From assembly GCA_023268715.1 (NCBI GenBank), contig JALRLV010000001.1, positions 6,383 through 70,382 of the forward strand: a DNA stretch of 64,000 bases. The letters are read 5' to 3'. The position numbers and the translations under genes were made by a program. Of the stretch, positions 1 to 64,000 are shown piece after piece; the first letter of the stretch is position 1; every line of letters starts with the position of its first letter. The notes under the pieces are model-generated. The model had not been told where the DNA came from and searched no databases. It saw only the letters and a list, made by a program, of their open reading frames with translations. Origin of the DNA: Candidatus Thalassarchaeaceae archaeon. GTDB lineage: Archaea; Thermoplasmatota; Poseidoniia; Poseidoniales; Thalassarchaeaceae.

Positions 1-1975
1 TATTGACGATTGCAAATCCAATAGCAATTTCCATTTCCACATCTCTGTACCAAGTTCTTTGTCCCCTGACAACAAATGCACCACGACCAAGTGATTCTCC
101 GCTCTCCGTTTGTTTGGAAACTTGCGTAGGTCGAGCATGGAATGCAGTTGCTGCGGCGCTACCACTACCCCATGCACGGGACCAACATATTGCCAATTGT
201 GCTGCTTCTTTGATAATCTCAGAAGGTAGATTCTGAGCATCTTCGATTGAACCAGCGAACTCTTGTGAAATTTTCAATGATGCCACTCCTTCTGGCCTAA
301 ATCCGATAGGATGAGGGTCTGTTTCTAACCCATCGTGTAACCTTAGTGAGCAAGATGGGGCTCCGTGTAAATCGGCATGAACGTAGAGATCCGTAGAGCG
401 CAGATACTTCCTAACCACTGTGTCGTTACCCTTGGCATCCCGGCCGCCAACAACCAATCTACCATCTGAAAGTATTCCCCATCGATGTTTTTCGAACCAG
501 AATCGCTTGCTGCGTTTTCCTATTCTGACTCTTCCAGCTGCTGCTTCTTTCTCCCTTTTCGCAGCCTCCTTTGCCGCTTGAGTTTCCGTTCTTTCCAAAG
601 CTACTTTCGCTCCTTTCGCTTTATCTTTCAGAGTTCTAGCCTGTTCAAAATAAGTCTGGGCATTTTGATGCACTGAATTCTCTACAGATAGAGTTACACT
701 TGCTCCTGGCTCGTTATCTTCGTCAGGTAACCTGGCCAAAATTGTCCCCTTTGCCGGGTCAATCCTGTCTATCCATGCAACATCCGAAACTTTTGAGTCC
801 AAGGTTTGCCAACCTTCGTTTGCAATCAACGAATTTACTTGACCGAGTAAATCGTCTACATGAGTCCAGTTATCCTGAATCGATTTTGCTAATTCTTGAG
901 TCAATGCGGCTTGAGATTCAAATCGCTCTATTGCCGAACGCTGCTGAGCAGCCCTTCGGTCAAGCTTTGCTTTCTGTTCTTCATCATCTTCACCCGCTGC
1001 GGCTAGTTTTTCTTCTTCTCGACGGATGTAAGCGATTGCATCATGGGCTCCGAATATCACATCGTATGCTTCTGATAAGTTTGCAATATTGGCCCTGAGG
1101 CTTGAATCCATAAATGGTAGATTGATTGGAGAAAATTCCCCAATCATTCCACTTGCAGAATCTCTCTCTTGAGGGTCATCCTGTGCAGACTTCCAGGAAT
1201 TTAGTCCCTCTTTATCTTCAAACCAAATATACGCACCTTTGGCTTCTGCCAACTCCTCAAGCAACTTATTCATCGATTCACTAAGGACTTCTCTTTGAGT
1301 CTCATCAAGAGAGTCTGCAGGATCATCTGAATCTATTTCTGCAGCACTACAAACCGCATTTCCATAGATTCGACCGAGGTTTGCACGCGCCGCAAGAGTT
1401 CGTATCAAAGAATGCTCTGAATTATCCAGTAAATTGTCTAGGCCATTCCTGTCAAGTCCTCTAGGGTCCAAAGTTTCTGGAGGAGGTGCGTATGTTTCAC
1501 CTCTCTTTAGAGCACGACTTGCGTATTTGGCGTGTGTCAATGGCTGGAGAATAACATCGTTATCATCTAGAAGCAATACGTTTCCATCTCGAAATAATTC
1601 AATGACAAGTTTGTATTGACCACCTCCGTGTTCGAAGGTCAAAATTACTACTCTATCGAAGCCAAGTTGCTCAACTTCAACAAGGCGTGAATTTCCTAGA
1701 TGTTTCCTCAATATCATAGCGAACGGAGACGGATTGTTCGGCATTGGCCTATCTCTTCTGGACATATACAGCCTCTTTCCACGCACAATCACCAAATCAA
1801 CAGAAGGTTCTCCCTTCGGATTTAGCCTCAAAACAACCTGTTCATGATGTGGCTGGTAGGCTTTGCGTACGCGGGTTCCAACCATGCCGTGTAATTCCCT
1901 GACCATGCGGGCGACATCGAATGAGGAAGACTGCGCACGCATGGCTCTCATTACGAGGGTAAGCGGGCCCTTCAT
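1..1975 (-). CDS. NFACT-family protein (archaeal Rqc2/Tae2/FbpA homologue: NFACT-N, coiled coil, DUF814/NFACT-R); C-terminus lies beyond the window edge
   Basis: The minus-strand frame is uninterrupted from ATG (1975-1973) to position 2. It is absent from the ORF track because no stop lies inside the window. I translated it by hand: MKGPLTLVMRAMRAQSSSFDVARMVRELHGMVGTRVRKAYQPHHEQVVLRLNPKG...LGFDRVVILTFEHGGGQYKLVIELFRDGNVLLLDD..., followed by a long charged coiled-coil region, then ...RFWFEKHRWGILSDGRLVVGGRDAKGNDTVVRKYLRSTDLYVHADLHGAPSCSL (DUF814-like). Confidence 0.8.
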   Translation of the reverse strand, partial: MKGPLTLVMRAMRAQSSSFDVARMVRELHGMVGTRVRKAYQPHHEQVVLRLNPKGEPSVDLVIVRGKRLYMSRRDRPMPNNPSPFAMILRKHLGNSRLVEVEQLGFDRVVILTFEHGGGQYKLVIELFRDGNVLLLDDNDVILQPLTHAKYASRALKRGETYAPPPETLDPRGLDRNGLDNLLDNSEHSLIRTLAARANLGRIYGNAVCSAAEIDSDDPADSLDETQREVLSESMNKLLEELAEAKGAYIWFEDKEGLNSWKSAQDDPQERDSASGMIGEFSPINLPFMDSSLRANIANLSEAYDVIFGAHDAIAYIRREEEKLAAAGEDDEEQKAKLDRRAAQQRSAIERFESQAALTQELAKSIQDNWTHVDDLLGQVNSLIANEGWQTLDSKVSDVAWIDRIDPAKGTILARLPDEDNEPGASVTLSVENSVHQNAQTYFEQARTLKDKAKGAKVALERTETQAAKEAAKREKEAAAGRVRIGKRSKRFWFEKHRWGILSDGRLVVGGRDAKGNDTVVRKYLRSTDLYVHADLHGAPSCSLRLHDGLETDPHPIGFRPEGVASLKISQEFAGSIEDAQNLPSEIIKEAAQLAICWSRAWGSGSAAATAFHARPTQVSKQTESGESLGRGAFVVRGQRTWYRDVEMEIAIGFAIVN

Positions 1976-2010
1976 CAGACAATCGCTTGATATCTGACGG
2001 CTGAGGCCCG

Positions 2011-3045
2011 ATGGCAATGGCTGGCATGGGGGGGCTAAGGTTGGACGATGGTGTGCCATACGTTCATGGCCCAGAAACCATGGGCGAGGTTGATATAGGG
2101 CTCAGAGCCTTTTGGTATAGGCCAATGTTGCTTCGCAATACTCTAGAAGTTGAAGTGGACCTTGATTGGGGTATACACTGCAATGCGGACGCTTTAGCTG
2201 AGCAGGCGGCAGTAATTGCTAACCGCATGAATACTGATGGGATTGAAGACGCTGAAATGTTGGCTTTGGACTTAGCATTCATATTCGGATTTGACCACGA
2301 GTACTTCCATCATCGCTTCGATTCAGGTGTAAGCTCTCATGTAATGCGAACTCATACACAAACCGGTTCATTACCTGCTAATTTTGGGAATTATGAAGAA
2401 TTACATGATTCCATTTCTACTCGCAGAGAAGGCCCTGAATGGTGGTTATTGACCGAAGAAACTCTTGCCAATGCGCATATTGCAATGGACCCCACTAGAC
2501 TTGGGGGGCTGAAAGACGCCTTCATCGAATATGACTTGCTGCCTGAACCCGGAGATCGTTCGAGAGGTCCATATGCGGCTTGGCGATTTGTGGCATCAGA
2601 CCCTTGGAAGTTCAATTGCCTAGCCCATCACACCTGGTTACAGATTTTGACTGGAGAATTGGACCCACTGAATATAATCCCTGCAATTGAATCAATTATA
2701 CACGAAGGAGGGACTGATGCCGCATTCGAGGCTCTCGTGGATTCCATTGTAGATGCATGTGCCTTACCTGCGGATGAAGACTCCGTACCGGATCGAGTGC
2801 TAGGAAGAAATGGAACCGAGCATCTGTTTGCTATGGGCGGTGTGCCCGATGGCATGCTCCGGCGACTTGAAGTTCCAATGCATTTCCATGGTGGCGAGGC
2901 AAATCGTATGGCAGAAAGATACGGTGCAACGAATCCCGATTGGCCGTATGCAATTATTGAGAATCTTTATGAGAAATTAGGACGATTTGATGACGGCCCA
3001 GTTGATCCATGGGGTGGTGACGACCCATTCACCTCTATGGCTTGA
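2011..3045 (+). CDS. Hypothetical protein with an HExxH motif (possible zinc-dependent hydrolase)
   Basis: This is a 344-aa ORF. It carries HEYFH at nt 2296-2310 in the context LDLAFIFGFDHEYFHHRFD. I recognise no other family signature. Later starts (M6 or M24) are possible because the divergent NFACT start is only 35 nt away. Confidence 0.5.
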   Translation: MAMAGMGGLRLDDGVPYVHGPETMGEVDIGLRAFWYRPMLLRNTLEVEVDLDWGIHCNADALAEQAAVIANRMNTDGIEDAEMLALDLAFIFGFDHEYFHHRFDSGVSSHVMRTHTQTGSLPANFGNYEELHDSISTRREGPEWWLLTEETLANAHIAMDPTRLGGLKDAFIEYDLLPEPGDRSRGPYAAWRFVASDPWKFNCLAHHTWLQILTGELDPLNIIPAIESIIHEGGTDAAFEALVDSIVDACALPADEDSVPDRVLGRNGTEHLFAMGGVPDGMLRRLEVPMHFHGGEANRMAERYGATNPDWPYAIIENLYEKLGRFDDGPVDPWGGDDPFTSMA

Positions 3046-3048
3046 AAT

Positions 3049-3903
3049 TCAAGAAATATTGTTCATGAAATCTTCGATTACTGGAATTGCAGCGGCCTCA
3101 TGTGCGAATTGATTACTCTCGATTTCAATTAACTTCGAGTTTGGTATGCTTCTACTTAGGTCCCCAGCATCAGAGTGGTCATGTAGAGTATCAGAAGATG
3201 CGCTGAGAATCCCCACAGGAGCATCTGTCTTGGAGAAATCTAGATTCATTTTGTATTTTATGAAAACCATAGAACAAAGCCTGAGCCTATCGATAGGAGC
3301 GGCTAACAGAGTCCGCCGATAACGAATTCTTTGCCCTTCTTCTTTCAGACGCTTATCGAGATACCAAATTACGAATTTAACCAACGCATTGTAGCAGAGT
3401 AATGGTGCAGGAATTAGGGGCCTCGCCCAAATCGGAGGAACGAATGCTAGGTTTGGAGATAGTACGACTAGGCTTCGAAAAACTAGTTGCCCTTCCCTAA
3501 GTCCTTCGAGTAAAAGTGTAGCACCCAATGATGAACCCATGGCGTCACAGTTTGAAGACTGAAGCCCTATCCTTGCCAAAATGATTGGTAAATCGGATGT
3601 TATATTTTGGATTTGGAACGACTCTTTGGAAATTTTCTTGTCAATTCTACAACTTCCTTTCTCACGAGTTTCAATGTAAACAACGGGTCTCTGCTTCACC
3701 CACTCGGAAAGAATCGGAAACCATCCCTCTGGAACCGAGTTCCAGCCCGGAATCATCACTAGTGTTCTTGCTTGTTTAGAATCTTCATTTGTTGGCGTCC
3801 ATTGTAAGACCCTAAGGTTGTATCCTGAGTTTCCCTCAATCCATTTCTGTTCGACGTCTGCTCCGCCAAATTCTGGAATTTCTTGCCACAAATCCGACTG
3901 CAT
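3049..3903 (-). CDS. Alpha/beta-fold hydrolase
   Basis: It has a GxSxG nucleophile elbow (AMGSSLGAT) preceded by LVMIPGWNS. I moved the start to ATG 3903-3901, which lies 1 nt after the TGA stop (3907-3905) of the upstream gene. The track start at 4083 would overlap that gene by 180 nt. Confidence 0.7.
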   Translation of the reverse strand: MQSDLWQEIPEFGGADVEQKWIEGNSGYNLRVLQWTPTNEDSKQARTLVMIPGWNSVPEGWFPILSEWVKQRPVVYIETREKGSCRIDKKISKESFQIQNITSDLPIILARIGLQSSNCDAMGSSLGATLLLEGLREGQLVFRSLVVLSPNLAFVPPIWARPLIPAPLLCYNALVKFVIWYLDKRLKEEGQRIRYRRTLLAAPIDRLRLCSMVFIKYKMNLDFSKTDAPVGILSASSDTLHDHSDAGDLSRSIPNSKLIEIESNQFAHEAAAIPVIEDFMNNIS

Positions 3904-3904
3904 T

Positions 3905-5416
3905 TCAGTTCCCCTTAACAAACAACCATTTTCCATTTCCTTGACGAATGTTTCCATTTTTTTCAAGTGCGAGTAAGTGAGAATAGGTCTGATCTCTCGC
4001 AAGGTTTGGATGTGCATCCGGAGTGTCAGCATATGCTTGAACGGTAATCGCATCAAGGCTGCCGTCGCTTGATTGCACTGCATTCAACACTCTTGAATGG
4101 CGTTCATTTCTATGCTTCAAATATCGTGTCAATAATCTCCTCGGATTTGCAACCATAGGACCGTGACCGGGAAATAGAAGTGAAGGGTCTAAATCTCTCA
4201 GACGTTCCAATCCTGCGAGATATTCGTTCATATTTCCATCTGAGGATGGGACTAGAATCGTACCAAATAGGACAGCGTTATCTCCACTTACAATTCCTGC
4301 TTTACCAACCAAGCATATGTGTCCCGGACAATGGCCATGTGTCTCGATAACGCTCCATTTTTCATCATCAATCTCGATTACATCTCCCTCTCCGAGAGTT
4401 CTGTCAGATTCACATTTTGGCAATACCGCAAGTGTCTCTTTACTGGCAAAAATAGGTGCTTGATAAAATTTAGAAATCTCAGATAAATCACCGATGTGGT
4501 CTGGATGCTTGTGAGTAAATACAGTTGCAATAATTTTACTTCCTGACTGCTCTATTTCAGCAACCTTATCCTTCAGGATTTCCAAGGCTTCAATCGATCT
4601 AGCGGCAGGGTCGACTAGGATTCTACTTCCGCCAGGATGGCCCAAAACATAGCAATCGGTATGAGTTGCAGGTGGAAGTGTGTCTGTTGGTATTGGTACT
4701 AGCTCGACACCGTTTGCATATTCGATTCTATGATATCCACTTGGAGGGTTTTTGGCTAATTCTAAGAATCCTATCTGAACAATGTCGCGAATAAGTGTAA
4801 CTTGAGGAGGTGGTAATTTTACCTCATGTGAAAGCCAAGCGTCCAGTAACTCGTTTGGCTTCCACCACTGGAATTCATCAAATTCTGTTCGGCCACTAGG
4901 AAGTTTTGCTTCAATTGAAGCGTCTCCCGTTGCGACATGATAGAATCTATTTTTGTGACGAATTGGTGCAACGGGAGGAGTCGTTCTTTGGGTAATTAGA
5001 GATGGGTTAAAATTGTCAATTGATAATGTTCCTTCAGAAACTAGTTTTGCCCATTCTGATTTATTTTCATTGACTTGGTCGATAATTTCGACTTGCATAT
5101 TCTGGAATCCACCACTTCCATCTGGTGCAACCCCTACTTCTTCCAGCATCTCTCTCAATAGAGCAATTAGCGATTCACGGTCCTCTCTTTCTGAAAACCA
5201 AGAGGGGTTATCTTCCGCTGCTTCTCTATCCACTCTACTTATTCCACCGCCTGGGAATGCCCAAAAGTCAGGAAAACTTGGGACTTCTGAGACTCTGTGA
5301 CAGAGCAGAATTTCCATCTCTTGACCTGAGTTTCTACTGATTACTGCTGCAGCCGAAGGACGAGGTTTTGCAACCTCTGCCGAGGGTAACTCGACCCCCT
5401 CTGGCAACTCACTCAT
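3905..5416 (-). CDS. NUDIX hydrolase domain fused to a metallo-beta-lactamase-fold hydrolase
   Basis: The N-terminal half has FPGGGIS...LLREMLEEVGV (Nudix box REUXEEXGU). The C-terminal half has FTHKHPDHIGD (HxHxDH), plus HGHCPGH and PGHGP. Confidence 0.75.
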   Translation of the reverse strand: MSELPEGVELPSAEVAKPRPSAAAVISRNSGQEMEILLCHRVSEVPSFPDFWAFPGGGISRVDREAAEDNPSWFSEREDRESLIALLREMLEEVGVAPDGSGGFQNMQVEIIDQVNENKSEWAKLVSEGTLSIDNFNPSLITQRTTPPVAPIRHKNRFYHVATGDASIEAKLPSGRTEFDEFQWWKPNELLDAWLSHEVKLPPPQVTLIRDIVQIGFLELAKNPPSGYHRIEYANGVELVPIPTDTLPPATHTDCYVLGHPGGSRILVDPAARSIEALEILKDKVAEIEQSGSKIIATVFTHKHPDHIGDLSEISKFYQAPIFASKETLAVLPKCESDRTLGEGDVIEIDDEKWSVIETHGHCPGHICLVGKAGIVSGDNAVLFGTILVPSSDGNMNEYLAGLERLRDLDPSLLFPGHGPMVANPRRLLTRYLKHRNERHSRVLNAVQSSDGSLDAITVQAYADTPDAHPNLARDQTYSHLLALEKNGNIRQGNGKWLFVKGN

Positions 5417-5502
5417 GACTCAACGAAGGGGTTGACCGCTTCAATCCCGCCCCGAGTGGAGCCTCTCGGCAAACTCAAGTCAAACATCCCTCAGGACTGA
5501 AC

Positions 5503-6366
5503 ATGAGCGCTGGCGGGTTTGACTTCATTACCATCGGACACACCAATACAGTCACCGGCCAGCGTGAACATGAAGTGCAAATGCCTAGATTCGGTCTTGG
5601 AGTTTGGCAGATGTCCGAAGGAGGAGAGTGCAAAACAGCCGTTCAGCACGCCATTTCCTTAGGGTACAGACTCATAGATACCGCCCGCTCCTATGCTAAC
5701 GAAACTGAGACCGGCCAAGCCATTCGCGAGAGTGGAGTGCCCCGCGATGACCTATTCGTTGTCACCAAATTGCGCCGCCCACACGCAACGAGTTACGAGG
5801 CGGCGCTCGAGCATTGCCGCAGTAGCCTAGATATGCTTGGATTGGATAGTATTGACCTATACCTTGTTCATGCTCCACCTGAAGACATAGCGGCTAGAGC
5901 TGGAGTATGGAGAGGAATGGAAGAATGCCTTGCTCGTGGATGGACTAGATCAATTGGAGTCAGCAATTATGGCGCCCACCACCTTGATGATATGCGAGCC
6001 TATGCGACCATTTTACCTGCGGTCAATCAAGTGGAATTACACCCATGGAATCAGCGCCCTGCTCTTCGAGCAGCAACAGAAGCAATCGGAGCCAAGGTGA
6101 TGGCTTACTCACCATTAGCAAGAGGTCACAAGGTTGGATGTGATAGTCTCGCAAAGATAGCAAAATCACTAGACTGCACACCAGCCCAGGCCGCAATAAA
6201 ATGGGTATACGACACTGGGGCAATTACGATCCCAAAATCTAGCAACCCAGGTAGAATAGATGAGAACCTTGCGAGTTTGAATGTCGATCTCAGAGGAACA
6301 GAATCTGCGTTTAATCAATTAGAAGAAGCCTATGTTTCCGGTTGGAACCCTACTGCCGAACCTTGA
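5503..6366 (+). CDS. Aldo/keto reductase (2,5-diketo-D-gluconate reductase-like)
   Basis: Motifs seen: GLGVWQ, IDTARSYANE, VVTKL, DLYLVHAP, NQVELHP and IPKSSNPGRIDEN. The alternative start at ATG 5581 (MPRFGLGVWQ) gives the canonical N-terminus. Confidence 0.85.
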   Translation: MSAGGFDFITIGHTNTVTGQREHEVQMPRFGLGVWQMSEGGECKTAVQHAISLGYRLIDTARSYANETETGQAIRESGVPRDDLFVVTKLRRPHATSYEAALEHCRSSLDMLGLDSIDLYLVHAPPEDIAARAGVWRGMEECLARGWTRSIGVSNYGAHHLDDMRAYATILPAVNQVELHPWNQRPALRAATEAIGAKVMAYSPLARGHKVGCDSLAKIAKSLDCTPAQAAIKWVYDTGAITIPKSSNPGRIDENLASLNVDLRGTESAFNQLEEAYVSGWNPTAEP

Positions 6367-6372
6367 GGGATT

Positions 6373-6555
6373 ATGATGAGAGATCCTGAGACAATTGAGG
6401 AAGAATTAGCTCTATTCGCAGAAGCGATAGAAGCGGGAATCGATCCATTTCCTGAACCAAAGAAAGAGACTCCTTGGGCAAGATATGCAGTTGCTTGGTT
6501 CATGATTTTACTAATGATTTCATTCGCTTCTAGATTACTCAACCGTGCACTGTGA
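6373..6555 (+). CDS. Small hypothetical protein with a C-terminal TM helix
   Basis: The 60-aa ORF begins 7 nt after the AKR stop. It has an acidic N-terminal half and the hydrophobic segment YAVAWFMILLMISFA. No homology was recognised. Confidence 0.35.
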   Translation: MMRDPETIEEELALFAEAIEAGIDPFPEPKKETPWARYAVAWFMILLMISFASRLLNRAL

Positions 6556-6557
6556 AT

Positions 6558-7097
6558 TTATGCACCCCAAGATTTCAACAATTCAAATTTGTCTCTCGAA
6601 GTAGAATTTGTAGATCTCCATAATTCCATGAGGGGTTTAGGCACTGGTTTACTTAGTTCTGCATAACGACCATCATCGGTCATTTTTGGATTATTTTGAG
6701 TAGGCCAAATGAGTAAAATCCCATAGCGTAATTTACCGGTTAGAGGGTTGTTGTTAGTAGGTCCAGAATGTAAATAAGTGAATAATTGAAGCCTATTTTT
6801 TGCCAACCCCAGTGAATTGGGATGCTTTACTTCAATTACAATATTCTGATCAAATTTGTTAGGCCCCCCGGGGAGTAGCACATAATCAGCTTCAGTTTCC
6901 TTAACGGGAAATCCCTTGTAATGTAGTTCAATGACGGTTTCACTGTGGTAGACAAATTTCCTTCTTTTCAATTCTGATGAAAATGCGGACTGGTATTGTT
7001 CTTCCATACTACTATGGTATTGATAATGTAATTCTTCATTTACCTCACAAGCCATTTCAAACAATTTGTCGCAGAGACTGTTTAATTTTGCATCCAT
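6558..7097 (-). CDS. GxxExxY-family / PD-(D/E)XK-fold protein
   Basis: The pattern ...SAFSSELKRRKFVYHSETVIELHYKGFPVKETEADYVLL...IVIEVKH...QLFTYL...GILLIW resembles the GxxExxY (PDDEXK_3) family. The gene is visibly A+T-rich. Confidence 0.5.
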   Translation of the reverse strand: MDAKLNSLCDKLFEMACEVNEELHYQYHSSMEEQYQSAFSSELKRRKFVYHSETVIELHYKGFPVKETEADYVLLPGGPNKFDQNIVIEVKHPNSLGLAKNRLQLFTYLHSGPTNNNPLTGKLRYGILLIWPTQNNPKMTDDGRYAELSKPVPKPLMELWRSTNSTSRDKFELLKSWGA

Positions 7098-7217
7098 ATT
7101 TTCCGTTATTTCTCAACTTACTAACTAAAGTTTTCCTTGATTAGAGGCCAATTTTCCACCATAGTAAGTGTAGATTTTATGAAAAGATTTAAATAATAGT
7201 AGAGTTTTTTTCTCTTC

Positions 7218-7436
7218 ATGAAATACACAGTAGTTATTTCCGAAAATATGCATAAACCAGAGAAATACGCGATTTTTAACCAACAAAATTGGGACAAACC
7301 CTCATTGATTGAGCAAGTCCAAATCAGAATTAAAGATGGCTGGATTCCTTGCGGAGGAGTTTCCTTTGGAACTCACGAAGACTTTGAGCGGCCAGTTTGG
7401 GCTCAAGCTATGCTGAAGAATGATGAAGAAGAGTGA
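7218..7436 (+). CDS. DUF1737-like small protein
   Basis: MKYTVV...IRIKDGWIPCGGVSF...WAQAML matches the DUF1737 pattern (MxYKV...GWxPxGGV...QAM). Confidence 0.45.
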   Translation: MKYTVVISENMHKPEKYAIFNQQNWDKPSLIEQVQIRIKDGWIPCGGVSFGTHEDFERPVWAQAMLKNDEEE

Positions 7437-7454
7437 TGAATTCTCGGAATAATT

Positions 7455-7530
7455 TGGTAGTCCCTCCCGGATTTGAACCAGGGTCATGGCATCCAGAGTG
7501 CCATATGATGGACCGCTACACTAAGGGACT
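7455..7530 (-). tRNA. tRNA-Gln (anticodon CTG), CCA encoded
   Basis: The reverse complement is AGTCCCTTAGTGTAGCGGTCCATCATATGGCACTCTGGATGCCATGACCCTGGTTCAAATCCGGGAGGGACTACCA. The acceptor pairs AGTCCCT with AGGGACT. The anticodon stem is TGGCA/TGCCA with loop CTCTGGA. The T arm is CCTGG-TTCAAAT-CCGGG. Confidence 0.9.
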
Positions 7531-7551
7531 AGCGACTCGCCGAGTCGGGTC

Positions 7552-7559
7552 GTATATTT
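7552..7559 (-). promoter_or_regulatory. Candidate TATA box for tRNA-Gln
   Basis: The minus strand reads GAAATATAC about 22-29 nt upstream of the mature tRNA 5' end (7530). Confidence 0.3.
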
Positions 7560-7560
7560 C

Positions 7561-7587
7561 AACAAAACCGCTCGATAGATAATCGAG
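7561..7587 (-). terminator. Hairpin plus U-tract terminator after the OFOR beta gene
   Basis: A perfect 6-bp stem (CTCGAT/ATCGAG, 5-nt loop) lies at 7571-7587, 9 nt after the stop. On the transcribed strand it is followed by GGTTTTGTT. Confidence 0.45.
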
Positions 7588-7595
7588 TAAATCGC

Positions 7596-8633
7596 TCAAA
7601 CACGGAAAGATTGGTTGAGTTCCTCTAGGGCTTTCTTACTAGGTCTCAGTTCTTCTTCAGTCAGGTCGACTAATGGCGTGTCAGTCAGACCTAGTGCCTC
7701 ATCAGCGGTCTTCATCTCTGAATCATAATACAGGAGCCCTGTGACGTGCTTATCGTTTTGTTCAGCATCGTGAATCGCCGATAGAGCAGCGACCGCATTG
7801 CTTGGGTCGTGATCATCTCCGAGGGTTTCCAATCTCAGTGTCGAACCATCAAACAGACTAATGTCTTCGAATTGACCCTCAGGAACCTCTACCTCTTCAA
7901 TCGGTGTAAAGTGAGGGATGTAATCAACAGTGTGAAGTTCCTCTTCATTCCCTTTAACGTAGTTGTAAGAGCGGTATGATTCATCATTATTTGCGAAAGT
8001 TACACATGGTGAAATTACATCAATGACAGCCATTCCCTTGTGCGATAGAGCTGCTCGTAAAAGCGCAGTTAACTGTTTCTTAGAACCGGAAAACGACCTC
8101 GCTACGAATCCACAACCAAGGTTGATTGCCATTTTACAAAGGTCGATTGGAGGATTCTCGTTAGTCGCTCCCTTCTTTTTCTTCGAGCCCTTCTCGACTG
8201 TTGCAGAGTACTGTCCTTTTGTTAACCCGTAAACTCCGTTATTTTCGATAATGTAAACCATGTTTAGATTTCGGCGAATAGCGTGAATAAATTGTCCAAT
8301 ACCAATAGATGCAGTATCTCCATCACCAGATACACCGAGGAAAGCTAAGTCCTTGTTGACCATATTTGCACCAGTGGTAACCGAGGGCATTCTACCGTGG
8401 ACTGTGTTGAATCCGTGTGACTTTCCTAGGAAGTATGCGGGGGTCTTAGATGAACATCCGATACCGGACATCTTGGCAATTGTTTCTGGTGCAATACCGT
8501 TTTCCCAAGCCGCCTGAATAATCACGTTGGAAATTTGGTCGTGTCCACAACCAGGACACAACGAAGAGGGGCCTCCTGTATAGTCTGCCTTTGGTAGGTC
8601 GATAACATTGAGTTGAATCGGTCTCATGCTCAT
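7596..8633 (-). CDS. 2-oxoacid:ferredoxin oxidoreductase, beta (TPP-binding) subunit
   Basis: Motifs seen: CPGCGHD, GIGCSS, and GVSGDGD...IENNGVYGLTKGQ (TPP motif). A 4-nt overlap with the alpha subunit gene indicates translational coupling. Confidence 0.9.
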   Translation of the reverse strand: MSMRPIQLNVIDLPKADYTGGPSSLCPGCGHDQISNVIIQAAWENGIAPETIAKMSGIGCSSKTPAYFLGKSHGFNTVHGRMPSVTTGANMVNKDLAFLGVSGDGDTASIGIGQFIHAIRRNLNMVYIIENNGVYGLTKGQYSATVEKGSKKKKGATNENPPIDLCKMAINLGCGFVARSFSGSKKQLTALLRAALSHKGMAVIDVISPCVTFANNDESYRSYNYVKGNEEELHTVDYIPHFTPIEEVEVPEGQFEDISLFDGSTLRLETLGDDHDPSNAVAALSAIHDAEQNDKHVTGLLYYDSEMKTADEALGLTDTPLVDLTEEELRPSKKALEELNQSFRV

Positions 8634-10432
8634 GCAATCACCTCTTTTGTATCGCTGGATAGGGTCTCTAATATCATATCAGCGTATACTCGGGCACGAG
8701 GAGGAATTCCATCGCTGAAAGCAACAGAATGCAATTTGCTTAGGAGTTCAACTGGTAACTCTTTGCGAAGAATTCCGAATAGCTGACCATCTCGGTTTAT
8801 CTCCAATACCACTACTTGATCATGTTCTGCAATAAATCGTTCTACCTCTGAGTGGTATGGCAACGCCCTGACTCTACAAGTGCTAACCTTCATGCCTGTA
8901 GTTGATTCGAGAATATCATCGATTTCTGTGATCGTATTTTCAACAGAACCGTAGTAGATTATTCCAACCTGCTTGTCCTTTTCTTCACGCATGACTGGAG
9001 CAGGAAGTTTGTCTCTTGCACCCTCAATCTTGCGCTTCAAACGAGCCACAGTAGCTGCATATACTTCGGGATCTTCGGAATATACTCCATCTTCATCGTG
9101 TCCGGTGCCTCTGTAAAGAATTGGCTCTAATCCGCTACCTGGTAGAGTTCGATATGGAATTCCATCTCCGTCTACATCTCTGTATCGTCCAAAATTCTCG
9201 ATAGCATCGAGTTGTTCTTGGGTTCGAATTACCTTGCCTCTGTCCAACTTCTGGTCTGGATATTCGAATCCTGCTGTTACCCATCTATTCATTCCTAAGT
9301 CTAAGTCAGAGAATCCGAAGACAAGAGTCTGGTATTGTTCTGCTACATCGAAGGCCCGCCAACCAAATTCAAAGCATTCATCGACTGTTCCGGGAATCAA
9401 TACAATATGTTGAGTGTCTCCATGGCTAGCTTCGTAAAGCAAAGTCAGGTCACCCTGTTGAGTTCTAGTTGGAAGTCCGGTCGAAGGGCCTACTCGATTT
9501 ACGTCCCAAATTACTCCGGGGACCTCAGCGAAGTAAGCCAATCCAATGAACTCGGACATCAAGGAAATACCCGGCCCGCTGGTACAGGTCATTCCTCTTC
9601 CACCAGCCCAGCCTGCTCCGACTACCATTCCTACAGCCGCTAATTCATCCTCGGCTTGGATAACTGCACAAGTAGCTCCGCCGTCTTCCGCTTGGCGAAG
9701 TTTTGGTAGCCAGTTGATGATAGATTCAGCAAGAGAGGATGATGGAGTGATTGGGTACCAAGATAACATGTTGATTCCACCAAAAATACATCCTAACGCG
9801 GCCGCTTCGTTACCTTCGATTAGGAATGTGTTTGGATCTTTATCTCGAGCCTCAACAGTATAGCCAATATCACAATTCCAGTTTTCTCTTGCAAATTCCC
9901 GACCCTCAGAGATGGCTTGAAGATTCAATTCTATCGCCTTTTCCTTACCGTTAAATTGCTGAGCCACAGCCGAAGCAATTGCTGCTTCATCGATACGGAG
10001 AGTTTCAGCAAGTGCCCCAACATAATACATGTTGGCAATCATTCTAGCAAGTTTTGGGTTAATAGCTCGAGCCATCTTTGTCATCGGCATTCCGAGCACA
10101 ACACAATCATCTCTTTCCACTGGCAATTTTACATCCATGTTGTGGATGATGATTGTCCCAGGCTCAGCCTTCTCCACATCAGCCAGCCAAGTATCCTTGT
10201 TCATTACAACCTGAATGTGAGTGACATCCCCTGGGGCCTGATAACCCTCATCACTAGCTCGGATGATAAACCATGTTGGTAATCCCGAGATATTGCTAGG
10301 GAAGAGATTTTTCCCGCTTACAGGAACTCCCATTTCGAACATTGAGTGAAGTAGAATCAGGTTCGCAGACTGCGACCCTGTTCCATTTGCAGTGGCGATA
10401 TTGATTGTAAAATCGTTGACGGTTTTTGCCAT
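8630..10432 (-). CDS. 2-oxoacid:ferredoxin oxidoreductase, fused gamma/alpha subunit
   Basis: The N-terminus ANGTGSQSANLIL...GKNLFPSNISGLPTWF is gamma-domain-like. The alpha domain (YPITPSS) follows. I took the start at ATG 10432 (MAKTVNDFTINIA); the track GTG at 10465 is also possible. Substrate specificity cannot be read from the sequence. Confidence 0.88.
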   Translation of the reverse strand: MAKTVNDFTINIATANGTGSQSANLILLHSMFEMGVPVSGKNLFPSNISGLPTWFIIRASDEGYQAPGDVTHIQVVMNKDTWLADVEKAEPGTIIIHNMDVKLPVERDDCVVLGMPMTKMARAINPKLARMIANMYYVGALAETLRIDEAAIASAVAQQFNGKEKAIELNLQAISEGREFARENWNCDIGYTVEARDKDPNTFLIEGNEAAALGCIFGGINMLSWYPITPSSSLAESIINWLPKLRQAEDGGATCAVIQAEDELAAVGMVVGAGWAGGRGMTCTSGPGISLMSEFIGLAYFAEVPGVIWDVNRVGPSTGLPTRTQQGDLTLLYEASHGDTQHIVLIPGTVDECFEFGWRAFDVAEQYQTLVFGFSDLDLGMNRWVTAGFEYPDQKLDRGKVIRTQEQLDAIENFGRYRDVDGDGIPYRTLPGSGLEPILYRGTGHDEDGVYSEDPEVYAATVARLKRKIEGARDKLPAPVMREEKDKQVGIIYYGSVENTITEIDDILESTTGMKVSTCRVRALPYHSEVERFIAEHDQVVVLEINRDGQLFGILRKELPVELLSKLHSVAFSDGIPPRARVYADMILETLSSDTKEVIA

Positions 10433-10611
10433 CCTTTTCCGGCTCTCCAGGGGGTCTAGGTGCACATGCGGTATGCTTGGGCAGCGTGCGCCGTGCTAAG
10501 ATTGGTCTTAGCCGTTCCCGTTCAGTAATTCCCCACTAACTGAGGGGCTAAGCAGCCATAATCTCGCTTTACAGGTTTGATTTTCCATCCGTTGCGGTTT
10601 TCAAGGGGTGC

Positions 10612-11667
10612 GTGGTCGGCGGGCTCATGCCTACAGGACCGAGCTCTCTGAAGGACGCCCTATCAAGAGCAACCTCAATGATTGAATCTGGTGATGTTGA
10701 CGGTGCACTAGAATTACTCAGAACCGAAGCATGGGCCGCAGCAGAAAACAACTCTCACAAGGTGCAAGTCATTTCCTTGGCGGCCGAAGCAAAGATTGCC
10801 AAGGGTGATATTGACATGGCTAATCGAAAGGCACACTGGCAAGACGCACACAATAGTTACCAGCGTGCTCAGAAACTCGAGCCTTCTAACAAAGAGATTC
10901 GTCGTGCTCAAAACAAATTGGCATCAATGATGGATGAGCAATCGATATCTCTAGGCAAAGGTTGGCAATTATTCGACGATGGAAATCCAACGCCTACCGG
11001 ACTTGCAGCTGCATTCGTTGGTTTGATGGTGTTCTTAGTGGCCTTCAAATTTGCAGGAGAATCCTTAGAACAGCCATTGGAAAGTACCGATGTTACCCTA
11101 CAAGTTTCATACATTCACCCGGATGATCCAAACTCACGCCTAGAGGGAGAAATCGTCATACAATTGTATGCATCAGAAGCACCAAAGCATGTTGAAAATT
11201 TCCTCTATTTAGTAGATAACGGAATGTATGATTCAACAATTTTCCATCGAATTATTGATGGTTTCATGATTCAAGGCGGAGACATTGATGATATGAATGG
11301 CGCAGGTGGCTATGCCGGAATTTGGTATGGTTACTGCAACGGACAGATATCTGGAAGCAATGGAGAAATTTACACTTCTGAAAATTGTCCAAGAAGCGAT
11401 TGGACAGTACCTGATGAGGCGGACAATGGTCTCTTGCACGAGCCGAGTGTGATTGCAATGGCAAAGACTTCAGCACCCAACACTGGTGGTAGCCAATTTT
11501 ACATTGTTCCAACCGATAGTACACCAAGTCATCTTGATGGTGTTCACACAGTATTTGGGAAGGTAACTTCGGGAATGAATCACGTTGATGCAATTAGCAA
11601 AGTTGCAACTGGTGGTAGTGATAAACCAGTTGAGGATGTCCGACTTATTCAGGCTTACAGAAGTTAA
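10612..11667 (+). CDS. Membrane-anchored cyclophilin-type peptidyl-prolyl cis-trans isomerase
   Basis: The C-terminal domain has FHRIIDGFMIQGGD, GGSQFYIV and HLDGVHTVFGKV. The N-terminus is helical and TPR-like, followed by one TM helix (LAAAFVGLMVFLVAF). ATG 10627 is an alternative start. Confidence 0.85.
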   Translation: MVGGLMPTGPSSLKDALSRATSMIESGDVDGALELLRTEAWAAAENNSHKVQVISLAAEAKIAKGDIDMANRKAHWQDAHNSYQRAQKLEPSNKEIRRAQNKLASMMDEQSISLGKGWQLFDDGNPTPTGLAAAFVGLMVFLVAFKFAGESLEQPLESTDVTLQVSYIHPDDPNSRLEGEIVIQLYASEAPKHVENFLYLVDNGMYDSTIFHRIIDGFMIQGGDIDDMNGAGGYAGIWYGYCNGQISGSNGEIYTSENCPRSDWTVPDEADNGLLHEPSVIAMAKTSAPNTGGSQFYIVPTDSTPSHLDGVHTVFGKVTSGMNHVDAISKVATGGSDKPVEDVRLIQAYRS

Positions 11668-11758
11668 GCTGGGAACAGCAACCCATCCGTCTCTAAATAA
11701 CTTACAATAGTCACATTGATGGAGGGTTCCCTCACCCAGTAAATCGCGGGGTGTCGTA

Positions 11759-14443
11759 ATGAAGGATTCAGAAGGCTTTGATTCACTGAGAACATTCAAC
11801 AAATCTGACGGCACAGAGGCCGATTTTCACTCACTTTCTCACCTGCAAGAATTAGGTCTCTGTGACCTTGAATCCCTGCCCTTCACCATTCGATTGTTGT
11901 TGGAAGCCGCGCTGCGAAAGTGCGATGATTTTCTCATTACTCGTGAAGATGTAGAACGCATTGCATCATGGTCGCCCTCAATGACTCCAGAAGAAATTCC
12001 ATTCTCACCGAGTAGGGTAATCTTACAGGACTTCACAGGAGTTCCTGCTGTTGTTGATATTGCTGCCCTCAGAGACGCTATGGTAGAGTTGGGCGGAGAT
12101 CCTGAGAAAGTAAACCCACAAGTTCCTGTTGACCTGGTAATCGACCATTCTGTTCAGGTTGATGTCTCCGGCTTGTTTCCAGATGCAAGAGAGAAAAATT
12201 TGGAGATTGAATACCAACGAAACATGGAGCGCTATGAATTCCTAAAATGGGGTCAGCAAAGTTTGGATAATTTCCGTGCAGTACCACCTGGCCGCGGTAT
12301 TGTTCATCAGGTGAATCTAGAGTGGATTGCTAGTGTTGCTAGAGAAGAAAATGGTGTATGGTTACCCGACACTCTAGTCGGCACAGATAGTCACACAACC
12401 ATGATCAATGGCCTTGGTGTTCTAGGCTGGGGTGTCGGTGGGATTGAGGCTGAGGCGGTAATGTTAGGTCAGCCGATTTACATGCTTCTTCCAGAAGTCT
12501 GTGGTTTTGAGTTAACCGGCTCGCTAAGACCTGGAGTAACAGCCACCGATATGACACTAAGGATAGTACAGATGCTGAGGGAGCATGGAGTGGTTGGAAA
12601 GTTTGTAGAATTCCATGGCTCAGGGCTTGCAAATCTAAGCCTTCCAGACAGAGCAACAATTGCTAACATGGCTCCTGAATACGGGGCAACATGTGGATTC
12701 TTCCCAGTCGATGAAATCACCCTAGATTACATGCGACTTTCAGGCAGGGATGAATCTCATATTGAAGATGTCAAAAGCTATCTATCTGCTCAGGGAATGT
12801 TCCACACATCAAAAACTCCTACTCCCTCTTTTACAAGCCACCTGTCGCTCGATTTATCGACTGTAGAGCCCGCATTGGCTGGTCCGAAAAGGCCACAGGA
12901 CAGGGTCGACCTTTCAGCGATGAAAAATCATTGGAAAAACAGTCTAAATGCACCACTCGGTCATAGTGGACATGGGATTGAAGAAAGCAAGAATCAATCC
13001 TCTGCTACAGTCGGTTCTAGAGGAATTGATCTGAAACACGGCGATATCGTAATCGCCGCGATAACTAGTTGTACGAACACAAGCAACCCCAGTGTAATGA
13101 TTGCCGCTGGTTTACTGGCACGAAAAGCTAGGGAAGCGGGATTATCGATTGCACCCAGTGTAAAGCCAAGTTTGGCTCCGGGTTCTAGAGTTGTAACCGA
13201 GTATTTTGATGCCGCTGGACTTACCGAAGATCTGGACTCTCTGGGATTCAGCGTGGTTGGATACGGATGCACCACCTGTATAGGAAATTCCGGCCCCTTA
13301 GATGCTGATATCGAAGCAGCAATCGATGAGGCGGATTTGATTGTTGGAAGCGTACTCTCAGGAAATCGAAATTTCGAAGGTAGAATTCATCAGAAGGTCA
13401 AAGCAAACTATCTTGCAAGCCCACCTTTAGTGGTAGCTTATGCAATAGCAGGCACGCTAGATATTGATTTTGAGTCAGAGCCGATAGGAAATGGAGAAAA
13501 TGGTCCCGTAATGCTAGCCGATATTTGGCCAAGCGACGATGAGATCAAACAAACTATTGATACTTCAATCGACCCAGAAATGTTCCGAAAGCGCTATTCA
13601 GATGTTCTGCAAGAACCACGATGGGACGCGATTAGTAGTTCAGAATCTGCCCTGTACCCATGGGCAGATGATTCAACTTATGTGCGACTCCCTTCCTTCT
13701 TTGAAGGAATACTTCCAAAACCTGCTCCAATTGAACCTATTCATGGAGCAAAAGTTCTCCTCAAGTTAGGAGATTCTGTCACTACAGACCACATTAGTCC
13801 TGCTGGCGCTTTCCCTCACCATGGGCCAGCAGGCGAATACCTGATTTCAAAGGGAGTCGAACCTCGAGACTTCAACTCATTTGGAAGTCGACGTGGTAAT
13901 CATGAGGTGATGATGAGAGGAACCTTCGCCAATGTTCGTATTCGAAATCATATAGCGCCCGGGACTGAAGGGGGTTTCACCACTCATTTTCCAACGGATG
14001 AAGTAACTTCGGTATTCGATGCCAGCATGAGGTACCAAGCAGAGGGAACACCACTCGTAGTATTGGCAGGTACTCAATACGGAACAGGTAGTAGCAGAGA
14101 CTGGGCTGCTAAAGGCACACTTCTCTTGGGGGTGAAGGCTGTGATTGCGACCTCCTTTGAGAGAATTCATCGCTCCAATCTAGTTGGAATGGGTGTACTA
14201 CCATTGACTTTCCCAGAAGGTGAAAACGCAGACTCATTGGGTCTTGATGGGACAGAGACTTTCGATATTCCCGCCAGCGCTGATTTAGTTCCACTATCCA
14301 CCATCAGAGTGAAAGCGATAAAGGAAAATGGAGATGTTATTGAATTCGATGCTATTGTAAGATTAGACACTCCAGTGGAGGTCGACTATTACCGAAATGG
14401 GGGCATCCTTCAGACCGTTTTGCGTAATTTGGCAGAGACTTGA
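11759..14443 (+). CDS. acnA: Aconitate hydratase A
   Basis: The protein is 894 aa. Motifs seen: [46 protein letters not shown] and SGNRNFEGR. Confidence 0.95.
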
Positions 14444-14474
14444 ATTGAAATCTGAAAACCCAACCGGTGATAAC

Positions 14475-15101
14475 ATGACTGACGAGGCGAATATCCGCTT
14501 TTCATTCCGCTCGAATGAGCATGATGTAGAAGTTGTAATTCAGGGTCCACCGTCTTGGGTTAACCTATATCGTGAACGAATAGGCCTCGAAGGAGACATA
14601 GGATACACCCAATCAGTTCACGGCTCAAGTACAGATTCTTCTGAAGGCTCTGAAATCTCAAAAGCCGCAAGAGAACTACCTGGGCCACCTCCTGATCCAA
14701 GTCGATTACCTTCTATTGTAAGAGTCGTCGGAGACCTCGACGTAGATGCCGGTGTATCGGAATTAGGAGTCCCTGAAAGAACCGAACCTAACCTTGCAGA
14801 AATCAGTTTATTTTTAGAAGAATTAGAAGAAGACCCCGAGCCACTATCTGATAATATTTCAGGAGATCCAATGGCTGAATCTTGGATTCAACTGGTGATG
14901 ACTTTAGTGGTTCGGGAACATGGCCACACCTCGCTTTCAGTTGGCTCAATAGAGAGCCTACTGAGTGACCGAATCAATCGCTCCGGAGTCGAGCTTCAGA
15001 TGTTCCTAGACAGGCTTTGGTTGCTCGGTAAACTTGAGCGAATACACGGCGGTGCTGAGACTCAATACGCTCCCAATCCGAGTTGGCTTGAAGCAAGTTA
15101 A
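14475..15101 (+). CDS. Hypothetical acidic protein
   Basis: The ORF start is trimmed to ATG 14475 (MTDEANIRF) to avoid overlapping acnA. No family was recognised. It sits immediately upstream of the giant surface protein gene. Confidence 0.5.
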   Translation: MTDEANIRFSFRSNEHDVEVVIQGPPSWVNLYRERIGLEGDIGYTQSVHGSSTDSSEGSEISKAARELPGPPPDPSRLPSIVRVVGDLDVDAGVSELGVPERTEPNLAEISLFLEELEEDPEPLSDNISGDPMAESWIQLVMTLVVREHGHTSLSVGSIESLLSDRINRSGVELQMFLDRLWLLGKLERIHGGAETQYAPNPSWLEAS

Positions 15102-15120
15102 TTTTGCGAATTTCAGCCAT

Positions 15121-15137
15121 CAACCCCATAGGGGTTG
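15121..15137 (+). terminator. Perfect 7-bp/3-nt-loop hairpin after the stop codon
   Basis: CAACCCC-ATA-GGGGTTG lies 20 nt after the stop at 15101. No U tract follows, so its function is uncertain. Confidence 0.3.
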
Positions 15138-15170
15138 GAAAAACATCATCCCATTAGGCATAATAATGAA

Positions 15171-18100
15171 ATGAAATTCGGCCAAGCCATGATGTCCCTG
15201 TCCACGAACGCCCAATCTGAATCAAAAGAAGGTCGAGTAGCGATTTTCTTGGTTATGCTGATGTTAAGTTCTACAATGCTATCATTGGTTCCAACCGTAT
15301 CCGCTTCACGCATTACTCAATATGCTGTTCAGAGAGATCCCTCTTTCATTTCGATAGGGGATATTGACTGTGACGATCACAATGATATCGTCTCGGCTAG
15401 TTCAATGGGTCACTTCATTACGGCACTCTACAATGACGGCATGGGTGGATTTGGAGACAGGCAGGATGTCTTCATCTCTAACAACGATTCATTCCGCGCT
15501 GGATTCAGGGATACAGCTGACGGAACTAGAGTCTATGTTGCCGATGTTGATGGTGACGGTGTTAACGACGTTGTCTATTACCAACAAAACATCCGATTCG
15601 TTGGAGGGCCCATGGTTCCTGGAAATCTCACTGTACTTTGGGGAGATTGTGATGAAAGAATCAACAATTGGAATCCTTCTGAGGCAATTACAGTTAGCAA
15701 CCCATATCTTCAGGACATGGATGTCGAGGATATCGACGGAGATGGAGATGCAGATATTGTAATGAATGTAGTAGACCCTACCTTCACAAATAACTACATC
15801 AACATATACAAGGGTCCTGATCCAACTCAAATAACAGCCCAACAAACTATTCCAGTTCCACTAACCACTGGATTGTACACGAACCTAATTCTAGGTCATT
15901 GGGGAGAGGATGTTCTCGGTGGTGGAATCGGCGGTTCTCTAGGTGATTGTGAAGATATGGACATTTGGCTGCTACGTTCCCCTCCATATAACACAGGTGT
16001 GGGATTCTCAAACGGCCACTATGACAACATGACTGTGCTTGAATACGACTGTACACTTGGAACCTATCCAAATCCCTTAGATGCAACTGCAAACGGCGTA
16101 CACAATTTCAAATTGGATGCCGAACACAACTATCCACTGTACGGAATCGACATTTCTGATACAAATGATGATGGTGAAATAGACCTGATTGCTGCAGTTG
16201 ATGGAATTACAGGCAATATATCCTATGCAACCCGTACAGGTTCATCTTGGGACACTCAAAATTATGTCACTCTAGGAGACTACTTAGGCGCCTCCATTAC
16301 CATTGCTGATGTTAATCGAGATGGAAAAATGGATTTCTTTGTTCCAACAGAGGTTACTCTAACTCGCTTGCAGGATTCAAGTGCACAGAACCAAACATAC
16401 CTGCTAGTAGACAATCTACGTGAAGTAAATACAGTAGAAATCATTCTCGGAAATCCTAACGGTAATGGGTACCTATCATCGCTTTCCTTCGATGTTGGTC
16501 GCCGACCTACCATGGCAGTTCCAGGTCAACTTGCAGGTGGAGAGAACAGTGCTTATGAGATAGCCATTGGACAGAGAGACAGGTCATACCGATTCGCAAA
16601 TAGCGCTATGTGGCTTGATACTCAAGGATGGGCCGGAGCTGGTGATTTCCTATCCGTCCTCAGTCTAGACAACGAAGATGTAGGAATAACAGAGGTTAGT
16701 ATTGCACCAGCGGCATATGATCCAGCGACGGGAGCAGCAATGATTGGCGAGGGTAACCGATTTGTCAACCTAACTGTGAAAAATACTGGTCTAAACCCTA
16801 TTTCAGGATCAATTGATGTCGACTTAGAAGTTAAGGAAGTTCTCGATGGAATCGACACCCTAGTCTACTCAAATGACTTCGAGGGCAACATCGACAATGC
16901 CAATTGCCCATCTTGTACGATTGTCCTAAAATCATACACCGGGGAATACGCTGCTGGCTCATCCTCATGGCACAAGGAATCGAATGCATCCCTCGATTCA
17001 AACGGTTCAGCCACGGACGATTGGTGGGAAGCTGACACAAACCCGACCACCTATATGTGGGCCGGAATGGACCATAACAACGAAGACAACGAATCTGGTT
17101 ATTACAACAACATGGATGAGGCATTCATTATCGAAAATGTAGATTTGACTGGTGCCGATGCGGCATATCTAGACTTAGATCTGTTCTGCAGCGCAGCATT
17201 CTTTGAATTGTATTTGGCCGAGCAATATGCTGTAGTTGAGCGTTGGTTGTATGAGGATTCCTGTGGTATCGAAGTTTGGAGTGATGGTAACGGATGGGAA
17301 CAAGTGTTCTTCACCGGTGGTTGGGACAATGAGAGATACCTGCGGCTCTACGGATTCGGATATGACCCGGAATACAACACATACAATGGAAACTTTGCGA
17401 CAAATACAATCTCACCTTGGGCCAGTTACTCTGGAGAAAATGCAATCGACCTTACTCGGTATGCAGGTGAGGTTATCGACATCCGATTCCGCTTCCGAAG
17501 CGGATTGATGGGAAGCGTTGGCCCAGACGGTTCGTCTCAGGACACTGGATTGGATGGGTTCGCGTTCGACAATATCTCGATTCGCAAAACCGATGTAATA
17601 TTCGGTTCCGAAGAAGTAGTGAGTCAAACTCTTACATTCTCTAACTTCGCAGCTGGTGCTACCGAAGAAGTTTCACTCACTGCTGATTTCATTGACAACC
17701 GAACCTACTACATCAAGACTGAATTGACCAATCCTAACGGATTCAACAACGCAGATGCAACAAATGACGAGGTCAAATTCCAAATTACTGTCAAGAACCT
17801 ATTCGACCCGGGTGTTGCAGAGGAGCCATGGCTTAGCCTAGAGAATGGATTGAGATATGCATCGGGCGATCGCGACATAGAGATTAGAGTTCAGAATTAT
17901 GGAAACACTTTGACCGACTTCCAATTGGAAACTGTAGTCAGGAACGCTCTTCCCGATCTAATCGCCATAGAGGATTTCTCAGGGTTAGAACCGATTTGGG
18001 AAGATGATGGAAACCAAAATGGAAGCCGTTTAGATGATACAAATGGAGACCATCCAATGCTACCACAAAGCAGAGGAGTCTTCAATTCCTTTGCATATTG

Positions 18101-21100
18101 GTTAGGTGACCCAGACGCAGGTTATGGGGACAATTGGGACGAGTCTCTAACTCTCGATCCATTCCAAGTCGCAGTTGGTGGAACCGACTTCACTTACCTA
18201 ACGTTTGATTACTTTGCAGAGGGAGATTATCTATCGGATTCGAATGGAAATATCCTCGCGATACGCGACGCCGCGGGACTAGAAATTGAATGGTCTAAAG
18301 GTGGAGAAATCTATCGCGGAACCGTTTGGGGAAGTTGGACGGATCTAAACGAAAATGGACTGAGGCCCTTCCAAGATGGTAGTGGCCTTGGGGCGTGTGA
18401 AGATTTCGACAATAATGGACGACTTGATGAAGTAGAATACATGGGTGACTATTCCGATCGTTACGAGTCGGTAGTTTGGTTTGATTCCGAAAGCTTAGTC
18501 AAATCCGTCATAATTGATATGACCCACATCACCCTGCTAAATCAGACCTCCAATGACACCTTTGAGTGGAGAGCCGAGTGCACAGATCTATCGGGGTCAG
18601 AAGTTACCTTGACATGGAGATTCCAATCGAATGACGACGGGGTCAATGGGAATGCAGGTCTTGCTGGATTTGCAGTTGACAACATTCGTATCGATGAATT
18701 CACTTTCGAAGATGACGGAACTTACATCAGTGACATCAACGGATTGGATGCTTCAGAGCGCCAAGACGTTACGGTGGCGACCCACGACTTTACGTCCGGT
18801 ATTTATCGAATAGACAGTAGGACTTTATTCAACAACACTATTCAAGGAACATCCTGGTTCAATCAATCAGAGATTACAACCGCGAATAACAACACCCAGA
18901 TTATATTCAGTATCGCAAGCGCCGACATAACCTTGATGGAACCAAATGTGCTTGATTGTGTCTCCGACATTACATACAAGTGTGCATACACATACGACTC
19001 GGCATCTCAGCACTCATTCACAGTACCGCTACTGAATGGAGTAATCGCAGGTGAATATGAGGTTAACATGAAGATTGTAGATATGACAACAGGTCAGACT
19101 GTCTACGAACAAGCGGCTGATAATGGGCCGTTCGATCTTGAACCTCATGCTCGAGACTTTGCCAATTGGACCGCGCCATACAATGGATGGTATGATGGCC
19201 GTAAATACAACATCAGTTTCTATGCAATATTGACTGAAGATGGAGACCCATCAGGAAACGACCGTTTCTTCGAGATTGAATTCCATGACACCGTCGACGT
19301 CGCAATTCTGTCTAACCCTACCGACCAGAATCGTTTGCAGAGGGTAAAGCAGGACCTAGAATCGATGGGTATGACATACACTCAACTATCGGTAAGCGAT
19401 TGGGATAGATACGCTACCGAAAATTGGATGTCACATTACGAGAAGATATTGCTACCATGGCAGACCGACTACAATGTCGAGTATGGAGAATACTACGAGA
19501 CCCTCGCATCCACCAGGGACTCTGACGGTCTATCGGTTACGGAGGTTCTAGAAGCATACATGGTAAATGGAGGAACTGTTCAGATTCACCTAGGACCATA
19601 TCGCAACGAATACCAGCCAAATCGACTGCCTTTCGGAATGGACATTGCAATGCGAAATCAATGGAATAATACAGTCACAAACGAAGACCTAGTGATTGTC
19701 GATGCTTACCACCCATTGATGACTAACGTCGACACTGCAGCCTTCGCAGGGGTTCATGGCGGATCTTACGTTGCTTTGGCAGGACTCGATACTGCACAGG
19801 TACAGTTCGACCAAATTCCACAAGTCTGTGGTGGCCGAATTAGCGATCCAACTGGAACCTTCCACACATTGATGCGAAGCGAATCATTCGATTCACAGTC
19901 ATTACTTTCGATTTGTAACCGTGGTGCAGGTGGAATGATAGTGACTACCTTGGATGTAGAGAATCCAAGCTTCTCTCAACCATTTGGTGGAACATCAATG
20001 CCGCTTCTATCGAATATGCTGGGCTATCATGTAACTCCGTACCCTAACAACTTTGGAATTGCTGGCGATGGATTTGACCTCACAGTGAATGGTGAAGCAC
20101 CCTCTATTGACACAGTAACAGGTGCTTATGCAACCATGTACATCAAGTCGAACTCCGAACTTGATTTCTCATTCTTGACTTCAGATTCATCTTTGGCCGA
20201 TAGCATTACCGCTGATTGGACATTACAATCCACAGACATGAATGAATCAGTCACAGGATGGTCAGGAGAGATAATTGACTATGGCGAAATCAGTCATTCC
20301 CGTCAAATCAGTCCTAGCATACCAGCATTGGGTAATTTCTGTGTTGGTGACACTAGCTCCTCCACAGGATGTAGAATAGGAGCAGAATGGCTTCTGACAT
20401 TGTACTTGCACGATGAAAACGGTCATACGCGAATCACTTACATTCGTCTCGTAACCGACGACACATTAGCTGATGAATTCCGACCTAACGCAGACTTACA
20501 ACTAATCGAAGACGACGTTACAGAAGAGTTTGTCAGCCTTGATGGAACTAAGACAGTCGGCGGTGTGGATTGGCCTATTTATCGAGTTAGATTGACCGAC
20601 AGCGGCGACATCAGTTTGTCCTTTGATTCTTCAGCAAGCTCTGATGATGACGCGCCAGAGGGTGAGAGAGGAATTGAGATGTTTGAGTACAGAGTATTCT
20701 TCGATTATCCTGTAGATTCTACAAATCCAACACTAGAAGGCCACACTTTCCAAGTGCCTAATGCAGCTGGTGGTGACATGTGGAATTACGTATTCCGAAA
20801 CATGACCAGTGATGGAACTTTGGAGAATCAAATTAGGCTAGAATTGATTGTATACGATCGTGCTGGAAAACAGTCAGATAAGGCACGAATTTACTTCATT
20901 GTGGTCGGAGAAGACTTCGGAGATGACCCACCAGTTGTCGATATTACTTCACCTCGTTCAACAGATTCTCAGAGTGAGGATTTGGTCACAATCAATGGAG
21001 TTGTGACTTCGGGTGCTGAAAATGGTGTTTTGATTGAGGTGGCATTGGATCCATCGGTTCTAGATTTGACTCCATCTCCTAAGGCAACTCAGAAGGCGCT

Positions 21101-21605
21101 AGGAAAGTATAACTCAACAGGCCCTGCTTTGCTTGGAGACGGTGATACCTTCACAATCACTCTCAACATTGCAGACCTTTACTTGGATACTACCGGAAAG
21201 CAGGTCACGGTATATTGGAGAGTTATCGAGGGTGACCGATATGAGTTGAATAACGAATTCACAATCGACTTACTTCCTCGATCAAGTGACCCATGTGCCC
21301 TGAATCCTTCAGATGCTGGTTGTGTGTCAGATAGTGGTGGTACCGATGTAATCATGTTCGCTGCTATCGGAGTTATCATGATTCTGGCAATTGTTGGTGT
21401 AACTCTAGTTCTTAGATCGAGAGGCAAGTCAGATGATAGTCAAGACACCGTCCAACAGTTTGGTGGTGTAGAGCAAATGGACCCAGTCGAAGCATATGTG
21501 CAACAAATGGTCGGCCAAGGCTATGACGAGGCTACTGCGAGGCAATATGCCGAGCAATATTACGCAGCATATTATGCCCAACAAGGGAAAGGCGGCGGCA
21601 ACTGA
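15171..21605 (+). CDS. Giant secreted, membrane-anchored surface protein with N-terminal FG-GAP/VCBS-type repeats
   Basis: The protein is about 2145 aa from ATG 15171. It has the signal-like segment VAIFLVMLMLSSTMLSLVPTVSA. Repeated Ca-binding DxDxDG motifs are present: DIDCDDHNDIV, DVDGDGVNDVV, DIDGDGDADIV, DTNDDGEIDLI and DVNRDGKMDFF. Two MAM/immune-inhibitor-A-like jelly-roll ends are seen (GEVIDIRFRFRS...GLDGFAFDNISI and VTLTWRFQS...GLAGFAVDNIRI). The C-terminal TM helix is VIMFAAIGVIMILAIVGVTLVL, followed by a Q/Y/A-rich tail. Confidence 0.85.
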   Translation: MKFGQAMMSLSTNAQSESKEGRVAIFLVMLMLSSTMLSLVPTVSASRITQYAVQRDPSFISIGDIDCDDHNDIVSASSMGHFITALYNDGMGGFGDRQDVFISNNDSFRAGFRDTADGTRVYVADVDGDGVNDVVYYQQNIRFVGGPMVPGNLTVLWGDCDERINNWNPSEAITVSNPYLQDMDVEDIDGDGDADIVMNVVDPTFTNNYINIYKGPDPTQITAQQTIPVPLTTGLYTNLILGHWGEDVLGGGIGGSLGDCEDMDIWLLRSPPYNTGVGFSNGHYDNMTVLEYDCTLGTYPNPLDATANGVHNFKLDAEHNYPLYGIDISDTNDDGEIDLIAAVDGITGNISYATRTGSSWDTQNYVTLGDYLGASITIADVNRDGKMDFFVPTEVTLTRLQDSSAQNQTYLLVDNLREVNTVEIILGNPNGNGYLSSLSFDVGRRPTMAVPGQLAGGENSAYEIAIGQRDRSYRFANSAMWLDTQGWAGAGDFLSVLSLDNEDVGITEVSIAPAAYDPATGAAMIGEGNRFVNLTVKNTGLNPISGSIDVDLEVKEVLDGIDTLVYSNDFEGNIDNANCPSCTIVLKSYTGEYAAGSSSWHKESNASLDSNGSATDDWWEADTNPTTYMWAGMDHNNEDNESGYYNNMDEAFIIENVDLTGADAAYLDLDLFCSAAFFELYLAEQYAVVERWLYEDSCGIEVWSDGNGWEQVFFTGGWDNERYLRLYGFGYDPEYNTYNGNFATNTISPWASYSGENAIDLTRYAGEVIDIRFRFRSGLMGSVGPDGSSQDTGLDGFAFDNISIRKTDVIFGSEEVVSQTLTFSNFAAGATEEVSLTADFIDNRTYYIKTELTNPNGFNNADATNDEVKFQITVKNLFDPGVAEEPWLSLENGLRYASGDRDIEIRVQNYGNTLTDFQLETVVRNALPDLIAIEDFSGLEPIWEDDGNQNGSRLDDTNGDHPMLPQSRGVFNSFAYWLGDPDAGYGDNWDESLTLDPFQVAVGGTDFTYLTFDYFAEGDYLSDSNGNILAIRDAAGLEIEWSKGGEIYRGTVWGSWTDLNENGLRPFQDGSGLGACEDFDNNGRLDEVEYMGDYSDRYESVVWFDSESLVKSVIIDMTHITLLNQTSNDTFEWRAECTDLSGSEVTLTWRFQSNDDGVNGNAGLAGFAVDNIRIDEFTFEDDGTYISDINGLDASERQDVTVATHDFTSGIYRIDSRTLFNNTIQGTSWFNQSEITTANNNTQIIFSIASADITLMEPNVLDCVSDITYKCAYTYDSASQHSFTVPLLNGVIAGEYEVNMKIVDMTTGQTVYEQAADNGPFDLEPHARDFANWTAPYNGWYDGRKYNISFYAILTEDGDPSGNDRFFEIEFHDTVDVAILSNPTDQNRLQRVKQDLESMGMTYTQLSVSDWDRYATENWMSHYEKILLPWQTDYNVEYGEYYETLASTRDSDGLSVTEVLEAYMVNGGTVQIHLGPYRNEYQPNRLPFGMDIAMRNQWNNTVTNEDLVIVDAYHPLMTNVDTAAFAGVHGGSYVALAGLDTAQVQFDQIPQVCGGRISDPTGTFHTLMRSESFDSQSLLSICNRGAGGMIVTTLDVENPSFSQPFGGTSMPLLSNMLGYHVTPYPNNFGIAGDGFDLTVNGEAPSIDTVTGAYATMYIKSNSELDFSFLTSDSSLADSITADWTLQSTDMNESVTGWSGEIIDYGEISHSRQISPSIPALGNFCVGDTSSSTGCRIGAEWLLTLYLHDENGHTRITYIRLVTDDTLADEFRPNADLQLIEDDVTEEFVSLDGTKTVGGVDWPIYRVRLTDSGDISLSFDSSASSDDDAPEGERGIEMFEYRVFFDYPVDSTNPTLEGHTFQVPNAAGGDMWNYVFRNMTSDGTLENQIRLELIVYDRAGKQSDKARIYFIVVGEDFGDDPPVVDITSPRSTDSQSEDLVTINGVVTSGAENGVLIEVALDPSVLDLTPSPKATQKALGKYNSTGPALLGDGDTFTITLNIADLYLDTTGKQVTVYWRVIEGDRYELNNEFTIDLLPRSSDPCALNPSDAGCVSDSGGTDVIMFAAIGVIMILAIVGVTLVLRSRGKSDDSQDTVQQFGGVEQMDPVEAYVQQMVGQGYDEATARQYAEQYYAAYYAQQGKGGGN

Positions 21606-21670
21606 GCAAACCCTCGAAAGGGGGATGCTCAAAACGCACCTTGAAGGCCTCCTTGCGGCCGCCATGTGTC

Positions 21671-22936
21671 ATGGATACGGGTGACACATACACTGTGGCT
21701 AACCTTTCATTGGCGAAGGCTGGTGGACTGAAAGTAGACTGGGCCCGAAGCAGAATGCCGGCTCTAGCTGCATTGCGGGCCAGGGCCGAGAAAGAACAAC
21801 CACTTGCGGGTCAAAGAATTGCAGGATGCTTGCACGTCACCAAGGAAACTGCCGTGTTGATTGAGACTATCGAAGCCGCGGGTGGCAAAGTCTCTTGGTC
21901 CGGTTGTAATCCTCTTTCTACACAGGATGATGTAGCAGCTTGGCTTGCATCCGAGGGCTATGATGTGCATGCCTGGTATGGCCAAAATACCGAGGAGTTC
22001 TACCAATCTATCGATCGTACTCTGAAGATTAATCCAACTCTCACTCTAGACGATGGTGCTGACCTGATTTATCGTGTACACAGCAAATTTCCAGAGCTAG
22101 CAGAAGGTGTGATTGGTGGTACTGAAGAGACTACCACTGGTGTTCACAGACTCAGAGCAATGGGAGAGGCAGGAGAACTTCTCTATCCAGTCATCGCAGT
22201 TAATGATGCAGCGACCAAGTGGGACTTCGATAACGTACATGGAACAGGACAATCAACACTCGACGGAATTATCCGAGCCACTAGTGTTTTACTCGCAGGC
22301 AAAACATTTGTTGTTGCTGGATACGGACATTGCGGAAAGGGTCTAGCCAATCGTGCCCGTGGTATGGGCGCCAATGTTATTGTCACAGAAGTCGATCCTA
22401 TAGCTGCCTTGAAAGCAGTCATGGACGGATACCGCATCATGCAAATGGATGATGCAGCGAAGATTGGCGACGTATTTTGTACAGCAACAGGGATGAAAGA
22501 CGTCATCATTGGTCGCCATTTTGATATTATGAAAGAAGGAGCAATTGTTTGTAACACCGGTCATTATGATTGCGAAATCAACATTGCAGATCTTGAAGAA
22601 AGGGCCGAGAAAATTTACACGATTAGAGAAGATAACGAAGCCTTCCAACTCAAAGATGGACGTACTATTCATCTGCTTGCCCGTGGAAGGCTGGTTAACC
22701 TAGCCGCAGCAGAAGGCCATCCAAGCGAAGTGATGGACATGTCATTCGCCAATCAATTCCTAGCACTTTGTCGACTAGCTGCTGAGGGCGAGGGGTACGA
22801 TAACATCGTTTACGACATAAGTGCCGAACAAGATAGTGAATTGGCTAGATTAAAACTCACAGCCGAAGGAATTAGCATTGATAGTTTGACAGATGAGCAA
22901 CGAGACTATCTTGAAGATTATTCTGCAGGGACATGA
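21671..22936 (+). CDS. ahcY: Adenosylhomocysteinase
   Basis: Motifs seen: EETTTGVHRL, NDAATKWDFDNVHGTGQS, AGYGHCGKG (NAD site) and HPSEVMDMSFANQ. I took the start at ATG 21671 (MDTGDTYTVANL); the track TTG at 21641 is less likely. Confidence 0.93.
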   Translation: MDTGDTYTVANLSLAKAGGLKVDWARSRMPALAALRARAEKEQPLAGQRIAGCLHVTKETAVLIETIEAAGGKVSWSGCNPLSTQDDVAAWLASEGYDVHAWYGQNTEEFYQSIDRTLKINPTLTLDDGADLIYRVHSKFPELAEGVIGGTEETTTGVHRLRAMGEAGELLYPVIAVNDAATKWDFDNVHGTGQSTLDGIIRATSVLLAGKTFVVAGYGHCGKGLANRARGMGANVIVTEVDPIAALKAVMDGYRIMQMDDAAKIGDVFCTATGMKDVIIGRHFDIMKEGAIVCNTGHYDCEINIADLEERAEKIYTIREDNEAFQLKDGRTIHLLARGRLVNLAAAEGHPSEVMDMSFANQFLALCRLAAEGEGYDNIVYDISAEQDSELARLKLTAEGISIDSLTDEQRDYLEDYSAGT

Positions 22937-22960
22937 GATAATTCAGATTTTTTCGTTTGA

Positions 22961-23977
22961 TTACTCATCCTCTTTCCACCAATTTTCTGTGTTAGAAAAA
23001 TCCGGTAGATTGGGTTTCCACTTTTGAGCAATCATTTCATCTGATTCAATAATTTTTGAATGTCTATATTGGAATGCATTAGTTCGTTTTCCAATCGTAT
23101 AATTGTAGAGTTTACTACCGCGAATTTCAGCAGGCACACAGACCTTTCCAGAAGTAGCCTCCACATCAATCGCTCTCTCTAGGTCAAGGGCATGTCGATT
23201 GAGTCTGTGGAGTAATCCAGCTGCAGCCCTACTCACTCCCATAAATAGTGCAAGAATAATTACGAACACCAAGATGAAGCCAAATTGACTCCCCCCAAGT
23301 AAAGTCATGGCTACAGTCCCTATCAAGAATACAATCGGTGCTACAAAAGTAAACAAGAAGAAAGTCTCTGAAAGGGGTTTCCTAGTTTTCATCCGCCCGA
23401 TTATTTCCCATCTAGGATGCTTCGGATTCTGAGGTCTGAAAATTTCCTCCTTCTCCATTTTGGCCGCCTTGTCAACCATCTGCCTAACTCGATCCATATT
23501 CATCAGTTGCTGCCTGTCTGGTTGTTCCATTTCTGTTTCGAACATTATTTCCAACAATTCACTAGCTTCAGAATACATCCCGAGCCGTACAAGAATGGCG
23601 ATTTGTTCGATAAGTGGTGTGACATCGTTCGGGTCAATCTGCCTTCTTTGCTGCCACCATCCTAGGGCTTCCTCTAGCATACCTAGATGGTCAACCAGAA
23701 GATTTCCTCCCATTGCCCATGATTCTGCGTCCTCTGGTTCTAACCTCACGACATTTTGTAATGCGGCATAAGCACTAGCAGCTTGTGGTAGAGTAGGCAT
23801 ATCTTGCACGCCTCTCCTTGCGGCTGGTAGAACCATCCTTGCGGTCATTTTCCAAGCGGCCGCATGGTTGGGCTCCATACGGGTAATTTGGCCACATAAA
23901 TTGAGGGCTTCTTCCCTCTCACCAGACTCTTCTAGCTCGAGAACTTCTTCCCAGAGCATATCCGCCTTGTTCGCCAT
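22961..23977 (-). CDS. TPR-like repeat protein with two central TM helices (hypothetical)
   Basis: The N-terminus has helical repeats (EEALNLCGQITRMEPNHAAAW..., NVVRLEPEDAESW...). TM segments are FFLFTFVAPIVFLIGTVAMTLL and FGFILVFVIILALFMGV. Confidence 0.55.
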   Translation of the reverse strand: MANKADMLWEEVLELEESGEREEALNLCGQITRMEPNHAAAWKMTARMVLPAARRGVQDMPTLPQAASAYAALQNVVRLEPEDAESWAMGGNLLVDHLGMLEEALGWWQQRRQIDPNDVTPLIEQIAILVRLGMYSEASELLEIMFETEMEQPDRQQLMNMDRVRQMVDKAAKMEKEEIFRPQNPKHPRWEIIGRMKTRKPLSETFFLFTFVAPIVFLIGTVAMTLLGGSQFGFILVFVIILALFMGVSRAAAGLLHRLNRHALDLERAIDVEATSGKVCVPAEIRGSKLYNYTIGKRTNAFQYRHSKIIESDEMIAQKWKPNLPDFSNTENWWKEDE

Positions 23978-24024
23978 GTGGCTTGCTCGGGTTTAGACAA
24001 AATGAATGCTCGGGTGCCCCAAAC

Positions 24025-24774
24025 TCAGCGCCTACCGCTACTTCTTCCCGGCCGATTACCCCGAGGGCCGCCTCGACCAGGGTCTCTGAATCCAGATCTA
24101 CGTGGCTTGCTAGCGCTGCCGGGTGACCGCCCTCTTCCACGACCGGAATGCCCTCCTTGAGGTCTAGAGCCACGGCGTTCATTGCCTCCGCCTCTAGATT
24201 GTGGTTTGCCACCAGAACTAGGCCGATGAGCTTGACAACGATTGCATTTGTCTCTGAAGGCAAAGTTGGAATTGTTACACTTCGGGCAAGTCCAATCTCC
24301 GGATTTTTTGGAATTATTTCCTCCTCGGTCAAATTTTCTTTCAAACTTACTTGCATCATCTCGAGGCCGATCTGCATCACAGCGGTTACACTTCTTTCGG
24401 AAGGCAAAATTGGAGTTATTGCATTTTGGACAATTCCAGTCTCCGCCTTTTTTGTGTTCTTTTCCTCCACTTCGATTATCACGTCGGCCATCTCTCTTCG
24501 AGTATCTATCTCTTCCGTGGCCGCGATTATCTCGTCTTTCTCTTGGAGCTATTTCAACAGGAGAACCGATTGTGTTGGAGTATTCTATTTCGTCAGATAT
24601 TGGATGAATATGAACAAAGGCTCCATCGATAGCTCCAATTACAGAATTCACCTTGCCAATAGGCTTCCCACCGATTATTCGTAAAGTAGCACCTAGCCTT
24701 GGTGCTCGTCCCTCAAAGGCAACGAGGAGACCCCCTTCATGCGACTCTCTGTCGACTGTGCCTGAGAAGCTCAT
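24025..24774 (-). CDS. Gar1-like H/ACA RNP domain fused to 2 RanBP2-type zinc fingers and a C-terminal RGG/GAR tail
   Basis: I took the start at ATG 24774, 5 nt after the upstream stop. The N-terminus GGLLVAFEGRAPRLGATLRIIGGKPIGKVNSVIGAIDGAFVHIHP fits the archaeal Gar1 pattern. DWNCPKCNNSNFAFRKKCNRC and DWTCPKCNNSNFAFRDKCNRC both fit W-x-C-x2-C-x3-N-x6-C-x2-C exactly. The tail is rich in RGG/RGR. Confidence 0.75.
   Translation of the reverse strand: MSFSGTVDRESHEGGLLVAFEGRAPRLGATLRIIGGKPIGKVNSVIGAIDGAFVHIHPISDEIEYSNTIGSPVEIAPRERRDNRGHGRDRYSKRDGRRDNRSGGKEHKKGGDWNCPKCNNSNFAFRKKCNRCDADRPRDDASKFERKFDRGGNNSKKSGDWTCPKCNNSNFAFRDKCNRCQAHRPSSGGKPQSRGGGNERRGSRPQGGHSGRGRGRSPGSASKPRRSGFRDPGRGGPRGNRPGRSSGRR
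24220..24441 (-). repeat. Internal duplication encoding the two RanBP2-type zinc fingers
   Basis: ZnF1 is at 24364-24441 and ZnF2 at 24220-24297. The two are near-identical at protein level and clearly similar at DNA level. Confidence 0.7.
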
Positions 24775-24778
24775 GACC

Positions 24779-26782
24779 TCAGTCGCGTCGGCCCGAGTAT
24801 ATGAGTGCGGCAGATGCCGCAATAATCAGACCGCCTAATCCCATCGAGGGAAGAATTGAGGAGTTTTCCTTTGATGGTTCGGGTTGAGGTTCTGGTTCTG
24901 GATCAACGAACAAGTGAGTATTGTCTACACTACGCTGTTCACTTGAACAAATTCCAGATTCGTCACATGCTTGAACTTCAACGATATGGGCGCCCTCTGA
25001 CCAAATGGAGAAATCAATCTGAGGAGTAGACCACACATTCCCGCTGATTGAAATACTACCAACCGAGGAACCATCAATTATCAGAGTGAAAGAGACCGCC
25101 TCACCATCAGGGTCGGAAAACTGACCGCTCATCGACCATGAATCACCGTCCCATCCTTCGGAATTAACTGTCATTATTGGAGCACTGCTAGCCTTCTGAA
25201 TTCCTAAATCATAAGTCGCTTGCAAAGTATATACTCCATCTCCAGTTACTATTACCGAGACATATGCAGCACCTGGGATGACCCCTACTGTAGCAACTTC
25301 CTGAGTAACTTCAGAGTCTTGAAGTAAAAATGGGCCGGAATAAGTTCCAGCCATTCCAAAACTGGACGTAAATCCAATTTCAACTGACAAATCTGGCCAT
25401 CCTGAGGTTGGAGAGAGAGTGATTGGATGTGGGTCTGATAGGTCAACATTTGTAGTTGATATTTGGAATGGTACTCCAACATTCCAAGTTCTATTTCCGG
25501 AGGATTGGCCGGCACTGTCGATTGCTTCACATGTAACCTCTCCGGCCTGGCCTATTGGGACATCCATGGATAACTCTCGATTTGAGTATGTGATTGCTAA
25601 TCCTGCTTCTCCTCTGCAGTTAACATCGAGACTCGATACTCCCGCTTCATCATCAAACCAATGTTGGACATCGATCCAATCAGCGACGATCTGGGCCCCC
25701 CCGCTCGCCCGAGGGAACCACGCTTCATCAGCTGGGGCATTATCAGTCCAAACAGGTGGTTCGTCCACTGGGATAGGGGCAGTTGTAAAGTCAGCGAACA
25801 AGTCTTCACCTAGAGGCCATTGAGCCATATTCGGGTAGAGGGAGTAAGTCAGGCTCCCATCTTCATTTTCACTAACTCCATGGAAACTAGAACCGTCACC
25901 AACACAACTTCCTCTCAAAGGCGCAACCCCAGCAAAGTCATCGGCGTCAGCTTGCAAGTCCCGTCCTTCACATTCCTCCCACATATCCATACGCAAGCCC
26001 TCAGTTGTGGGGAACGTGATATGATATTCAGCACCACTAATGTTTGAGGCATTGAAGGCTATGGTGAAGTCACTTGGGTTATTCATGCTGGATATTGTCA
26101 TGGTAGCGTTTAGCCAAAGCATCAATCTACATTCATCCTCCCCAATTGATGCATCCAAATCAGTATCGCAATCTCGCTCGTTATCAGGATAGACAGGAAC
26201 TTCGTAGCAATCAGCACTGCTTCCAACACTAGAACATTCTCTCGACTCAGAATGTCTAGGAGGGACAAGATTCCACTCCTCTACCACAACCTCATCTTCC
26301 GTCCAAGAGGTGTTTTTCCAATCTGTTCCTTCGCCGCCTCTGTGAGGGCTACCATCACGCATCCCAATCCTAGTAAGTGTGTATTGAACACATTCGGAAG
26401 CAATGGCACGAACACCCTCTCTTTCATCCGTTGATATCCACTCATCATCTCCACTCGGATAAATTGCAGCAATGTATCGATCCAAACTGTGCCGGACGTC
26501 ATCTGCTAAGGTTCCATTTATCCACGCAACGGCTTGAATTTCTGCAGAATTCCAATCATCATCCACTGTCATTTGAAAAATTGCTTTGCTGTAGTCGAAC
26601 ATATCTTCGAATGTTATCGTACTGCACTGTTCTTCTATCGTAGGACCTCCAGGGCCAAGCTGCTCCCGTTTTTCTTGAGGGTCTTCAAGATGGACATCGA
26701 AATGGTCCAATGGGAGCCACAAAGTCAACAATACAAACATAGTCAACAGAACTGAGATTCTGAGCCTACATTCCCGCTCCAT
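24779..26782 (-). CDS. Secreted acidic surface protein with a PGF-CTERM-like C-terminal anchor
   Basis: Start is ATG 26782 (or TTG 26803). The signal/TM segment is ISVLLTMFVLLTLWLPL. The large extracellular part is D/E/S/T-rich. The C-terminus is EPEPQPEPS...ILPSMGLGGLIIAASAALIYSGRRD. Confidence 0.7.
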   Translation of the reverse strand: MERECRLRISVLLTMFVLLTLWLPLDHFDVHLEDPQEKREQLGPGGPTIEEQCSTITFEDMFDYSKAIFQMTVDDDWNSAEIQAVAWINGTLADDVRHSLDRYIAAIYPSGDDEWISTDEREGVRAIASECVQYTLTRIGMRDGSPHRGGEGTDWKNTSWTEDEVVVEEWNLVPPRHSESRECSSVGSSADCYEVPVYPDNERDCDTDLDASIGEDECRLMLWLNATMTISSMNNPSDFTIAFNASNISGAEYHITFPTTEGLRMDMWEECEGRDLQADADDFAGVAPLRGSCVGDGSSFHGVSENEDGSLTYSLYPNMAQWPLGEDLFADFTTAPIPVDEPPVWTDNAPADEAWFPRASGGAQIVADWIDVQHWFDDEAGVSSLDVNCRGEAGLAITYSNRELSMDVPIGQAGEVTCEAIDSAGQSSGNRTWNVGVPFQISTTNVDLSDPHPITLSPTSGWPDLSVEIGFTSSFGMAGTYSGPFLLQDSEVTQEVATVGVIPGAAYVSVIVTGDGVYTLQATYDLGIQKASSAPIMTVNSEGWDGDSWSMSGQFSDPDGEAVSFTLIIDGSSVGSISISGNVWSTPQIDFSIWSEGAHIVEVQACDESGICSSEQRSVDNTHLFVDPEPEPQPEPSKENSSILPSMGLGGLIIAASAALIYSGRRD

Positions 26783-26842
26783 TACAAATCCGAAAAGGAC
26801 CAAGGAAATATTGCTATCGGCGGCATAATTGTGAAAGAAATT

Positions 26843-26863
26843 GTTAGTTTAGGGCCCCCTAAA
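26843..26863 (+). promoter_or_regulatory. Operator-like motif copy 1 (GTTAGTTTAGGG-CC-CCCTAAA)
   Basis: The palindromic core is TTTAGGG/CCCTAAA with a 2-nt spacer. It lies upstream of an A/T-rich TATA-like GATAAATAA (26867-26875). Confidence 0.5.
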
Positions 26864-26886
26864 TTAGATAAATAAGAAACGAGTGG

Positions 26887-26907
26887 GTTAGTTTAGGGTG
26901 CCCTAAA
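26887..26907 (+). promoter_or_regulatory. Operator-like motif copy 2 (GTTAGTTTAGGG-TG-CCCTAAA)
   Basis: The same 21-mer recurs 44 bp downstream of copy 1. It ends 1 nt before ATG 26909 of the binding-protein gene. Confidence 0.5.
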
Positions 26908-26908
26908 G

Positions 26909-27985
26909 ATGGTAGGTAGGACACTGATAGCGAGCACAATTATTGGAATAATCCTGTTTTCAACGTTTGCTGGTTGTCTAACGCCTGAAGAGGATGAAAA
27001 TGTAATAATTATTGCATTCAAAACACAGGATGATTATGACAACCCAGAAGCAAACCCACAATTATTGGCAGATTTTTTGGCTAAAAAATCTGGTTACAAA
27101 TTTGAATTATATCCAATAGGCTCCGACATCGCGGCAATAGAAGCGTTGCGTTTTGGCCATGCTGATATTGCATTCCTAGACGGCGGCTCGGCATGGATTG
27201 CCTGGAAGCAGCACGGACTGGATGCTATTCTTGCTGATCAAAAAGGAGATGGTAGGACTTACTATGATGCCCAAGCATGGGTTCTAAACGATTCTGAAAT
27301 TCAAACACTTGAGGATCTGGAAGGGAAGAATACCTGTCATACTGGTTGGTTAAAATCAGCTGGTATGCTTATGCCAATGGGTTACATGATAAATAACGGA
27401 ATTGTAGAAGTTACAGGAGATGAAAATGATATTTCTTCTTTGAGAACAACAATCGATGCACACTTTGGAAATGCATCAATACCCGAAAAGGGAGATTTGT
27501 ATTACAGTTACAGTGGTGCCTTCCGATGTATGACTGAAGGAGTGGGTGATGTTGCATTTGGTAAATCATCATCCTATGAGGATCATTGTGAAGGTAATGA
27601 TTGGTGCTTAGATAGAGAAAGTTACAGGTCACTAGAGCCCGCCTTCGGACAGGTTCCAAGTCACCCAATCATGGTGAATAAGGAAGAAACGGAACAAGAA
27701 AAAATCGACGTCATAATTTCATCATTTTTAGAAATGAATAACGAAATGTGGGTTGAAAATTATTCCGTAGGTGGAGAAACTTTCACTGGTTGTTACAATA
27801 CTCAAACACATGTTGTGATCGATACCGTTCCTAAGGAGTCCTGTGGGGGAGAACTCCTACAAAACATACTCAATACTCCATCCATTTCTGAGGTAGATAC
27901 GGAAGAACACCTTGGTTCATATAGCGACGCAATAGGAGCGATTCCAGGGATTGCTGCATACTTCGATGACAAGTATAGTTCGTAA
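26909..27985 (+). CDS. Extracytoplasmic lipoprotein solute-binding protein, PhnD lineage, with transferrin-type Fe3+/carbonate site
   Basis: It has the signal and lipobox STFAGC. Blocks matching the serotransferrin N-lobe are DIAFLDGG, RTYYDAQAWV, NTCHTGWLKSAGMLMPMG, YSYSGAFRCMTEGVGDVAFGK and GQVPSHPIMV. PhnC- and PhnE-like genes follow it. Confidence 0.75.
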   Translation: MVGRTLIASTIIGIILFSTFAGCLTPEEDENVIIIAFKTQDDYDNPEANPQLLADFLAKKSGYKFELYPIGSDIAAIEALRFGHADIAFLDGGSAWIAWKQHGLDAILADQKGDGRTYYDAQAWVLNDSEIQTLEDLEGKNTCHTGWLKSAGMLMPMGYMINNGIVEVTGDENDISSLRTTIDAHFGNASIPEKGDLYYSYSGAFRCMTEGVGDVAFGKSSSYEDHCEGNDWCLDRESYRSLEPAFGQVPSHPIMVNKEETEQEKIDVIISSFLEMNNEMWVENYSVGGETFTGCYNTQTHVVIDTVPKESCGGELLQNILNTPSISEVDTEEHLGSYSDAIGAIPGIAAYFDDKYSS

Positions 27986-28012
27986 GTCGGAGATTCAAGG
28001 GTAGGGGATGAA

Positions 28013-28747
28013 ATGAACACTCAACCTCCAGTCCGCCTAAAATTGGAAGATGCGGCTATTGGTTTCGACCAAGACTCCCCACTTCTGGAATCTGTTGATT
28101 TAGAAATTAGAGCAGGAGAAATCGTTGGTTTGACCGGCAGGTCAGGAATCGGTAAGACGACTCTATTGCGAACTGCTGCAGGCTTGGTCAGTCCACTTTC
28201 AGGCTCAATCGTATGCTGTTGTACAGCAGACACAAGAGCCCAGAAAGGTGCAATTGGGCTAATTCCCCAGCGACTCGGTTTGGTTCAACATCAAACCGTT
28301 GGTTACAATGTACTCATGGGGGCTTTAGCGGGAGCAAACTTTCTCCAAACCGCTCTATCTCTTCCGAGTAAGAAAATGAGGGAAGAAACTCGTTCTGTAA
28401 TCGAAGAGGTTGGTTTGGCAGACAAAACTCTAGAATCTGTAAATCGTTTATCCGGGGGCCAACAGAGGAGGGTTGCAATTGCTAGAGCAATGTTGCAAGA
28501 GCCAGAATTACTTCTTGCAGATGAGTGCCTGGGTGAATTGGATGCAGAAACTGCGAGGGGCATTATCGATTTATTTCGACACATGGCAGATGACCACAAT
28601 ATGGCGATTCTAATAGTCGACCACAATCCAGTTCGAGCCAAAACTTTCTGTGATCGAGTGTACCAATTGAGGGGACGGAGATTAATACCATTCGAGGAGG
28701 AGGAACCATCTTCAGTGCTTCCGATTATTGGGGAGGCTTCCGCTTGA
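28013..28747 (+). CDS. ABC transporter ATP-binding protein, PhnC-like
   Basis: Walker A is GRSGIGKT, the signature is LSGGQQRRVAIARA and Walker B is LLLADE. A PhnC-type insert is present (NVLMGALAGANFLQTALSL). Confidence 0.85.
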   Translation: MNTQPPVRLKLEDAAIGFDQDSPLLESVDLEIRAGEIVGLTGRSGIGKTTLLRTAAGLVSPLSGSIVCCCTADTRAQKGAIGLIPQRLGLVQHQTVGYNVLMGALAGANFLQTALSLPSKKMREETRSVIEEVGLADKTLESVNRLSGGQQRRVAIARAMLQEPELLLADECLGELDAETARGIIDLFRHMADDHNMAILIVDHNPVRAKTFCDRVYQLRGRRLIPFEEEEPSSVLPIIGEASA

Positions 28748-29676
28748 ATGAAAGAATATCAGACTCAATTAGACTAATTATCCGTCGTCCTATACTTCGG
28801 ACATCGATTATTTTGGGTATAATCACAATTTTAGTCACCAATCACCTTCAGATTACCGTTTGGAAACTGGTAGATGGTTGGAGTAATCTGCTCAAGTTAG
28901 GTTCAGAGGCTCTTCCTCCGGATTTCACAGTATTGACCGAGCGTGCTGGGTGGACATATCCTTCCTGCACATTTGAATCCGATATGCTGTGTAGTCCTGC
29001 GGTTGTTGGTATGACACAGACTCTGGAAATTGCATTCCTTTCGACAGTTTTTGGTATGCTAATCTCTCTCCCATTAGCCGCCATGGCTGCAAGCAATCTT
29101 TCCCCCTATTGGTTATCTCAATCAACAAGACAAATCCTCGCGGCATTGAGAGTTTTACCATCTCTTATTTGGGCACTTATTTTCGTGATAGTGGTCGGAG
29201 TAGGGCCACTTGCGGGTGTTCTAGCAATGACGATGTATACAGTAGGTTACCTAGGAAAACTGCAATACGAGGCTCTTGAGGGTGTTAGTAAGGAACCTTT
29301 GGAAGTCGCCCGTGCAATGGGATTACCTCGTTGGCAAGTGGCTAGATTTTTTGCGATACCAGAAGCGAGTAATGCTCTGATTAGTCAGGCCTTATTCATG
29401 TTTGAATACAATGTAAGGCACGGCTCTGTGATTGGCTTGGTTGGAGCCGGTGGGATTGGATGGTACATGAACCACTACCTTAATCCATTCCAACTCTACG
29501 ATAAGGTTCTAGCTTTGATTATCGTAATGTTCGTTGTAGTTGTTTTGATTGACCAGTTTTCTTTGATAGTCAGGAGAGGGTTTATCGATGACACGGCAAA
29601 CTATCAGAAACCTCGTTGGCGTGATGTTTTGATTTCAAAAGATCCTGCACTAAAGAGAGTAAAGAAGGCAGAATAA
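28744..29676 (+). CDS. ABC transporter permease, PhnE-like
   Basis: EVARAMGLPRWQVARFFAIPEASNALISQALFMFEYNVRHGSVIGLVGAGGIGW is the PhnE signature region. A 4-nt overlap with the ATPase gene is present. Confidence 0.85.
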   Translation: MNERISDSIRLIIRRPILRTSIILGIITILVTNHLQITVWKLVDGWSNLLKLGSEALPPDFTVLTERAGWTYPSCTFESDMLCSPAVVGMTQTLEIAFLSTVFGMLISLPLAAMAASNLSPYWLSQSTRQILAALRVLPSLIWALIFVIVVGVGPLAGVLAMTMYTVGYLGKLQYEALEGVSKEPLEVARAMGLPRWQVARFFAIPEASNALISQALFMFEYNVRHGSVIGLVGAGGIGWYMNHYLNPFQLYDKVLALIIVMFVVVVLIDQFSLIVRRGFIDDTANYQKPRWRDVLISKDPALKRVKKAE

Positions 29677-29680
29677 TAAT

Positions 29681-30691
29681 TCAGGCTTCGTATGCCTCTA
29701 CCATTCTTCGAACAGCGGTTGAAACTTCTTCATCTCCATCTAGTAAATCTCCCAGGGCCGTGAGGAATGGTACCTCAATCTGCAATCTTTCTGCTCGGTT
29801 AAGGAACATCCTTGTCGCTCTAACTCCTTCAGCTACCATATGCATCTCCGCTAGAGCCTGTTCAAGTGATTTTCCTGAACCAAGTTTTTCGCCTAACGTC
29901 CGATTTCTTGAACGGGGACTAGTTGCAGTCACGTAAAGGTCTCCTATTCCCGCAGGTCCAAAGGCGGTTCCGGCATTTGCACCCATCGCATTCAGGAGAG
30001 TAATTCCCTCCGAAAATCCAGCAAGAACTAATGCCGCTTTGAGATTATCACCACCAATCCCATCCCTCAATCCATCGACTAAACCACAAGCAAGTGCCAC
30101 CGTGTTCTTGTATGCTCCCCATAATTCTGCACCCTCGACGTCATTCGTAGCGGTGAGAACCAAAGATTCAGTCGAAAGGCGCTCTGCGATTCTATCGGCA
30201 ATGGATCTATCATGACATGCAACTAGGGCCGTTGTCATTACTCCTCGAGCAACTTCTGGAGCGATTGTGGGGCCAGTTAGTACAACCACCGGATTGGACT
30301 TACCTGCAGCGGCAAGACGGTCTTCAATCTCACGAGAAATCATTCCTGATTCACTTTCAGAGGTTGGTGCCAATCCTTTGGCTAAATCAATTAGAACATG
30401 CGATGGGCGCAAATGAGGAATTAGATCATTTACAACAGATAGAATTACACCGCTGGGCAATGCAAGAATTAGTATCTCACAAGTATCGGTTATATCGGAT
30501 AACTTCATGGTGGAATCTAGAGTAGGAATTTCGTGTCCCGGTAGGTACTTTTCGTTGATATTACTGGTCATCAATGACTCATATACTTCGGCTTCGACCG
30601 TCCAGCCCATGACATTGTGTCCATCTTCACACCAGACCTTTGCCAGGGCAGTGCCCCAATTACCGAGTCCAAGAATACCTATGCGTGACAT
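29681..30691 (-). CDS. gpsA: NAD(P)H-dependent glycerol-3-phosphate dehydrogenase (bacterial type)
   Basis: Motifs seen: IGILGLGNWGTALA, GPTIAPEVARG, GAYKNTVALACGLVDGL, GIGDLYVTATSPRSRNRTLG and EGVRAT. Start is ATG 30691 (the track GTG at 30697 is 2 codons upstream). Confidence 0.88.
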   Translation of the reverse strand: MSRIGILGLGNWGTALAKVWCEDGHNVMGWTVEAEVYESLMTSNINEKYLPGHEIPTLDSTMKLSDITDTCEILILALPSGVILSVVNDLIPHLRPSHVLIDLAKGLAPTSESESGMISREIEDRLAAAGKSNPVVVLTGPTIAPEVARGVMTTALVACHDRSIADRIAERLSTESLVLTATNDVEGAELWGAYKNTVALACGLVDGLRDGIGGDNLKAALVLAGFSEGITLLNAMGANAGTAFGPAGIGDLYVTATSPRSRNRTLGEKLGSGKSLEQALAEMHMVAEGVRATRMFLNRAERLQIEVPFLTALGDLLDGDEEVSTAVRRMVEAYEA

Positions 30692-30795
30692 GTGCACCCC
30701 AAATTCACTTCGCCGAATGTACCCGTTATCACCTCTTTGGGCCTAGAACTGACTACCGTTGGATTCTTGACCTTGAATTCACGGCCGAAGTACAA

Positions 30796-30880
30796 GCAGG
30801 GGTTCCCGAGCGGTCAAAGGGGCTGGGTTTAGGTCCCAGTGCGTAGTGCTTCGCAGGTTCAAATCCTGTCCCCTGCACCA
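30796..30880 (+). tRNA. tRNA-Leu (anticodon TAG), long variable arm, CCA encoded
   Basis: The sequence is GCAGGGGTTCCCGAGCGGTCAAAGGGGCTGGGTTTAGGTCCCAGTGCGTAGTGCTTCGCAGGTTCAAATCCTGTCCCCTGCACCA. The acceptor pairs GCAGGGG with CCCCTGC. The anticodon stem is CTGGG/CCCAG with loop TTTAGGT. The T arm is GCAGG-TTCAAAT-CCTGT. Confidence 0.9.
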
Positions 30881-30937
30881 CATATTTCGTCCATGCCGGG
30901 ATTTGATTCATAAGGGTCAATTTTTCGGCGCAGTTCA

Positions 30938-33271
30938 ATGAACAGAGCCTATGCGCTAATCGCAGGACTAATTTTGATTGCTTCACCTTTGGCAGGTTGC
31001 TTATCTGAGGGTGATATAGAGGATATTGTAGATGACATCATCGGATGCATGGACGAGAACGCAGAGAACTATGACGAGAATGCAACTTCCGAACTTCTGG
31101 GAGATTGTATTTATCTAGCCTCCATTGACGCTTTTATGGCCGCCATGGATGAAGAAATGGACATAGAGAGTATGTTGGAAAATTCCGCACGAGCGGGATA
31201 TTCAGAATCGATGTCCATGACAGGATTCGATGAAGAAATGGGAATGGAAGTTGACGTAACAATGTCAGAGACCGTGATGGTTAACCTAGACAACGAATCC
31301 GTTCATGTCCACACCTCTATTTCCTATCTTCCAATGCTGTCCGTAGAGTACACTCACACACAGGTTGGGGAGGTTGTCAACATTCACTACTCAGTTGGCG
31401 GTATGATGGCATCCATGGCCGGAGGGGCCGAATCAGGTTCCTACCAAACTAGAGATCATTCACCTGATGTGATGCATGTTATCGAAACTGTACTTTCCTC
31501 TGAAGATGACGATTCGGAAGATGATTCAGGCGATATGCTAGAAACCCCAGACTTAGACTTTGGAGAAGGGATGCCAGAAAATGCCACAACTGAAATCAGT
31601 TACGTAGCAGAATCCGGCATTCATGTCATGACTATGACATTTACAGAAGATGAAATGGACATGACAGTAACTATTCACATTGACGAAAATGAAGACCTAG
31701 TTGCTTACACTATGTCAGGCAGCAATGAATCGTCAAGCATGCTTATGTCCTACACTGTTATGTGGGACGATGCTGTGATTATCGAAGTCGATGATACGCT
31801 TCCACATACTCCAGTCCCTGTTTTCTTCGAGGTTGAAGAAGAATACGGCGAGGATGAATTCGTATGTGACAATGGCGAAGTCATCCCTTACGACTGGGTA
31901 GATGATGGTTATCCGGACTGTGAGGATGGATCTGATGAGAGCGATGAAGAAGAAGTCATGTTTACCTGTGACGACGGTGAGGAAATCCACTTCAGTTCAG
32001 TCAATGATGGATGGGCCGATTGTTATGACGAATCGGATGAACCCACATACGATGAAAGTGAAACATCAGAACCTAATTTTGTAAGTTATCTCTTCTGCAT
32101 GCAATGGGTAAACACCGACATGATAGTAAGTAGCGCAACAGATGATTGGGATTCAACCAACTTAGAGCTTGCAGATTGTGGCATAGAGGCAGGTGAATAC
32201 TACTTGAATTACACCTTTACTGATGATTTACTCACTCTTCCGAATAATCTAACTTTGCTTGATTCAATTGAAGACTGGTCAGCAGAATCCGGTGATGAAA
32301 CTGGCGAATGGTGTGAGGATTATGGAGGAGTGTATGACTCTCTTTACGATATTTGTTCGATGGAAGTCAGAGTAATGCACAACAGTACCTACACTTTTGA
32401 ACCTATGACTAATTGGGCAGAGGATAGTGGAGACACTAATGGCTCAGTTTGCTTAGAATATGGGGGAATTTATGTTCCTGAAAACGATGAGTGTTACTTC
32501 CCACTAGACGAGATATTGGATGCCGATGGTTCTGCAATATTGATTGGTGGCGAGCCATGGTTTTACCAATATGACTCAACAACAGGTAGTGGTCTTGCTA
32601 TGGAACTAATGGATTATTTCCAGTGTGAAAATGGCGATGTAGTCGAAGGTGAATTCTATAATGATGGTTGGGAAGACTGTGAAGACGGATCCGACGAGAA
32701 TATGGGGGTAGAAACTTCAGAATTCGAGTGTATGGATGGAACTACGGTTCCTCTGTCTTCAGTAAATGATTGGAACGATTGGGACTGCCCAGATGGTTCC
32801 GACGAGGAGTGGTACTACCACGGAGATGATGAAGGAGACGATGACGTTGAAGAAGAGATTTCAATCATAGTAATCATTGCAGATAATCAAACTCTCAACG
32901 TGCCAATTTCTGACTTCGAGGTTCGCTTCCTTATTGACTGTGAAGCTCATTATGACGAGAATACAGATGAGATGGTTGAACCCGACCTGAACGGTTGCAC
33001 AGTCGACTTCACAATACCCCTTACTAGTGGTGAATCTGATGGTGTTATCCTTACCTACCATGACCACGATGACGATGGACTAGTGTCTCCTTTCGATGAG
33101 ATAGTTATCGAGGGTTACAACGGTGAAAACGGTCAGCCAGAAATTTATGATTTGGTTGCCGGGGATTATTCCGCAAACTCAGCCGCAATGCCGCCAGCAC
33201 TACCAGGCTTTGGTGCACTACTTGGAGCGCTATGTCTCCTGGGTGCAGCATTCGCTAACAGAAGAGACTGA
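30938..33271 (+). CDS. Highly acidic surface lipoprotein with LDL-receptor-class-A-like repeats and a PGF-CTERM anchor
   Basis: The lipobox is SPLAGC. Four repeats of type C-x-(D/N)G-x-x-(I/V)-x5-(V/Y)-(N/D)DG-x-x-DC-x-DGSDE are present. The C-terminus is ALPGFGALLGALCLLGAAFANRRD. Confidence 0.8.
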   Translation: MNRAYALIAGLILIASPLAGCLSEGDIEDIVDDIIGCMDENAENYDENATSELLGDCIYLASIDAFMAAMDEEMDIESMLENSARAGYSESMSMTGFDEEMGMEVDVTMSETVMVNLDNESVHVHTSISYLPMLSVEYTHTQVGEVVNIHYSVGGMMASMAGGAESGSYQTRDHSPDVMHVIETVLSSEDDDSEDDSGDMLETPDLDFGEGMPENATTEISYVAESGIHVMTMTFTEDEMDMTVTIHIDENEDLVAYTMSGSNESSSMLMSYTVMWDDAVIIEVDDTLPHTPVPVFFEVEEEYGEDEFVCDNGEVIPYDWVDDGYPDCEDGSDESDEEEVMFTCDDGEEIHFSSVNDGWADCYDESDEPTYDESETSEPNFVSYLFCMQWVNTDMIVSSATDDWDSTNLELADCGIEAGEYYLNYTFTDDLLTLPNNLTLLDSIEDWSAESGDETGEWCEDYGGVYDSLYDICSMEVRVMHNSTYTFEPMTNWAEDSGDTNGSVCLEYGGIYVPENDECYFPLDEILDADGSAILIGGEPWFYQYDSTTGSGLAMELMDYFQCENGDVVEGEFYNDGWEDCEDGSDENMGVETSEFECMDGTTVPLSSVNDWNDWDCPDGSDEEWYYHGDDEGDDDVEEEISIIVIIADNQTLNVPISDFEVRFLIDCEAHYDENTDEMVEPDLNGCTVDFTIPLTSGESDGVILTYHDHDDDGLVSPFDEIVIEGYNGENGQPEIYDLVAGDYSANSAAMPPALPGFGALLGALCLLGAAFANRRD
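31865..32806 (+). repeat. Four LDLa-like half-repeats (protein-level)
   Basis: The repeats lie at 31865-31939 (CDNGEVIPYDWVDDGYPDCEDGSDE), 31967-32041 (CDDGEEIHFSSVNDGWADCYDESDE), 32624-32698 (CENGDVVEGEFYNDGWEDCEDGSDE) and 32729-32806 (CMDGTTVPLSSVNDWNDWDCPDGSDE). Confidence 0.75.
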
Positions 33272-33293
33272 ATTGGCTCTAGGGTCAATACGA

Positions 33294-33312
33294 CGAGTTC
33301 CGTAGGAACTCG
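33294..33312 (+). terminator. Perfect 8-bp/3-nt-loop hairpin after the stop codon
   Basis: CGAGTTCC-GTA-GGAACTCG lies 23 nt after the stop at 33271. Confidence 0.35.
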
Positions 33313-33315
33313 GAT

Positions 33316-33350
33316 GGTGAGACCGGCGGGTTGATGACCCGCCACTCACC
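33316..33350 (+). promoter_or_regulatory. Stem-loop enclosing the start codon of the downstream gene
   Basis: GGTGAG-ACC-GGCGGG-TTGATGA-CCCGCC-A-CTCACC forms 6+6 bp. ATG 33334-33336 lies in the 7-nt loop. The SD-like GGTGAG forms the 5' arm and pairs with CTCACC inside the ORF. Confidence 0.4.
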
Positions 33351-35445
33351 CAACCTACTTGTGAAGGAGTCGGAGTCACTTGGAGAGACTGAGAAGAACA
33401 GTCTCGATAGGGAATTAGACCTTATTCGGTCTAGGCGAGAAGGGGACAAGAGATTCTTTCGTGGAGCCTTTGAAGACTATACTCTGCTAACTGGACTAAT
33501 TATCGGGGCTGTGTTCTTTGGCGGAGTCTTCACAATGTCCTCAGGTTGGGTTGCATCCGACTCAATTGTAGTTGACAAGACCCTTTCATCAACGCCACTA
33601 GATCCTGGTGGAGAATGTGTTGACAAGAGAGGCGAAGTTTGGTTCAACGTCTTCTACGATGTTGATGGTCACGTAATCAAGGTGATATCACATAATGTCG
33701 ACCCAGAAATTCAAACAGTTATCGGGATTAAAATTGTGATTTCGGAATCCGAATCGATTACTTTCTTGCAAGGTGGTGTCGGAGACCAAGAACTGGAATA
33801 TGACCCCGATGAATTAGCTAAAGGTCATTACAATGCATCTTCCTCAATTTGGCAAGTTACCACGGAATCCAACCTAGATGAAATGACGCAGGAAGATTTG
33901 CAGTCATTGGTCGATTCTTCAGGCGTCATTTTGCTTAGCAAAGAATTCGAAATAGAAAATTCCGCTCATGTGGAAATTATAGATGAAGACCCTCGGTCCT
34001 GTTGGACTATCCAAGGATTGGGTAATTGGGGCTGGATAATGATGGGTGCTGAATGGGTAGGCGGTCGTGAGGCTGCTATGCTGACAGGTGGAAGTGCCGG
34101 TATCCCTGCATGGTGGATGGCAATGGTCTCACTTGGAATGTCCTTGTTTTTCCTTTGTGTGCAATATCCGTTGATGCACAAGATGTATCATCGCGATACT
34201 GATGATATATTGAATGATGAACAACTTAGTAGGTTGATTAGTCGGACATTACAACAGTCAACAGAAAAATTACACATCGACATCGTTTCTGATGAATTGA
34301 AGATGCAATTGAGAACTATTTCGATAGACGTTCTCGTACCCTATACTACCCGGTCAACTACAATCGAGCAACCATCCGACATTCGTGCAGAATTAACCAA
34401 ATGCTTGCTCGAGGAGTTCGCAGTCTTTGGAGAAATGAAACCACTTCAGATGAAAATTATCTGTGTAGATGAAGGAATACATGAGTCTCATGAGGGAAAT
34501 AGACGTTCATTGGCCTTAGGTGAAATACCCATTTTAACAGAGGATTATTCAAAATTCTTTGCCAATATGAGCACATATGGCTGGCTTGAAGTAGCAGCTA
34601 ATAACAGCCTCAATCGCTGGTTTAAGAAACATGATTTGGTTGATTATGGAACTGCGGTATTGGCTGATGAAGACGCAGTGTTTGTTAGGGTTATTTACAA
34701 ACCAGTCACACGATTTACCTATTTCTTATTCAAGGCTACATATCAGGATATGCAAGAGGATCTACATGCTCACCTAAGCAATGATTTGCAGAAATATCTT
34801 GACGGACGGGTGCTGGTAGTCAGCGCTCGTAATGAGAAGGCTACTCTGTCTGATAGGGCTATGGCTGGAAGAGTAGAAGATCCGACATTAGGTGCATATG
34901 GTTTGGCTCGTAAAGGCTCATTATTGGAACCAGTAATCAGCGGGATTAGGCCAGATTCCAACGATGAAAAAGACGAATTGGTCGGTGAAGCACTAGTAGC
35001 GAAACAGGGCGGAATTACTGGAGCGCTTCTACAAAATCCATTCATGGGAGATATTCTCTCAGGTGTAGAATATATCGCCAATAAGAATCAAAAAAGAATT
35101 GAGAAATATGGTTTCTGGTTCCTAATTGTTTTCGTTTGGATACCATTCATGGCTAGCGGAGTTCTAGTTGGTGCTATGCTAGGACTTGTTGCTCGAATGC
35201 GCTTCCAAAGGGTACTGGCTGCTTGTTTGATGGGAGGAACTGCAGCATCTCTAACCTGGGCATATACCGCTAAGGGAATTATTGAATTCATGGAAAGATA
35301 CCATGCAGAAGCTTTCATTCCATTTGTGATATTACTCGCTATTGGTTTTACAATATTGCACCTTGGGAGAAATAAAAAGAAGCGAAGAGAGGAATTATTC
35401 AGAGAGTCTATGGCTTTCTTCGCAGGTTCATCAGATTCGATGTAA
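33334..35445 (+). CDS. Large polytopic membrane protein (hypothetical); C-terminal part resembles small multidrug-export-type TM bundle
   Basis: The protein is about 703 aa. It has an N-terminal TM helix, an extracytoplasmic domain, central TM helices, a roughly 300-aa soluble domain, then FWFLIVFVWIPFMASGVLVGAMLGLVARM...; only weak family resemblance. It lies upstream of MacB-type ABC genes. Confidence 0.55.
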   Translation: MTRHSPNLLVKESESLGETEKNSLDRELDLIRSRREGDKRFFRGAFEDYTLLTGLIIGAVFFGGVFTMSSGWVASDSIVVDKTLSSTPLDPGGECVDKRGEVWFNVFYDVDGHVIKVISHNVDPEIQTVIGIKIVISESESITFLQGGVGDQELEYDPDELAKGHYNASSSIWQVTTESNLDEMTQEDLQSLVDSSGVILLSKEFEIENSAHVEIIDEDPRSCWTIQGLGNWGWIMMGAEWVGGREAAMLTGGSAGIPAWWMAMVSLGMSLFFLCVQYPLMHKMYHRDTDDILNDEQLSRLISRTLQQSTEKLHIDIVSDELKMQLRTISIDVLVPYTTRSTTIEQPSDIRAELTKCLLEEFAVFGEMKPLQMKIICVDEGIHESHEGNRRSLALGEIPILTEDYSKFFANMSTYGWLEVAANNSLNRWFKKHDLVDYGTAVLADEDAVFVRVIYKPVTRFTYFLFKATYQDMQEDLHAHLSNDLQKYLDGRVLVVSARNEKATLSDRAMAGRVEDPTLGAYGLARKGSLLEPVISGIRPDSNDEKDELVGEALVAKQGGITGALLQNPFMGDILSGVEYIANKNQKRIEKYGFWFLIVFVWIPFMASGVLVGAMLGLVARMRFQRVLAACLMGGTAASLTWAYTAKGIIEFMERYHAEAFIPFVILLAIGFTILHLGRNKKKRREELFRESMAFFAGSSDSM

Positions 35446-35471
35446 TAAATCCATTTAACGCAATTTACTAG

Positions 35472-36161
35472 GTGATTGATTTGGCAAATAATTTGGTAGA
35501 GATAGAAGGGATGAAACGATATTATGAGATGGTTTCTGGTATTGTTAAGGCACTTGATGGCGTAGATATAGAAGTTAAGCAAGGAGAACGAATTATCCTT
35601 CTAGGACCCTCGGGTTCTGGAAAAACCACTCTGCTAAATTGCATAGCCGCATTGGATAGCCCTACAGGGGGAAAATACTCCTTCGAAGGTAAGGAAGTGC
35701 CAAGAAATTCATCCGAAGAGATGACTACATTCCGTAGAGAAAATATCGGATACGTATTCCAATTCTTCAATCTATTACAAGATTTAACTGTGTTAGAAAA
35801 CATTCTCTTGATTCAAGAATTGGCCGGAGGCAGAGATGAAAAGCGCGCTCGAGAATTACTAGTTTTGGTAGGTTTAGAAGACGAGGTTGACCGTTTCCCT
35901 ACAGAGATTAGTGGAGGGCAGCAACAACGTGTTGCTATTGCTAGAAGCTTAGCAAAGAGACCGAAGTTATTGCTGGGTGATGAATTGACTGGTAACCTTG
36001 ACACAAAGACCTCTTCTATGGTCATGGAGGTTCTTGTCAAAGCCTGTGAAGCTGAGAATATCACCACTGTTTTTGTTACCCATGACGAATCACTTACTCG
36101 ATATGCAACAAGGATAATCAGACTCGACAGCGGAGTCATTATTTCTGACGAAATTGTTTGA
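35472..36161 (+). CDS. ABC transporter ATP-binding protein (MacB/LolD/FtsE-like)
   Basis: Walker A is GPSGSGKTT, the signature is ISGGQQQRVAIARS and Walker B is LLLGDE. QFFNLL is also present. The start is GTG. Confidence 0.88.
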   Translation: MIDLANNLVEIEGMKRYYEMVSGIVKALDGVDIEVKQGERIILLGPSGSGKTTLLNCIAALDSPTGGKYSFEGKEVPRNSSEEMTTFRRENIGYVFQFFNLLQDLTVLENILLIQELAGGRDEKRARELLVLVGLEDEVDRFPTEISGGQQQRVAIARSLAKRPKLLLGDELTGNLDTKTSSMVMEVLVKACEAENITTVFVTHDESLTRYATRIIRLDSGVIISDEIV

Positions 36162-36170
36162 GGTGATAGC

Positions 36171-38618
36171 ATGAAAGCACTGTTGACAAAGAGGCTTTTT
36201 CGAAGCCTTTGGCGTACTAAGTTACGGTTGGTTGCGGTAGTGCTTATCATAATGGTCGGAGTGATGTCGGGTATAGCATTCGGCCATTACGCACACATGA
36301 CAACAAACATGTATTCCGAAATCTATGAAGACTCCGAAAAAGGAGTTAATTTAGCAGATATTTGGGTCGAAAATCCGAGGGCTGTTTGGGATTTAGAAGA
36401 ATCTGAAATTTTATGTGAAAAAATTTCGCAACAATGGGCAAATTCAGAATTACCTATGGTAGAATGTGAACCTCGTTTAGTTCTCGAAGGTCTATTAATA
36501 GCCACAGAAGATGATGGCTCAGAGCGGCTGGTGCCAGGTGTTTGGCACGGAATCGATGAAGGGTATGTAGATCGAGTTTGGATGCCTGATGATTCATGTT
36601 GTGAGGGTCGTCTAGCGGAGTCCCATGATGAAATAGTACTCGATGCCCATGTGGTTGAGGGATTAGGTTTCGAAGTTGGCGATACTGTTACAATCGGCGC
36701 GGGTCAAGGAACTTTGAATTTCACAATAGTAGGATTTGGGTATCACCCAATGCATCTTTATTTTGCAGCCCCAGGGTCGATAGTTCCGGCTGAATCTGGT
36801 ACTTTTGCAACAGGATACCTAACTTCATCAGGATTAGAAGCATTAGCAAACGTATCTGCAGGAACTGCAAATATACTCTTGATTGATGTTTTGGGGACTC
36901 CCGATTATGATTTACAATCGACAGATGAGAAAGAAGGGGAAGAACTCTCAGCAATTATTGATTCGATGACAATTACAGTTACTGAAATCGACCAATCCGC
37001 AATTATCTACGATCGTTCGGGGGTAGAATCGGTAGAATTCCTTAGGGCTGATGCGGAAGGTGCGATGAAAACCTATCCTGTAATTACAGCAATGCTGGTA
37101 CTAGTTGCTGGAATTACAATATTTTTGAGTCTACAAAGATTAATTCAATCGCAAGCAAGAGAAATTGCGATTCTTAGGACACTAGGAATACCGCGTTCAG
37201 CGATTATGCCGTCTTACGTTTTAGCGCCAATGGGAATAGGTTTCTTCGGAACAATTCTCGGAATAATTGGTGGAATATTCTTGGGCTCTCCGGCAATGGA
37301 ACTAGTTTATACCAACGTAATGGGAATACCAATTATTGGTGACAATTATTCATTTACGCAAGTCTTTGAAATTTCGATAATTACCATGCTTCTTGTTATG
37401 TTCTCAGGAATTAGACCTGCCTGGCAGGCTGCTAATTTAGACCCCTTGAAAGTCCTTAGAGGACAAGCCGAAGTCAAGTTGTCGTCCAAAGCAATGCAGC
37501 AATTCACTTCGAAACTTCCAACCACAATTGGACTTACAATTAGGTCAAGTACCCGTAAACCAATTCGTTTGGCTTTCACCTTCTTTGCGGTTGGATTATC
37601 GATGCTAATTCTCGGCTCAATGCTATTTATGATGGATTCAATGGAGAATGTTTTCATCGGCAATGCTGATGAGAGTTCCAACTGGGATCAACAAGCAATA
37701 ATATATCCTGGAATGGAAGTAGAAATTGTAGAATGGGCGGAAGACAATTCAATCGATTACGAACTATTACTTACATTACCTGCAAATCCTGATGGTGATT
37801 CTCGGCAATTAACAGCAATGGGTTTTGACGTATTTTCGACGTCAGGAAATCAAGCTATGCAGACATTGAGTTTGATTGAAGGAGATTTGCCGAATCAGGG
37901 CAGTGACCCTCCAGAGGCGTTAGTTGACGAAGGAATACAACATTTTCTTGGATGGGAAGTTGGAGAAGTGCAGTCAATCAGATTTGGTTCACAACTTGTT
38001 GAGTTCAAGATAATTGGAATAACTGAGGGTGAGATTGCTAGAACAGTTTACTTCCATCGGACGGATTTGGCTTCCGAAGTCAACCTAGAGGCAACCTCTG
38101 TAATCTTGTCTTATCCAGAGGAGTTTAATAGAACAAATGAGTTAGGAGATATGTCAATTGGAATTATCGATAAACAACAAACCATTGATGCGATGGAATC
38201 ACTTATCCAACAGCAACAAGGTTTCTTCATTGCGATTCAATTCTTAGGAATCGTAGTCGCAATAGTGGTTTTGTTTAACACTCTAATTATCAACTTAGCA
38301 GAGCGAGATTTGGAATTAGCAACACTCAGAGTTCTAGGCGCACCGATTAGTAGAATTGGTTCGATGATGCTAGGTGAACACTTTGCTATTGGTTTGGTAG
38401 GCGGAGTTTTAGGGGCTATATTTTCAATAGTTGGAACTCAATGGATGATTAGCAGTTTAGTTCAATGGTCATTTTATTTCAAAGTCGATGCCGATCCTTT
38501 GATTTCTTCATACCTAGTTGGAATTGTATTATTTATCTCGGTCGCATTAACTCCTGTAGGTATGTGGAGAGTACACAGAATGGACCTTGTTGAAAAGGTC
38601 AAAGAATTTTCAAATTAA
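36171..38618 (+). CDS. ABC transporter permease with two FtsX/MacB-type domains
   Basis: The protein is 815 aa. Two repeats of a large extracytoplasmic domain followed by a 3-TM FtsX-like bundle are present (REIAILRTLGIPRS... and RDLELATLRVLGAPIS...). A GAGGTGA Shine-Dalgarno-like sequence precedes the ATG. Confidence 0.85.
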   Translation: MKALLTKRLFRSLWRTKLRLVAVVLIIMVGVMSGIAFGHYAHMTTNMYSEIYEDSEKGVNLADIWVENPRAVWDLEESEILCEKISQQWANSELPMVECEPRLVLEGLLIATEDDGSERLVPGVWHGIDEGYVDRVWMPDDSCCEGRLAESHDEIVLDAHVVEGLGFEVGDTVTIGAGQGTLNFTIVGFGYHPMHLYFAAPGSIVPAESGTFATGYLTSSGLEALANVSAGTANILLIDVLGTPDYDLQSTDEKEGEELSAIIDSMTITVTEIDQSAIIYDRSGVESVEFLRADAEGAMKTYPVITAMLVLVAGITIFLSLQRLIQSQAREIAILRTLGIPRSAIMPSYVLAPMGIGFFGTILGIIGGIFLGSPAMELVYTNVMGIPIIGDNYSFTQVFEISIITMLLVMFSGIRPAWQAANLDPLKVLRGQAEVKLSSKAMQQFTSKLPTTIGLTIRSSTRKPIRLAFTFFAVGLSMLILGSMLFMMDSMENVFIGNADESSNWDQQAIIYPGMEVEIVEWAEDNSIDYELLLTLPANPDGDSRQLTAMGFDVFSTSGNQAMQTLSLIEGDLPNQGSDPPEALVDEGIQHFLGWEVGEVQSIRFGSQLVEFKIIGITEGEIARTVYFHRTDLASEVNLEATSVILSYPEEFNRTNELGDMSIGIIDKQQTIDAMESLIQQQQGFFIAIQFLGIVVAIVVLFNTLIINLAERDLELATLRVLGAPISRIGSMMLGEHFAIGLVGGVLGAIFSIVGTQWMISSLVQWSFYFKVDADPLISSYLVGIVLFISVALTPVGMWRVHRMDLVEKVKEFSN

Positions 38619-38631
38619 CACCGGTGATTTG

Positions 38632-39411
38632 ATGCGAGTAGTGACTTGGAATGTTAATGGGATTCGTGCGGCTATTCGAAAAGGCATGGATGATTGGATG
38701 GCTAAAATCGATGCAGATGTTTGGCTATTGCAAGAGGTAAGGGCATTACCTGAACAATTACCTAAGGATTGGGAATTACCTTCTGGACATGAAGTCTTTT
38801 GGCATCCTGCAGAAAAAAAAGGCTACTCGGGAGTAGCATCGTTCTCGCGTGTTGGGATGGAAGTAATTTCAAGAGGAATCGATACTGAATTAGATCCTGA
38901 TGACTTGGAAGGAAGAGTTCTAACCACCAAATCTGGAGGGTTGACTTGCATCAATATCTACCTGCCAAATGGAGGCTCAGGTCCAGCAAGGCAGGCCTAC
39001 AAAGACCAGTGGCTGGAAGATCTATTGGTTTGGGCTAAACAGTATCTGAATTCTTCAAAGCCGGTTGTTTTGGTCGGAGATTTGAATATCGCGCATACAG
39101 AAAATGACATTTGGAATCCAAGTGGAAATCGGATGACATCAGGATTCCTTGACCATGAGAGAGAATGGTTCAGCCGCTTCCTTGATACTGGCTGGCATGA
39201 TTTGCATAGAATTCACTTCGGGGACAGAAAAGGACCCTACACTTGGTGGTCGAATAGAGGTCAAGCAAGGGCTCTAGACAGGGGTTGGCGAATCGATTAT
39301 GTTCTGGCTAACGATGCTGCCTTTTCAGCCTTTGAATCTGCAGAGGTAAGTCGTCAGGCGGGTTTAGATTGTTCTGATCATGCACCTCTGATCATTGACT
39401 TTAATTTCTAA
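38632..39411 (+). CDS. xthA: Exodeoxyribonuclease III / AP endonuclease
   Basis: Motifs seen: MRVVTWNVNGIRA, LLQEV, GDLNIAH and DHAPLIIDF. Start is ATG 38632; the track start at 38587 overlaps the permease gene. Confidence 0.9.
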   Translation: MRVVTWNVNGIRAAIRKGMDDWMAKIDADVWLLQEVRALPEQLPKDWELPSGHEVFWHPAEKKGYSGVASFSRVGMEVISRGIDTELDPDDLEGRVLTTKSGGLTCINIYLPNGGSGPARQAYKDQWLEDLLVWAKQYLNSSKPVVLVGDLNIAHTENDIWNPSGNRMTSGFLDHEREWFSRFLDTGWHDLHRIHFGDRKGPYTWWSNRGQARALDRGWRIDYVLANDAAFSAFESAEVSRQAGLDCSDHAPLIIDFNF

Positions 39412-39424
39412 AAATGGGATTAGT

Positions 39425-40717
39425 ATGCAAACTTCATCAAGTTCTAACTCTCAAAATTCCAAGAAAGCAATTCGTCGTCACGACATTGATTGGCTAAGGG
39501 TTATTCTATTCGGCTTGTTGATACCATTTCATGTGGCGATTGGAGTTTACTGGTCGACTTATGGAACAGAAATGAATCCTAATTTTGAAGAAATATCAGG
39601 TGAAGATAGAGGGGAATTCGCTGAAAATAATAACGACTACACCGCAGAATCGGTCACTTTTACCAGCATGATTTTGCATTGGATGCACCAATGGAGACTT
39701 GCGGCTTTGTTTATGATTTCAGGAATGGGAACAGCCTTCGCTTTCAAAAGAAGATCTTGGAAGGTATTCCTTACAGAAAGATGCAAGCGCTTGCTAATTC
39801 CAATGTTCTTTGGTTCTTGGACAATGGGCTTTGCGGGTTCAGTTATTTTGGGTGAACAAGAAATGACTCTTGCTGGTTTAACAGGAGGGTTTCTATCTGG
39901 AATAATTTGGAGAAGTTTGTTTTTCTGGGTGCCTATTTTTGGTAAATTACTAGCTCTTGGACATCTTTGGTTCCTCTGGAATTTATTCCAATATTCTGTA
40001 ATTCTTATCCCGGTTTTCCATTTGGTTAGGAATAATCCTGAGGGGCAATTGATTAGATTTCTCCGAGCACCATTTAGAATTCCAATGGGAATTGGTATTT
40101 TCATTCTCCTGCCGCTAATTCTAGCATTGACTGAGATTATTTTCAAGCCTTGGTATCCAGGTTTTATCGGAGTTGGTTACGAGTGGTTTTGGTTCTTCGT
40201 TTTCTTTGCATTTGGATATGTTTGCATAACTGCCAAAGATGAGTATTACGAATTTGTTGAGAATCGCAGAATGCAAATTTCGATTCTAACTCTGTTTTGG
40301 ACAATCGCCTTTGTATGGCTTAGATTTGAGCAGCATAATTCCGGTATTCCCTATGTTGATGGAGGTTGGCTTGAAAACAATATTTTCCATAATGGAATGA
40401 CACTCTTAGCCTGTTTAATTCACAGTTTTCATGCATGGTTTTGGTGTCTAACTATCTTTTCTTGGGCGGCTCATTTATTGGACAAGCCTAGCGAAAATCT
40501 CGCATACCTAAATCAGGGTGTGTATCCGTTCTACATTGTACATATGCCACTCACGTTTGCTGGTCTTAGGATTTCAACAGAACTTGGATTGAAAAATTAC
40601 CCTGCGGTAATTATTGCCACTGCATTTGTAATTCTGACTTGTTGGGCATTTTTCGAAGCTGTCAGACGTACAAATGTCAGTAGATTTCTCTTCGGAATTA
40701 AACCCGCAAACCAATAG
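39425..40717 (+). CDS. Acyltransferase family 3 membrane protein
   Basis: RRHDIDWLRVILFGLLIPFHV matches the conserved N-terminal R..D.LR...H motif. About 10 TM helices follow. Start is ATG 39425. Confidence 0.7.
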   Translation: MQTSSSSNSQNSKKAIRRHDIDWLRVILFGLLIPFHVAIGVYWSTYGTEMNPNFEEISGEDRGEFAENNNDYTAESVTFTSMILHWMHQWRLAALFMISGMGTAFAFKRRSWKVFLTERCKRLLIPMFFGSWTMGFAGSVILGEQEMTLAGLTGGFLSGIIWRSLFFWVPIFGKLLALGHLWFLWNLFQYSVILIPVFHLVRNNPEGQLIRFLRAPFRIPMGIGIFILLPLILALTEIIFKPWYPGFIGVGYEWFWFFVFFAFGYVCITAKDEYYEFVENRRMQISILTLFWTIAFVWLRFEQHNSGIPYVDGGWLENNIFHNGMTLLACLIHSFHAWFWCLTIFSWAAHLLDKPSENLAYLNQGVYPFYIVHMPLTFAGLRISTELGLKNYPAVIIATAFVILTCWAFFEAVRRTNVSRFLFGIKPANQ

Positions 40718-40740
40718 GTTTCAGTTGTTGAATTTCTAAC

Positions 40741-40759
40741 CCGCTCCCTTTGGGAGCGG
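40741..40759 (+). terminator. Perfect 8-bp/3-nt-loop hairpin after the stop codon
   Basis: CCGCTCCC-TTT-GGGAGCGG lies 24 nt after the stop at 40717. Confidence 0.35.
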
Positions 40760-40818
40760 AAATTATTGCAGTTTTACTGAACGCATCCTTTCAAGTGAGG
40801 GAGTGTAGGCGGATTCCC

Positions 40819-41613
40819 ATGGCCGAGACTCTATTCGAGAGGCTGAATCGCTTACTCCCAGGTGGAAAGGGTGTTTGGATTCCTATGGATCACGGTATTT
40901 CCGGTTATCCAGAAAAGGGACTCGAAAGGATGGATGAGGTCGTCGACTCGTGTATCGAAGCGGGTGCCGATGCAATAGTTTTACAGAAAGGATCCTTGAG
41001 TCATCACGTCGAAAGAACGGGATGGAATCGTTTTGTTTGTCATGTGTCAGTTTCTACTAAACATGCAGGTGAACGTGCTGGATACAAGGTACGAGTGGCA
41101 ACAGCAGAAGAATGTCTATTCCGAGGAGCAACAGGATGTTCGGCTCAGATTAATCTTGGTGATGAGTACGAACCGGAAATGATTGTCGAAATGGGCGCTT
41201 TGTCCGGCGAGGCAATAGCCCTAGGGATACCTGTGCTCGGTATGGTATATCCCAGAGGAGCAAATCTAATTATCTCCGATGACGACAAAACAGGAGGAAT
41301 TGCACACGCTGCAAGAGTTGCGTGGGAACTAGGTTGCGATATTGTCAAAGTCCCATGGACCGGAGATGCAGAATCTTTTGCCGAAGTATGCTCGGCAGTC
41401 CCGATTCCAGTTCTAATCGCAGGCGGACCGCGCGGAACATCATTCACAGAATTACTCAGAATTGTCGAGCAGTCAATTTCAGCGGGCGGCGCTGGAGTCT
41501 GTATGGGTAGGCAGGTGTTTGGAGCAGATGATCCAGCCTCTAATATTCGCGCTCTTAAAGCAGTGGTTCACGAAGGATTGAGCGCTGTTGAAGCCGCACA
41601 ACATTTGAGGTGA
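40819..41613 (+). CDS. aroA': 2-amino-3,7-dideoxy-D-threo-hept-6-ulosonate (ADH) synthase, DhnA-type class I aldolase
   Basis: Motifs seen: VWIPMDHGIS, MVYPRG, AHAARVAWELGCDIVKV and IAGGP...AGGAGVCMGRQVF. They are similar to the M. jannaschii ADH synthase as I recall it. The gene is adjacent to aroB'. Start is ATG 40819. Confidence 0.8.
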   Translation: MAETLFERLNRLLPGGKGVWIPMDHGISGYPEKGLERMDEVVDSCIEAGADAIVLQKGSLSHHVERTGWNRFVCHVSVSTKHAGERAGYKVRVATAEECLFRGATGCSAQINLGDEYEPEMIVEMGALSGEAIALGIPVLGMVYPRGANLIISDDDKTGGIAHAARVAWELGCDIVKVPWTGDAESFAEVCSAVPIPVLIAGGPRGTSFTELLRIVEQSISAGGAGVCMGRQVFGADDPASNIRALKAVVHEGLSAVEAAQHLR

Positions 41614-41617
41614 TTGT

Positions 41618-42553
41618 TTGCAATTGTGGCTTGAGGGGAAGGGATCCTCTGAACTTGCCGAGAGAGCAGATAGAGTATGGAAAACCTCAGACCATGACGT
41701 AGCGGAAGTTCACCTCGATGATTTCCACGGTCAGGATGAAGCCATCTCACTAGTTGGTATGATTGATTGGATTTTGGTTCGATGTTCGGATTGGACTATG
41801 ATTCCTCTTGAGAACATCGTAGCTGCAGCCGCGGGGAGCGGCACTAGAATCGCGGCTGCAATTTCACAAATCGTAGACCTGAGTGGAGCAGCCTTTGCAT
41901 TGCAACATGGTGTTGATGCATTGCTACTTCCTGCTGAGGAAGAATTGTGGGATGCAGCAGAGGAGATTTCTGGAGAGAAGGCTTCTGTCCAAATGGAAGA
42001 AAGAAAGCCCGTTCCATCACTGGTTATGGCAAATGTAACCAATGTTGAATCAGGGGGTGTAGGTGAACGAATCTGTGTTGATTTGACAGAGAGACTTTCG
42101 GAAGGAGAAGGCATGCTAATTGGTTCTTCTGCAAATGCATTAGCTTTGATTCATGGAGAAACTATTCCCTCTGAATTTGTTCCATCAAGACCATTTCGGG
42201 TTAATGCAGGGGCGGTACACGCCTACTGCTTGATGGCCGATGGCTCATCAAAATATCTCAGTGAATTAACTGCAGGCGACCAAGTTGCAATCGCAAATCA
42301 CTCTAATGAAATTCGTAGTGCTACTATCGGTCGCCTGAAAATCGAGAGGAGGCCATTTCTTTTGGTTCATTTTGAATGGAATAATCAATCGGCACAAGTG
42401 CTTTTACAACAGGCCGAAACTGTACGCTTCATCAATGAAGAAGGAACCATCAGCGTCACCTCAATCCAGAAAGGAGATAATATCGCTGTACGATTTTCCT
42501 CGGGTATGCGCCACATAGGTCGAGAACTAGTAGGAGAGATGAATGAGAGATGA
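41618..42553 (+). CDS. aroB': 3-dehydroquinate synthase II (archaeal type)
   Basis: Motifs seen: DWTMIPLENIVA, GEGMLIGSSANALALIHGET, SRPFRVNAGAVHAY, KYLSELTAGD, GRLKIERRPFLLV and LQQAETVRFI. These are strong matches to the archaeal DHQS-II family. Confidence 0.9.
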   Translation: MQLWLEGKGSSELAERADRVWKTSDHDVAEVHLDDFHGQDEAISLVGMIDWILVRCSDWTMIPLENIVAAAAGSGTRIAAAISQIVDLSGAAFALQHGVDALLLPAEEELWDAAEEISGEKASVQMEERKPVPSLVMANVTNVESGGVGERICVDLTERLSEGEGMLIGSSANALALIHGETIPSEFVPSRPFRVNAGAVHAYCLMADGSSKYLSELTAGDQVAIANHSNEIRSATIGRLKIERRPFLLVHFEWNNQSAQVLLQQAETVRFINEEGTISVTSIQKGDNIAVRFSSGMRHIGRELVGEMNER

Positions 42554-43413
42554 AGGTCTACGGTTCGGGTAGGGCTCATGCTGGAATCAGTCTTCTCCAT
42601 GCTCTTGGTTGTGGCAATGGTTGCTCTACTCCAATCGAACTTTGGACCTATGTTGGTTTAGTGGAAGGTCGTTCGATTCCCGAGGGTGATCAACACAATC
42701 TGCTTCAATTGTTGCTCGAAGCTTGGAAAGAACGAGATTTACCGCTTCCTTCAGGTGAACTTGGTTGGCTTGTCAAGTCGGACATACCAACAGGGAGGGG
42801 GCTGAAATCCAGTTCAGCATTATTGATGGCTGCAGTAAACGCACTATCTACAGGAAATTCGGTAATTCTGAGTGATTCTGTGATATTCAATCTAATTTCA
42901 GCGATTCAAACAAAGGCCGGTTGTAGTATCTCAGGAGGTAGAGACGATATCGCATGTACTTATTTTCCTGCTACTTGGATAGTAGATGCAAATGCGGCAG
43001 GAACCGGAATAATTGACCAAATTGAGTTTCCAGAAAAGGAAGTGATAATTGTACTTAGAAAAATGCAGAAGGGCGATGTAGACACACAATCATTTGAGAA
43101 TCTCCGGCCAAGGTTTGAACAAATTGTTTTGAAATTAAGAAATGGCTCTCCTATAGATGCCTTCAGGATGAACGGACAAGCAGTTGCTGAGGCGATGGGA
43201 GATGAAGAGGCATTGAGTATCTGCGAAGATATTGAACTTCGATTTGGTTGCCCTGCTGCGATTTCGGGTTCTGGTCCAGCAATCGCCATTCTCTGCGGGC
43301 CTGAGCAGACAGAACCCGTTAAGCAACATCTCAAATCCGAAGGGTTAGAATTTGTTCACACACGAACTCATCATGGAGTTGAACTTCACTGGGAGAGGGA
43401 AGAATGGGAATGA
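42550..43413 (+). CDS. aroK: Shikimate kinase, archaeal GHMP-kinase type
   Basis: The GHMP motif IPTGRGLKSSSALLMA is present. The gene overlaps aroB' by 4 nt and overlaps aroC. Confidence 0.8.
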   Translation: MKVYGSGRAHAGISLLHALGCGNGCSTPIELWTYVGLVEGRSIPEGDQHNLLQLLLEAWKERDLPLPSGELGWLVKSDIPTGRGLKSSSALLMAAVNALSTGNSVILSDSVIFNLISAIQTKAGCSISGGRDDIACTYFPATWIVDANAAGTGIIDQIEFPEKEVIIVLRKMQKGDVDTQSFENLRPRFEQIVLKLRNGSPIDAFRMNGQAVAEAMGDEEALSICEDIELRFGCPAAISGSGPAIAILCGPEQTEPVKQHLKSEGLEFVHTRTHHGVELHWEREEWE

Positions 43414-44507
43414 GGCTAGGAGACTCTGTCCGCGTGACTCTCTTTGGAGAAAGTCACGGAAAATGTGTAGGCGCTCTGGTAGAGGGAATTCCGGCTGGAA
43501 CAGAGATTGATTTACAGGCATTGAACGAAGATATTGCAAGAAGAAAACCTGGAAGAAAAGGTCTCAGTATGCGTTCCGAATCTGACGAATGCGAGATTCT
43601 TTCGGGAGTCCATGAAGGGAAAGCAACAGGTTGGCCCATTCTTCTGCTTACTTGGAATTCCAATGCTAAATCTAAGGATTACAGTTTCCTTCCTGATCAA
43701 CCTCGTCCAGGACATGCTGACCTTCCAGAAATGGTTCGTACAGATGGTGCAGCCGACTTGCGAGGAGGGGGCTCTCAATCGGCTAGATTGACCTACGGAT
43801 TGGTGACTGCAGCCAGCCAATTACGAGGATTGTTGAATCATGCTGGCTGGAGAGTTGACGCCCATTTACACAGTGTTGGTGATTTACAATCTAAACCATT
43901 GTTTCTACTTGATAGAGATATAGACCAGGATGTGGATTCTGCAATGGCCCGATTGAATTGTAGAGACGAAGAGGCTGCTGACTTATTTTCGAAATATATC
44001 GAGGAAGTCAGGATGGATCAAGACTCGGTCGGTTCTAGTGTAGAATGCATTATTGTAGGATTACCAATAGGCGTAGGAGAACCTTGGTTTGATGGTCTAG
44101 AACCTGCTTTAGCACGAGGTATGATGGCTATTCCCGGTGCTCGTGCTGTTGAATTTTCTAGAGGTGTTCAAGCCTCAAAGATGAGAGGTTCTGAACATAA
44201 TGATGCCTGGCATTTCGATGGCATAACTCCTGAGTTAGAAGGTTCAGAATCGGCTCAAGCCGATGGTGCCCTGGGCGGCAGGTCAACCGGTGCCCCAATT
44301 CGAGTTGTTGTGCACTTCAAACCACCAAGCAGCATAGCCCGAGAACAATCTACACTACACCTACCTAGTGGAGAACAACGTCCGCTACAAGTAGGTGGAA
44401 GACATGACCCTGTCTTGGGTCCTCGAGCCGTACCTGTTGTAGAGGCTATTGCTAGATTAGTTGTAGCGGATTTGGGTATAATTGGTGGATTCCTGAATCC
44501 AAAGTAA
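43404..44507 (+). CDS. aroC: Chorismate synthase
   Basis: Motifs seen: RVTLFGESHG, RPGHAD, GGGSQSAR and GGRHDPVLGPRAVPV. Confidence 0.92.
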   Translation: MGMRLGDSVRVTLFGESHGKCVGALVEGIPAGTEIDLQALNEDIARRKPGRKGLSMRSESDECEILSGVHEGKATGWPILLLTWNSNAKSKDYSFLPDQPRPGHADLPEMVRTDGAADLRGGGSQSARLTYGLVTAASQLRGLLNHAGWRVDAHLHSVGDLQSKPLFLLDRDIDQDVDSAMARLNCRDEEAADLFSKYIEEVRMDQDSVGSSVECIIVGLPIGVGEPWFDGLEPALARGMMAIPGARAVEFSRGVQASKMRGSEHNDAWHFDGITPELEGSESAQADGALGGRSTGAPIRVVVHFKPPSSIAREQSTLHLPSGEQRPLQVGGRHDPVLGPRAVPVVEAIARLVVADLGIIGGFLNPK

Positions 44508-44517
44508 ATCAGAGGAC

Positions 44518-45309
44518 TCACTTGTTTGCTCGTCCTTCTTGCATTTGCTGTAGGCGGAGAGGCAAGTTTACTGCGAATGCGGCGGCAATTACTGTGAAAA
44601 CCATTGCTGTTCCGAGCGCTACACCATAAACGGAAGTTAATTCCACAGATTCTCTCAATCTGTTGGCCTGAACACCATCGAAGATGCCAACCATTGCGGG
44701 AATGATTAGATTGATGAGAAGGGTTAGCAAGGCCACTAATCCTGCCACAATTGGAGTAATTCCAATCGCTCGGTAATATTGTCTGATTATTTTCCCTTCA
44801 CCCATTACGTATACTTCACCAGTTCTAATTGAGGTATCCAACATTGAGAATCGAATGATTCCGTTGGTAAGTTCAAAGTACATTACTAGGAAAACAGCGT
44901 AGGCAATTAGCAATATTTTCTGTAAAATCTCTTGTTCTGGTAGCAGGTTGAATCCGAACTCTACCTTGCTTCCTGCGAATCTTAGGGTTACCAGTAGCAT
45001 TGCTACGTAAGAGACTAACAATGCTCTCTGATCACGCTGGAATATTCCATAAGCTCCTCCGATAGCGCCAATGATCATAATCGAGATGTGAATAATTCCT
45101 CCAATTATTGGAATCCCAATTAAATTTGCAATGGCAAACCAAGCGGTTCCGGATACTGGAGTGAATAGTAGAGTTAGAGCAGTTAGTAGTACTAGACATC
45201 CTGCCGAACTTAATTGTAAATTAGTCACAGTTCGGTTAGCTGGAAGGAATTTCATCGAAGATACAATAGGTCCTCCAAAGAAAGACTCAATCCAAGATGG
45301 TACATGCAC
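44518..45309 (-). CDS. Polytopic membrane protein (hypothetical), last gene of the MoxR operon
   Basis: The 263-aa ORF starts at GTG 45309 and has about 6 TM helices. The frame stays open upstream for more than 200 nt without an ATG, GTG or TTG (see findings). Confidence 0.55.
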   Translation of the reverse strand: MHVPSWIESFFGGPIVSSMKFLPANRTVTNLQLSSAGCLVLLTALTLLFTPVSGTAWFAIANLIGIPIIGGIIHISIMIIGAIGGAYGIFQRDQRALLVSYVAMLLVTLRFAGSKVEFGFNLLPEQEILQKILLIAYAVFLVMYFELTNGIIRFSMLDTSIRTGEVYVMGEGKIIRQYYRAIGITPIVAGLVALLTLLINLIIPAMVGIFDGVQANRLRESVELTSVYGVALGTAMVFTVIAAAFAVNLPLRLQQMQEGRANK

Positions 45310-45467
45310 TTCCGGAATAGCATCTTGAGGGATATCGGTACTAGACTTTAGTCGACCGGCTGCCTTTTTCCTGCTTGGAGCCGATGATCTAACTGTCTTT
45401 CCATCGTATAGATGGGAAGTATCAGAACTACCTTCTACTTTGACGTCGTCTGCGATAATTTCACCCC

Positions 45468-46784
45468 CTAGAATCCTCTTGCTCCGGCTAACGCGGTGAC
45501 TAGCATCATATCTGGTTCCCAGTCCATTACGTTTGCACCCAAGCCTCGTAGCTCACTGATCAGAATATCCCTTTCAGTCTTGAGAACTTCATATCCAGTA
45601 CGATCCAGTCTTCTGGCATCGAACTCGAACTCAAGGCTTGATGGAGAGAGTATGGTAACGTCGAAATTCCTAGCCCTGAAGTCTCTAACTGCATCAATTA
45701 TCGTTGGGTCATCTTCTAATGGACTTAGGATAATAATTGGGCTTCCTCGATTAATGTGAGGTAAAATACGGTTTGTGACTACTCTCAGTGGTGTGTTGCC
45801 CTTTGCCATAGCTCCTGCCAATTTAGTTAGAATCACGTACAATTGTTTCTTACCTGTGTCTCGGTCAACCGATACAATTTCGTCACCATAAGTCACCAAA
45901 CCAACCGAATCTCTTCGAGACAGGAAATACTGCGCTAGGCTTGCGGCAGCCCTTGTACTATAGACCAAGGAATTTCGACTCACTGGGCCAGTTTCAGATA
46001 CAGATCGACTATCGATGATTAGTATAATGTCGCTAACTGCGTCTCGTTCAAACTCGTTTACCATCATTTTTCCAGATCTAGCCCAAGCCTTCCAGTTTAC
46101 CTTCTTCATAGGATCTCCTGGGATATACTCGCGCAAGTTGTAGAAATTCGTACCCTCGCCAGGGTTACGAATGTTGACGGCTCCTGTGAAGATTTTTGGA
46201 ACTCTGCTCTTGATCAATGCGTCTTTGATATCCTCCATCTTGGGGAATACAAGGAAGTCATCATAGAGTTGAATTTCCCTTTCATTGTGGAATAATCCGA
46301 ATGCATCCTGTACTCTTACGCAAACGGGCCCGATAGTATAGAATCCCCGTAGAGGGGCTTCAATCGTGTAGGAAATTTCGGTTTCTTTCCTTCCACCTAA
46401 TTCCATCAGAACATAATTTGCACCTTTCTTTATTCGCATGACTTCAGGGACTCTGTCTCGGACCTCTAGAACCTTGGAGAGAGTAGATCGGTTCTGAATC
46501 CTGAGGACAACATCAATTTCACCGTCCTCGAAAACCCTCGCAGAGGATAGTTTTCGCATTGCGACAATTGATTGGAGAGCCACTCCTGAATCTGCTTCTG
46601 CATCCTCCAAGCGACGTCCACTGGATGCAACATCGGCATGGGTTGTTCGGAATGCAGCATAGGTAAGGAAGGAAAGTAGCACAACTGCGACTGTGACAAG
46701 TTGTTGATTTCTCAACACCAGTCCTAGCAGATACATGGCTACCGCAAGGGCGGCAAACATGGCTGATTTTCTGCTCCATGCCAT
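45468..46784 (-). CDS. DUF58 (vWA-like) protein, MoxR partner
   Basis: It has 2 N-terminal TM helices. NFYNLREYIPGDPMKKVNWKAWARSGKMMVNEFE is the DUF58 signature. It lies immediately downstream of moxR. Confidence 0.85.
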   Translation of the reverse strand: MAWSRKSAMFAALAVAMYLLGLVLRNQQLVTVAVVLLSFLTYAAFRTTHADVASSGRRLEDAEADSGVALQSIVAMRKLSSARVFEDGEIDVVLRIQNRSTLSKVLEVRDRVPEVMRIKKGANYVLMELGGRKETEISYTIEAPLRGFYTIGPVCVRVQDAFGLFHNEREIQLYDDFLVFPKMEDIKDALIKSRVPKIFTGAVNIRNPGEGTNFYNLREYIPGDPMKKVNWKAWARSGKMMVNEFERDAVSDIILIIDSRSVSETGPVSRNSLVYSTRAAASLAQYFLSRRDSVGLVTYGDEIVSVDRDTGKKQLYVILTKLAGAMAKGNTPLRVVTNRILPHINRGSPIIILSPLEDDPTIIDAVRDFRARNFDVTILSPSSLEFEFDARRLDRTGYEVLKTERDILISELRGLGANVMDWEPDMMLVTALAGARGF

Positions 46785-46822
46785 CGGCTACAAACTCCAT
46801 TTGCTAAATTTGGTTAGGATGC

Positions 46823-47830
46823 TCAAACTGTTGGTACAGGTACTTGACGTAGGATATCTGAGATTACTTCGTCAGTCTCGAGACCCTTAATCTGGTGTTC
46901 TGGCTTGAGGATTAATCGGTGAGCCACCGCGAGGGTTGCAACCGACTTCACATCGTCTGGTGTAACAAAGTCGCGTCCACGCATTGCAGCGGCGGAACGA
47001 CTTGTCTTCAGAAGAGCCTGTGAACCACGTGGCGATGAACCAACGAGAACCCTTGGGTCTTCACGGGTTCGAGATACAATCTCAACCATGTACATTCGAA
47101 CTGCAGGGTCGACGAAGACATCTTCGATTGCAGTCTGCATAGCAACCACACGAGCAGGATCGGTAATTGTCTCTACCTCTACATCGTCCTTCTTTCGAGC
47201 AATACGGCGAGCAAGGATTTCGTCCTCATCCGCGCGGTCTGGGTATCCTACACTCATCTTGAACATAAATCGGTCAAGTTGAGCCTCTGGCAGAGGGTAG
47301 GTTCCTTCCTGTTCCACAGGGTTCTGTGTTGCCATTGTTAGGAACGGAGCTGGAAGTTTGTGAGTTACAGTTCCGATGGTAACCTGCTTTTCTTGCATCG
47401 CTTCCAGAAGTGCCGCTTGGGTCTTTGGAGGTGCACGGTTAATCTCGTCAGACAATAGTAGGTTGCAGAAAATCGGTCCTGGCTTAAACGAGAACTCTCC
47501 TTTCTTTGCATCGTAAATATTCGTTCCAGTGATGTCGGCTGGTAGAAGGTCAGGCGTAAATTGTACACGCTTGAAATCACAGCCGAGTGCATCGGCGAAC
47601 GTATTCGTCATTAGGGTCTTTGCGAGTCCTGGATAATCCTCGAACAGGAGGTTACCATTAGACAGGATGTTGATCAACACGTTGTCGATAACATGGCTCT
47701 TTCCGATGATTACTTTCTGCACTTCGGTGCCAATCGCTTGTCCGATTGCACCGACGGCTTCGAGTTTATCACTCATCTTCTTTGAGCCGCCCTTTGGCTT
47801 TGTTTTTGTCGCAGTTTTTTCTTCAGTCAT
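46823..47830 (-). CDS. MoxR-family AAA+ ATPase
   Basis: Walker A is YPGLAKT and Walker B is LLSDEINRAPPKTQAALLEAMQE. ATQNPVEQEGTYPLPEAQLDRF is also present. Confidence 0.93.
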   Translation of the reverse strand: MTEEKTATKTKPKGGSKKMSDKLEAVGAIGQAIGTEVQKVIIGKSHVIDNVLINILSNGNLLFEDYPGLAKTLMTNTFADALGCDFKRVQFTPDLLPADITGTNIYDAKKGEFSFKPGPIFCNLLLSDEINRAPPKTQAALLEAMQEKQVTIGTVTHKLPAPFLTMATQNPVEQEGTYPLPEAQLDRFMFKMSVGYPDRADEDEILARRIARKKDDVEVETITDPARVVAMQTAIEDVFVDPAVRMYMVEIVSRTREDPRVLVGSSPRGSQALLKTSRSAAAMRGRDFVTPDDVKSVATLAVAHRLILKPEHQIKGLETDEVISDILRQVPVPTV

Positions 47831-47856
47831 TTTTCTCTCTCCATTTTCTGTTTGTT

Positions 47857-49464
47857 TCAGTTTTTACCCCAGCGTCTTATCGCTACCATTAGTTGACGTA
47901 ATTCTTGGGGAGTGTATTTTCTGCTTTGGCTATATGCCAGTTCAACGAGTCTTGGGTCTCCAATCATCGTTTGAACCTCAGCTGGGGGTTTAATCGCCAT
48001 CTGATCTCTAGTTAGGTCATGATGTACTCTAACTTTGGTGAATAGTGCTTTTTGCACTCGTTCTCGATAGGAACTAGGGTCCAATTTATTCGGCCGTTCT
48101 TTGAATCTGGTAAGGTCAAAAATATGACGCCAGTTTTCTTTTTCTGGGACAACCATCATCGCAACTAGCAATAGCAATCCAACGTTTAGAACAACCAACC
48201 ATTTTAGGAATGTATTCGAAGTCAAGAGTACAACAGTACCCATTGTTTCTACAAATGGGGCGGATATGATCCCGGTAACGTGTCGACTTTCGTCAAAGAC
48301 AATTTGGAATTCACTTTTATCATCTCGAATAGACTTAGCCAATTTGGGATTATCATGCTCCATCATATCATCAATAAGTAAGGAGAAGTATTGTTCATTA
48401 CCTTGCCAATATGTCTCTCTTACTGTGTTTAACCAGCAGTTGTTGTCTTGCTGTTCGCATGAAGAACTCATGTCGTTTTCAACCGCTACATCAAGACTCC
48501 ACAATCTGTTCGAGAAAGCCTCTTCATCGGATACAAAAACGATGCTACCTGTAACTTGGAGTTCTCTAGTGTTTCCACCTACTAATCCGCCTGAACCCGC
48601 GCTAACCTTGTCAAAGGTGGTAACTCCCGGGTAATCGATTCGGATGATTAGGGCCAAATCTCCAGGTGCTGGGTTTCTCTGATCATCTGCAAGTCCGTTA
48701 CCTTGTACATCGATAAACGCAGATGGGGAAGCGGTTGAGAGAATCTTAACTTTTCTTTGATTTTCTGATGCTTGACTCGGGTCATCTTCAGGAAGGGGTT
48801 CAAATTTCATTCCAGTAGGCGAACGGAACATAACCGGAAGTCTACAATTTTCTCTATTCTCCTCTAAGACATCGGTATCTATACAGCCTTGTCTTAGATA
48901 GGAAGGTGGCATATCGTTGACATCTTCTGAAACCGCTGCAAGCCCCCACACGTTTAGCCAGGATCCTGTGATTGGTTGTCCATCTTCATATTCATTCCAA
49001 TACTGATTCTCATCGTTGAGCGGGGAATCAAAGAAAGTAACGCCAAATTTCTCGGCCAATCGATTTGCATTTGTTCCGTCAGCAGCGACTATGACCTTGC
49101 CTCCATTTTTGGTTACAAAGTCGTAAATCGCGTCAGCTTCAGTTTCAGCGATTGGCTTCTCTGGACCAATAATCATCAATGCTGTTCGATGAGGATCTCT
49201 CCAATCATTGACAAGCATAGGAGTGGACATTGTATTCGCGATAAAATAGCCTTCATCGGTTGCCATTGTCTCTCGCATGTCTGTAACCTGAGCGAGTGAA
49301 CTGATCTCTCCTCCTTCGCCTTCGGTATAGGCGGAATAGTAGGTTGACTTTCCTGCAACAAAAATCATTGGCAGAATCAACAGAAGTACCACTGTGGTAG
49401 CGACAGAGCCAACTACCAGTCTAGTGAAATTTGCCTCTTCTGATTTATCTTCAGCCACAATCAT
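47857..49464 (-). CDS. DUF4350-like membrane protein, first gene of the MoxR operon
   Basis: It has an N-terminal TM helix. RTALMIIGPEKPIAETEADAIYDFVTKNGGKVIVAADG is DUF4350-like. A second TM helix lies near residue 430, followed by a basic cytoplasmic tail. Confidence 0.55.
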   Translation of the reverse strand: MIVAEDKSEEANFTRLVVGSVATTVVLLLILPMIFVAGKSTYYSAYTEGEGGEISSLAQVTDMRETMATDEGYFIANTMSTPMLVNDWRDPHRTALMIIGPEKPIAETEADAIYDFVTKNGGKVIVAADGTNANRLAEKFGVTFFDSPLNDENQYWNEYEDGQPITGSWLNVWGLAAVSEDVNDMPPSYLRQGCIDTDVLEENRENCRLPVMFRSPTGMKFEPLPEDDPSQASENQRKVKILSTASPSAFIDVQGNGLADDQRNPAPGDLALIIRIDYPGVTTFDKVSAGSGGLVGGNTRELQVTGSIVFVSDEEAFSNRLWSLDVAVENDMSSSCEQQDNNCWLNTVRETYWQGNEQYFSLLIDDMMEHDNPKLAKSIRDDKSEFQIVFDESRHVTGIISAPFVETMGTVVLLTSNTFLKWLVVLNVGLLLLVAMMVVPEKENWRHIFDLTRFKERPNKLDPSSYRERVQKALFTKVRVHHDLTRDQMAIKPPAEVQTMIGDPRLVELAYSQSRKYTPQELRQLMVAIRRWGKN

Positions 49465-49649
49465 TCCCTTCCAATCAAAGATTTAGCGTAGGCTAGGCAC
49501 ACCCACGCTTCTTGGCGAACCTCATTCCACAGATATATGTTGTTGATTACAGGGCACCATTAATATGGTAATTTTGTATGGTCTGATGTGTTTATTGCAC
49601 TATTCCAGTGAGTTGATTTTGATGAAGAAATCTGAAAAATAAAACAGAA

Positions 49650-50591
49650 TTATTGTCTTCTTCTCGCATCAACAAATAGTGCCCCAATTAGCGAACAAAG
49701 AATGACACTTATTCCGGGAGCAGGGAGATTTGAGGTGACCACCTCTACAGGGTCTTCTTCTTCATCTGGGTCATCAGGGTCTTGGTTATTTGTTGGTGGC
49801 TGTTCAACGGTTATTCGTGTGAAGTCTGTTGAAAGCTGACTTCCATCTGCCCCATCTGAAGCAACAGTAACTTCCACTCGACAATTCCGTTGAGGGTGAC
49901 TTTCTGAAGCAGTTACTTTGAGGTCTGCGGTAGTCTTGCCTCCCTTCTCAATGTTCCTTGTAAGTAAGGCATCAAGCCCGGAGTCAGTAGTCATGAGAGG
50001 GCAGTCGTCAGTGACTTCCAAATCGCGAACTTTGTCTCTAGAATTCCCTTCGTTTGTAACAGTGACTTTGAGGATTGTATCTGTTCCTGAATTCATGGGT
50101 CCAACTGGATCAGCAATTTCCACATTTAGCATGAAAATTTCAGGGATCTCCAGGTCTCCAATTTTTTCTTGGCTTTCAGGGATTATAACTGGCATACCAT
50201 TCCTTTCTTGTAAATTGGCTGTAATTGTGAACGATTCTATCTTGCCAGCGTCGATTTCATAGACATCGATACCTCGAACCATGATTGTGAATGAATCGTT
50301 ATTCCCGGGCTCTATTGTCGCATCTTCGGGAGCGCCGATAATTTCTGCATTGAAAGGAAATTCATACTCAAAAGCAACTTTTACAGAAAGCAGACCTTGA
50401 TTATCGACAAACATTGTTATCGAAGCCATACCTGTCTCGGAAACCACAAATGGGTTACTATCATCTTCATCTGGATATTCAATTCCCAGCTCCCAATTCC
50501 CAAGAGACGGTTCGGGTTGAGCCACTGAGTTCGGAATTATAGCAACAAATATTGCAGTAATTAGAAAAATAGGTATTATTGCCCTGCTCAA
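49650..50591 (-). CDS. Secreted protein with two CARDB/Ig-like domains and a PGF-CTERM-like anchor
   Basis: I moved the start to TTG 50591-50589, which overlaps the TGA of the upstream gene (TTGA). This gives the signal peptide MSRAIIPIFLITAIFVAIIPNSVAQP. ILKVTVTNEGNSRD is CARDB-like. The C-terminus is NLPAPGISVILCSLIGALFVDARRRQ. Confidence 0.65.
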   Translation of the reverse strand: MSRAIIPIFLITAIFVAIIPNSVAQPEPSLGNWELGIEYPDEDDSNPFVVSETGMASITMFVDNQGLLSVKVAFEYEFPFNAEIIGAPEDATIEPGNNDSFTIMVRGIDVYEIDAGKIESFTITANLQERNGMPVIIPESQEKIGDLEIPEIFMLNVEIADPVGPMNSGTDTILKVTVTNEGNSRDKVRDLEVTDDCPLMTTDSGLDALLTRNIEKGGKTTADLKVTASESHPQRNCRVEVTVASDGADGSQLSTDFTRITVEQPPTNNQDPDDPDEEEDPVEVVTSNLPAPGISVILCSLIGALFVDARRRQ

Positions 50592-51577
50592 GAACCTCCC
50601 TCCATCAATCCCGCGCAGGCACGTCGTGTTAACACCTTCACCATCTTTTTTCTGTAAGAAGGCGAGAACCATGTGTTTTGAACCGGCTTGACAGATTTTC
50701 TGATAGATTCTGCTAACTCGTTAATTGATTCAGCGCCGGACCATCCTTCTAGACAAGCGTCAACCTCTTTTGTATGAAGCATCGGAATCGATTCCAATCC
50801 TGTAGTCGCCAATCTAAGTTGAATCGGTTTTGTCGAATCGTTTTTCTTCCATACCGCTGCAACTCCCGCTTCAGGGAAATCCCACGATTCTCGTTGACGT
50901 AATTTCTGGTAATCTCCTTCCCATTCAGCAACATCTTCAGGAAGTGTAAGGTGAGTGACTAATTCCCCTGTTTGAAGTACATTCCTAGTCATCCCATCAA
51001 GTTGGAAGAATTCGCTAAGTTCCATAGAGCGGGCACCATTTGGCCCAGCGAGGTGTATCTTCGCTTCAAGACACATTAGTACAGGGGCGAGATCTGCTTG
51101 GTAGGTGGCCACACAGAGAGTGTTTTGATTTGGAATCACTCTGCAATCTGCTTCTGTTCCACAATCACATTTGTGGCACCAATCTATGGATTCTCTCCAT
51201 TGTTCTGTTTGATTAAACCAATAACACCTAGTGTCGAGGCAAATATTACCTCCTACTGTTCCAGAACGCCTGACCATTATACTAGCCACAGTATCTGCAG
51301 CTTTGGCAAGAACTGGATGTGTAGCACTTGATTGGACTAGGTCTTGAAGCCGTACCATTGCTCCAATGTGCGTCTCATTGAGTTCCGTTAGTTCATTTAT
51401 CTTCGCAAGAGAAATTACATTCGGTTTAACATTAAGGTGCCATTTGTAATTTGGAAGTAAGTCCGTTCCTCCAGCAACCCAATCAAAATCTTGCTTCTTG
51501 GAAGTCAAGTCACTAGCAATCGAAATTGCCTCCTCAATACTAGTTGGAGTATGTAATTGGAACGGAGGCATGCGCAT
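50588..51577 (-). CDS. Molybdenum hydroxylase FAD-binding (medium) subunit with a Cys-rich insertion
   Basis: FDWVAGGTDLLPN and GTVGGN are CoxM/XdhB/HcrB-type FAD motifs. An insertion of about 40 aa with 7 Cys (nt 51113-51241) lies between GGN and DLAPVL. Confidence 0.85.
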   Translation of the reverse strand: MRMPPFQLHTPTSIEEAISIASDLTSKKQDFDWVAGGTDLLPNYKWHLNVKPNVISLAKINELTELNETHIGAMVRLQDLVQSSATHPVLAKAADTVASIMVRRSGTVGGNICLDTRCYWFNQTEQWRESIDWCHKCDCGTEADCRVIPNQNTLCVATYQADLAPVLMCLEAKIHLAGPNGARSMELSEFFQLDGMTRNVLQTGELVTHLTLPEDVAEWEGDYQKLRQRESWDFPEAGVAAVWKKNDSTKPIQLRLATTGLESIPMLHTKEVDACLEGWSGAESINELAESIRKSVKPVQNTWFSPSYRKKMVKVLTRRACAGLMEGGS

Positions 51578-54360
51578 CAGGAATCACCTCGATGTCTTCT
51601 TTCTGTATGCTTCCAAGCGCTACCTGCTAAGCGAGGGTCAGCCAGATATTCTTCAGATGGAATAACATTCACAGCCCATTTTTCATCGACCTCATCTGGT
51701 GGTGTTGTGGGGTCTAATCCAAACAATGCTCCGTTATGGTATGGTTCTCTATTTTCGTTGTGCCGTCTATCTAGATCGCGCTTTGCATGTTCTGCTGCTC
51801 TCTTCGATAGTATAGATTGGAGGTCAGAATGTTCTAGTCGCGGACTGGGTAATTCTAACGGGTCATCCACTCCTTCGGCCTTACATTTTCTTTCAATAAG
51901 TCTTAGTAATCTGTCAGGAGTAATTGGTAATTCAGCCGTCCTAACTCCAATTGCATCGTACACGGCATTACAAACTGCGGGTAGGATAGGAAGAAGTGGA
52001 CCTTCTCCCGCTTCTTTGGCTCCGAATGGCCCTTCTGGGTCATTAGATTCGACAATTATTGGAAAGACATCGGGCATTTCATGAACACTTGGAATCTTGT
52101 AATCTAATAAATCAGGATTCATTAGATGTCCACTTCGACCATACCTCATTTCTTCACTCAAAACCTGGCCCATTCCCATATGGCAAGAGCCGATTATCTG
52201 TCCCTTTACTGCCAGCGGATTAAGTGCTTTACCACAGTCATGAGCTGCCCAAACTTTGTCGACTTTTGTTTGACCGGTTTCAACATCTACAGAGACTTCT
52301 GCAACATATGCAGAGAAGGAATATGCAGGTGCTAATCCAGCGGCTGCGCCTTTGTGAGTTCGGCCCATTGGAGGGGTTCTATATGCTCCTGATGCCACCA
52401 GTGCCCCTCGATCTTCTTGCGCTTTGTGAAGGGCTTCGAGATATGAAACACCTACCGCAGGGTCATTTTTAGCGAATATACGGCGATCTCCTATGACTAA
52501 TTTTTCTCGTTCCGCCCCGGTGATTTCAACCGTCGCATCGAGTAAATCATCCCGAATTTGCATTGCTGCTGAAATCGCTGCATTTGCGTTCATGAAAGTA
52601 ACTCTTGAAGAATATGAACCTAGGTCAACTGGTGAGGTGTCTGATTCCCTAGACCTAATTCGAATCAAATCTAGAGGGAGCCCCAAAACTTCTGCTACCG
52701 ATTGAGCGACTACTGTGTCAGATCCCTGACCGATATCAGCCGCACCAGTGTGGACTGTTACGCCTCCATCCATGTCGATTTTCAGATGGACTGTTGCATG
52801 GGGGAATTTATTTGGGTCCCAATGTATAGGTAATCCCGAACCCGAGATAAAGAATCCACAGCCAATCCCGATTCCCTTTCCTAGGGGCATGTTCCTAAAT
52901 TTCTCGTCCCAGCCGCTTTCTTGCTTGACCCGCTCTAAACATTCGCGCATTCCTATACTTGTTACCCTGAATCCAGTTATTGTAGCGGAATGCGGAGGTA
53001 GTAAATTGGCTAGTCTGAGGTCTATAGGGTCAACAGATAATTGCTCTGCTAAATCATCTAATCCAGTCTCTACCGCACAACGAGAATTTACTGCTCCATG
53101 ACCTCGCATGGCCCCACTTGCCGGCTTATTGGTCCATACTCTAGCACCAGTGTAATGGAAGGCTCCAATTTCATAGGGGGCAGTATGTAGAACTCCGTTG
53201 TAGTAGGTTGTTACGTGTCCGAATGAGGCAAAACCACCACCGTCAATCAAAGCATCGGTTTCAATTCCACAAATACGGCCTTGATCGTCTGCATGGAGAT
53301 TCATTTCGATTCTTGATGGATGGCGGCCACGATTGATCCAGTATACCTCCTCACGGTCGAAGGTAATTCTGACAGGTCGACCGGACTTTCTTGCTAAAAT
53401 CGCGGAGCACATCTCATGGGGGAATGGGTCAGATTTACCTCCAAATCCACCACCTACAAAGGTTCTGAACACGTTGATTTGATGCATCGGAATTTCTAGC
53501 ACATCCGCTAGGGCTCGATGAACATAATGAGGCACCTGTTGCGGAGTGTAGAGAGTTAATCTACCGGAAGGGTCCCAATTCGCCACTACTGCATGAGGTT
53601 CCGTTGCAGCATGATTGACTCCAGCGAATAACCAGTTTTGCTTGTGACTTGCTATCGCATTTTTTTCAATTCCATCTACATCTCCAAATTCTTGAAAAAC
53701 ACGCTTCTGGACATTAGCATCACCGATGTGATATTTTCCTCGGTCGTGAATAGGGTTTTCACTATCTTGTAAACCATCACGCATGTCGTGAATAGAATCT
53801 AGGATTTCGTATTCCACCTCGATTAAACGTTCAGCTTCCCTTGCCGTCGCCTCATCTTCTGCTGCAACACACGCAACTAGATCACCTACGTGACGGACTT
53901 TTTCCACAGCCATTGCATGTTCATCCTTGGTTACGGGTAAAACACCAAACTTATTTTCCGCATCTGCACCAGTTGCAATTGCTACCACTCCCGGAAGTTC
54001 AAGAGCCTTGGAAAAATCGATTGACAAAACACGAGCATAATGATGTGGAGAGCGAATAATTCTTCCAATCAGTTCTCCGGGCAACCTGATATCATCTCCA
54101 TACTGAGCCTGACCAGTTACCTTCCATTTCCCATCTACCAAGGCAGTTGGTTTTCCAATTATTTGTCCACTGACTAATTTGTCATGTCTGTGTGAGCCCC
54201 ATGGTTGGGCTAACTTCCCACCTTGAGATTCGGGAATCATCCCTTGGTCAGTTGGGCTGGAGAATTGATTTTTCCCACCTGAGCCTGGTTTGGCAAAAGG
54301 TAACTTTCCCGGTTGTTGTCTATAACCAACCATTTCATCCTCATTACCGTCTTTTGCCAT
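51577..54360 (-). CDS. Molybdopterin-binding large subunit, xanthine dehydrogenase/aldehyde oxidase family
   Basis: Motifs seen: VGGGFGGK, ASGAMRGHG, GQGSDT and AKEAGEGP. Start is ATG 54360, 5 nt after the small-subunit stop; the track start at 54570 would overlap that gene. The stop shares 1 nt with the FAD-subunit ATG. Confidence 0.9.
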   Translation of the reverse strand: MAKDGNEDEMVGYRQQPGKLPFAKPGSGGKNQFSSPTDQGMIPESQGGKLAQPWGSHRHDKLVSGQIIGKPTALVDGKWKVTGQAQYGDDIRLPGELIGRIIRSPHHYARVLSIDFSKALELPGVVAIATGADAENKFGVLPVTKDEHAMAVEKVRHVGDLVACVAAEDEATAREAERLIEVEYEILDSIHDMRDGLQDSENPIHDRGKYHIGDANVQKRVFQEFGDVDGIEKNAIASHKQNWLFAGVNHAATEPHAVVANWDPSGRLTLYTPQQVPHYVHRALADVLEIPMHQINVFRTFVGGGFGGKSDPFPHEMCSAILARKSGRPVRITFDREEVYWINRGRHPSRIEMNLHADDQGRICGIETDALIDGGGFASFGHVTTYYNGVLHTAPYEIGAFHYTGARVWTNKPASGAMRGHGAVNSRCAVETGLDDLAEQLSVDPIDLRLANLLPPHSATITGFRVTSIGMRECLERVKQESGWDEKFRNMPLGKGIGIGCGFFISGSGLPIHWDPNKFPHATVHLKIDMDGGVTVHTGAADIGQGSDTVVAQSVAEVLGLPLDLIRIRSRESDTSPVDLGSYSSRVTFMNANAAISAAMQIRDDLLDATVEITGAEREKLVIGDRRIFAKNDPAVGVSYLEALHKAQEDRGALVASGAYRTPPMGRTHKGAAAGLAPAYSFSAYVAEVSVDVETGQTKVDKVWAAHDCGKALNPLAVKGQIIGSCHMGMGQVLSEEMRYGRSGHLMNPDLLDYKIPSVHEMPDVFPIIVESNDPEGPFGAKEAGEGPLLPILPAVCNAVYDAIGVRTAELPITPDRLLRLIERKCKAEGVDDPLELPSPRLEHSDLQSILSKRAAEHAKRDLDRRHNENREPYHNGALFGLDPTTPPDEVDEKWAVNVIPSEEYLADPRLAGSAWKHTERRHRGDS

Positions 54361-54364
54361 TGAA

Positions 54365-54934
54365 TCACTCTCCAGAAAATCCGGGGTGCGGGTCACTTTT
54401 TGGCGAGGTTGAATCTTCGATGGATTCTCCTGAGGTAAGGATGTCAGATGCGGCCCGAACTGAATCGACAATCTGTTGATAACCGGTACATCTGCATAAA
54501 TTCCCTTCAATCGCAGATTTGATTTCTTCATCTGACGGACTAGGATTTTCTTCAAGTAATGCTGAAGCAACTACCAAAAATCCGGGAGTGCAAAATCCAC
54601 ATTGAGACCCGCCACATTCAGCAAACATCTCTTGAATTGGGTGTAAGTGATGTCCATCGGCAAGGCCTTCAACCGTAGTAATTTCGCTGCCTTCTGCTTC
54701 TGCGGCAAGAGTAAGACAGGATAGTCTTGGCTCTCCATTAATCAATACCGAACAACAACCACATGTCCCCATGTCACATCCTCTTTTGGTGCCAAGGCTA
54801 CCCGCTTGATCTCTCAATACATCAAGCAAAATCGCGTTATTCTCGATGTTCAATTGTTTCTTCACACCATTAACCGATGCTACCCAAGAGACTTCTCCAG
54901 CCGAGGGTAACATCGGTAGCCGGTGTTGCACCAT
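54365..54934 (-). CDS. [2Fe-2S]-binding small subunit of the molybdenum hydroxylase
   Basis: Motifs seen: GCDMGTCGCCSV, QCGFCTPG and NLCRCTGY. Confidence 0.92.
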   Translation of the reverse strand: MVQHRLPMLPSAGEVSWVASVNGVKKQLNIENNAILLDVLRDQAGSLGTKRGCDMGTCGCCSVLINGEPRLSCLTLAAEAEGSEITTVEGLADGHHLHPIQEMFAECGGSQCGFCTPGFLVVASALLEENPSPSDEEIKSAIEGNLCRCTGYQQIVDSVRAASDILTSGESIEDSTSPKSDPHPGFSGE

Positions 54935-54988
54935 GAATAGACTCCACTGCGGATTATTCTATTACGCTTCGGTCTGAGTCCTACGGAC

Positions 54989-55645
54989 TCAATTCAAGTC
55001 TGAACCAGCCTTTTGCATCACAGCTCGTTCTGCATCCTGTAGGTGTCCGCCAAAAGTCGAGCGAGAAATTCCCATCTCATCTGCCAGTTGTTTTATTGTG
55101 ACAGATTCTCCTTCTTCGTAATACCCTCTTTCAACGGCAAAAGATAACACTTCTTGTTGCCTTGTAGTCAGAACTTTGTCCCAACCGTTGACCATTTCTC
55201 CTCGCATTGTTATGACACTGACTTTGTCTGGAGGTAAGACTACTCTGAGAAGAGCAAGAAACCTTCGCATAGCTCCTGTTAATCCGGTTACTCTCATTTC
55301 CATGCCCCTTTCTGCATCTAGGGAGTAGGGTGGTTGGAGGTGTAGGTTGGATAGTTCAATAGCGGACTTTGCCAAACCGTGTGAACATAGTATACTAGCC
55401 AATATTCCATCCTCGGATTCCTCGTGGATTTCAACTACCTGAAAACTATCCAAATCATTTAGTTCATGTATGTCTTTACCATCCTGTAATTCAATCTCTG
55501 CTAATTGAACGACTCCAACTGGGGAAACCCCCAAATGAGCCAAAACTTCGAATCTTTGGCAGATTTGTAAGATGCGCCCTAATTCCTTAGCGCCTTGAAT
55601 AGTTGAGAGCTTCCATCTCAGGACTACCTTGCGCATTGGTTTCAC
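54989..55645 (-). CDS. HTH_10 (bacterio-opsin-activator-type) transcriptional regulator
   Basis: The C-terminus reads LTTRQQEVLSFAVERGYYEEGESVTIKQLADEMGISRSTFGGHLQDAERAVM. Confidence 0.75.
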   Translation of the reverse strand: MKPMRKVVLRWKLSTIQGAKELGRILQICQRFEVLAHLGVSPVGVVQLAEIELQDGKDIHELNDLDSFQVVEIHEESEDGILASILCSHGLAKSAIELSNLHLQPPYSLDAERGMEMRVTGLTGAMRRFLALLRVVLPPDKVSVITMRGEMVNGWDKVLTTRQQEVLSFAVERGYYEEGESVTIKQLADEMGISRSTFGGHLQDAERAVMQKAGSDLN

Positions 55646-55702
55646 ATTACGGCTGCGCTATTCAATCCTATGCTATGGTATTCAAGTGTCTAATGCTCCA
55701 AA

Positions 55703-56545
55703 TTATTCCTGAACACCTTTCTCAATCGCCATAATTTCTGCGCATACTGCGATTGCTATCTCTTCTGGGCTTTCCGCGCCGATTTGAATGCCGATAGGAC
55801 ACCGAACCGAATCAATCGCATTTTCTGAAACACCTGCAGAAATTGCCGCCTCCCTGAAAACCTTCCATTTTGCTCGCGATCCAATTGCTCCAATGCGCGG
55901 CCGATTTTCCTCTCCACGGTTCAATAATAGGCCTATAAGCAAGTCTTGGTCTACCGACCAGTCATGCCCCAGCAATAGAACGTCTGAGAATCGCATGAAA
56001 CCATTATCCGAAAGACTGGCAATAAATCCCTTTACATCACTAGAATGATGTTCTACCGCCTTTGGATATAATTCTCCATCAGCGTACTCGTTTCTGACGT
56101 CGAAAACACTGTGCGACCAACCGAGATTATCACAAGTAGCAGCGATGGCTAGACCGCAATGGCCACCACCAGCGATTAGTATGTGTGGCACGGGCTCCAG
56201 GACCTCCAAGGAGACGGTCACGCGACCGCCGCAGAGGCTGTTAAGCGCCGTCGCCTCTTGGCCCTTCGCATCTCGATGTAAGACGTATGTCTCGACTCTA
56301 CTAGCGCCGGATTCATTAGTCAACATTTGACCTAGGTGCTTCTCTACCTTCAGTTCTAACCCAGCCCCTCCGATGGTACCGTGTCTATTTCCTGAGTTGC
56401 TGATCGCCATTCTAGCCCCTGGCTTGCCTGGAACGCTTCCACTGGCTTCAACTACAGAGGCAAGGGCAACCCTTTCGCCGTAATTTAATCGATCTAATAC
56501 CCACGCTAGCGTGGCGCTGGTCATAGATCCCCGGAAGCGACTCAA
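55703..56545 (-). CDS. XdhC/CoxI-family molybdenum cofactor insertion chaperone
   Basis: The N-terminal XdhC_CoxI region is VALASVVEASGSVPGKPGARM. The C-terminal Rossmann-like region is LIAGGGHCGLAIA. Confidence 0.8.
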   Translation of the reverse strand: MSRFRGSMTSATLAWVLDRLNYGERVALASVVEASGSVPGKPGARMAISNSGNRHGTIGGAGLELKVEKHLGQMLTNESGASRVETYVLHRDAKGQEATALNSLCGGRVTVSLEVLEPVPHILIAGGGHCGLAIAATCDNLGWSHSVFDVRNEYADGELYPKAVEHHSSDVKGFIASLSDNGFMRFSDVLLLGHDWSVDQDLLIGLLLNRGEENRPRIGAIGSRAKWKVFREAAISAGVSENAIDSVRCPIGIQIGAESPEEIAIAVCAEIMAIEKGVQE

Positions 56546-56645
56546 GGTATTGGTGTTGCTCGCAAGGAAAATAGAATTTCAGCATAAGAAAATGAAGAGT
56601 TAGCCTCGACTAACTTTCATATGAATAAACACCTCAGCCATTCAT

Positions 56646-57890
56646 ATGTCAGTCGACATCAGCGCGGGACAAGCGCTGGAAATCTTAGTCGTCTCGATGA
56701 GAGATGCTTTCCTTGCAGTGACTGTTTTTGTCGCTGCAATGGTTCTTCTATTCAGTTGGTTACAATACGTCACAGCAGGTCGATTTGTAGTCTGGATTCG
56801 TGAAAATACTAGGTTTCAACCAGTAATTGGTGCAATGATGGGGCTGACTCCAGGTTGTGGTGGAGCGATCATTGTCATGCCTATGTATGCGAGAGGGTAT
56901 GTTACCTATGGAACTGTAATCGCGACCCTTATTGCAACACTCGGTGATGCCGCCTTTGTACTAATTGGTGCAATTTTCCAAGACTCTTCTTTCCTAACTC
57001 CTGTTATTGTTGTCCACTTAACTTCCTTTCTTGTAGGTGTATTGTGGGGTTATGGGGTGGATAAGTTAGAGGTCACACCATCTGCACCGCTAGGCCGATT
57101 TGGCCCTAAATTTGGAACAGATGAACCATTAGGTGAAGAAGCTGCAAAGGCGATGGAAGGTGAGGATTCACTTATCGAAGATTTACCAAGAGAGATTCCA
57201 GAAGGATGGGGCTATCGTGTATTGCACCAAGGGTACAGAGTGTGGTGGGCGATAACAGGTGTCGGATTGTGTCTTGCAATTTTGCTTCTGATTTGGTATG
57301 CGCAAGACCCTGAATATTCACCCGAGTTAGTCTGGGATCTAACGACTCGAGATGGAATAGTAACTTGGGTGGGGTTAATTGGAACCTCTTTGTCTATCAT
57401 TCTGTATTTCTCCTCCAAGAATTTCTTTGCTGATGATACAGAGGCTACCATTGGAGACAAACTCAATTCACTTGACGAAACACTTGTTCATGCGGCATCT
57501 GAAACAGCATTCGTGACTTTTTGGGTCCTAATCGCTTACCTAGTTTTTGAGTTTGGTATTATATTGTCTGGTATTACTGAATCGGATATTTCCGAACATG
57601 GATCTGGCGCTGCGGCAGTGTTGCTTGCGGCGACTGTTGGACTTATTCCTGGATGCGGGCCTCAAATTATCGCAATTACAGCATATATCGAGGGAGTAAT
57701 CTCATTTCCAGCTTTAGTTGCAAATGCCATATCTCAGGACGGAGACGCTCTATTCCCTCTATTGGTTAGACACAAGGTTGCCTCAATTTGGGCAACAATT
57801 CATACCACCCTTCCGGCAATTATTGTCGGTTTGGTATTCCTTTGGTTGATGGGTCAATATCCCTCAATCACAATTGCTTTGCAACCTTGA
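56646..57890 (+). CDS. About 10-TM permease with duplicated GL(T/I)PGCG motif (DUF2899/ArsP_2-like putative metal transporter)
   Basis: The two halves are homologous (GAMMGLTPGCGGAIIVMPMY and ATVGLIPGCGPQIIAITAY). The family call is from memory only. Confidence 0.45.
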   Translation: MSVDISAGQALEILVVSMRDAFLAVTVFVAAMVLLFSWLQYVTAGRFVVWIRENTRFQPVIGAMMGLTPGCGGAIIVMPMYARGYVTYGTVIATLIATLGDAAFVLIGAIFQDSSFLTPVIVVHLTSFLVGVLWGYGVDKLEVTPSAPLGRFGPKFGTDEPLGEEAAKAMEGEDSLIEDLPREIPEGWGYRVLHQGYRVWWAITGVGLCLAILLLIWYAQDPEYSPELVWDLTTRDGIVTWVGLIGTSLSIILYFSSKNFFADDTEATIGDKLNSLDETLVHAASETAFVTFWVLIAYLVFEFGIILSGITESDISEHGSGAAAVLLAATVGLIPGCGPQIIAITAYIEGVISFPALVANAISQDGDALFPLLVRHKVASIWATIHTTLPAIIVGLVFLWLMGQYPSITIALQP

Positions 57891-58425
57891 CTAATTCGTT
57901 AACATCTTGTCTGGTGTCTATGTTTAGGTGTAGATGAGGGTCTTCTACAGTTAACCTATCTGGGCTGATTATATCACGTAATGGAGTGTCTGGTTCAGCC
58001 AGCAATGTATTCTCGCAATCGTCAGAAGTTATTGCAATGGGGTGGCCTCCTTTTTCATTTAAGATCGGAATCGTTGTGTCGTTGCATTCACACAGTTTGT
58101 TTACAGTATCTAGACTAAACCCCGGCCTGTCAACAGGCACGATTAACATAGGTTTGATGCCAATTGATTCAATTCCACATTGAATTGTTCCAGTACGTCC
58201 TAAATCTGGATTTGGATTTACTATCACACTAACATTGGGAAGTAATTTCTGGACTTTTTGTTTGAGTGAATTTCGAGTAACTACCGTTACCGAAAGACCA
58301 GCATTTTGCAATTTACTGCACACTAACTCAACAAGAGTTTGTCCTTTGATTTCAACCAATGCTTTGGGGCTACCTAGGCGTTTACTCGCCCCAGCGGCTA
58401 GAACAATCGCTTCGTCAATCCTCAT
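57868..58425 (-). CDS. MobA/MocA-like molybdenum cofactor nucleotidyltransferase
   Basis: AIVLAAGASKRLGSPKAL is present, and LIVPVDRP provides the DxP motif. Start is ATG 58425 (MRIDEAIVL), overlapping the upstream protease stop by 11 nt. Confidence 0.75.
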   Translation of the reverse strand: MRIDEAIVLAAGASKRLGSPKALVEIKGQTLVELVCSKLQNAGLSVTVVTRNSLKQKVQKLLPNVSVIVNPNPDLGRTGTIQCGIESIGIKPMLIVPVDRPGFSLDTVNKLCECNDTTIPILNEKGGHPIAITSDDCENTLLAEPDTPLRDIISPDRLTVEDPHLHLNIDTRQDVNELVKVAKQL

Positions 58426-60418
58426 CGGAATTTGCACTCCAAATCGAACTGCGATTGAAGTAAATTGCAACTCCAATAACTGGAACCAAGAAAATCAATA
58501 ACCCCAATAATACAATCAAAAACGGTTGATTACTCAATCCAATTTCCTGATTATTTGCTAATTCGTCGATTAGAATAACCCTTTTAGCATCGATAGGAGA
58601 GATGTGATCATCATCGAGGTATAATCTTGCAAAAATCGTAGAATTGCCAGAATTATCATGCGGTTCGAGTTCTAAACTCCAACTAGTCCAGTCTCCATCC
58701 TTTGAATCATCGTTTGCTTCTCTCCATTCCGCGCCACCTACTCGAATCTCAACTCTACCATCTGTTCCTGAAGGCAATCCACTTGCGATTCCGGTAATTT
58801 TGCTTTGATTTTCAATTATCTGCAGGGTGTCGATATTCATTGATACATTGAGTGTGCGATCAATACTTCCCGCTACCTCAACGAATACAACTGGATCTGC
58901 TTGGCCGAATCCAAACTCATTATCTGGCCGAGTCTCTATCAAACTACAGTCATTGAACCCAGGGTCGTCTAAGAGTACAATTTCTCTTTCAATTGAGTAG
59001 GCTGCAATGATGTCTTTGAATTCATAAGGAGTAATATCTGGATTTGCTTGAACCATCAAAGCCGCAATTCCTGCCATTAACGGAGTTGCCATGCTGGTTC
59101 CAGATTTACTAGTATATCCATCATTTGTTGCTGCATCTGGCGCCATTATACTCGACCCGATGGTGGCTACATCTGGTTTTACTCGCATGTCAGAAGTATA
59201 TCCTCTGCTACTGTAAATTGCTAGCCCTAGATCCTTATCCAAACTGGCTACGGTTACGGGTAAAGCGGCATCACCTGGGCTGTCAATTGTATTACAGCCA
59301 GCAAAAGTCGCTCCTCCAAATTCGTTCCCAGCAGACAGGGTCGTGATAATTCCAGCCTCAACAACTGCATCCATTTGGCGGCTCCAAGCAGAACTGCCGT
59401 CATTGTCAACATGAATCTCAAATTGTTGCTCTCCAAGCGAGGAAGTTAAGATATTGATGCCATATTTTTCTTTGTTATCTATCGCCCATTGAGCACCTTG
59501 CATAATGTCTTCAATATCACCATCACAACATGCTAAGATGTTTATCAGCCATGCACCGGGTGCTGCCCCCACATATTTCTCTCCTGTTGCAGGGTCTGTT
59601 TGTCCCCCGCCGCTACCTGCCGCAATACCCGCAACATGAGTTCCATGGGTGCCTGAGTCGTATGATTCTGAAGGGTCTAGTTCTTGATCAGTAAACACCG
59701 CATCGAAGAATGCAATGATTTTCGGGTCACAATCCGCGGGAATTGGTTCTGGATTTGGGTCTAAGGGGTCGGGGGGATCGTCGATACAGGTAAATGGGTC
59801 GTCATCCATATCATTGAGTCCTTCATGATCTCCTCTCACTCCAGTGTCAAGTACAGCAATCACCGCCCCAGTTCCATCTAATCCCAGGTCTTGCCAAACA
59901 GAATTAACACCCATGTTTGGAACCGCTTCGTTCATGTTTGGTTCCGCAAGTCCCAGATCTTCTATCATCACTACACCGGGCAGAGAAAGGATTCCATCAG
60001 GGTGTAATATTGATTCGAAAGGAGCGGAAGCCGCCACGGTATCCAGGTAACTGAATCTGAAAGTCACCTCAACATTTAGTTCTTCGAGCGCTGAAATATC
60101 TGCATCTGTGGGATGGTGATCGTAGTCAATGAATACTCTGGCACTTCCTGGTGGAGCTCTTTGCCACCATTCATTTTGTATTGCGCTAGGTTGGAGAATC
60201 AACCATTCAAGCCGATCATCAATAGAATTACCGTCTTTGTCTCTACTCCAATCGAGCCACCACTCAAAATGAATTTCAGGCTCAACTGAGGCGACCCAAT
60301 CTCCATTGAAATCTAGGCCACCTCTTTGTATGGAATCTTCGCTAATCGAAGAGGACACTAATGGGGAAATTAGCATAATCAAAATAATTGAGACATATAT
60401 GCCCCTAGTCTTACCCAT
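58415..60418 (-). CDS. Subtilisin-like (S8) serine protease, membrane-anchored
   Basis: The catalytic triad is VLDTGV, HGTHVAG and GTSMATP. It has a signal peptide from ATG 60418 (MGKTRGIYVSIILIMLISPLVSS), an I9-like propeptide and a C-terminal TM helix (FLIVLLGLLIFLVPVIGVAIYF). Confidence 0.88.
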   Translation of the reverse strand: MGKTRGIYVSIILIMLISPLVSSSISEDSIQRGGLDFNGDWVASVEPEIHFEWWLDWSRDKDGNSIDDRLEWLILQPSAIQNEWWQRAPPGSARVFIDYDHHPTDADISALEELNVEVTFRFSYLDTVAASAPFESILHPDGILSLPGVVMIEDLGLAEPNMNEAVPNMGVNSVWQDLGLDGTGAVIAVLDTGVRGDHEGLNDMDDDPFTCIDDPPDPLDPNPEPIPADCDPKIIAFFDAVFTDQELDPSESYDSGTHGTHVAGIAAGSGGGQTDPATGEKYVGAAPGAWLINILACCDGDIEDIMQGAQWAIDNKEKYGINILTSSLGEQQFEIHVDNDGSSAWSRQMDAVVEAGIITTLSAGNEFGGATFAGCNTIDSPGDAALPVTVASLDKDLGLAIYSSRGYTSDMRVKPDVATIGSSIMAPDAATNDGYTSKSGTSMATPLMAGIAALMVQANPDITPYEFKDIIAAYSIEREIVLLDDPGFNDCSLIETRPDNEFGFGQADPVVFVEVAGSIDRTLNVSMNIDTLQIIENQSKITGIASGLPSGTDGRVEIRVGGAEWREANDDSKDGDWTSWSLELEPHDNSGNSTIFARLYLDDDHISPIDAKRVILIDELANNQEIGLSNQPFLIVLLGLLIFLVPVIGVAIYFNRSSIWSANSDED

Positions 60419-60470
60419 AATCTGTCCAACCAGCACCCATGTTTGAGCATTAGGACTAGATGACTTGAGA

Positions 60471-62471
60471 CTATCCAGATTCGGATTGGTTGTGTTCTGA
60501 TTCAGATAAGATATCTCCGTCCATATCCTCATCACTATAATATTCGTCATCTTTTTCAAAGAATCCTCTCTCTCTAAGTTGAACGCCTGCAAAAATTAGT
60601 GCAGAAAGAAGGACGAGAACTAAAAGGGCCAAAATTCCGATTGCAAGCCCGATAAAGGAATTTTCAGAATCCGATTGTACAATTTTTTCTTCATCCATTA
60701 TGTGAATTCCTACAGCAAGATTAGTCGATGCTTGATCCCCGGATATCGCTCGTACGAGAATTACTTGGTCACCTTCTACTGTGTTATTGGGGAGGAATCG
60801 TAGTCTATCCACCAATAAGTCATGAGTCACCTGAAACTGCAGGTCACCAATTGCAAATTCAGATAAATCCATCCAATTATCCCTCATGTCCCAGGTTCGC
60901 CATTGGACTCTTTGTACTCCACCATCTAGATTGAAAATAATCGATTCTCCTTGCCCAATATGAACACGGTTATCTACACCGTATTCACTATCCAAAGTCA
61001 CATTCAATGACATGCTAAGTTGGTAGACGTAATTTGCGGCTTCCTCAACCGCAGGTTGTGCATTAACATGACCATGACCGTAGACGTTATTTTGCCTATT
61101 CTTTGGTACGAGGTCCTCGCCACAAGGCTCATTCGCCAACATGTAATGACATTGTCTGTAGGTAGAGGTTTCTTGCATTATATTCCTAACATCGAAAGGA
61201 CTCAAATCGGGATTGGCTTGATACATCAAAACAGCAACACCGGCAGCACCGGGTGTTGCCATGCTAGTGCCAGATAATGCTACGTAACCATCACCGGTAT
61301 TTGCATCTGGAGCGTTGACACTACTTCCTACGAAAGCCATATTTGGTTTAATTCGTCCTTCTTCAGTAGGCCCTTGACTTGAGTATATTGCGATAGCTGT
61401 ATCTTTATCCAAGGCGCCAATTGTAATCGCATCTTCTGCACTTCCCGGAGTCCCAATTTGAGCACTGAATGCTGAATTACCAGCGGCAATAAAGATTGCA
61501 ACACCCGCTCTCATCATTTCGTTTGCCATCCGGTTGACGGATTCTTGTTCTGAGGTTGTCCATTCGGATACTGCAGGCCCTCCAAGACTCATACTTGCTG
61601 CTCGAATGTTGAACTCGTGGCGCTTTTCAACGGTCCACTCCATTCCTGCCATAACTTGGGCATAGCTTCCACTTCCGCTACCGCTGAGAACTTTTACACC
61701 CACGAGATTTGCTTGTGGTGCGACTCCAACATGCTGGTATGAGGGTGCTCCAGTTCCCGCAGTTATTCCAGCGCAATGAGTTCCATGGCCATTATCATCG
61801 TAAGGAAAAATTTCGCTGCCATTGGTGGCCTGCGGGTTATTTATTGCATCGTAAAATGCAATTACCTTAGGGTCATCAGTGCTGTTATCGTCATCTAAAT
61901 CGTCTAGAGCAGTGTGGTTACCGTCGATTCCAGTGTCAATGATTGCCATGGTTACACCGGCCCCGGTATAACCTGTATCCTGCCAGACTAAGTCAACACC
62001 ATGAGCGGGAACTACGTCCTCCATTTGAACCTCTAGTCTGCCATCTAACTCGATGAATACAACACCTGGTAGTTGAACCAAATCGTATATTCTATCTAAT
62101 TCAACAGTTCCTGCAATCGAATCAATCAACCAATACCTGAATTGTGTCTGAAAATCTAATTCATTTTCTAGCATCTTTTGATCATATTCAGTTGGTGTGT
62201 GGTCAAAGTCAACGATTACTGAAATTCGACCATTCTCATCGAGGTATTGATAGTGATTGTTTTGTGTAGCAATCCAAATTGCATCGTGAATGTAATCTCC
62301 ATCTTTGTCCATTGGGGTGTCTTCCCACCAATCACCAATCTGCTCAGAATAGGTTGGGGTGTGAGATGGACTTGACACGGATGGAGCCGCTGCTGCAAGT
62401 GCGGGAACAAGCATCATTCCGAGTATTGTGATTGCAATCAATCTGGCACGAATCTCATCAGATGCAAACAT
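60471..62471 (-). CDS. Subtilisin-like (S8) serine protease, membrane-anchored (paralogue)
   Basis: The catalytic triad is IIDTGI, HGTHCAG and GTSMATP. The signal is ITILGMMLVPALAAAAP. The C-terminal TM helix is GLAIGILALLVLVLLSALIFAGV, followed by an acidic tail. Start is ATG 62471 or GTG 62483. Confidence 0.88.
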   Translation of the reverse strand: MFASDEIRARLIAITILGMMLVPALAAAAPSVSSPSHTPTYSEQIGDWWEDTPMDKDGDYIHDAIWIATQNNHYQYLDENGRISVIVDFDHTPTEYDQKMLENELDFQTQFRYWLIDSIAGTVELDRIYDLVQLPGVVFIELDGRLEVQMEDVVPAHGVDLVWQDTGYTGAGVTMAIIDTGIDGNHTALDDLDDDNSTDDPKVIAFYDAINNPQATNGSEIFPYDDNGHGTHCAGITAGTGAPSYQHVGVAPQANLVGVKVLSGSGSGSYAQVMAGMEWTVEKRHEFNIRAASMSLGGPAVSEWTTSEQESVNRMANEMMRAGVAIFIAAGNSAFSAQIGTPGSAEDAITIGALDKDTAIAIYSSQGPTEEGRIKPNMAFVGSSVNAPDANTGDGYVALSGTSMATPGAAGVAVLMYQANPDLSPFDVRNIMQETSTYRQCHYMLANEPCGEDLVPKNRQNNVYGHGHVNAQPAVEEAANYVYQLSMSLNVTLDSEYGVDNRVHIGQGESIIFNLDGGVQRVQWRTWDMRDNWMDLSEFAIGDLQFQVTHDLLVDRLRFLPNNTVEGDQVILVRAISGDQASTNLAVGIHIMDEEKIVQSDSENSFIGLAIGILALLVLVLLSALIFAGVQLRERGFFEKDDEYYSDEDMDGDILSESEHNQSESG

Positions 62472-62546
62472 GGTGACCAGCACTATGGCATCGAGAAGGT
62501 AATTTCAATAAAGCGGTCAGTTGACTATCCAGCCTTAAGGGCTGAT

Positions 62547-63695
62547 TCAGAGGTCTCTGACCATTTCTCTTCCAATAATCATCCGTTGAACCTGGCTACT
62601 TCCTTCGTAAATTTGTAGGACCTTAGCAGCGCGCATCAGGCGGGCAACTGGATATTCTTCTGAGTAGCCATAGCCACCGAAAACTTGCACTGCATCAGTA
62701 GTAATTTCCATACAAGAATCAGCAGCAAATCGCTTCGCGTGAGCTGCACTTTCGGTATTCTTGATTCCATTATCGACTTCCCATGCGGTGCGCCATGTAA
62801 GCAATCTGCTAGCCTCGATTTTTGTTTTCATATCGGCCAACATGAATTGGATAGCCTGATGCTCATGCAATTTCTTGCCAAATGTCTTGCGTTCATCGGC
62901 ATATTGGAGCGCATATTCGTATGCGGCTCGTGAACATCCAACGGCTTGTGCAGCGACACAGGGTCGTGATAGGTCGAAGGCCTTCATTGCATTGAACCAA
63001 CCCGCTCCCTCAACACCGCCGATCAGATTTTCAACAGGTACATGGACATCTTCGAAGATTACAGCTCGGGTGTCTGAAGCTCTCTGACCCATATTTGTCT
63101 CTTTTTTCCCAAGTGAAACTCCATCCCATGAACTTTCGACGATAAATGCGCTCATTCCTTTGTACCCAGCTGATTTGTCGGTGTATGCCAAAACGAAGAA
63201 CCAATCTGCTTGTCCCGCGCCAGTAATCCACATTTTCTGTCCATTTAGGATGTAATGGTCGCCATCTCGGACGGCGGTAGTTTGAATGCTTGCAACATCA
63301 CTGCCAGCACCAGGTTCGGTTACACAATAGGATGCAATCAAGGGCTTTTTCACCAAGCGTCCGAGGTATTCAGTTTTCTGTTCCTCAGTTCCTCCAGTAA
63401 TTACCGGGCCGACAGTTAATCCGTTAGAGTATGCTGCTGTCCCAAACCCGGGGTCCCCCCAAGAAAATTCTTCACACACCAACACCTCGTCAAGTATGCC
63501 CATCCCCATGCCTCCGTATTCTGAGGGGATGTGTAGGTTGGTTAGGCCTAGTGCATGAGCCTCTGCGATCGCTTCGGTTGGGAATTCAGAATTAGCCTCC
63601 CAATGCTCAGCATTTGGCCGAACTGTATCTTTTACAAATTCGTGAGCCAACTCACGAAGCATCTCCTGTTCCTCGGACAATGCGAACTCAACCAT
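62547..63695 (-). CDS. Acyl-CoA dehydrogenase
   Basis: The protein is 382 aa. Motifs seen: YCVTEPGAGSD, GQKMWITG, and FGGYGYSEEYPVARLMRAAKVLQIYEGSSQVQR. Confidence 0.92.
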   Translation of the reverse strand: MVEFALSEEQEMLRELAHEFVKDTVRPNAEHWEANSEFPTEAIAEAHALGLTNLHIPSEYGGMGMGILDEVLVCEEFSWGDPGFGTAAYSNGLTVGPVITGGTEEQKTEYLGRLVKKPLIASYCVTEPGAGSDVASIQTTAVRDGDHYILNGQKMWITGAGQADWFFVLAYTDKSAGYKGMSAFIVESSWDGVSLGKKETNMGQRASDTRAVIFEDVHVPVENLIGGVEGAGWFNAMKAFDLSRPCVAAQAVGCSRAAYEYALQYADERKTFGKKLHEHQAIQFMLADMKTKIEASRLLTWRTAWEVDNGIKNTESAAHAKRFAADSCMEITTDAVQVFGGYGYSEEYPVARLMRAAKVLQIYEGSSQVQRMIIGREMVRDL

Positions 63696-63758
63696 GATGC
63701 CGCCAGAGGCCTTCCTGCCTTAGCCGTTAGGGCAAGGAAATCGCACAATATGCACTCC

Positions 63759-64000
63759 TCAAACTAAAGTTGTGCTGTAATAGAGGAATGACATGTAGGC
63801 AATATATCCGATTACCATAGTGGCACCCACTCTCCGTCCAATTTCTCTATCATCGAGTAACATAGCCGCAACCAAGCTAGATGTTAGGATCACCACCCAT
63901 ATGTCTCGCCCCTCGAACTTTGAGGCGATTTCGATGCCCCCTCCGATTACAGAAGTTGCGCCAAGTATTCCAAGGATATTCATTACATTGGAGCCCAATA
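63759..64000 (-). CDS. C-terminal part of a Ca2+/cation antiporter (CaCA/YrbG-like) membrane protein; N-terminus beyond window
   Basis: GSNVMNILGILGATSVIGG resembles the alpha-2 repeat (GSN.FNI..ILG). The frame is open to the window end. Confidence 0.5.
   Translation of the reverse strand, partial: LGSNVMNILGILGATSVIGGGIEIASKFEGRDIWVVILTSSLVAAMLLDDREIGRRVGATMVIGYIAYMSFLYYSTTLV

Follow-up and report, generated by a model that had tools for sequence, protein, structure and literature searches.

The window analysed here is a 64-kb stretch of DNA from an archaeon of the order Poseidoniales (Marine Group II), near Thalassarchaeaceae (MGIIb), and the host is thus an archaeon outside the Asgard group, as an earlier reading from sequence only had supposed. 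Poseidoniales, still uncultured, rank with the most abundant archaea of the plankton. An ORF of 249 aa lies on the minus strand of the window, with its ATG at 24774 and its stop codon at 24025-24027. A TTG at 24822 was considered as a longer start and was rejected as unlikely, because the orthologues begin with M/V-SFSG. By AF2 pLDDT the protein has three folded modules and as many disordered segments; the fingers are predicted to fold independently, and the linkers and the tail to be disordered. The genes and features at the locus are as follows.

22961..23977, minus strand: downstream neighbour, 338 aa, with N-terminal TPR repeats (Pfam TPR_14, TPR_19) and a hydrophobic centre that looks transmembrane
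24025..24774, minus strand: complete CDS of 249 aa plus stop codon, a divergent Gar1 to which two RanBP2-type zinc fingers and a tail rich in R and G are attached (ORF, homologues, dN/dS)
24028..24213, minus strand: R/G/S/P-rich tail, residues 188-249, predicted disordered (pLDDT < 50; composition, RG counts)
24214..24303, minus strand: RanBP2-type zinc finger 2 (GDWTCPKCNNSNFAFRDKCNRC), residues 158-187 (Pfam best stretch 157-186, motif, pLDDT ~87)
24304..24357, minus strand: inter-finger linker, residues 140-157, predicted disordered (pLDDT < 50)
24358..24447, minus strand: RanBP2-type zinc finger 1 (GDWNCPKCNNSNFAFRKKCNRC), residues 110-139 (Pfam PF00641, exact motif, pLDDT ~85)
24448..24531, minus strand: charged R/D/G/K-rich linker, residues 82-109 (R 28%, G 19%, D 12%, K 12%), predicted disordered (pLDDT < 50)
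24532..24774, minus strand: Gar1-type six-stranded beta-barrel, residues 1-81 (AF2, Foldseek, profile against PDB, hhalign, dN/dS)
24779..26803, minus strand: upstream neighbour, 674 aa, no Pfam family, with hydrophobic N- and C-terminal stretches which by eye suggest secretion or a membrane anchor; 4 nt separate its stop codon from the Gar1-like ATG that follows

The N-terminal barrel

The N-terminal ~80 residues had been proposed to be a Gar1 barrel from a residue pattern, and this pattern was found in residues 1-81, which also carry the family-invariant SHEGGLL and GxVxxVxG motifs. The curated Gar1 models do not reach their thresholds. With Pfam PF04410 the protein scored 13.7 bits and the isolated domain 17.0, where the cutoff is 29.3, and the NCBIfam Gar1 model NF009632 gave 17.9 bits against a cutoff of 107. 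The barrel is thus unusually divergent, and the Gar1 claim therefore needed other evidence. Pfam Gar1 is the only or the top family match for 15 of 17 family members. When a profile built from 17 N-terminal domains was compared with the PDB, the best six matches were all Gar1, with 2hvy_B at the top (E = 7e-4), and hhalign aligned the barrel family with canonical Gar1 over 77 columns at 99% probability (E = 4e-18). The AF2 model of the barrel has a pLDDT of 87.4 and a pTM of 0.76. In a Foldseek search of the PDB with this model, ranks 1-14 were all Gar1 (archaeal, yeast, human and insect) and Naf1 came after them; 2ey4_D was matched with TM 0.73/0.83 and an rmsd of 2.4.

An exhaustive HMMER search with the barrel in 1.84e9 representative proteins returned just 133 matches. 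Beyond its own family these were short proteins of 75-130 aa, along with two matches to repeat proteins, both at the limit of the E-value. Nine of ten such short proteins tested match Pfam Gar1, six of them over its cutoff, and the reverse search with a canonical Gar1 profile recovered the barrel family. Judged by these profiles and the predicted model, residues 1-81 form a Gar1 barrel. Homologues already bear the name 'rRNA processing protein Gar1 / Zn-ribbon protein', or else 'zinc finger Ran-binding domain-containing protein', in the JGI and NCBI pipelines, and the Poseidoniales proteins are mostly annotated 'hypothetical' or 'zinc finger protein'. There is thus an annotation gap, in which the thresholds of curated HMMs miss Poseidoniales Gar1.

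Zinc fingers and the R/G-rich tail

The two finger strings quoted by the sequence-only reading are present exactly as given, DWNCPKCNNSNFAFRKKCNRC at nt 24379-24438 and DWTCPKCNNSNFAFRDKCNRC at nt 24235-24294, and its claim that both match the RanBP2 consensus holds. The pattern W-x-C-x2-4-C-x3-N-x6-C-x2-C occurs only twice in the six-frame translation of the 64-kb window, and the two matches are the two fingers. Pfam Zn_ribbon_RanBP (PF00641) passes its gathering cutoff of 27 bits over two stretches, scoring 69.3 (E = 1.6e-19). The Trp, the four Cys, the Asn and the Phe of the fingers are invariant or almost so among 23 homologues. In the AF2 model the fingers (residues 110-139 and 158-187) have a pLDDT of ~85-87 with short beta-strands, a predicted zinc-ribbon. 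For finger 1 the best PDB relative is FUS (6g99_B, E = 1.8e-6), followed by Nup153 (3gj8_B), ZNF265 and TAF15; for finger 2 the best PDB sequence match is the FUS ZnF (E = 4.9e-7). The nearest solved finger sequences as a whole are those of FUS, TAF15, ZNF265/ZRANB2, RBM10 and RBM5, with the Ran-binding Nup153 and Nup358 interleaved near the top. The finger of Nup153 in 3gj8_B is Ran-binding and no RNA binder. Both fingers, as judged from motif and profile, are genuine RanBP2-type fingers. The T-F dipeptide is the ubiquitin-binding feature of NZF fingers. An NZF reading of the archaeal fingers was rejected, as TAB2/3, TRABID and HOIP are weaker matches and the T-F dipeptide is absent by eye.

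It had also been claimed that the residues used for ssRNA contact are kept, and this stands in part. The positions which in ZRANB2 contact GGU, D68, N76, R82 and N86, are identical in the archaeal fingers. The W79 position is an aromatic Phe, as it is in FUS, TAF15 and ZRANB2 finger 1, and the V77 position, a backbone contact, is Ser. The R81 position is Phe, and in this the fingers are FET-like, FET proteins having Trp there; because of this change GGU specificity of the fingers is not guaranteed. The DNA of finger 1 and finger 2 is 73% identical, and many of the aligned differences keep the same amino acid. Tandem Repeats Finder called no DNA repeat for the finger units. The pair was considered as a recent slippage or tandem-repeat artefact, and this was rejected on the 73% identity and the amino-acid-preserving differences. 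By comparison of their sequences, the two fingers arose by an old duplication. The view that RanBP2 fingers are essentially eukaryotic modules needs correction, as Sulfolobus ArnA, which is described as having a RanBP2-type zinc finger (PMC6509490), is an archaeal precedent and such fingers are thus not exclusive to eukaryotes.

The tail of residues 189-249 (61 aa) contains 30% G, 26% R, 15% S and 11% P, so that R and G together make up 56%. It had been described as ~60 aa of RGG/RGR repeats; it is indeed R/G-rich and predicted to be disordered, but regular RGG repeats are not what it holds. It is an RG-rich tail and not a regular RGG array, because it has 12 RG/GR dipeptides but just 2 exact RGG, and it has 1 aromatic residue. 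Close (MGIIb) relatives share the C-terminal motif ...GRGRGRsPGSxxrPRRSGFRGxGRGGxRGNRPGRxSGRR. Some orthologues carry textbook R/G repeats, (RGGGGGY)n and GGRSFRDNKGGGRG.

Conservation and genomic setting

Database searches over NCBI, ENA, JGI and Logan assemblies found 430 homologous protein clusters at 90% identity. An orthologue was located in 68 independent loci of Poseidoniaceae and Thalassarchaeaceae, some of them retrieved with single divergent family members as queries, and it is single-copy and in the same syntenic slot in every one. This slot, with the ~670-aa protein on one side and the TPR protein on the other, is kept by the divergent and the finger-less forms as well, and both neighbours are retained in every locus that includes the flank concerned. 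The divergent subgroups P0082, P0089, P0228, P0229, P0356 and P0161 were considered as an MGIII lineage or as paralogues, and this was rejected; they are Poseidoniales orthologues, since all lie in the same syntenic slot. A possible paralogue pair in MAG MED870, which has two copies, was likewise rejected, because both copies are syntenic and the MAG is therefore a mixed-strain bin. The number of fingers among orthologues varies from 0 to 5, and the finger-less ones carry just a GAR-like R/G tail. The proposed fusion of Gar1, fingers and R/G tail is hence right as to an order-wide gene, but the fingers are not a fixed feature of it. Since some orthologues are without any finger, the core function cannot depend on fingers.

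Every segment of the gene is under purifying selection. Against seven close orthologues the whole-gene dN/dS is 0.08-0.18, and that of the barrel is 0.04-0.16. The lowest values belong to the fingers (0.01-0.09; finger 1, 0.01-0.07). The tail, which is kept in relatives, has 0.09-0.17, and the linkers have 0.14-0.42 (residues 82-109) and 0.12-0.41 (residues 140-157).

Neither of the conserved neighbours is connected with RNA modification, one being probably a surface protein and the other a TPR membrane protein. Cbf5, Nop10 and L7Ae are presumably present in the Poseidoniales lineage. Pfam found no gene for any of the three among 39 of the 42 window ORFs of at least 120 aa, the set lying outside three ORFs at 58-64 kb and the shorter ORFs, among which a Nop10 of ~60 aa would fall. 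Rfam found no H/ACA RNA in the 64-kb window, only two tRNAs. A canonical Gar1 profile was searched against 5.8e9 proteins in a word-seeded search with few matches that bore an organism name, and it returned Asgard and other canonical Gar1 together with the Gar1-finger family and no identifiable Poseidoniales canonical Gar1. The result of this profile search is only suggestive that Poseidoniales have no second canonical Gar1.

Probable function and comparison with known systems

Because the protein is the Gar1 orthologue of a Poseidoniales archaeon, it is most likely a subunit of an H/ACA RNP. We favour, with moderate confidence, the reading that it serves the lineage as the Gar1 subunit of the Cbf5-Nop10-L7Ae box H/ACA pseudouridylation RNP, to which flexibly tethered, predicted ssRNA-binding modules have been added. 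Gar1 takes part in the thumb-loop cycle, and it is the sole H/ACA subunit without extensive guide RNA contacts (PMC12710931). By homology, the N-terminal barrel would dock on the catalytic domain of Cbf5 and control the thumb loop and substrate turnover. The fingers, of the FUS/ZRANB2 ssRNA-binding class and carried on disordered charged linkers, could with the R/G tail provide extra RNA contacts, the tail making low-specificity contacts with ssRNA and the fingers short-motif (GGU-like) ones. Close to the active site, these modules could capture substrate rRNA or unfold it, or they could raise the local RNA concentration, and their function may by analogy parallel that of the GAR domains of eukaryotic Gar1.

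A less probable but serious alternative is that the Gar1-derived barrel works apart from Cbf5, as a stand-alone RNA chaperone or a FET-like RNA-binding regulator, and that a separate canonical Gar1, or none, serves the H/ACA RNP. The divergence of the barrel below the curated Gar1 cutoffs is consistent with this, as is the family-invariant SHEGGLL, which lies outside the canonical Gar1 consensus. The disordered R/G segments around RanBP2 fingers resemble those of FUS, TAF15 and EWS, and the genomic context, among the window ORFs scanned, is without RNA-modification genes. On the other hand the gene is single-copy and fixed in position across the order, as a core housekeeping orthologue would be, its barrel is under strong purifying selection, and the hallmark GxVxxVxG strand of Gar1 is kept. 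The canonical Gar1 profile gave just the Gar1-finger family for the lineage, which counts weakly against the alternative in view of the word seeding and the few organism names.

A bolder and rather unlikely proposal is that Poseidoniales built onto Gar1 the toolkit found in nucleolar and FET proteins of eukaryotes, GAR-like R/G disorder and GGU-type RanBP2 fingers, either independently or by exchange with eukaryotes. Such a protein might enable the pseudouridylation and ribosome-biogenesis machinery of a cell with no nucleolus to bind RNA multivalently or even to cluster in a condensate-like way, and the number of fingers, 0 to 5, would then tune valency.

It is very improbable that the protein is a Naf1-like assembly factor, that is, a Gar1-fold protein which takes the place of Gar1 on Cbf5 while the RNP is being assembled and is no mature subunit. 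Naf1 has the Gar1 fold, PF04410 takes in both Gar1 and Naf1, and the Naf1 structures 2v3m and 2eqn are in the Foldseek list, but they stand lower (TM 0.55-0.64 against 0.73) than the top structural matches, 14 of 14 of which are Gar1. A separate mature Gar1 would still be required, and none was seen in the canonical Gar1 profile search of 5.8e9 proteins. We know of no archaeal Naf1, and the factor is to our knowledge a eukaryotic innovation. Finally, an unusual architecture with low-complexity R/G sequence might in theory invite assembly errors, but an assembly chimera or a mis-called ORF joining a Gar1 gene to unrelated zinc-finger or low-complexity sequence is hardly credible, as the same architecture recurs in the 430 clusters from four sources of assemblies, in the single-cell genomes AG-404-A19 and AH-273-F07 and in contigs > 200 kb, with identical synteny in 68 loci and purifying selection on every segment; the fusion is real, as had been claimed.

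If the protein is taken as the Gar1 subunit of the lineage, Poseidoniales Gar1 is a natural experiment, in which predicted RNA-binding appendages have been gained in an allelic series of 0-5 fingers with varied tail repeats. What the GAR extensions do in eukaryotes is as yet poorly understood. The FET/ZRANB2-type subclass of RanBP2 finger is an order-wide feature in these archaea, and this bears on the origin of a 'eukaryotic' module and of the ZnF-plus-RGG arrangement. Literature searches found no publication that describes a fusion of Gar1 with RanBP2 fingers, and the layout of Gar1, FUS/ZRANB2-like fingers and R/G tail appears to be undescribed in the literature searched.

Among known systems, Sulfolobus ArnA is by description also an archaeal protein with a RanBP2-type Cys4 finger, located at its N terminus (PMC6509490). 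ArnA regulates archaellum expression as an FHA-domain protein and is linked neither to Gar1 nor to H/ACA. The fingers of the FET proteins (FUS 6G99, TAF15, EWS), of ZRANB2/ZNF265 (3G9Y, 1N0Z) and of RBM5/RBM10 share the Cys4 signature, which is W-x-C-x2-C-x3-N-x6-C-x2-C in the archaeal fingers. The GGU-contact residues of the ZRANB2 fingers, D-W, N-x-N-F, R and C-N-x-C, are kept, with W79 replaced by Phe, and the fingers are flanked by R/G-rich disorder in the archaeal protein as in FUS. They differ from FET fingers and ZRANB2 finger 1 in having C-x2-C and not C-x4-C as the first Cys pair, and from FET and ZRANB2 fingers generally in having Phe at R81, in sitting on a Gar1 barrel with no RRM, and in their archaeal host.

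Archaeal Gar1, as in Pyrococcus furiosus (PDB 2EY4/2HVY; PF04410, COG3277), is matched by the predicted model in its six-stranded barrel (TM 0.73/0.83, rmsd 2.2-2.4 A, ~77 residues); the GxVxxVxG...P strand aligns and a basic C-terminal region comes next. The Poseidoniales protein is, however, only ~21% identical, falls below the curated HMM cutoffs and has its own invariant SHEGGLL. It also has a C-terminal extension of ~170 residues, with two Cys4 fingers and R/G disorder, whereas the canonical proteins recovered are 75-130 aa long. With eukaryotic Gar1/GAR1 (yeast 3U28, human 7TRC) it shares a Gar1 core with disordered R/G-rich extensions, and the finger-less orthologues P0204, with (RGGGGGY)n, and P0347, whose repeats are GGRTFRDNKGxGRG, are very GAR-like in appearance. 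In eukaryotic Gar1 the core is flanked on either side by GAR domains, and we know of no eukaryotic Gar1 with RanBP2 fingers; the Poseidoniales extension, in contrast, is C-terminal only, with a tail rich in RG, RS and RP, few RGG and almost no aromatics. The archaeal lineage probably acquired this C-terminal extension on its own.

The gene and its N-terminal barrel

The Gar1-like gene starts 4 nt past the stop codon of the upstream gene in the window, and because of this short gap co-transcription of the two is suggested. An alternative start at TTG 24822, giving a longer ORF that overlaps the upstream gene, was rejected because the N-termini of the orthologues read M/V-SFSG. In the full-length AlphaFold model three folded modules (pLDDT 83-91) alternate with three segments below 50, and the whole protein as modelled looks like beads on a string.

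24025-24774, minus strand: Gar1-like ORF of 249 codons, ATG at 24774, stop codon at 24025-24027
Residues 1-81: Gar1 barrel, folded
Residues 82-109: linker 1, pLDDT <50
Residues 110-139: finger 1, folded module
Residues 140-157: inter-finger linker, pLDDT <50
Residues 158-187: finger 2, folded module
Residues 188-249: tail, pLDDT <50

The sequence-only reading had called this protein a fusion of a Gar1 domain, two RanBP2-type fingers and an RGG tail. Single-sequence HMM comparison bears it out for both fingers (Pfam Zn_ribbon_RanBP, PF00641: two stretches, E = 1.6e-19, 69.3 bits where the gathering cutoff is 27) and not for the barrel, which scores 13.7 bits against PF04410 (cutoff 29.3) and 17.9 bits against the NCBIfam Gar1 model NF009632 (cutoff 107). 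Gar1 identity therefore required additional tests. A profile built from 17 diverse N-terminal domains of the family (A1) has as its top PDB match Gar1 of P. furiosus (2hvy_B, E = 7e-4), and the next five matches are also Gar1, the yeast protein 3u28_C among them; Gar1 is the sole or top Pfam match in 15 of the 17 members. AlphaFold2 on A1 gave a confident six-strand barrel (pLDDT 87.4, pTM 0.76). When this model was compared with the PDB by Foldseek, ranks 1-14 were all taken by Gar1 (archaeal, yeast, human and insect chains), headed by 2ey4_D (TM 0.73/0.83, rmsd 2.4 A).

When 1.84 billion representative proteins were scanned exhaustively by HMMER with A1, just 133 matches came back. Those beyond the family itself are short proteins of 75-130 aa, together with two repeat proteins of 494 and 1284 aa whose E-values lie at the limit. 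Ten of the short proteins were checked; nine have a Pfam Gar1 match, six of them above the cutoff, and profile-profile comparison of A1 with the short proteins gave 99% probability (E = 4e-18, 77 columns). In the reverse direction, a canonical Gar1 profile recovers the family of the window protein. From the agreement of profile searches and predicted structure we conclude that the N-terminal domain is a genuine, unusually divergent Gar1 barrel.

Zinc fingers and the R/G-rich tail

A six-frame search of the 64-kb window for the pattern W-x-C-x2-4-C-x3-N-x6-C-x2-C gives exactly two matches, namely the two fingers, whose strings were quoted verbatim in the sequence-only reading. The PDB sequence closest to them is that of the FUS zinc finger (6g99_B; E = 1.8e-6 with finger 1 alone, 4.9e-7 with the pair). 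It is followed by the Ran-binding finger of Nup153 (3gj8_B) and then by ZNF265/ZRANB2, TAF15, RBM10 and RBM5, and the ubiquitin-binding NZFs of TAB2/3, TRABID and HOIP rank lower. It is known that ZRANB2 contacts GGU through D68, N76, V77 (backbone), W79, R81, R82 and N86, and that W79 stacks between the two G (PMC11789483). The stacking aromatic is Phe in FUS, TAF15 and finger 1 of ZRANB2, as it is in the window fingers. These positions were mapped onto what we take to be the ZRANB2 finger-2 sequence, with which the FUS, ZNF265 and TAF15 alignments are consistent. Under this mapping both window fingers have D, N, S, F, F, R and N at the listed positions; four of the side-chain contacts match ZRANB2, whereas R81 is replaced by Phe, the position being Trp in FUS. 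By sequence the fingers thus appear to group with the ssRNA-binding RanBP2 subclass, and we infer that they could be GGU-specific.

At the DNA level the two fingers are 73% identical, and many of the aligned differences leave the amino acid unchanged; no tandem repeat was seen in the finger units by TRF. The duplication of the finger is old. The view that RanBP2 fingers are essentially eukaryotic is too strong, because Sulfolobus ArnA provides an archaeal precedent (PMC6509490).

Glycine makes up 30% of the final 61 residues and arginine 26%, followed by serine (15%) and proline (11%). With 12 RG/GR dipeptides and just two RGG, the tail is RG-rich and not a regular RGG array.

Distribution, neighbourhood and variation in Poseidoniales

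Homologous proteins form 430 clusters at 90% identity (NCBI, ENA, JGI, Logan). The window gene has its closest genome loci in MAGs and single-cell genomes of Marine Group II (Poseidoniales), and the nearest of the titled records are of MGIIb type, e.g. Candidatus Thalassarchaeum (83% identity). Synteny was examined in 66 loci of GTDB species representatives and two metagenome contigs, the searches being seeded with the window protein and five divergent subgroup members. Every locus with flanks present has the same three genes on one strand.

22961-26803, minus strand: conserved three-gene arrangement, in all related loci
Upstream gene: protein of about 670 aa, hydrophobic N- and C-termini, no Pfam family
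Downstream gene: TPR protein, hydrophobic central stretch

In these loci a giant FG-GAP protein follows the TPR protein on the opposite strand, with an AdoHcy hydrolase in between in most, not all, of them, and the identity of neighbour proteins falls to about 28%. Because this arrangement recurs in every locus with flanks, the gene is a single-copy orthologue with conserved position in both families of Poseidoniales. The same searches found no member outside the syntenic context, and the family appears confined to this order. MED870 is the one MAG that holds the region twice, with differing Gar1-ZnF alleles (L041, PAEE01000088.1; L043, PAEE01000068.1); both contigs are syntenic, which indicates a mixed-strain bin, and gene duplication was rejected.

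Several other features of the region were observed. No functional rationale is seen for the gene's fixed place, order-wide, between what is probably a surface protein and a membrane protein with TPR repeats. The FG-GAP-repeat protein of the window (2156 aa, 15135-21605, plus strand) is conserved beside this cluster, at 32-93% identity, in almost every Poseidoniales locus. A transferrin/phosphonate-binding-type substrate-binding protein with ABC ATPase and permease (26909-29676, plus strand) belongs to the conserved neighbourhood in many loci. In a 777-aa protein (30938-33271, plus strand) Pfam recognises an LDL-receptor class A domain (E = 1.1e-18), a domain typical of animals. At the gathering threshold Rfam matches nothing in the window except two tRNA genes (7458-7530, minus; 30796-30877, plus). 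ORFs 3049-4083 and 3905-5416, both minus, overlap by 179 nt; the downstream one (344 aa) has no Pfam match, and its true start is probably at a later codon. A contig whose title assigns it to a bacterial MAG, 'Salinimicrobium sp.' (L015, CAXRAI010000013.1), bears the full Poseidoniales synteny (G3PDH, ABC transporter, ~670-aa protein, Gar1-ZnF, TPR protein, FG-GAP giant); it is probably archaeal and mis-binned.

Of 56 orthologues from species representatives, 11 have one finger, 23 have two, 18 have three and 4 have four; metagenome proteins reach five. Near relatives of the window gene vary by complete finger-plus-linker units, with three fingers in L004, L006 and L008 and one in L007. Proteins P0012, P0018, P0022 and P0048 combine a variant internal finger, C-x2-C-x10-C-x4-C (GDWxCPKCKNHNYANKKVCNRTGC, 'CNRTGC'), with a terminal finger that ends in the canonical C-x2-C; within each of them the units are near-identical tandem copies, and recent expansion is suggested. 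In one subgroup of Thalassarchaeaceae the finger is degenerate and the N-F..R residues are missing. Another clade has no fingers and carries, in the same syntenic slot, a barrel with GAR-like tandem repeats, GGRSFRDNKGGGRGGRGPGG.

L067:10001-10480: finger-less orthologue
L068:2455-2958: finger-less orthologue
P0356, P0161, P0347, P0204: finger-less proteins, Cys4 motif absent; P0204 repeats are (RGGGGGY)n

The shared core of the family is a divergent barrel with a long basic R/G-rich tail, and the fingers are a frequent yet dispensable insert. Nei-Gojobori comparison of the window gene with seven orthologues gave the following dN/dS ranges.

Barrel: 0.04-0.16
Fingers: 0.01-0.09
Linkers: 0.12-0.42
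Tail: 0.09-0.17

All segments are under constraint, the disordered tail included.

Both halves of the protein have already been tagged by automated pipelines: JGI labels many clusters 'predicted nucleic-acid-binding Zn-ribbon protein / rRNA processing protein Gar1', and NCBI labels some 'zinc finger protein' or 'zinc finger Ran-binding domain-containing protein'. Full-text literature searches turned up no account of Gar1 fused to RanBP2 fingers, of archaeal Gar1 proteins with GAR-like tails, or of RanBP2 fingers of the ssRNA type from Poseidoniales. What is new is a Gar1 carrying a lineage-wide accessory architecture.

Possible role in the H/ACA RNP

The solved structures of archaeal H/ACA RNPs are centred on Cbf5; the guide RNA is contacted extensively by all components but Gar1, and Gar1 is tied to the cycle in which the Cbf5 thumb loop opens and closes, a cycle that governs substrate turnover (PMC12710931). 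The most economical reading, and a fairly probable one, is an H/ACA Gar1 that keeps its barrel role and has gained C-terminal RNA-binding additions. Pfam found no Cbf5, Nop10 or L7Ae gene in 39 of the 42 window ORFs of at least 120 aa (Nop10, ~60 aa, lies below the size scanned), and no H/ACA or C/D sRNA family was present in the window at the Rfam gathering threshold.

The protein could also be a Gar1-derived RNA-binding protein or chaperone acting independently of Cbf5, a reading favoured by its divergent barrel and FET-like C-terminus. This main rival is possible though doubtful: the gene is conserved in single copy order-wide, and a canonical Gar1 profile search showed no other Gar1 for the lineage, which argues weakly against it. 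A Naf1-like role is improbable, since in the Foldseek ranking Naf1 comes, with generic translation-factor barrels, below the 14 Gar1 chains. An artefact is scarcely credible in view of the 430 clusters and the constraint on every segment.

If the protein is an H/ACA Gar1 with added RNA-binding parts, the barrel would retain the canonical role at the Cbf5 thumb loop, the fingers in the flexible C-terminal region would supply short-motif ssRNA binding, and the R/G tail and linkers could add non-specific RNA binding. Substrate RNA might in this way be captured or unfolded, or avidity raised, by analogy with eukaryotic GAR domains. It is the repeats of the finger-less orthologues, rather than the tail of the window protein, that look closer to those domains.
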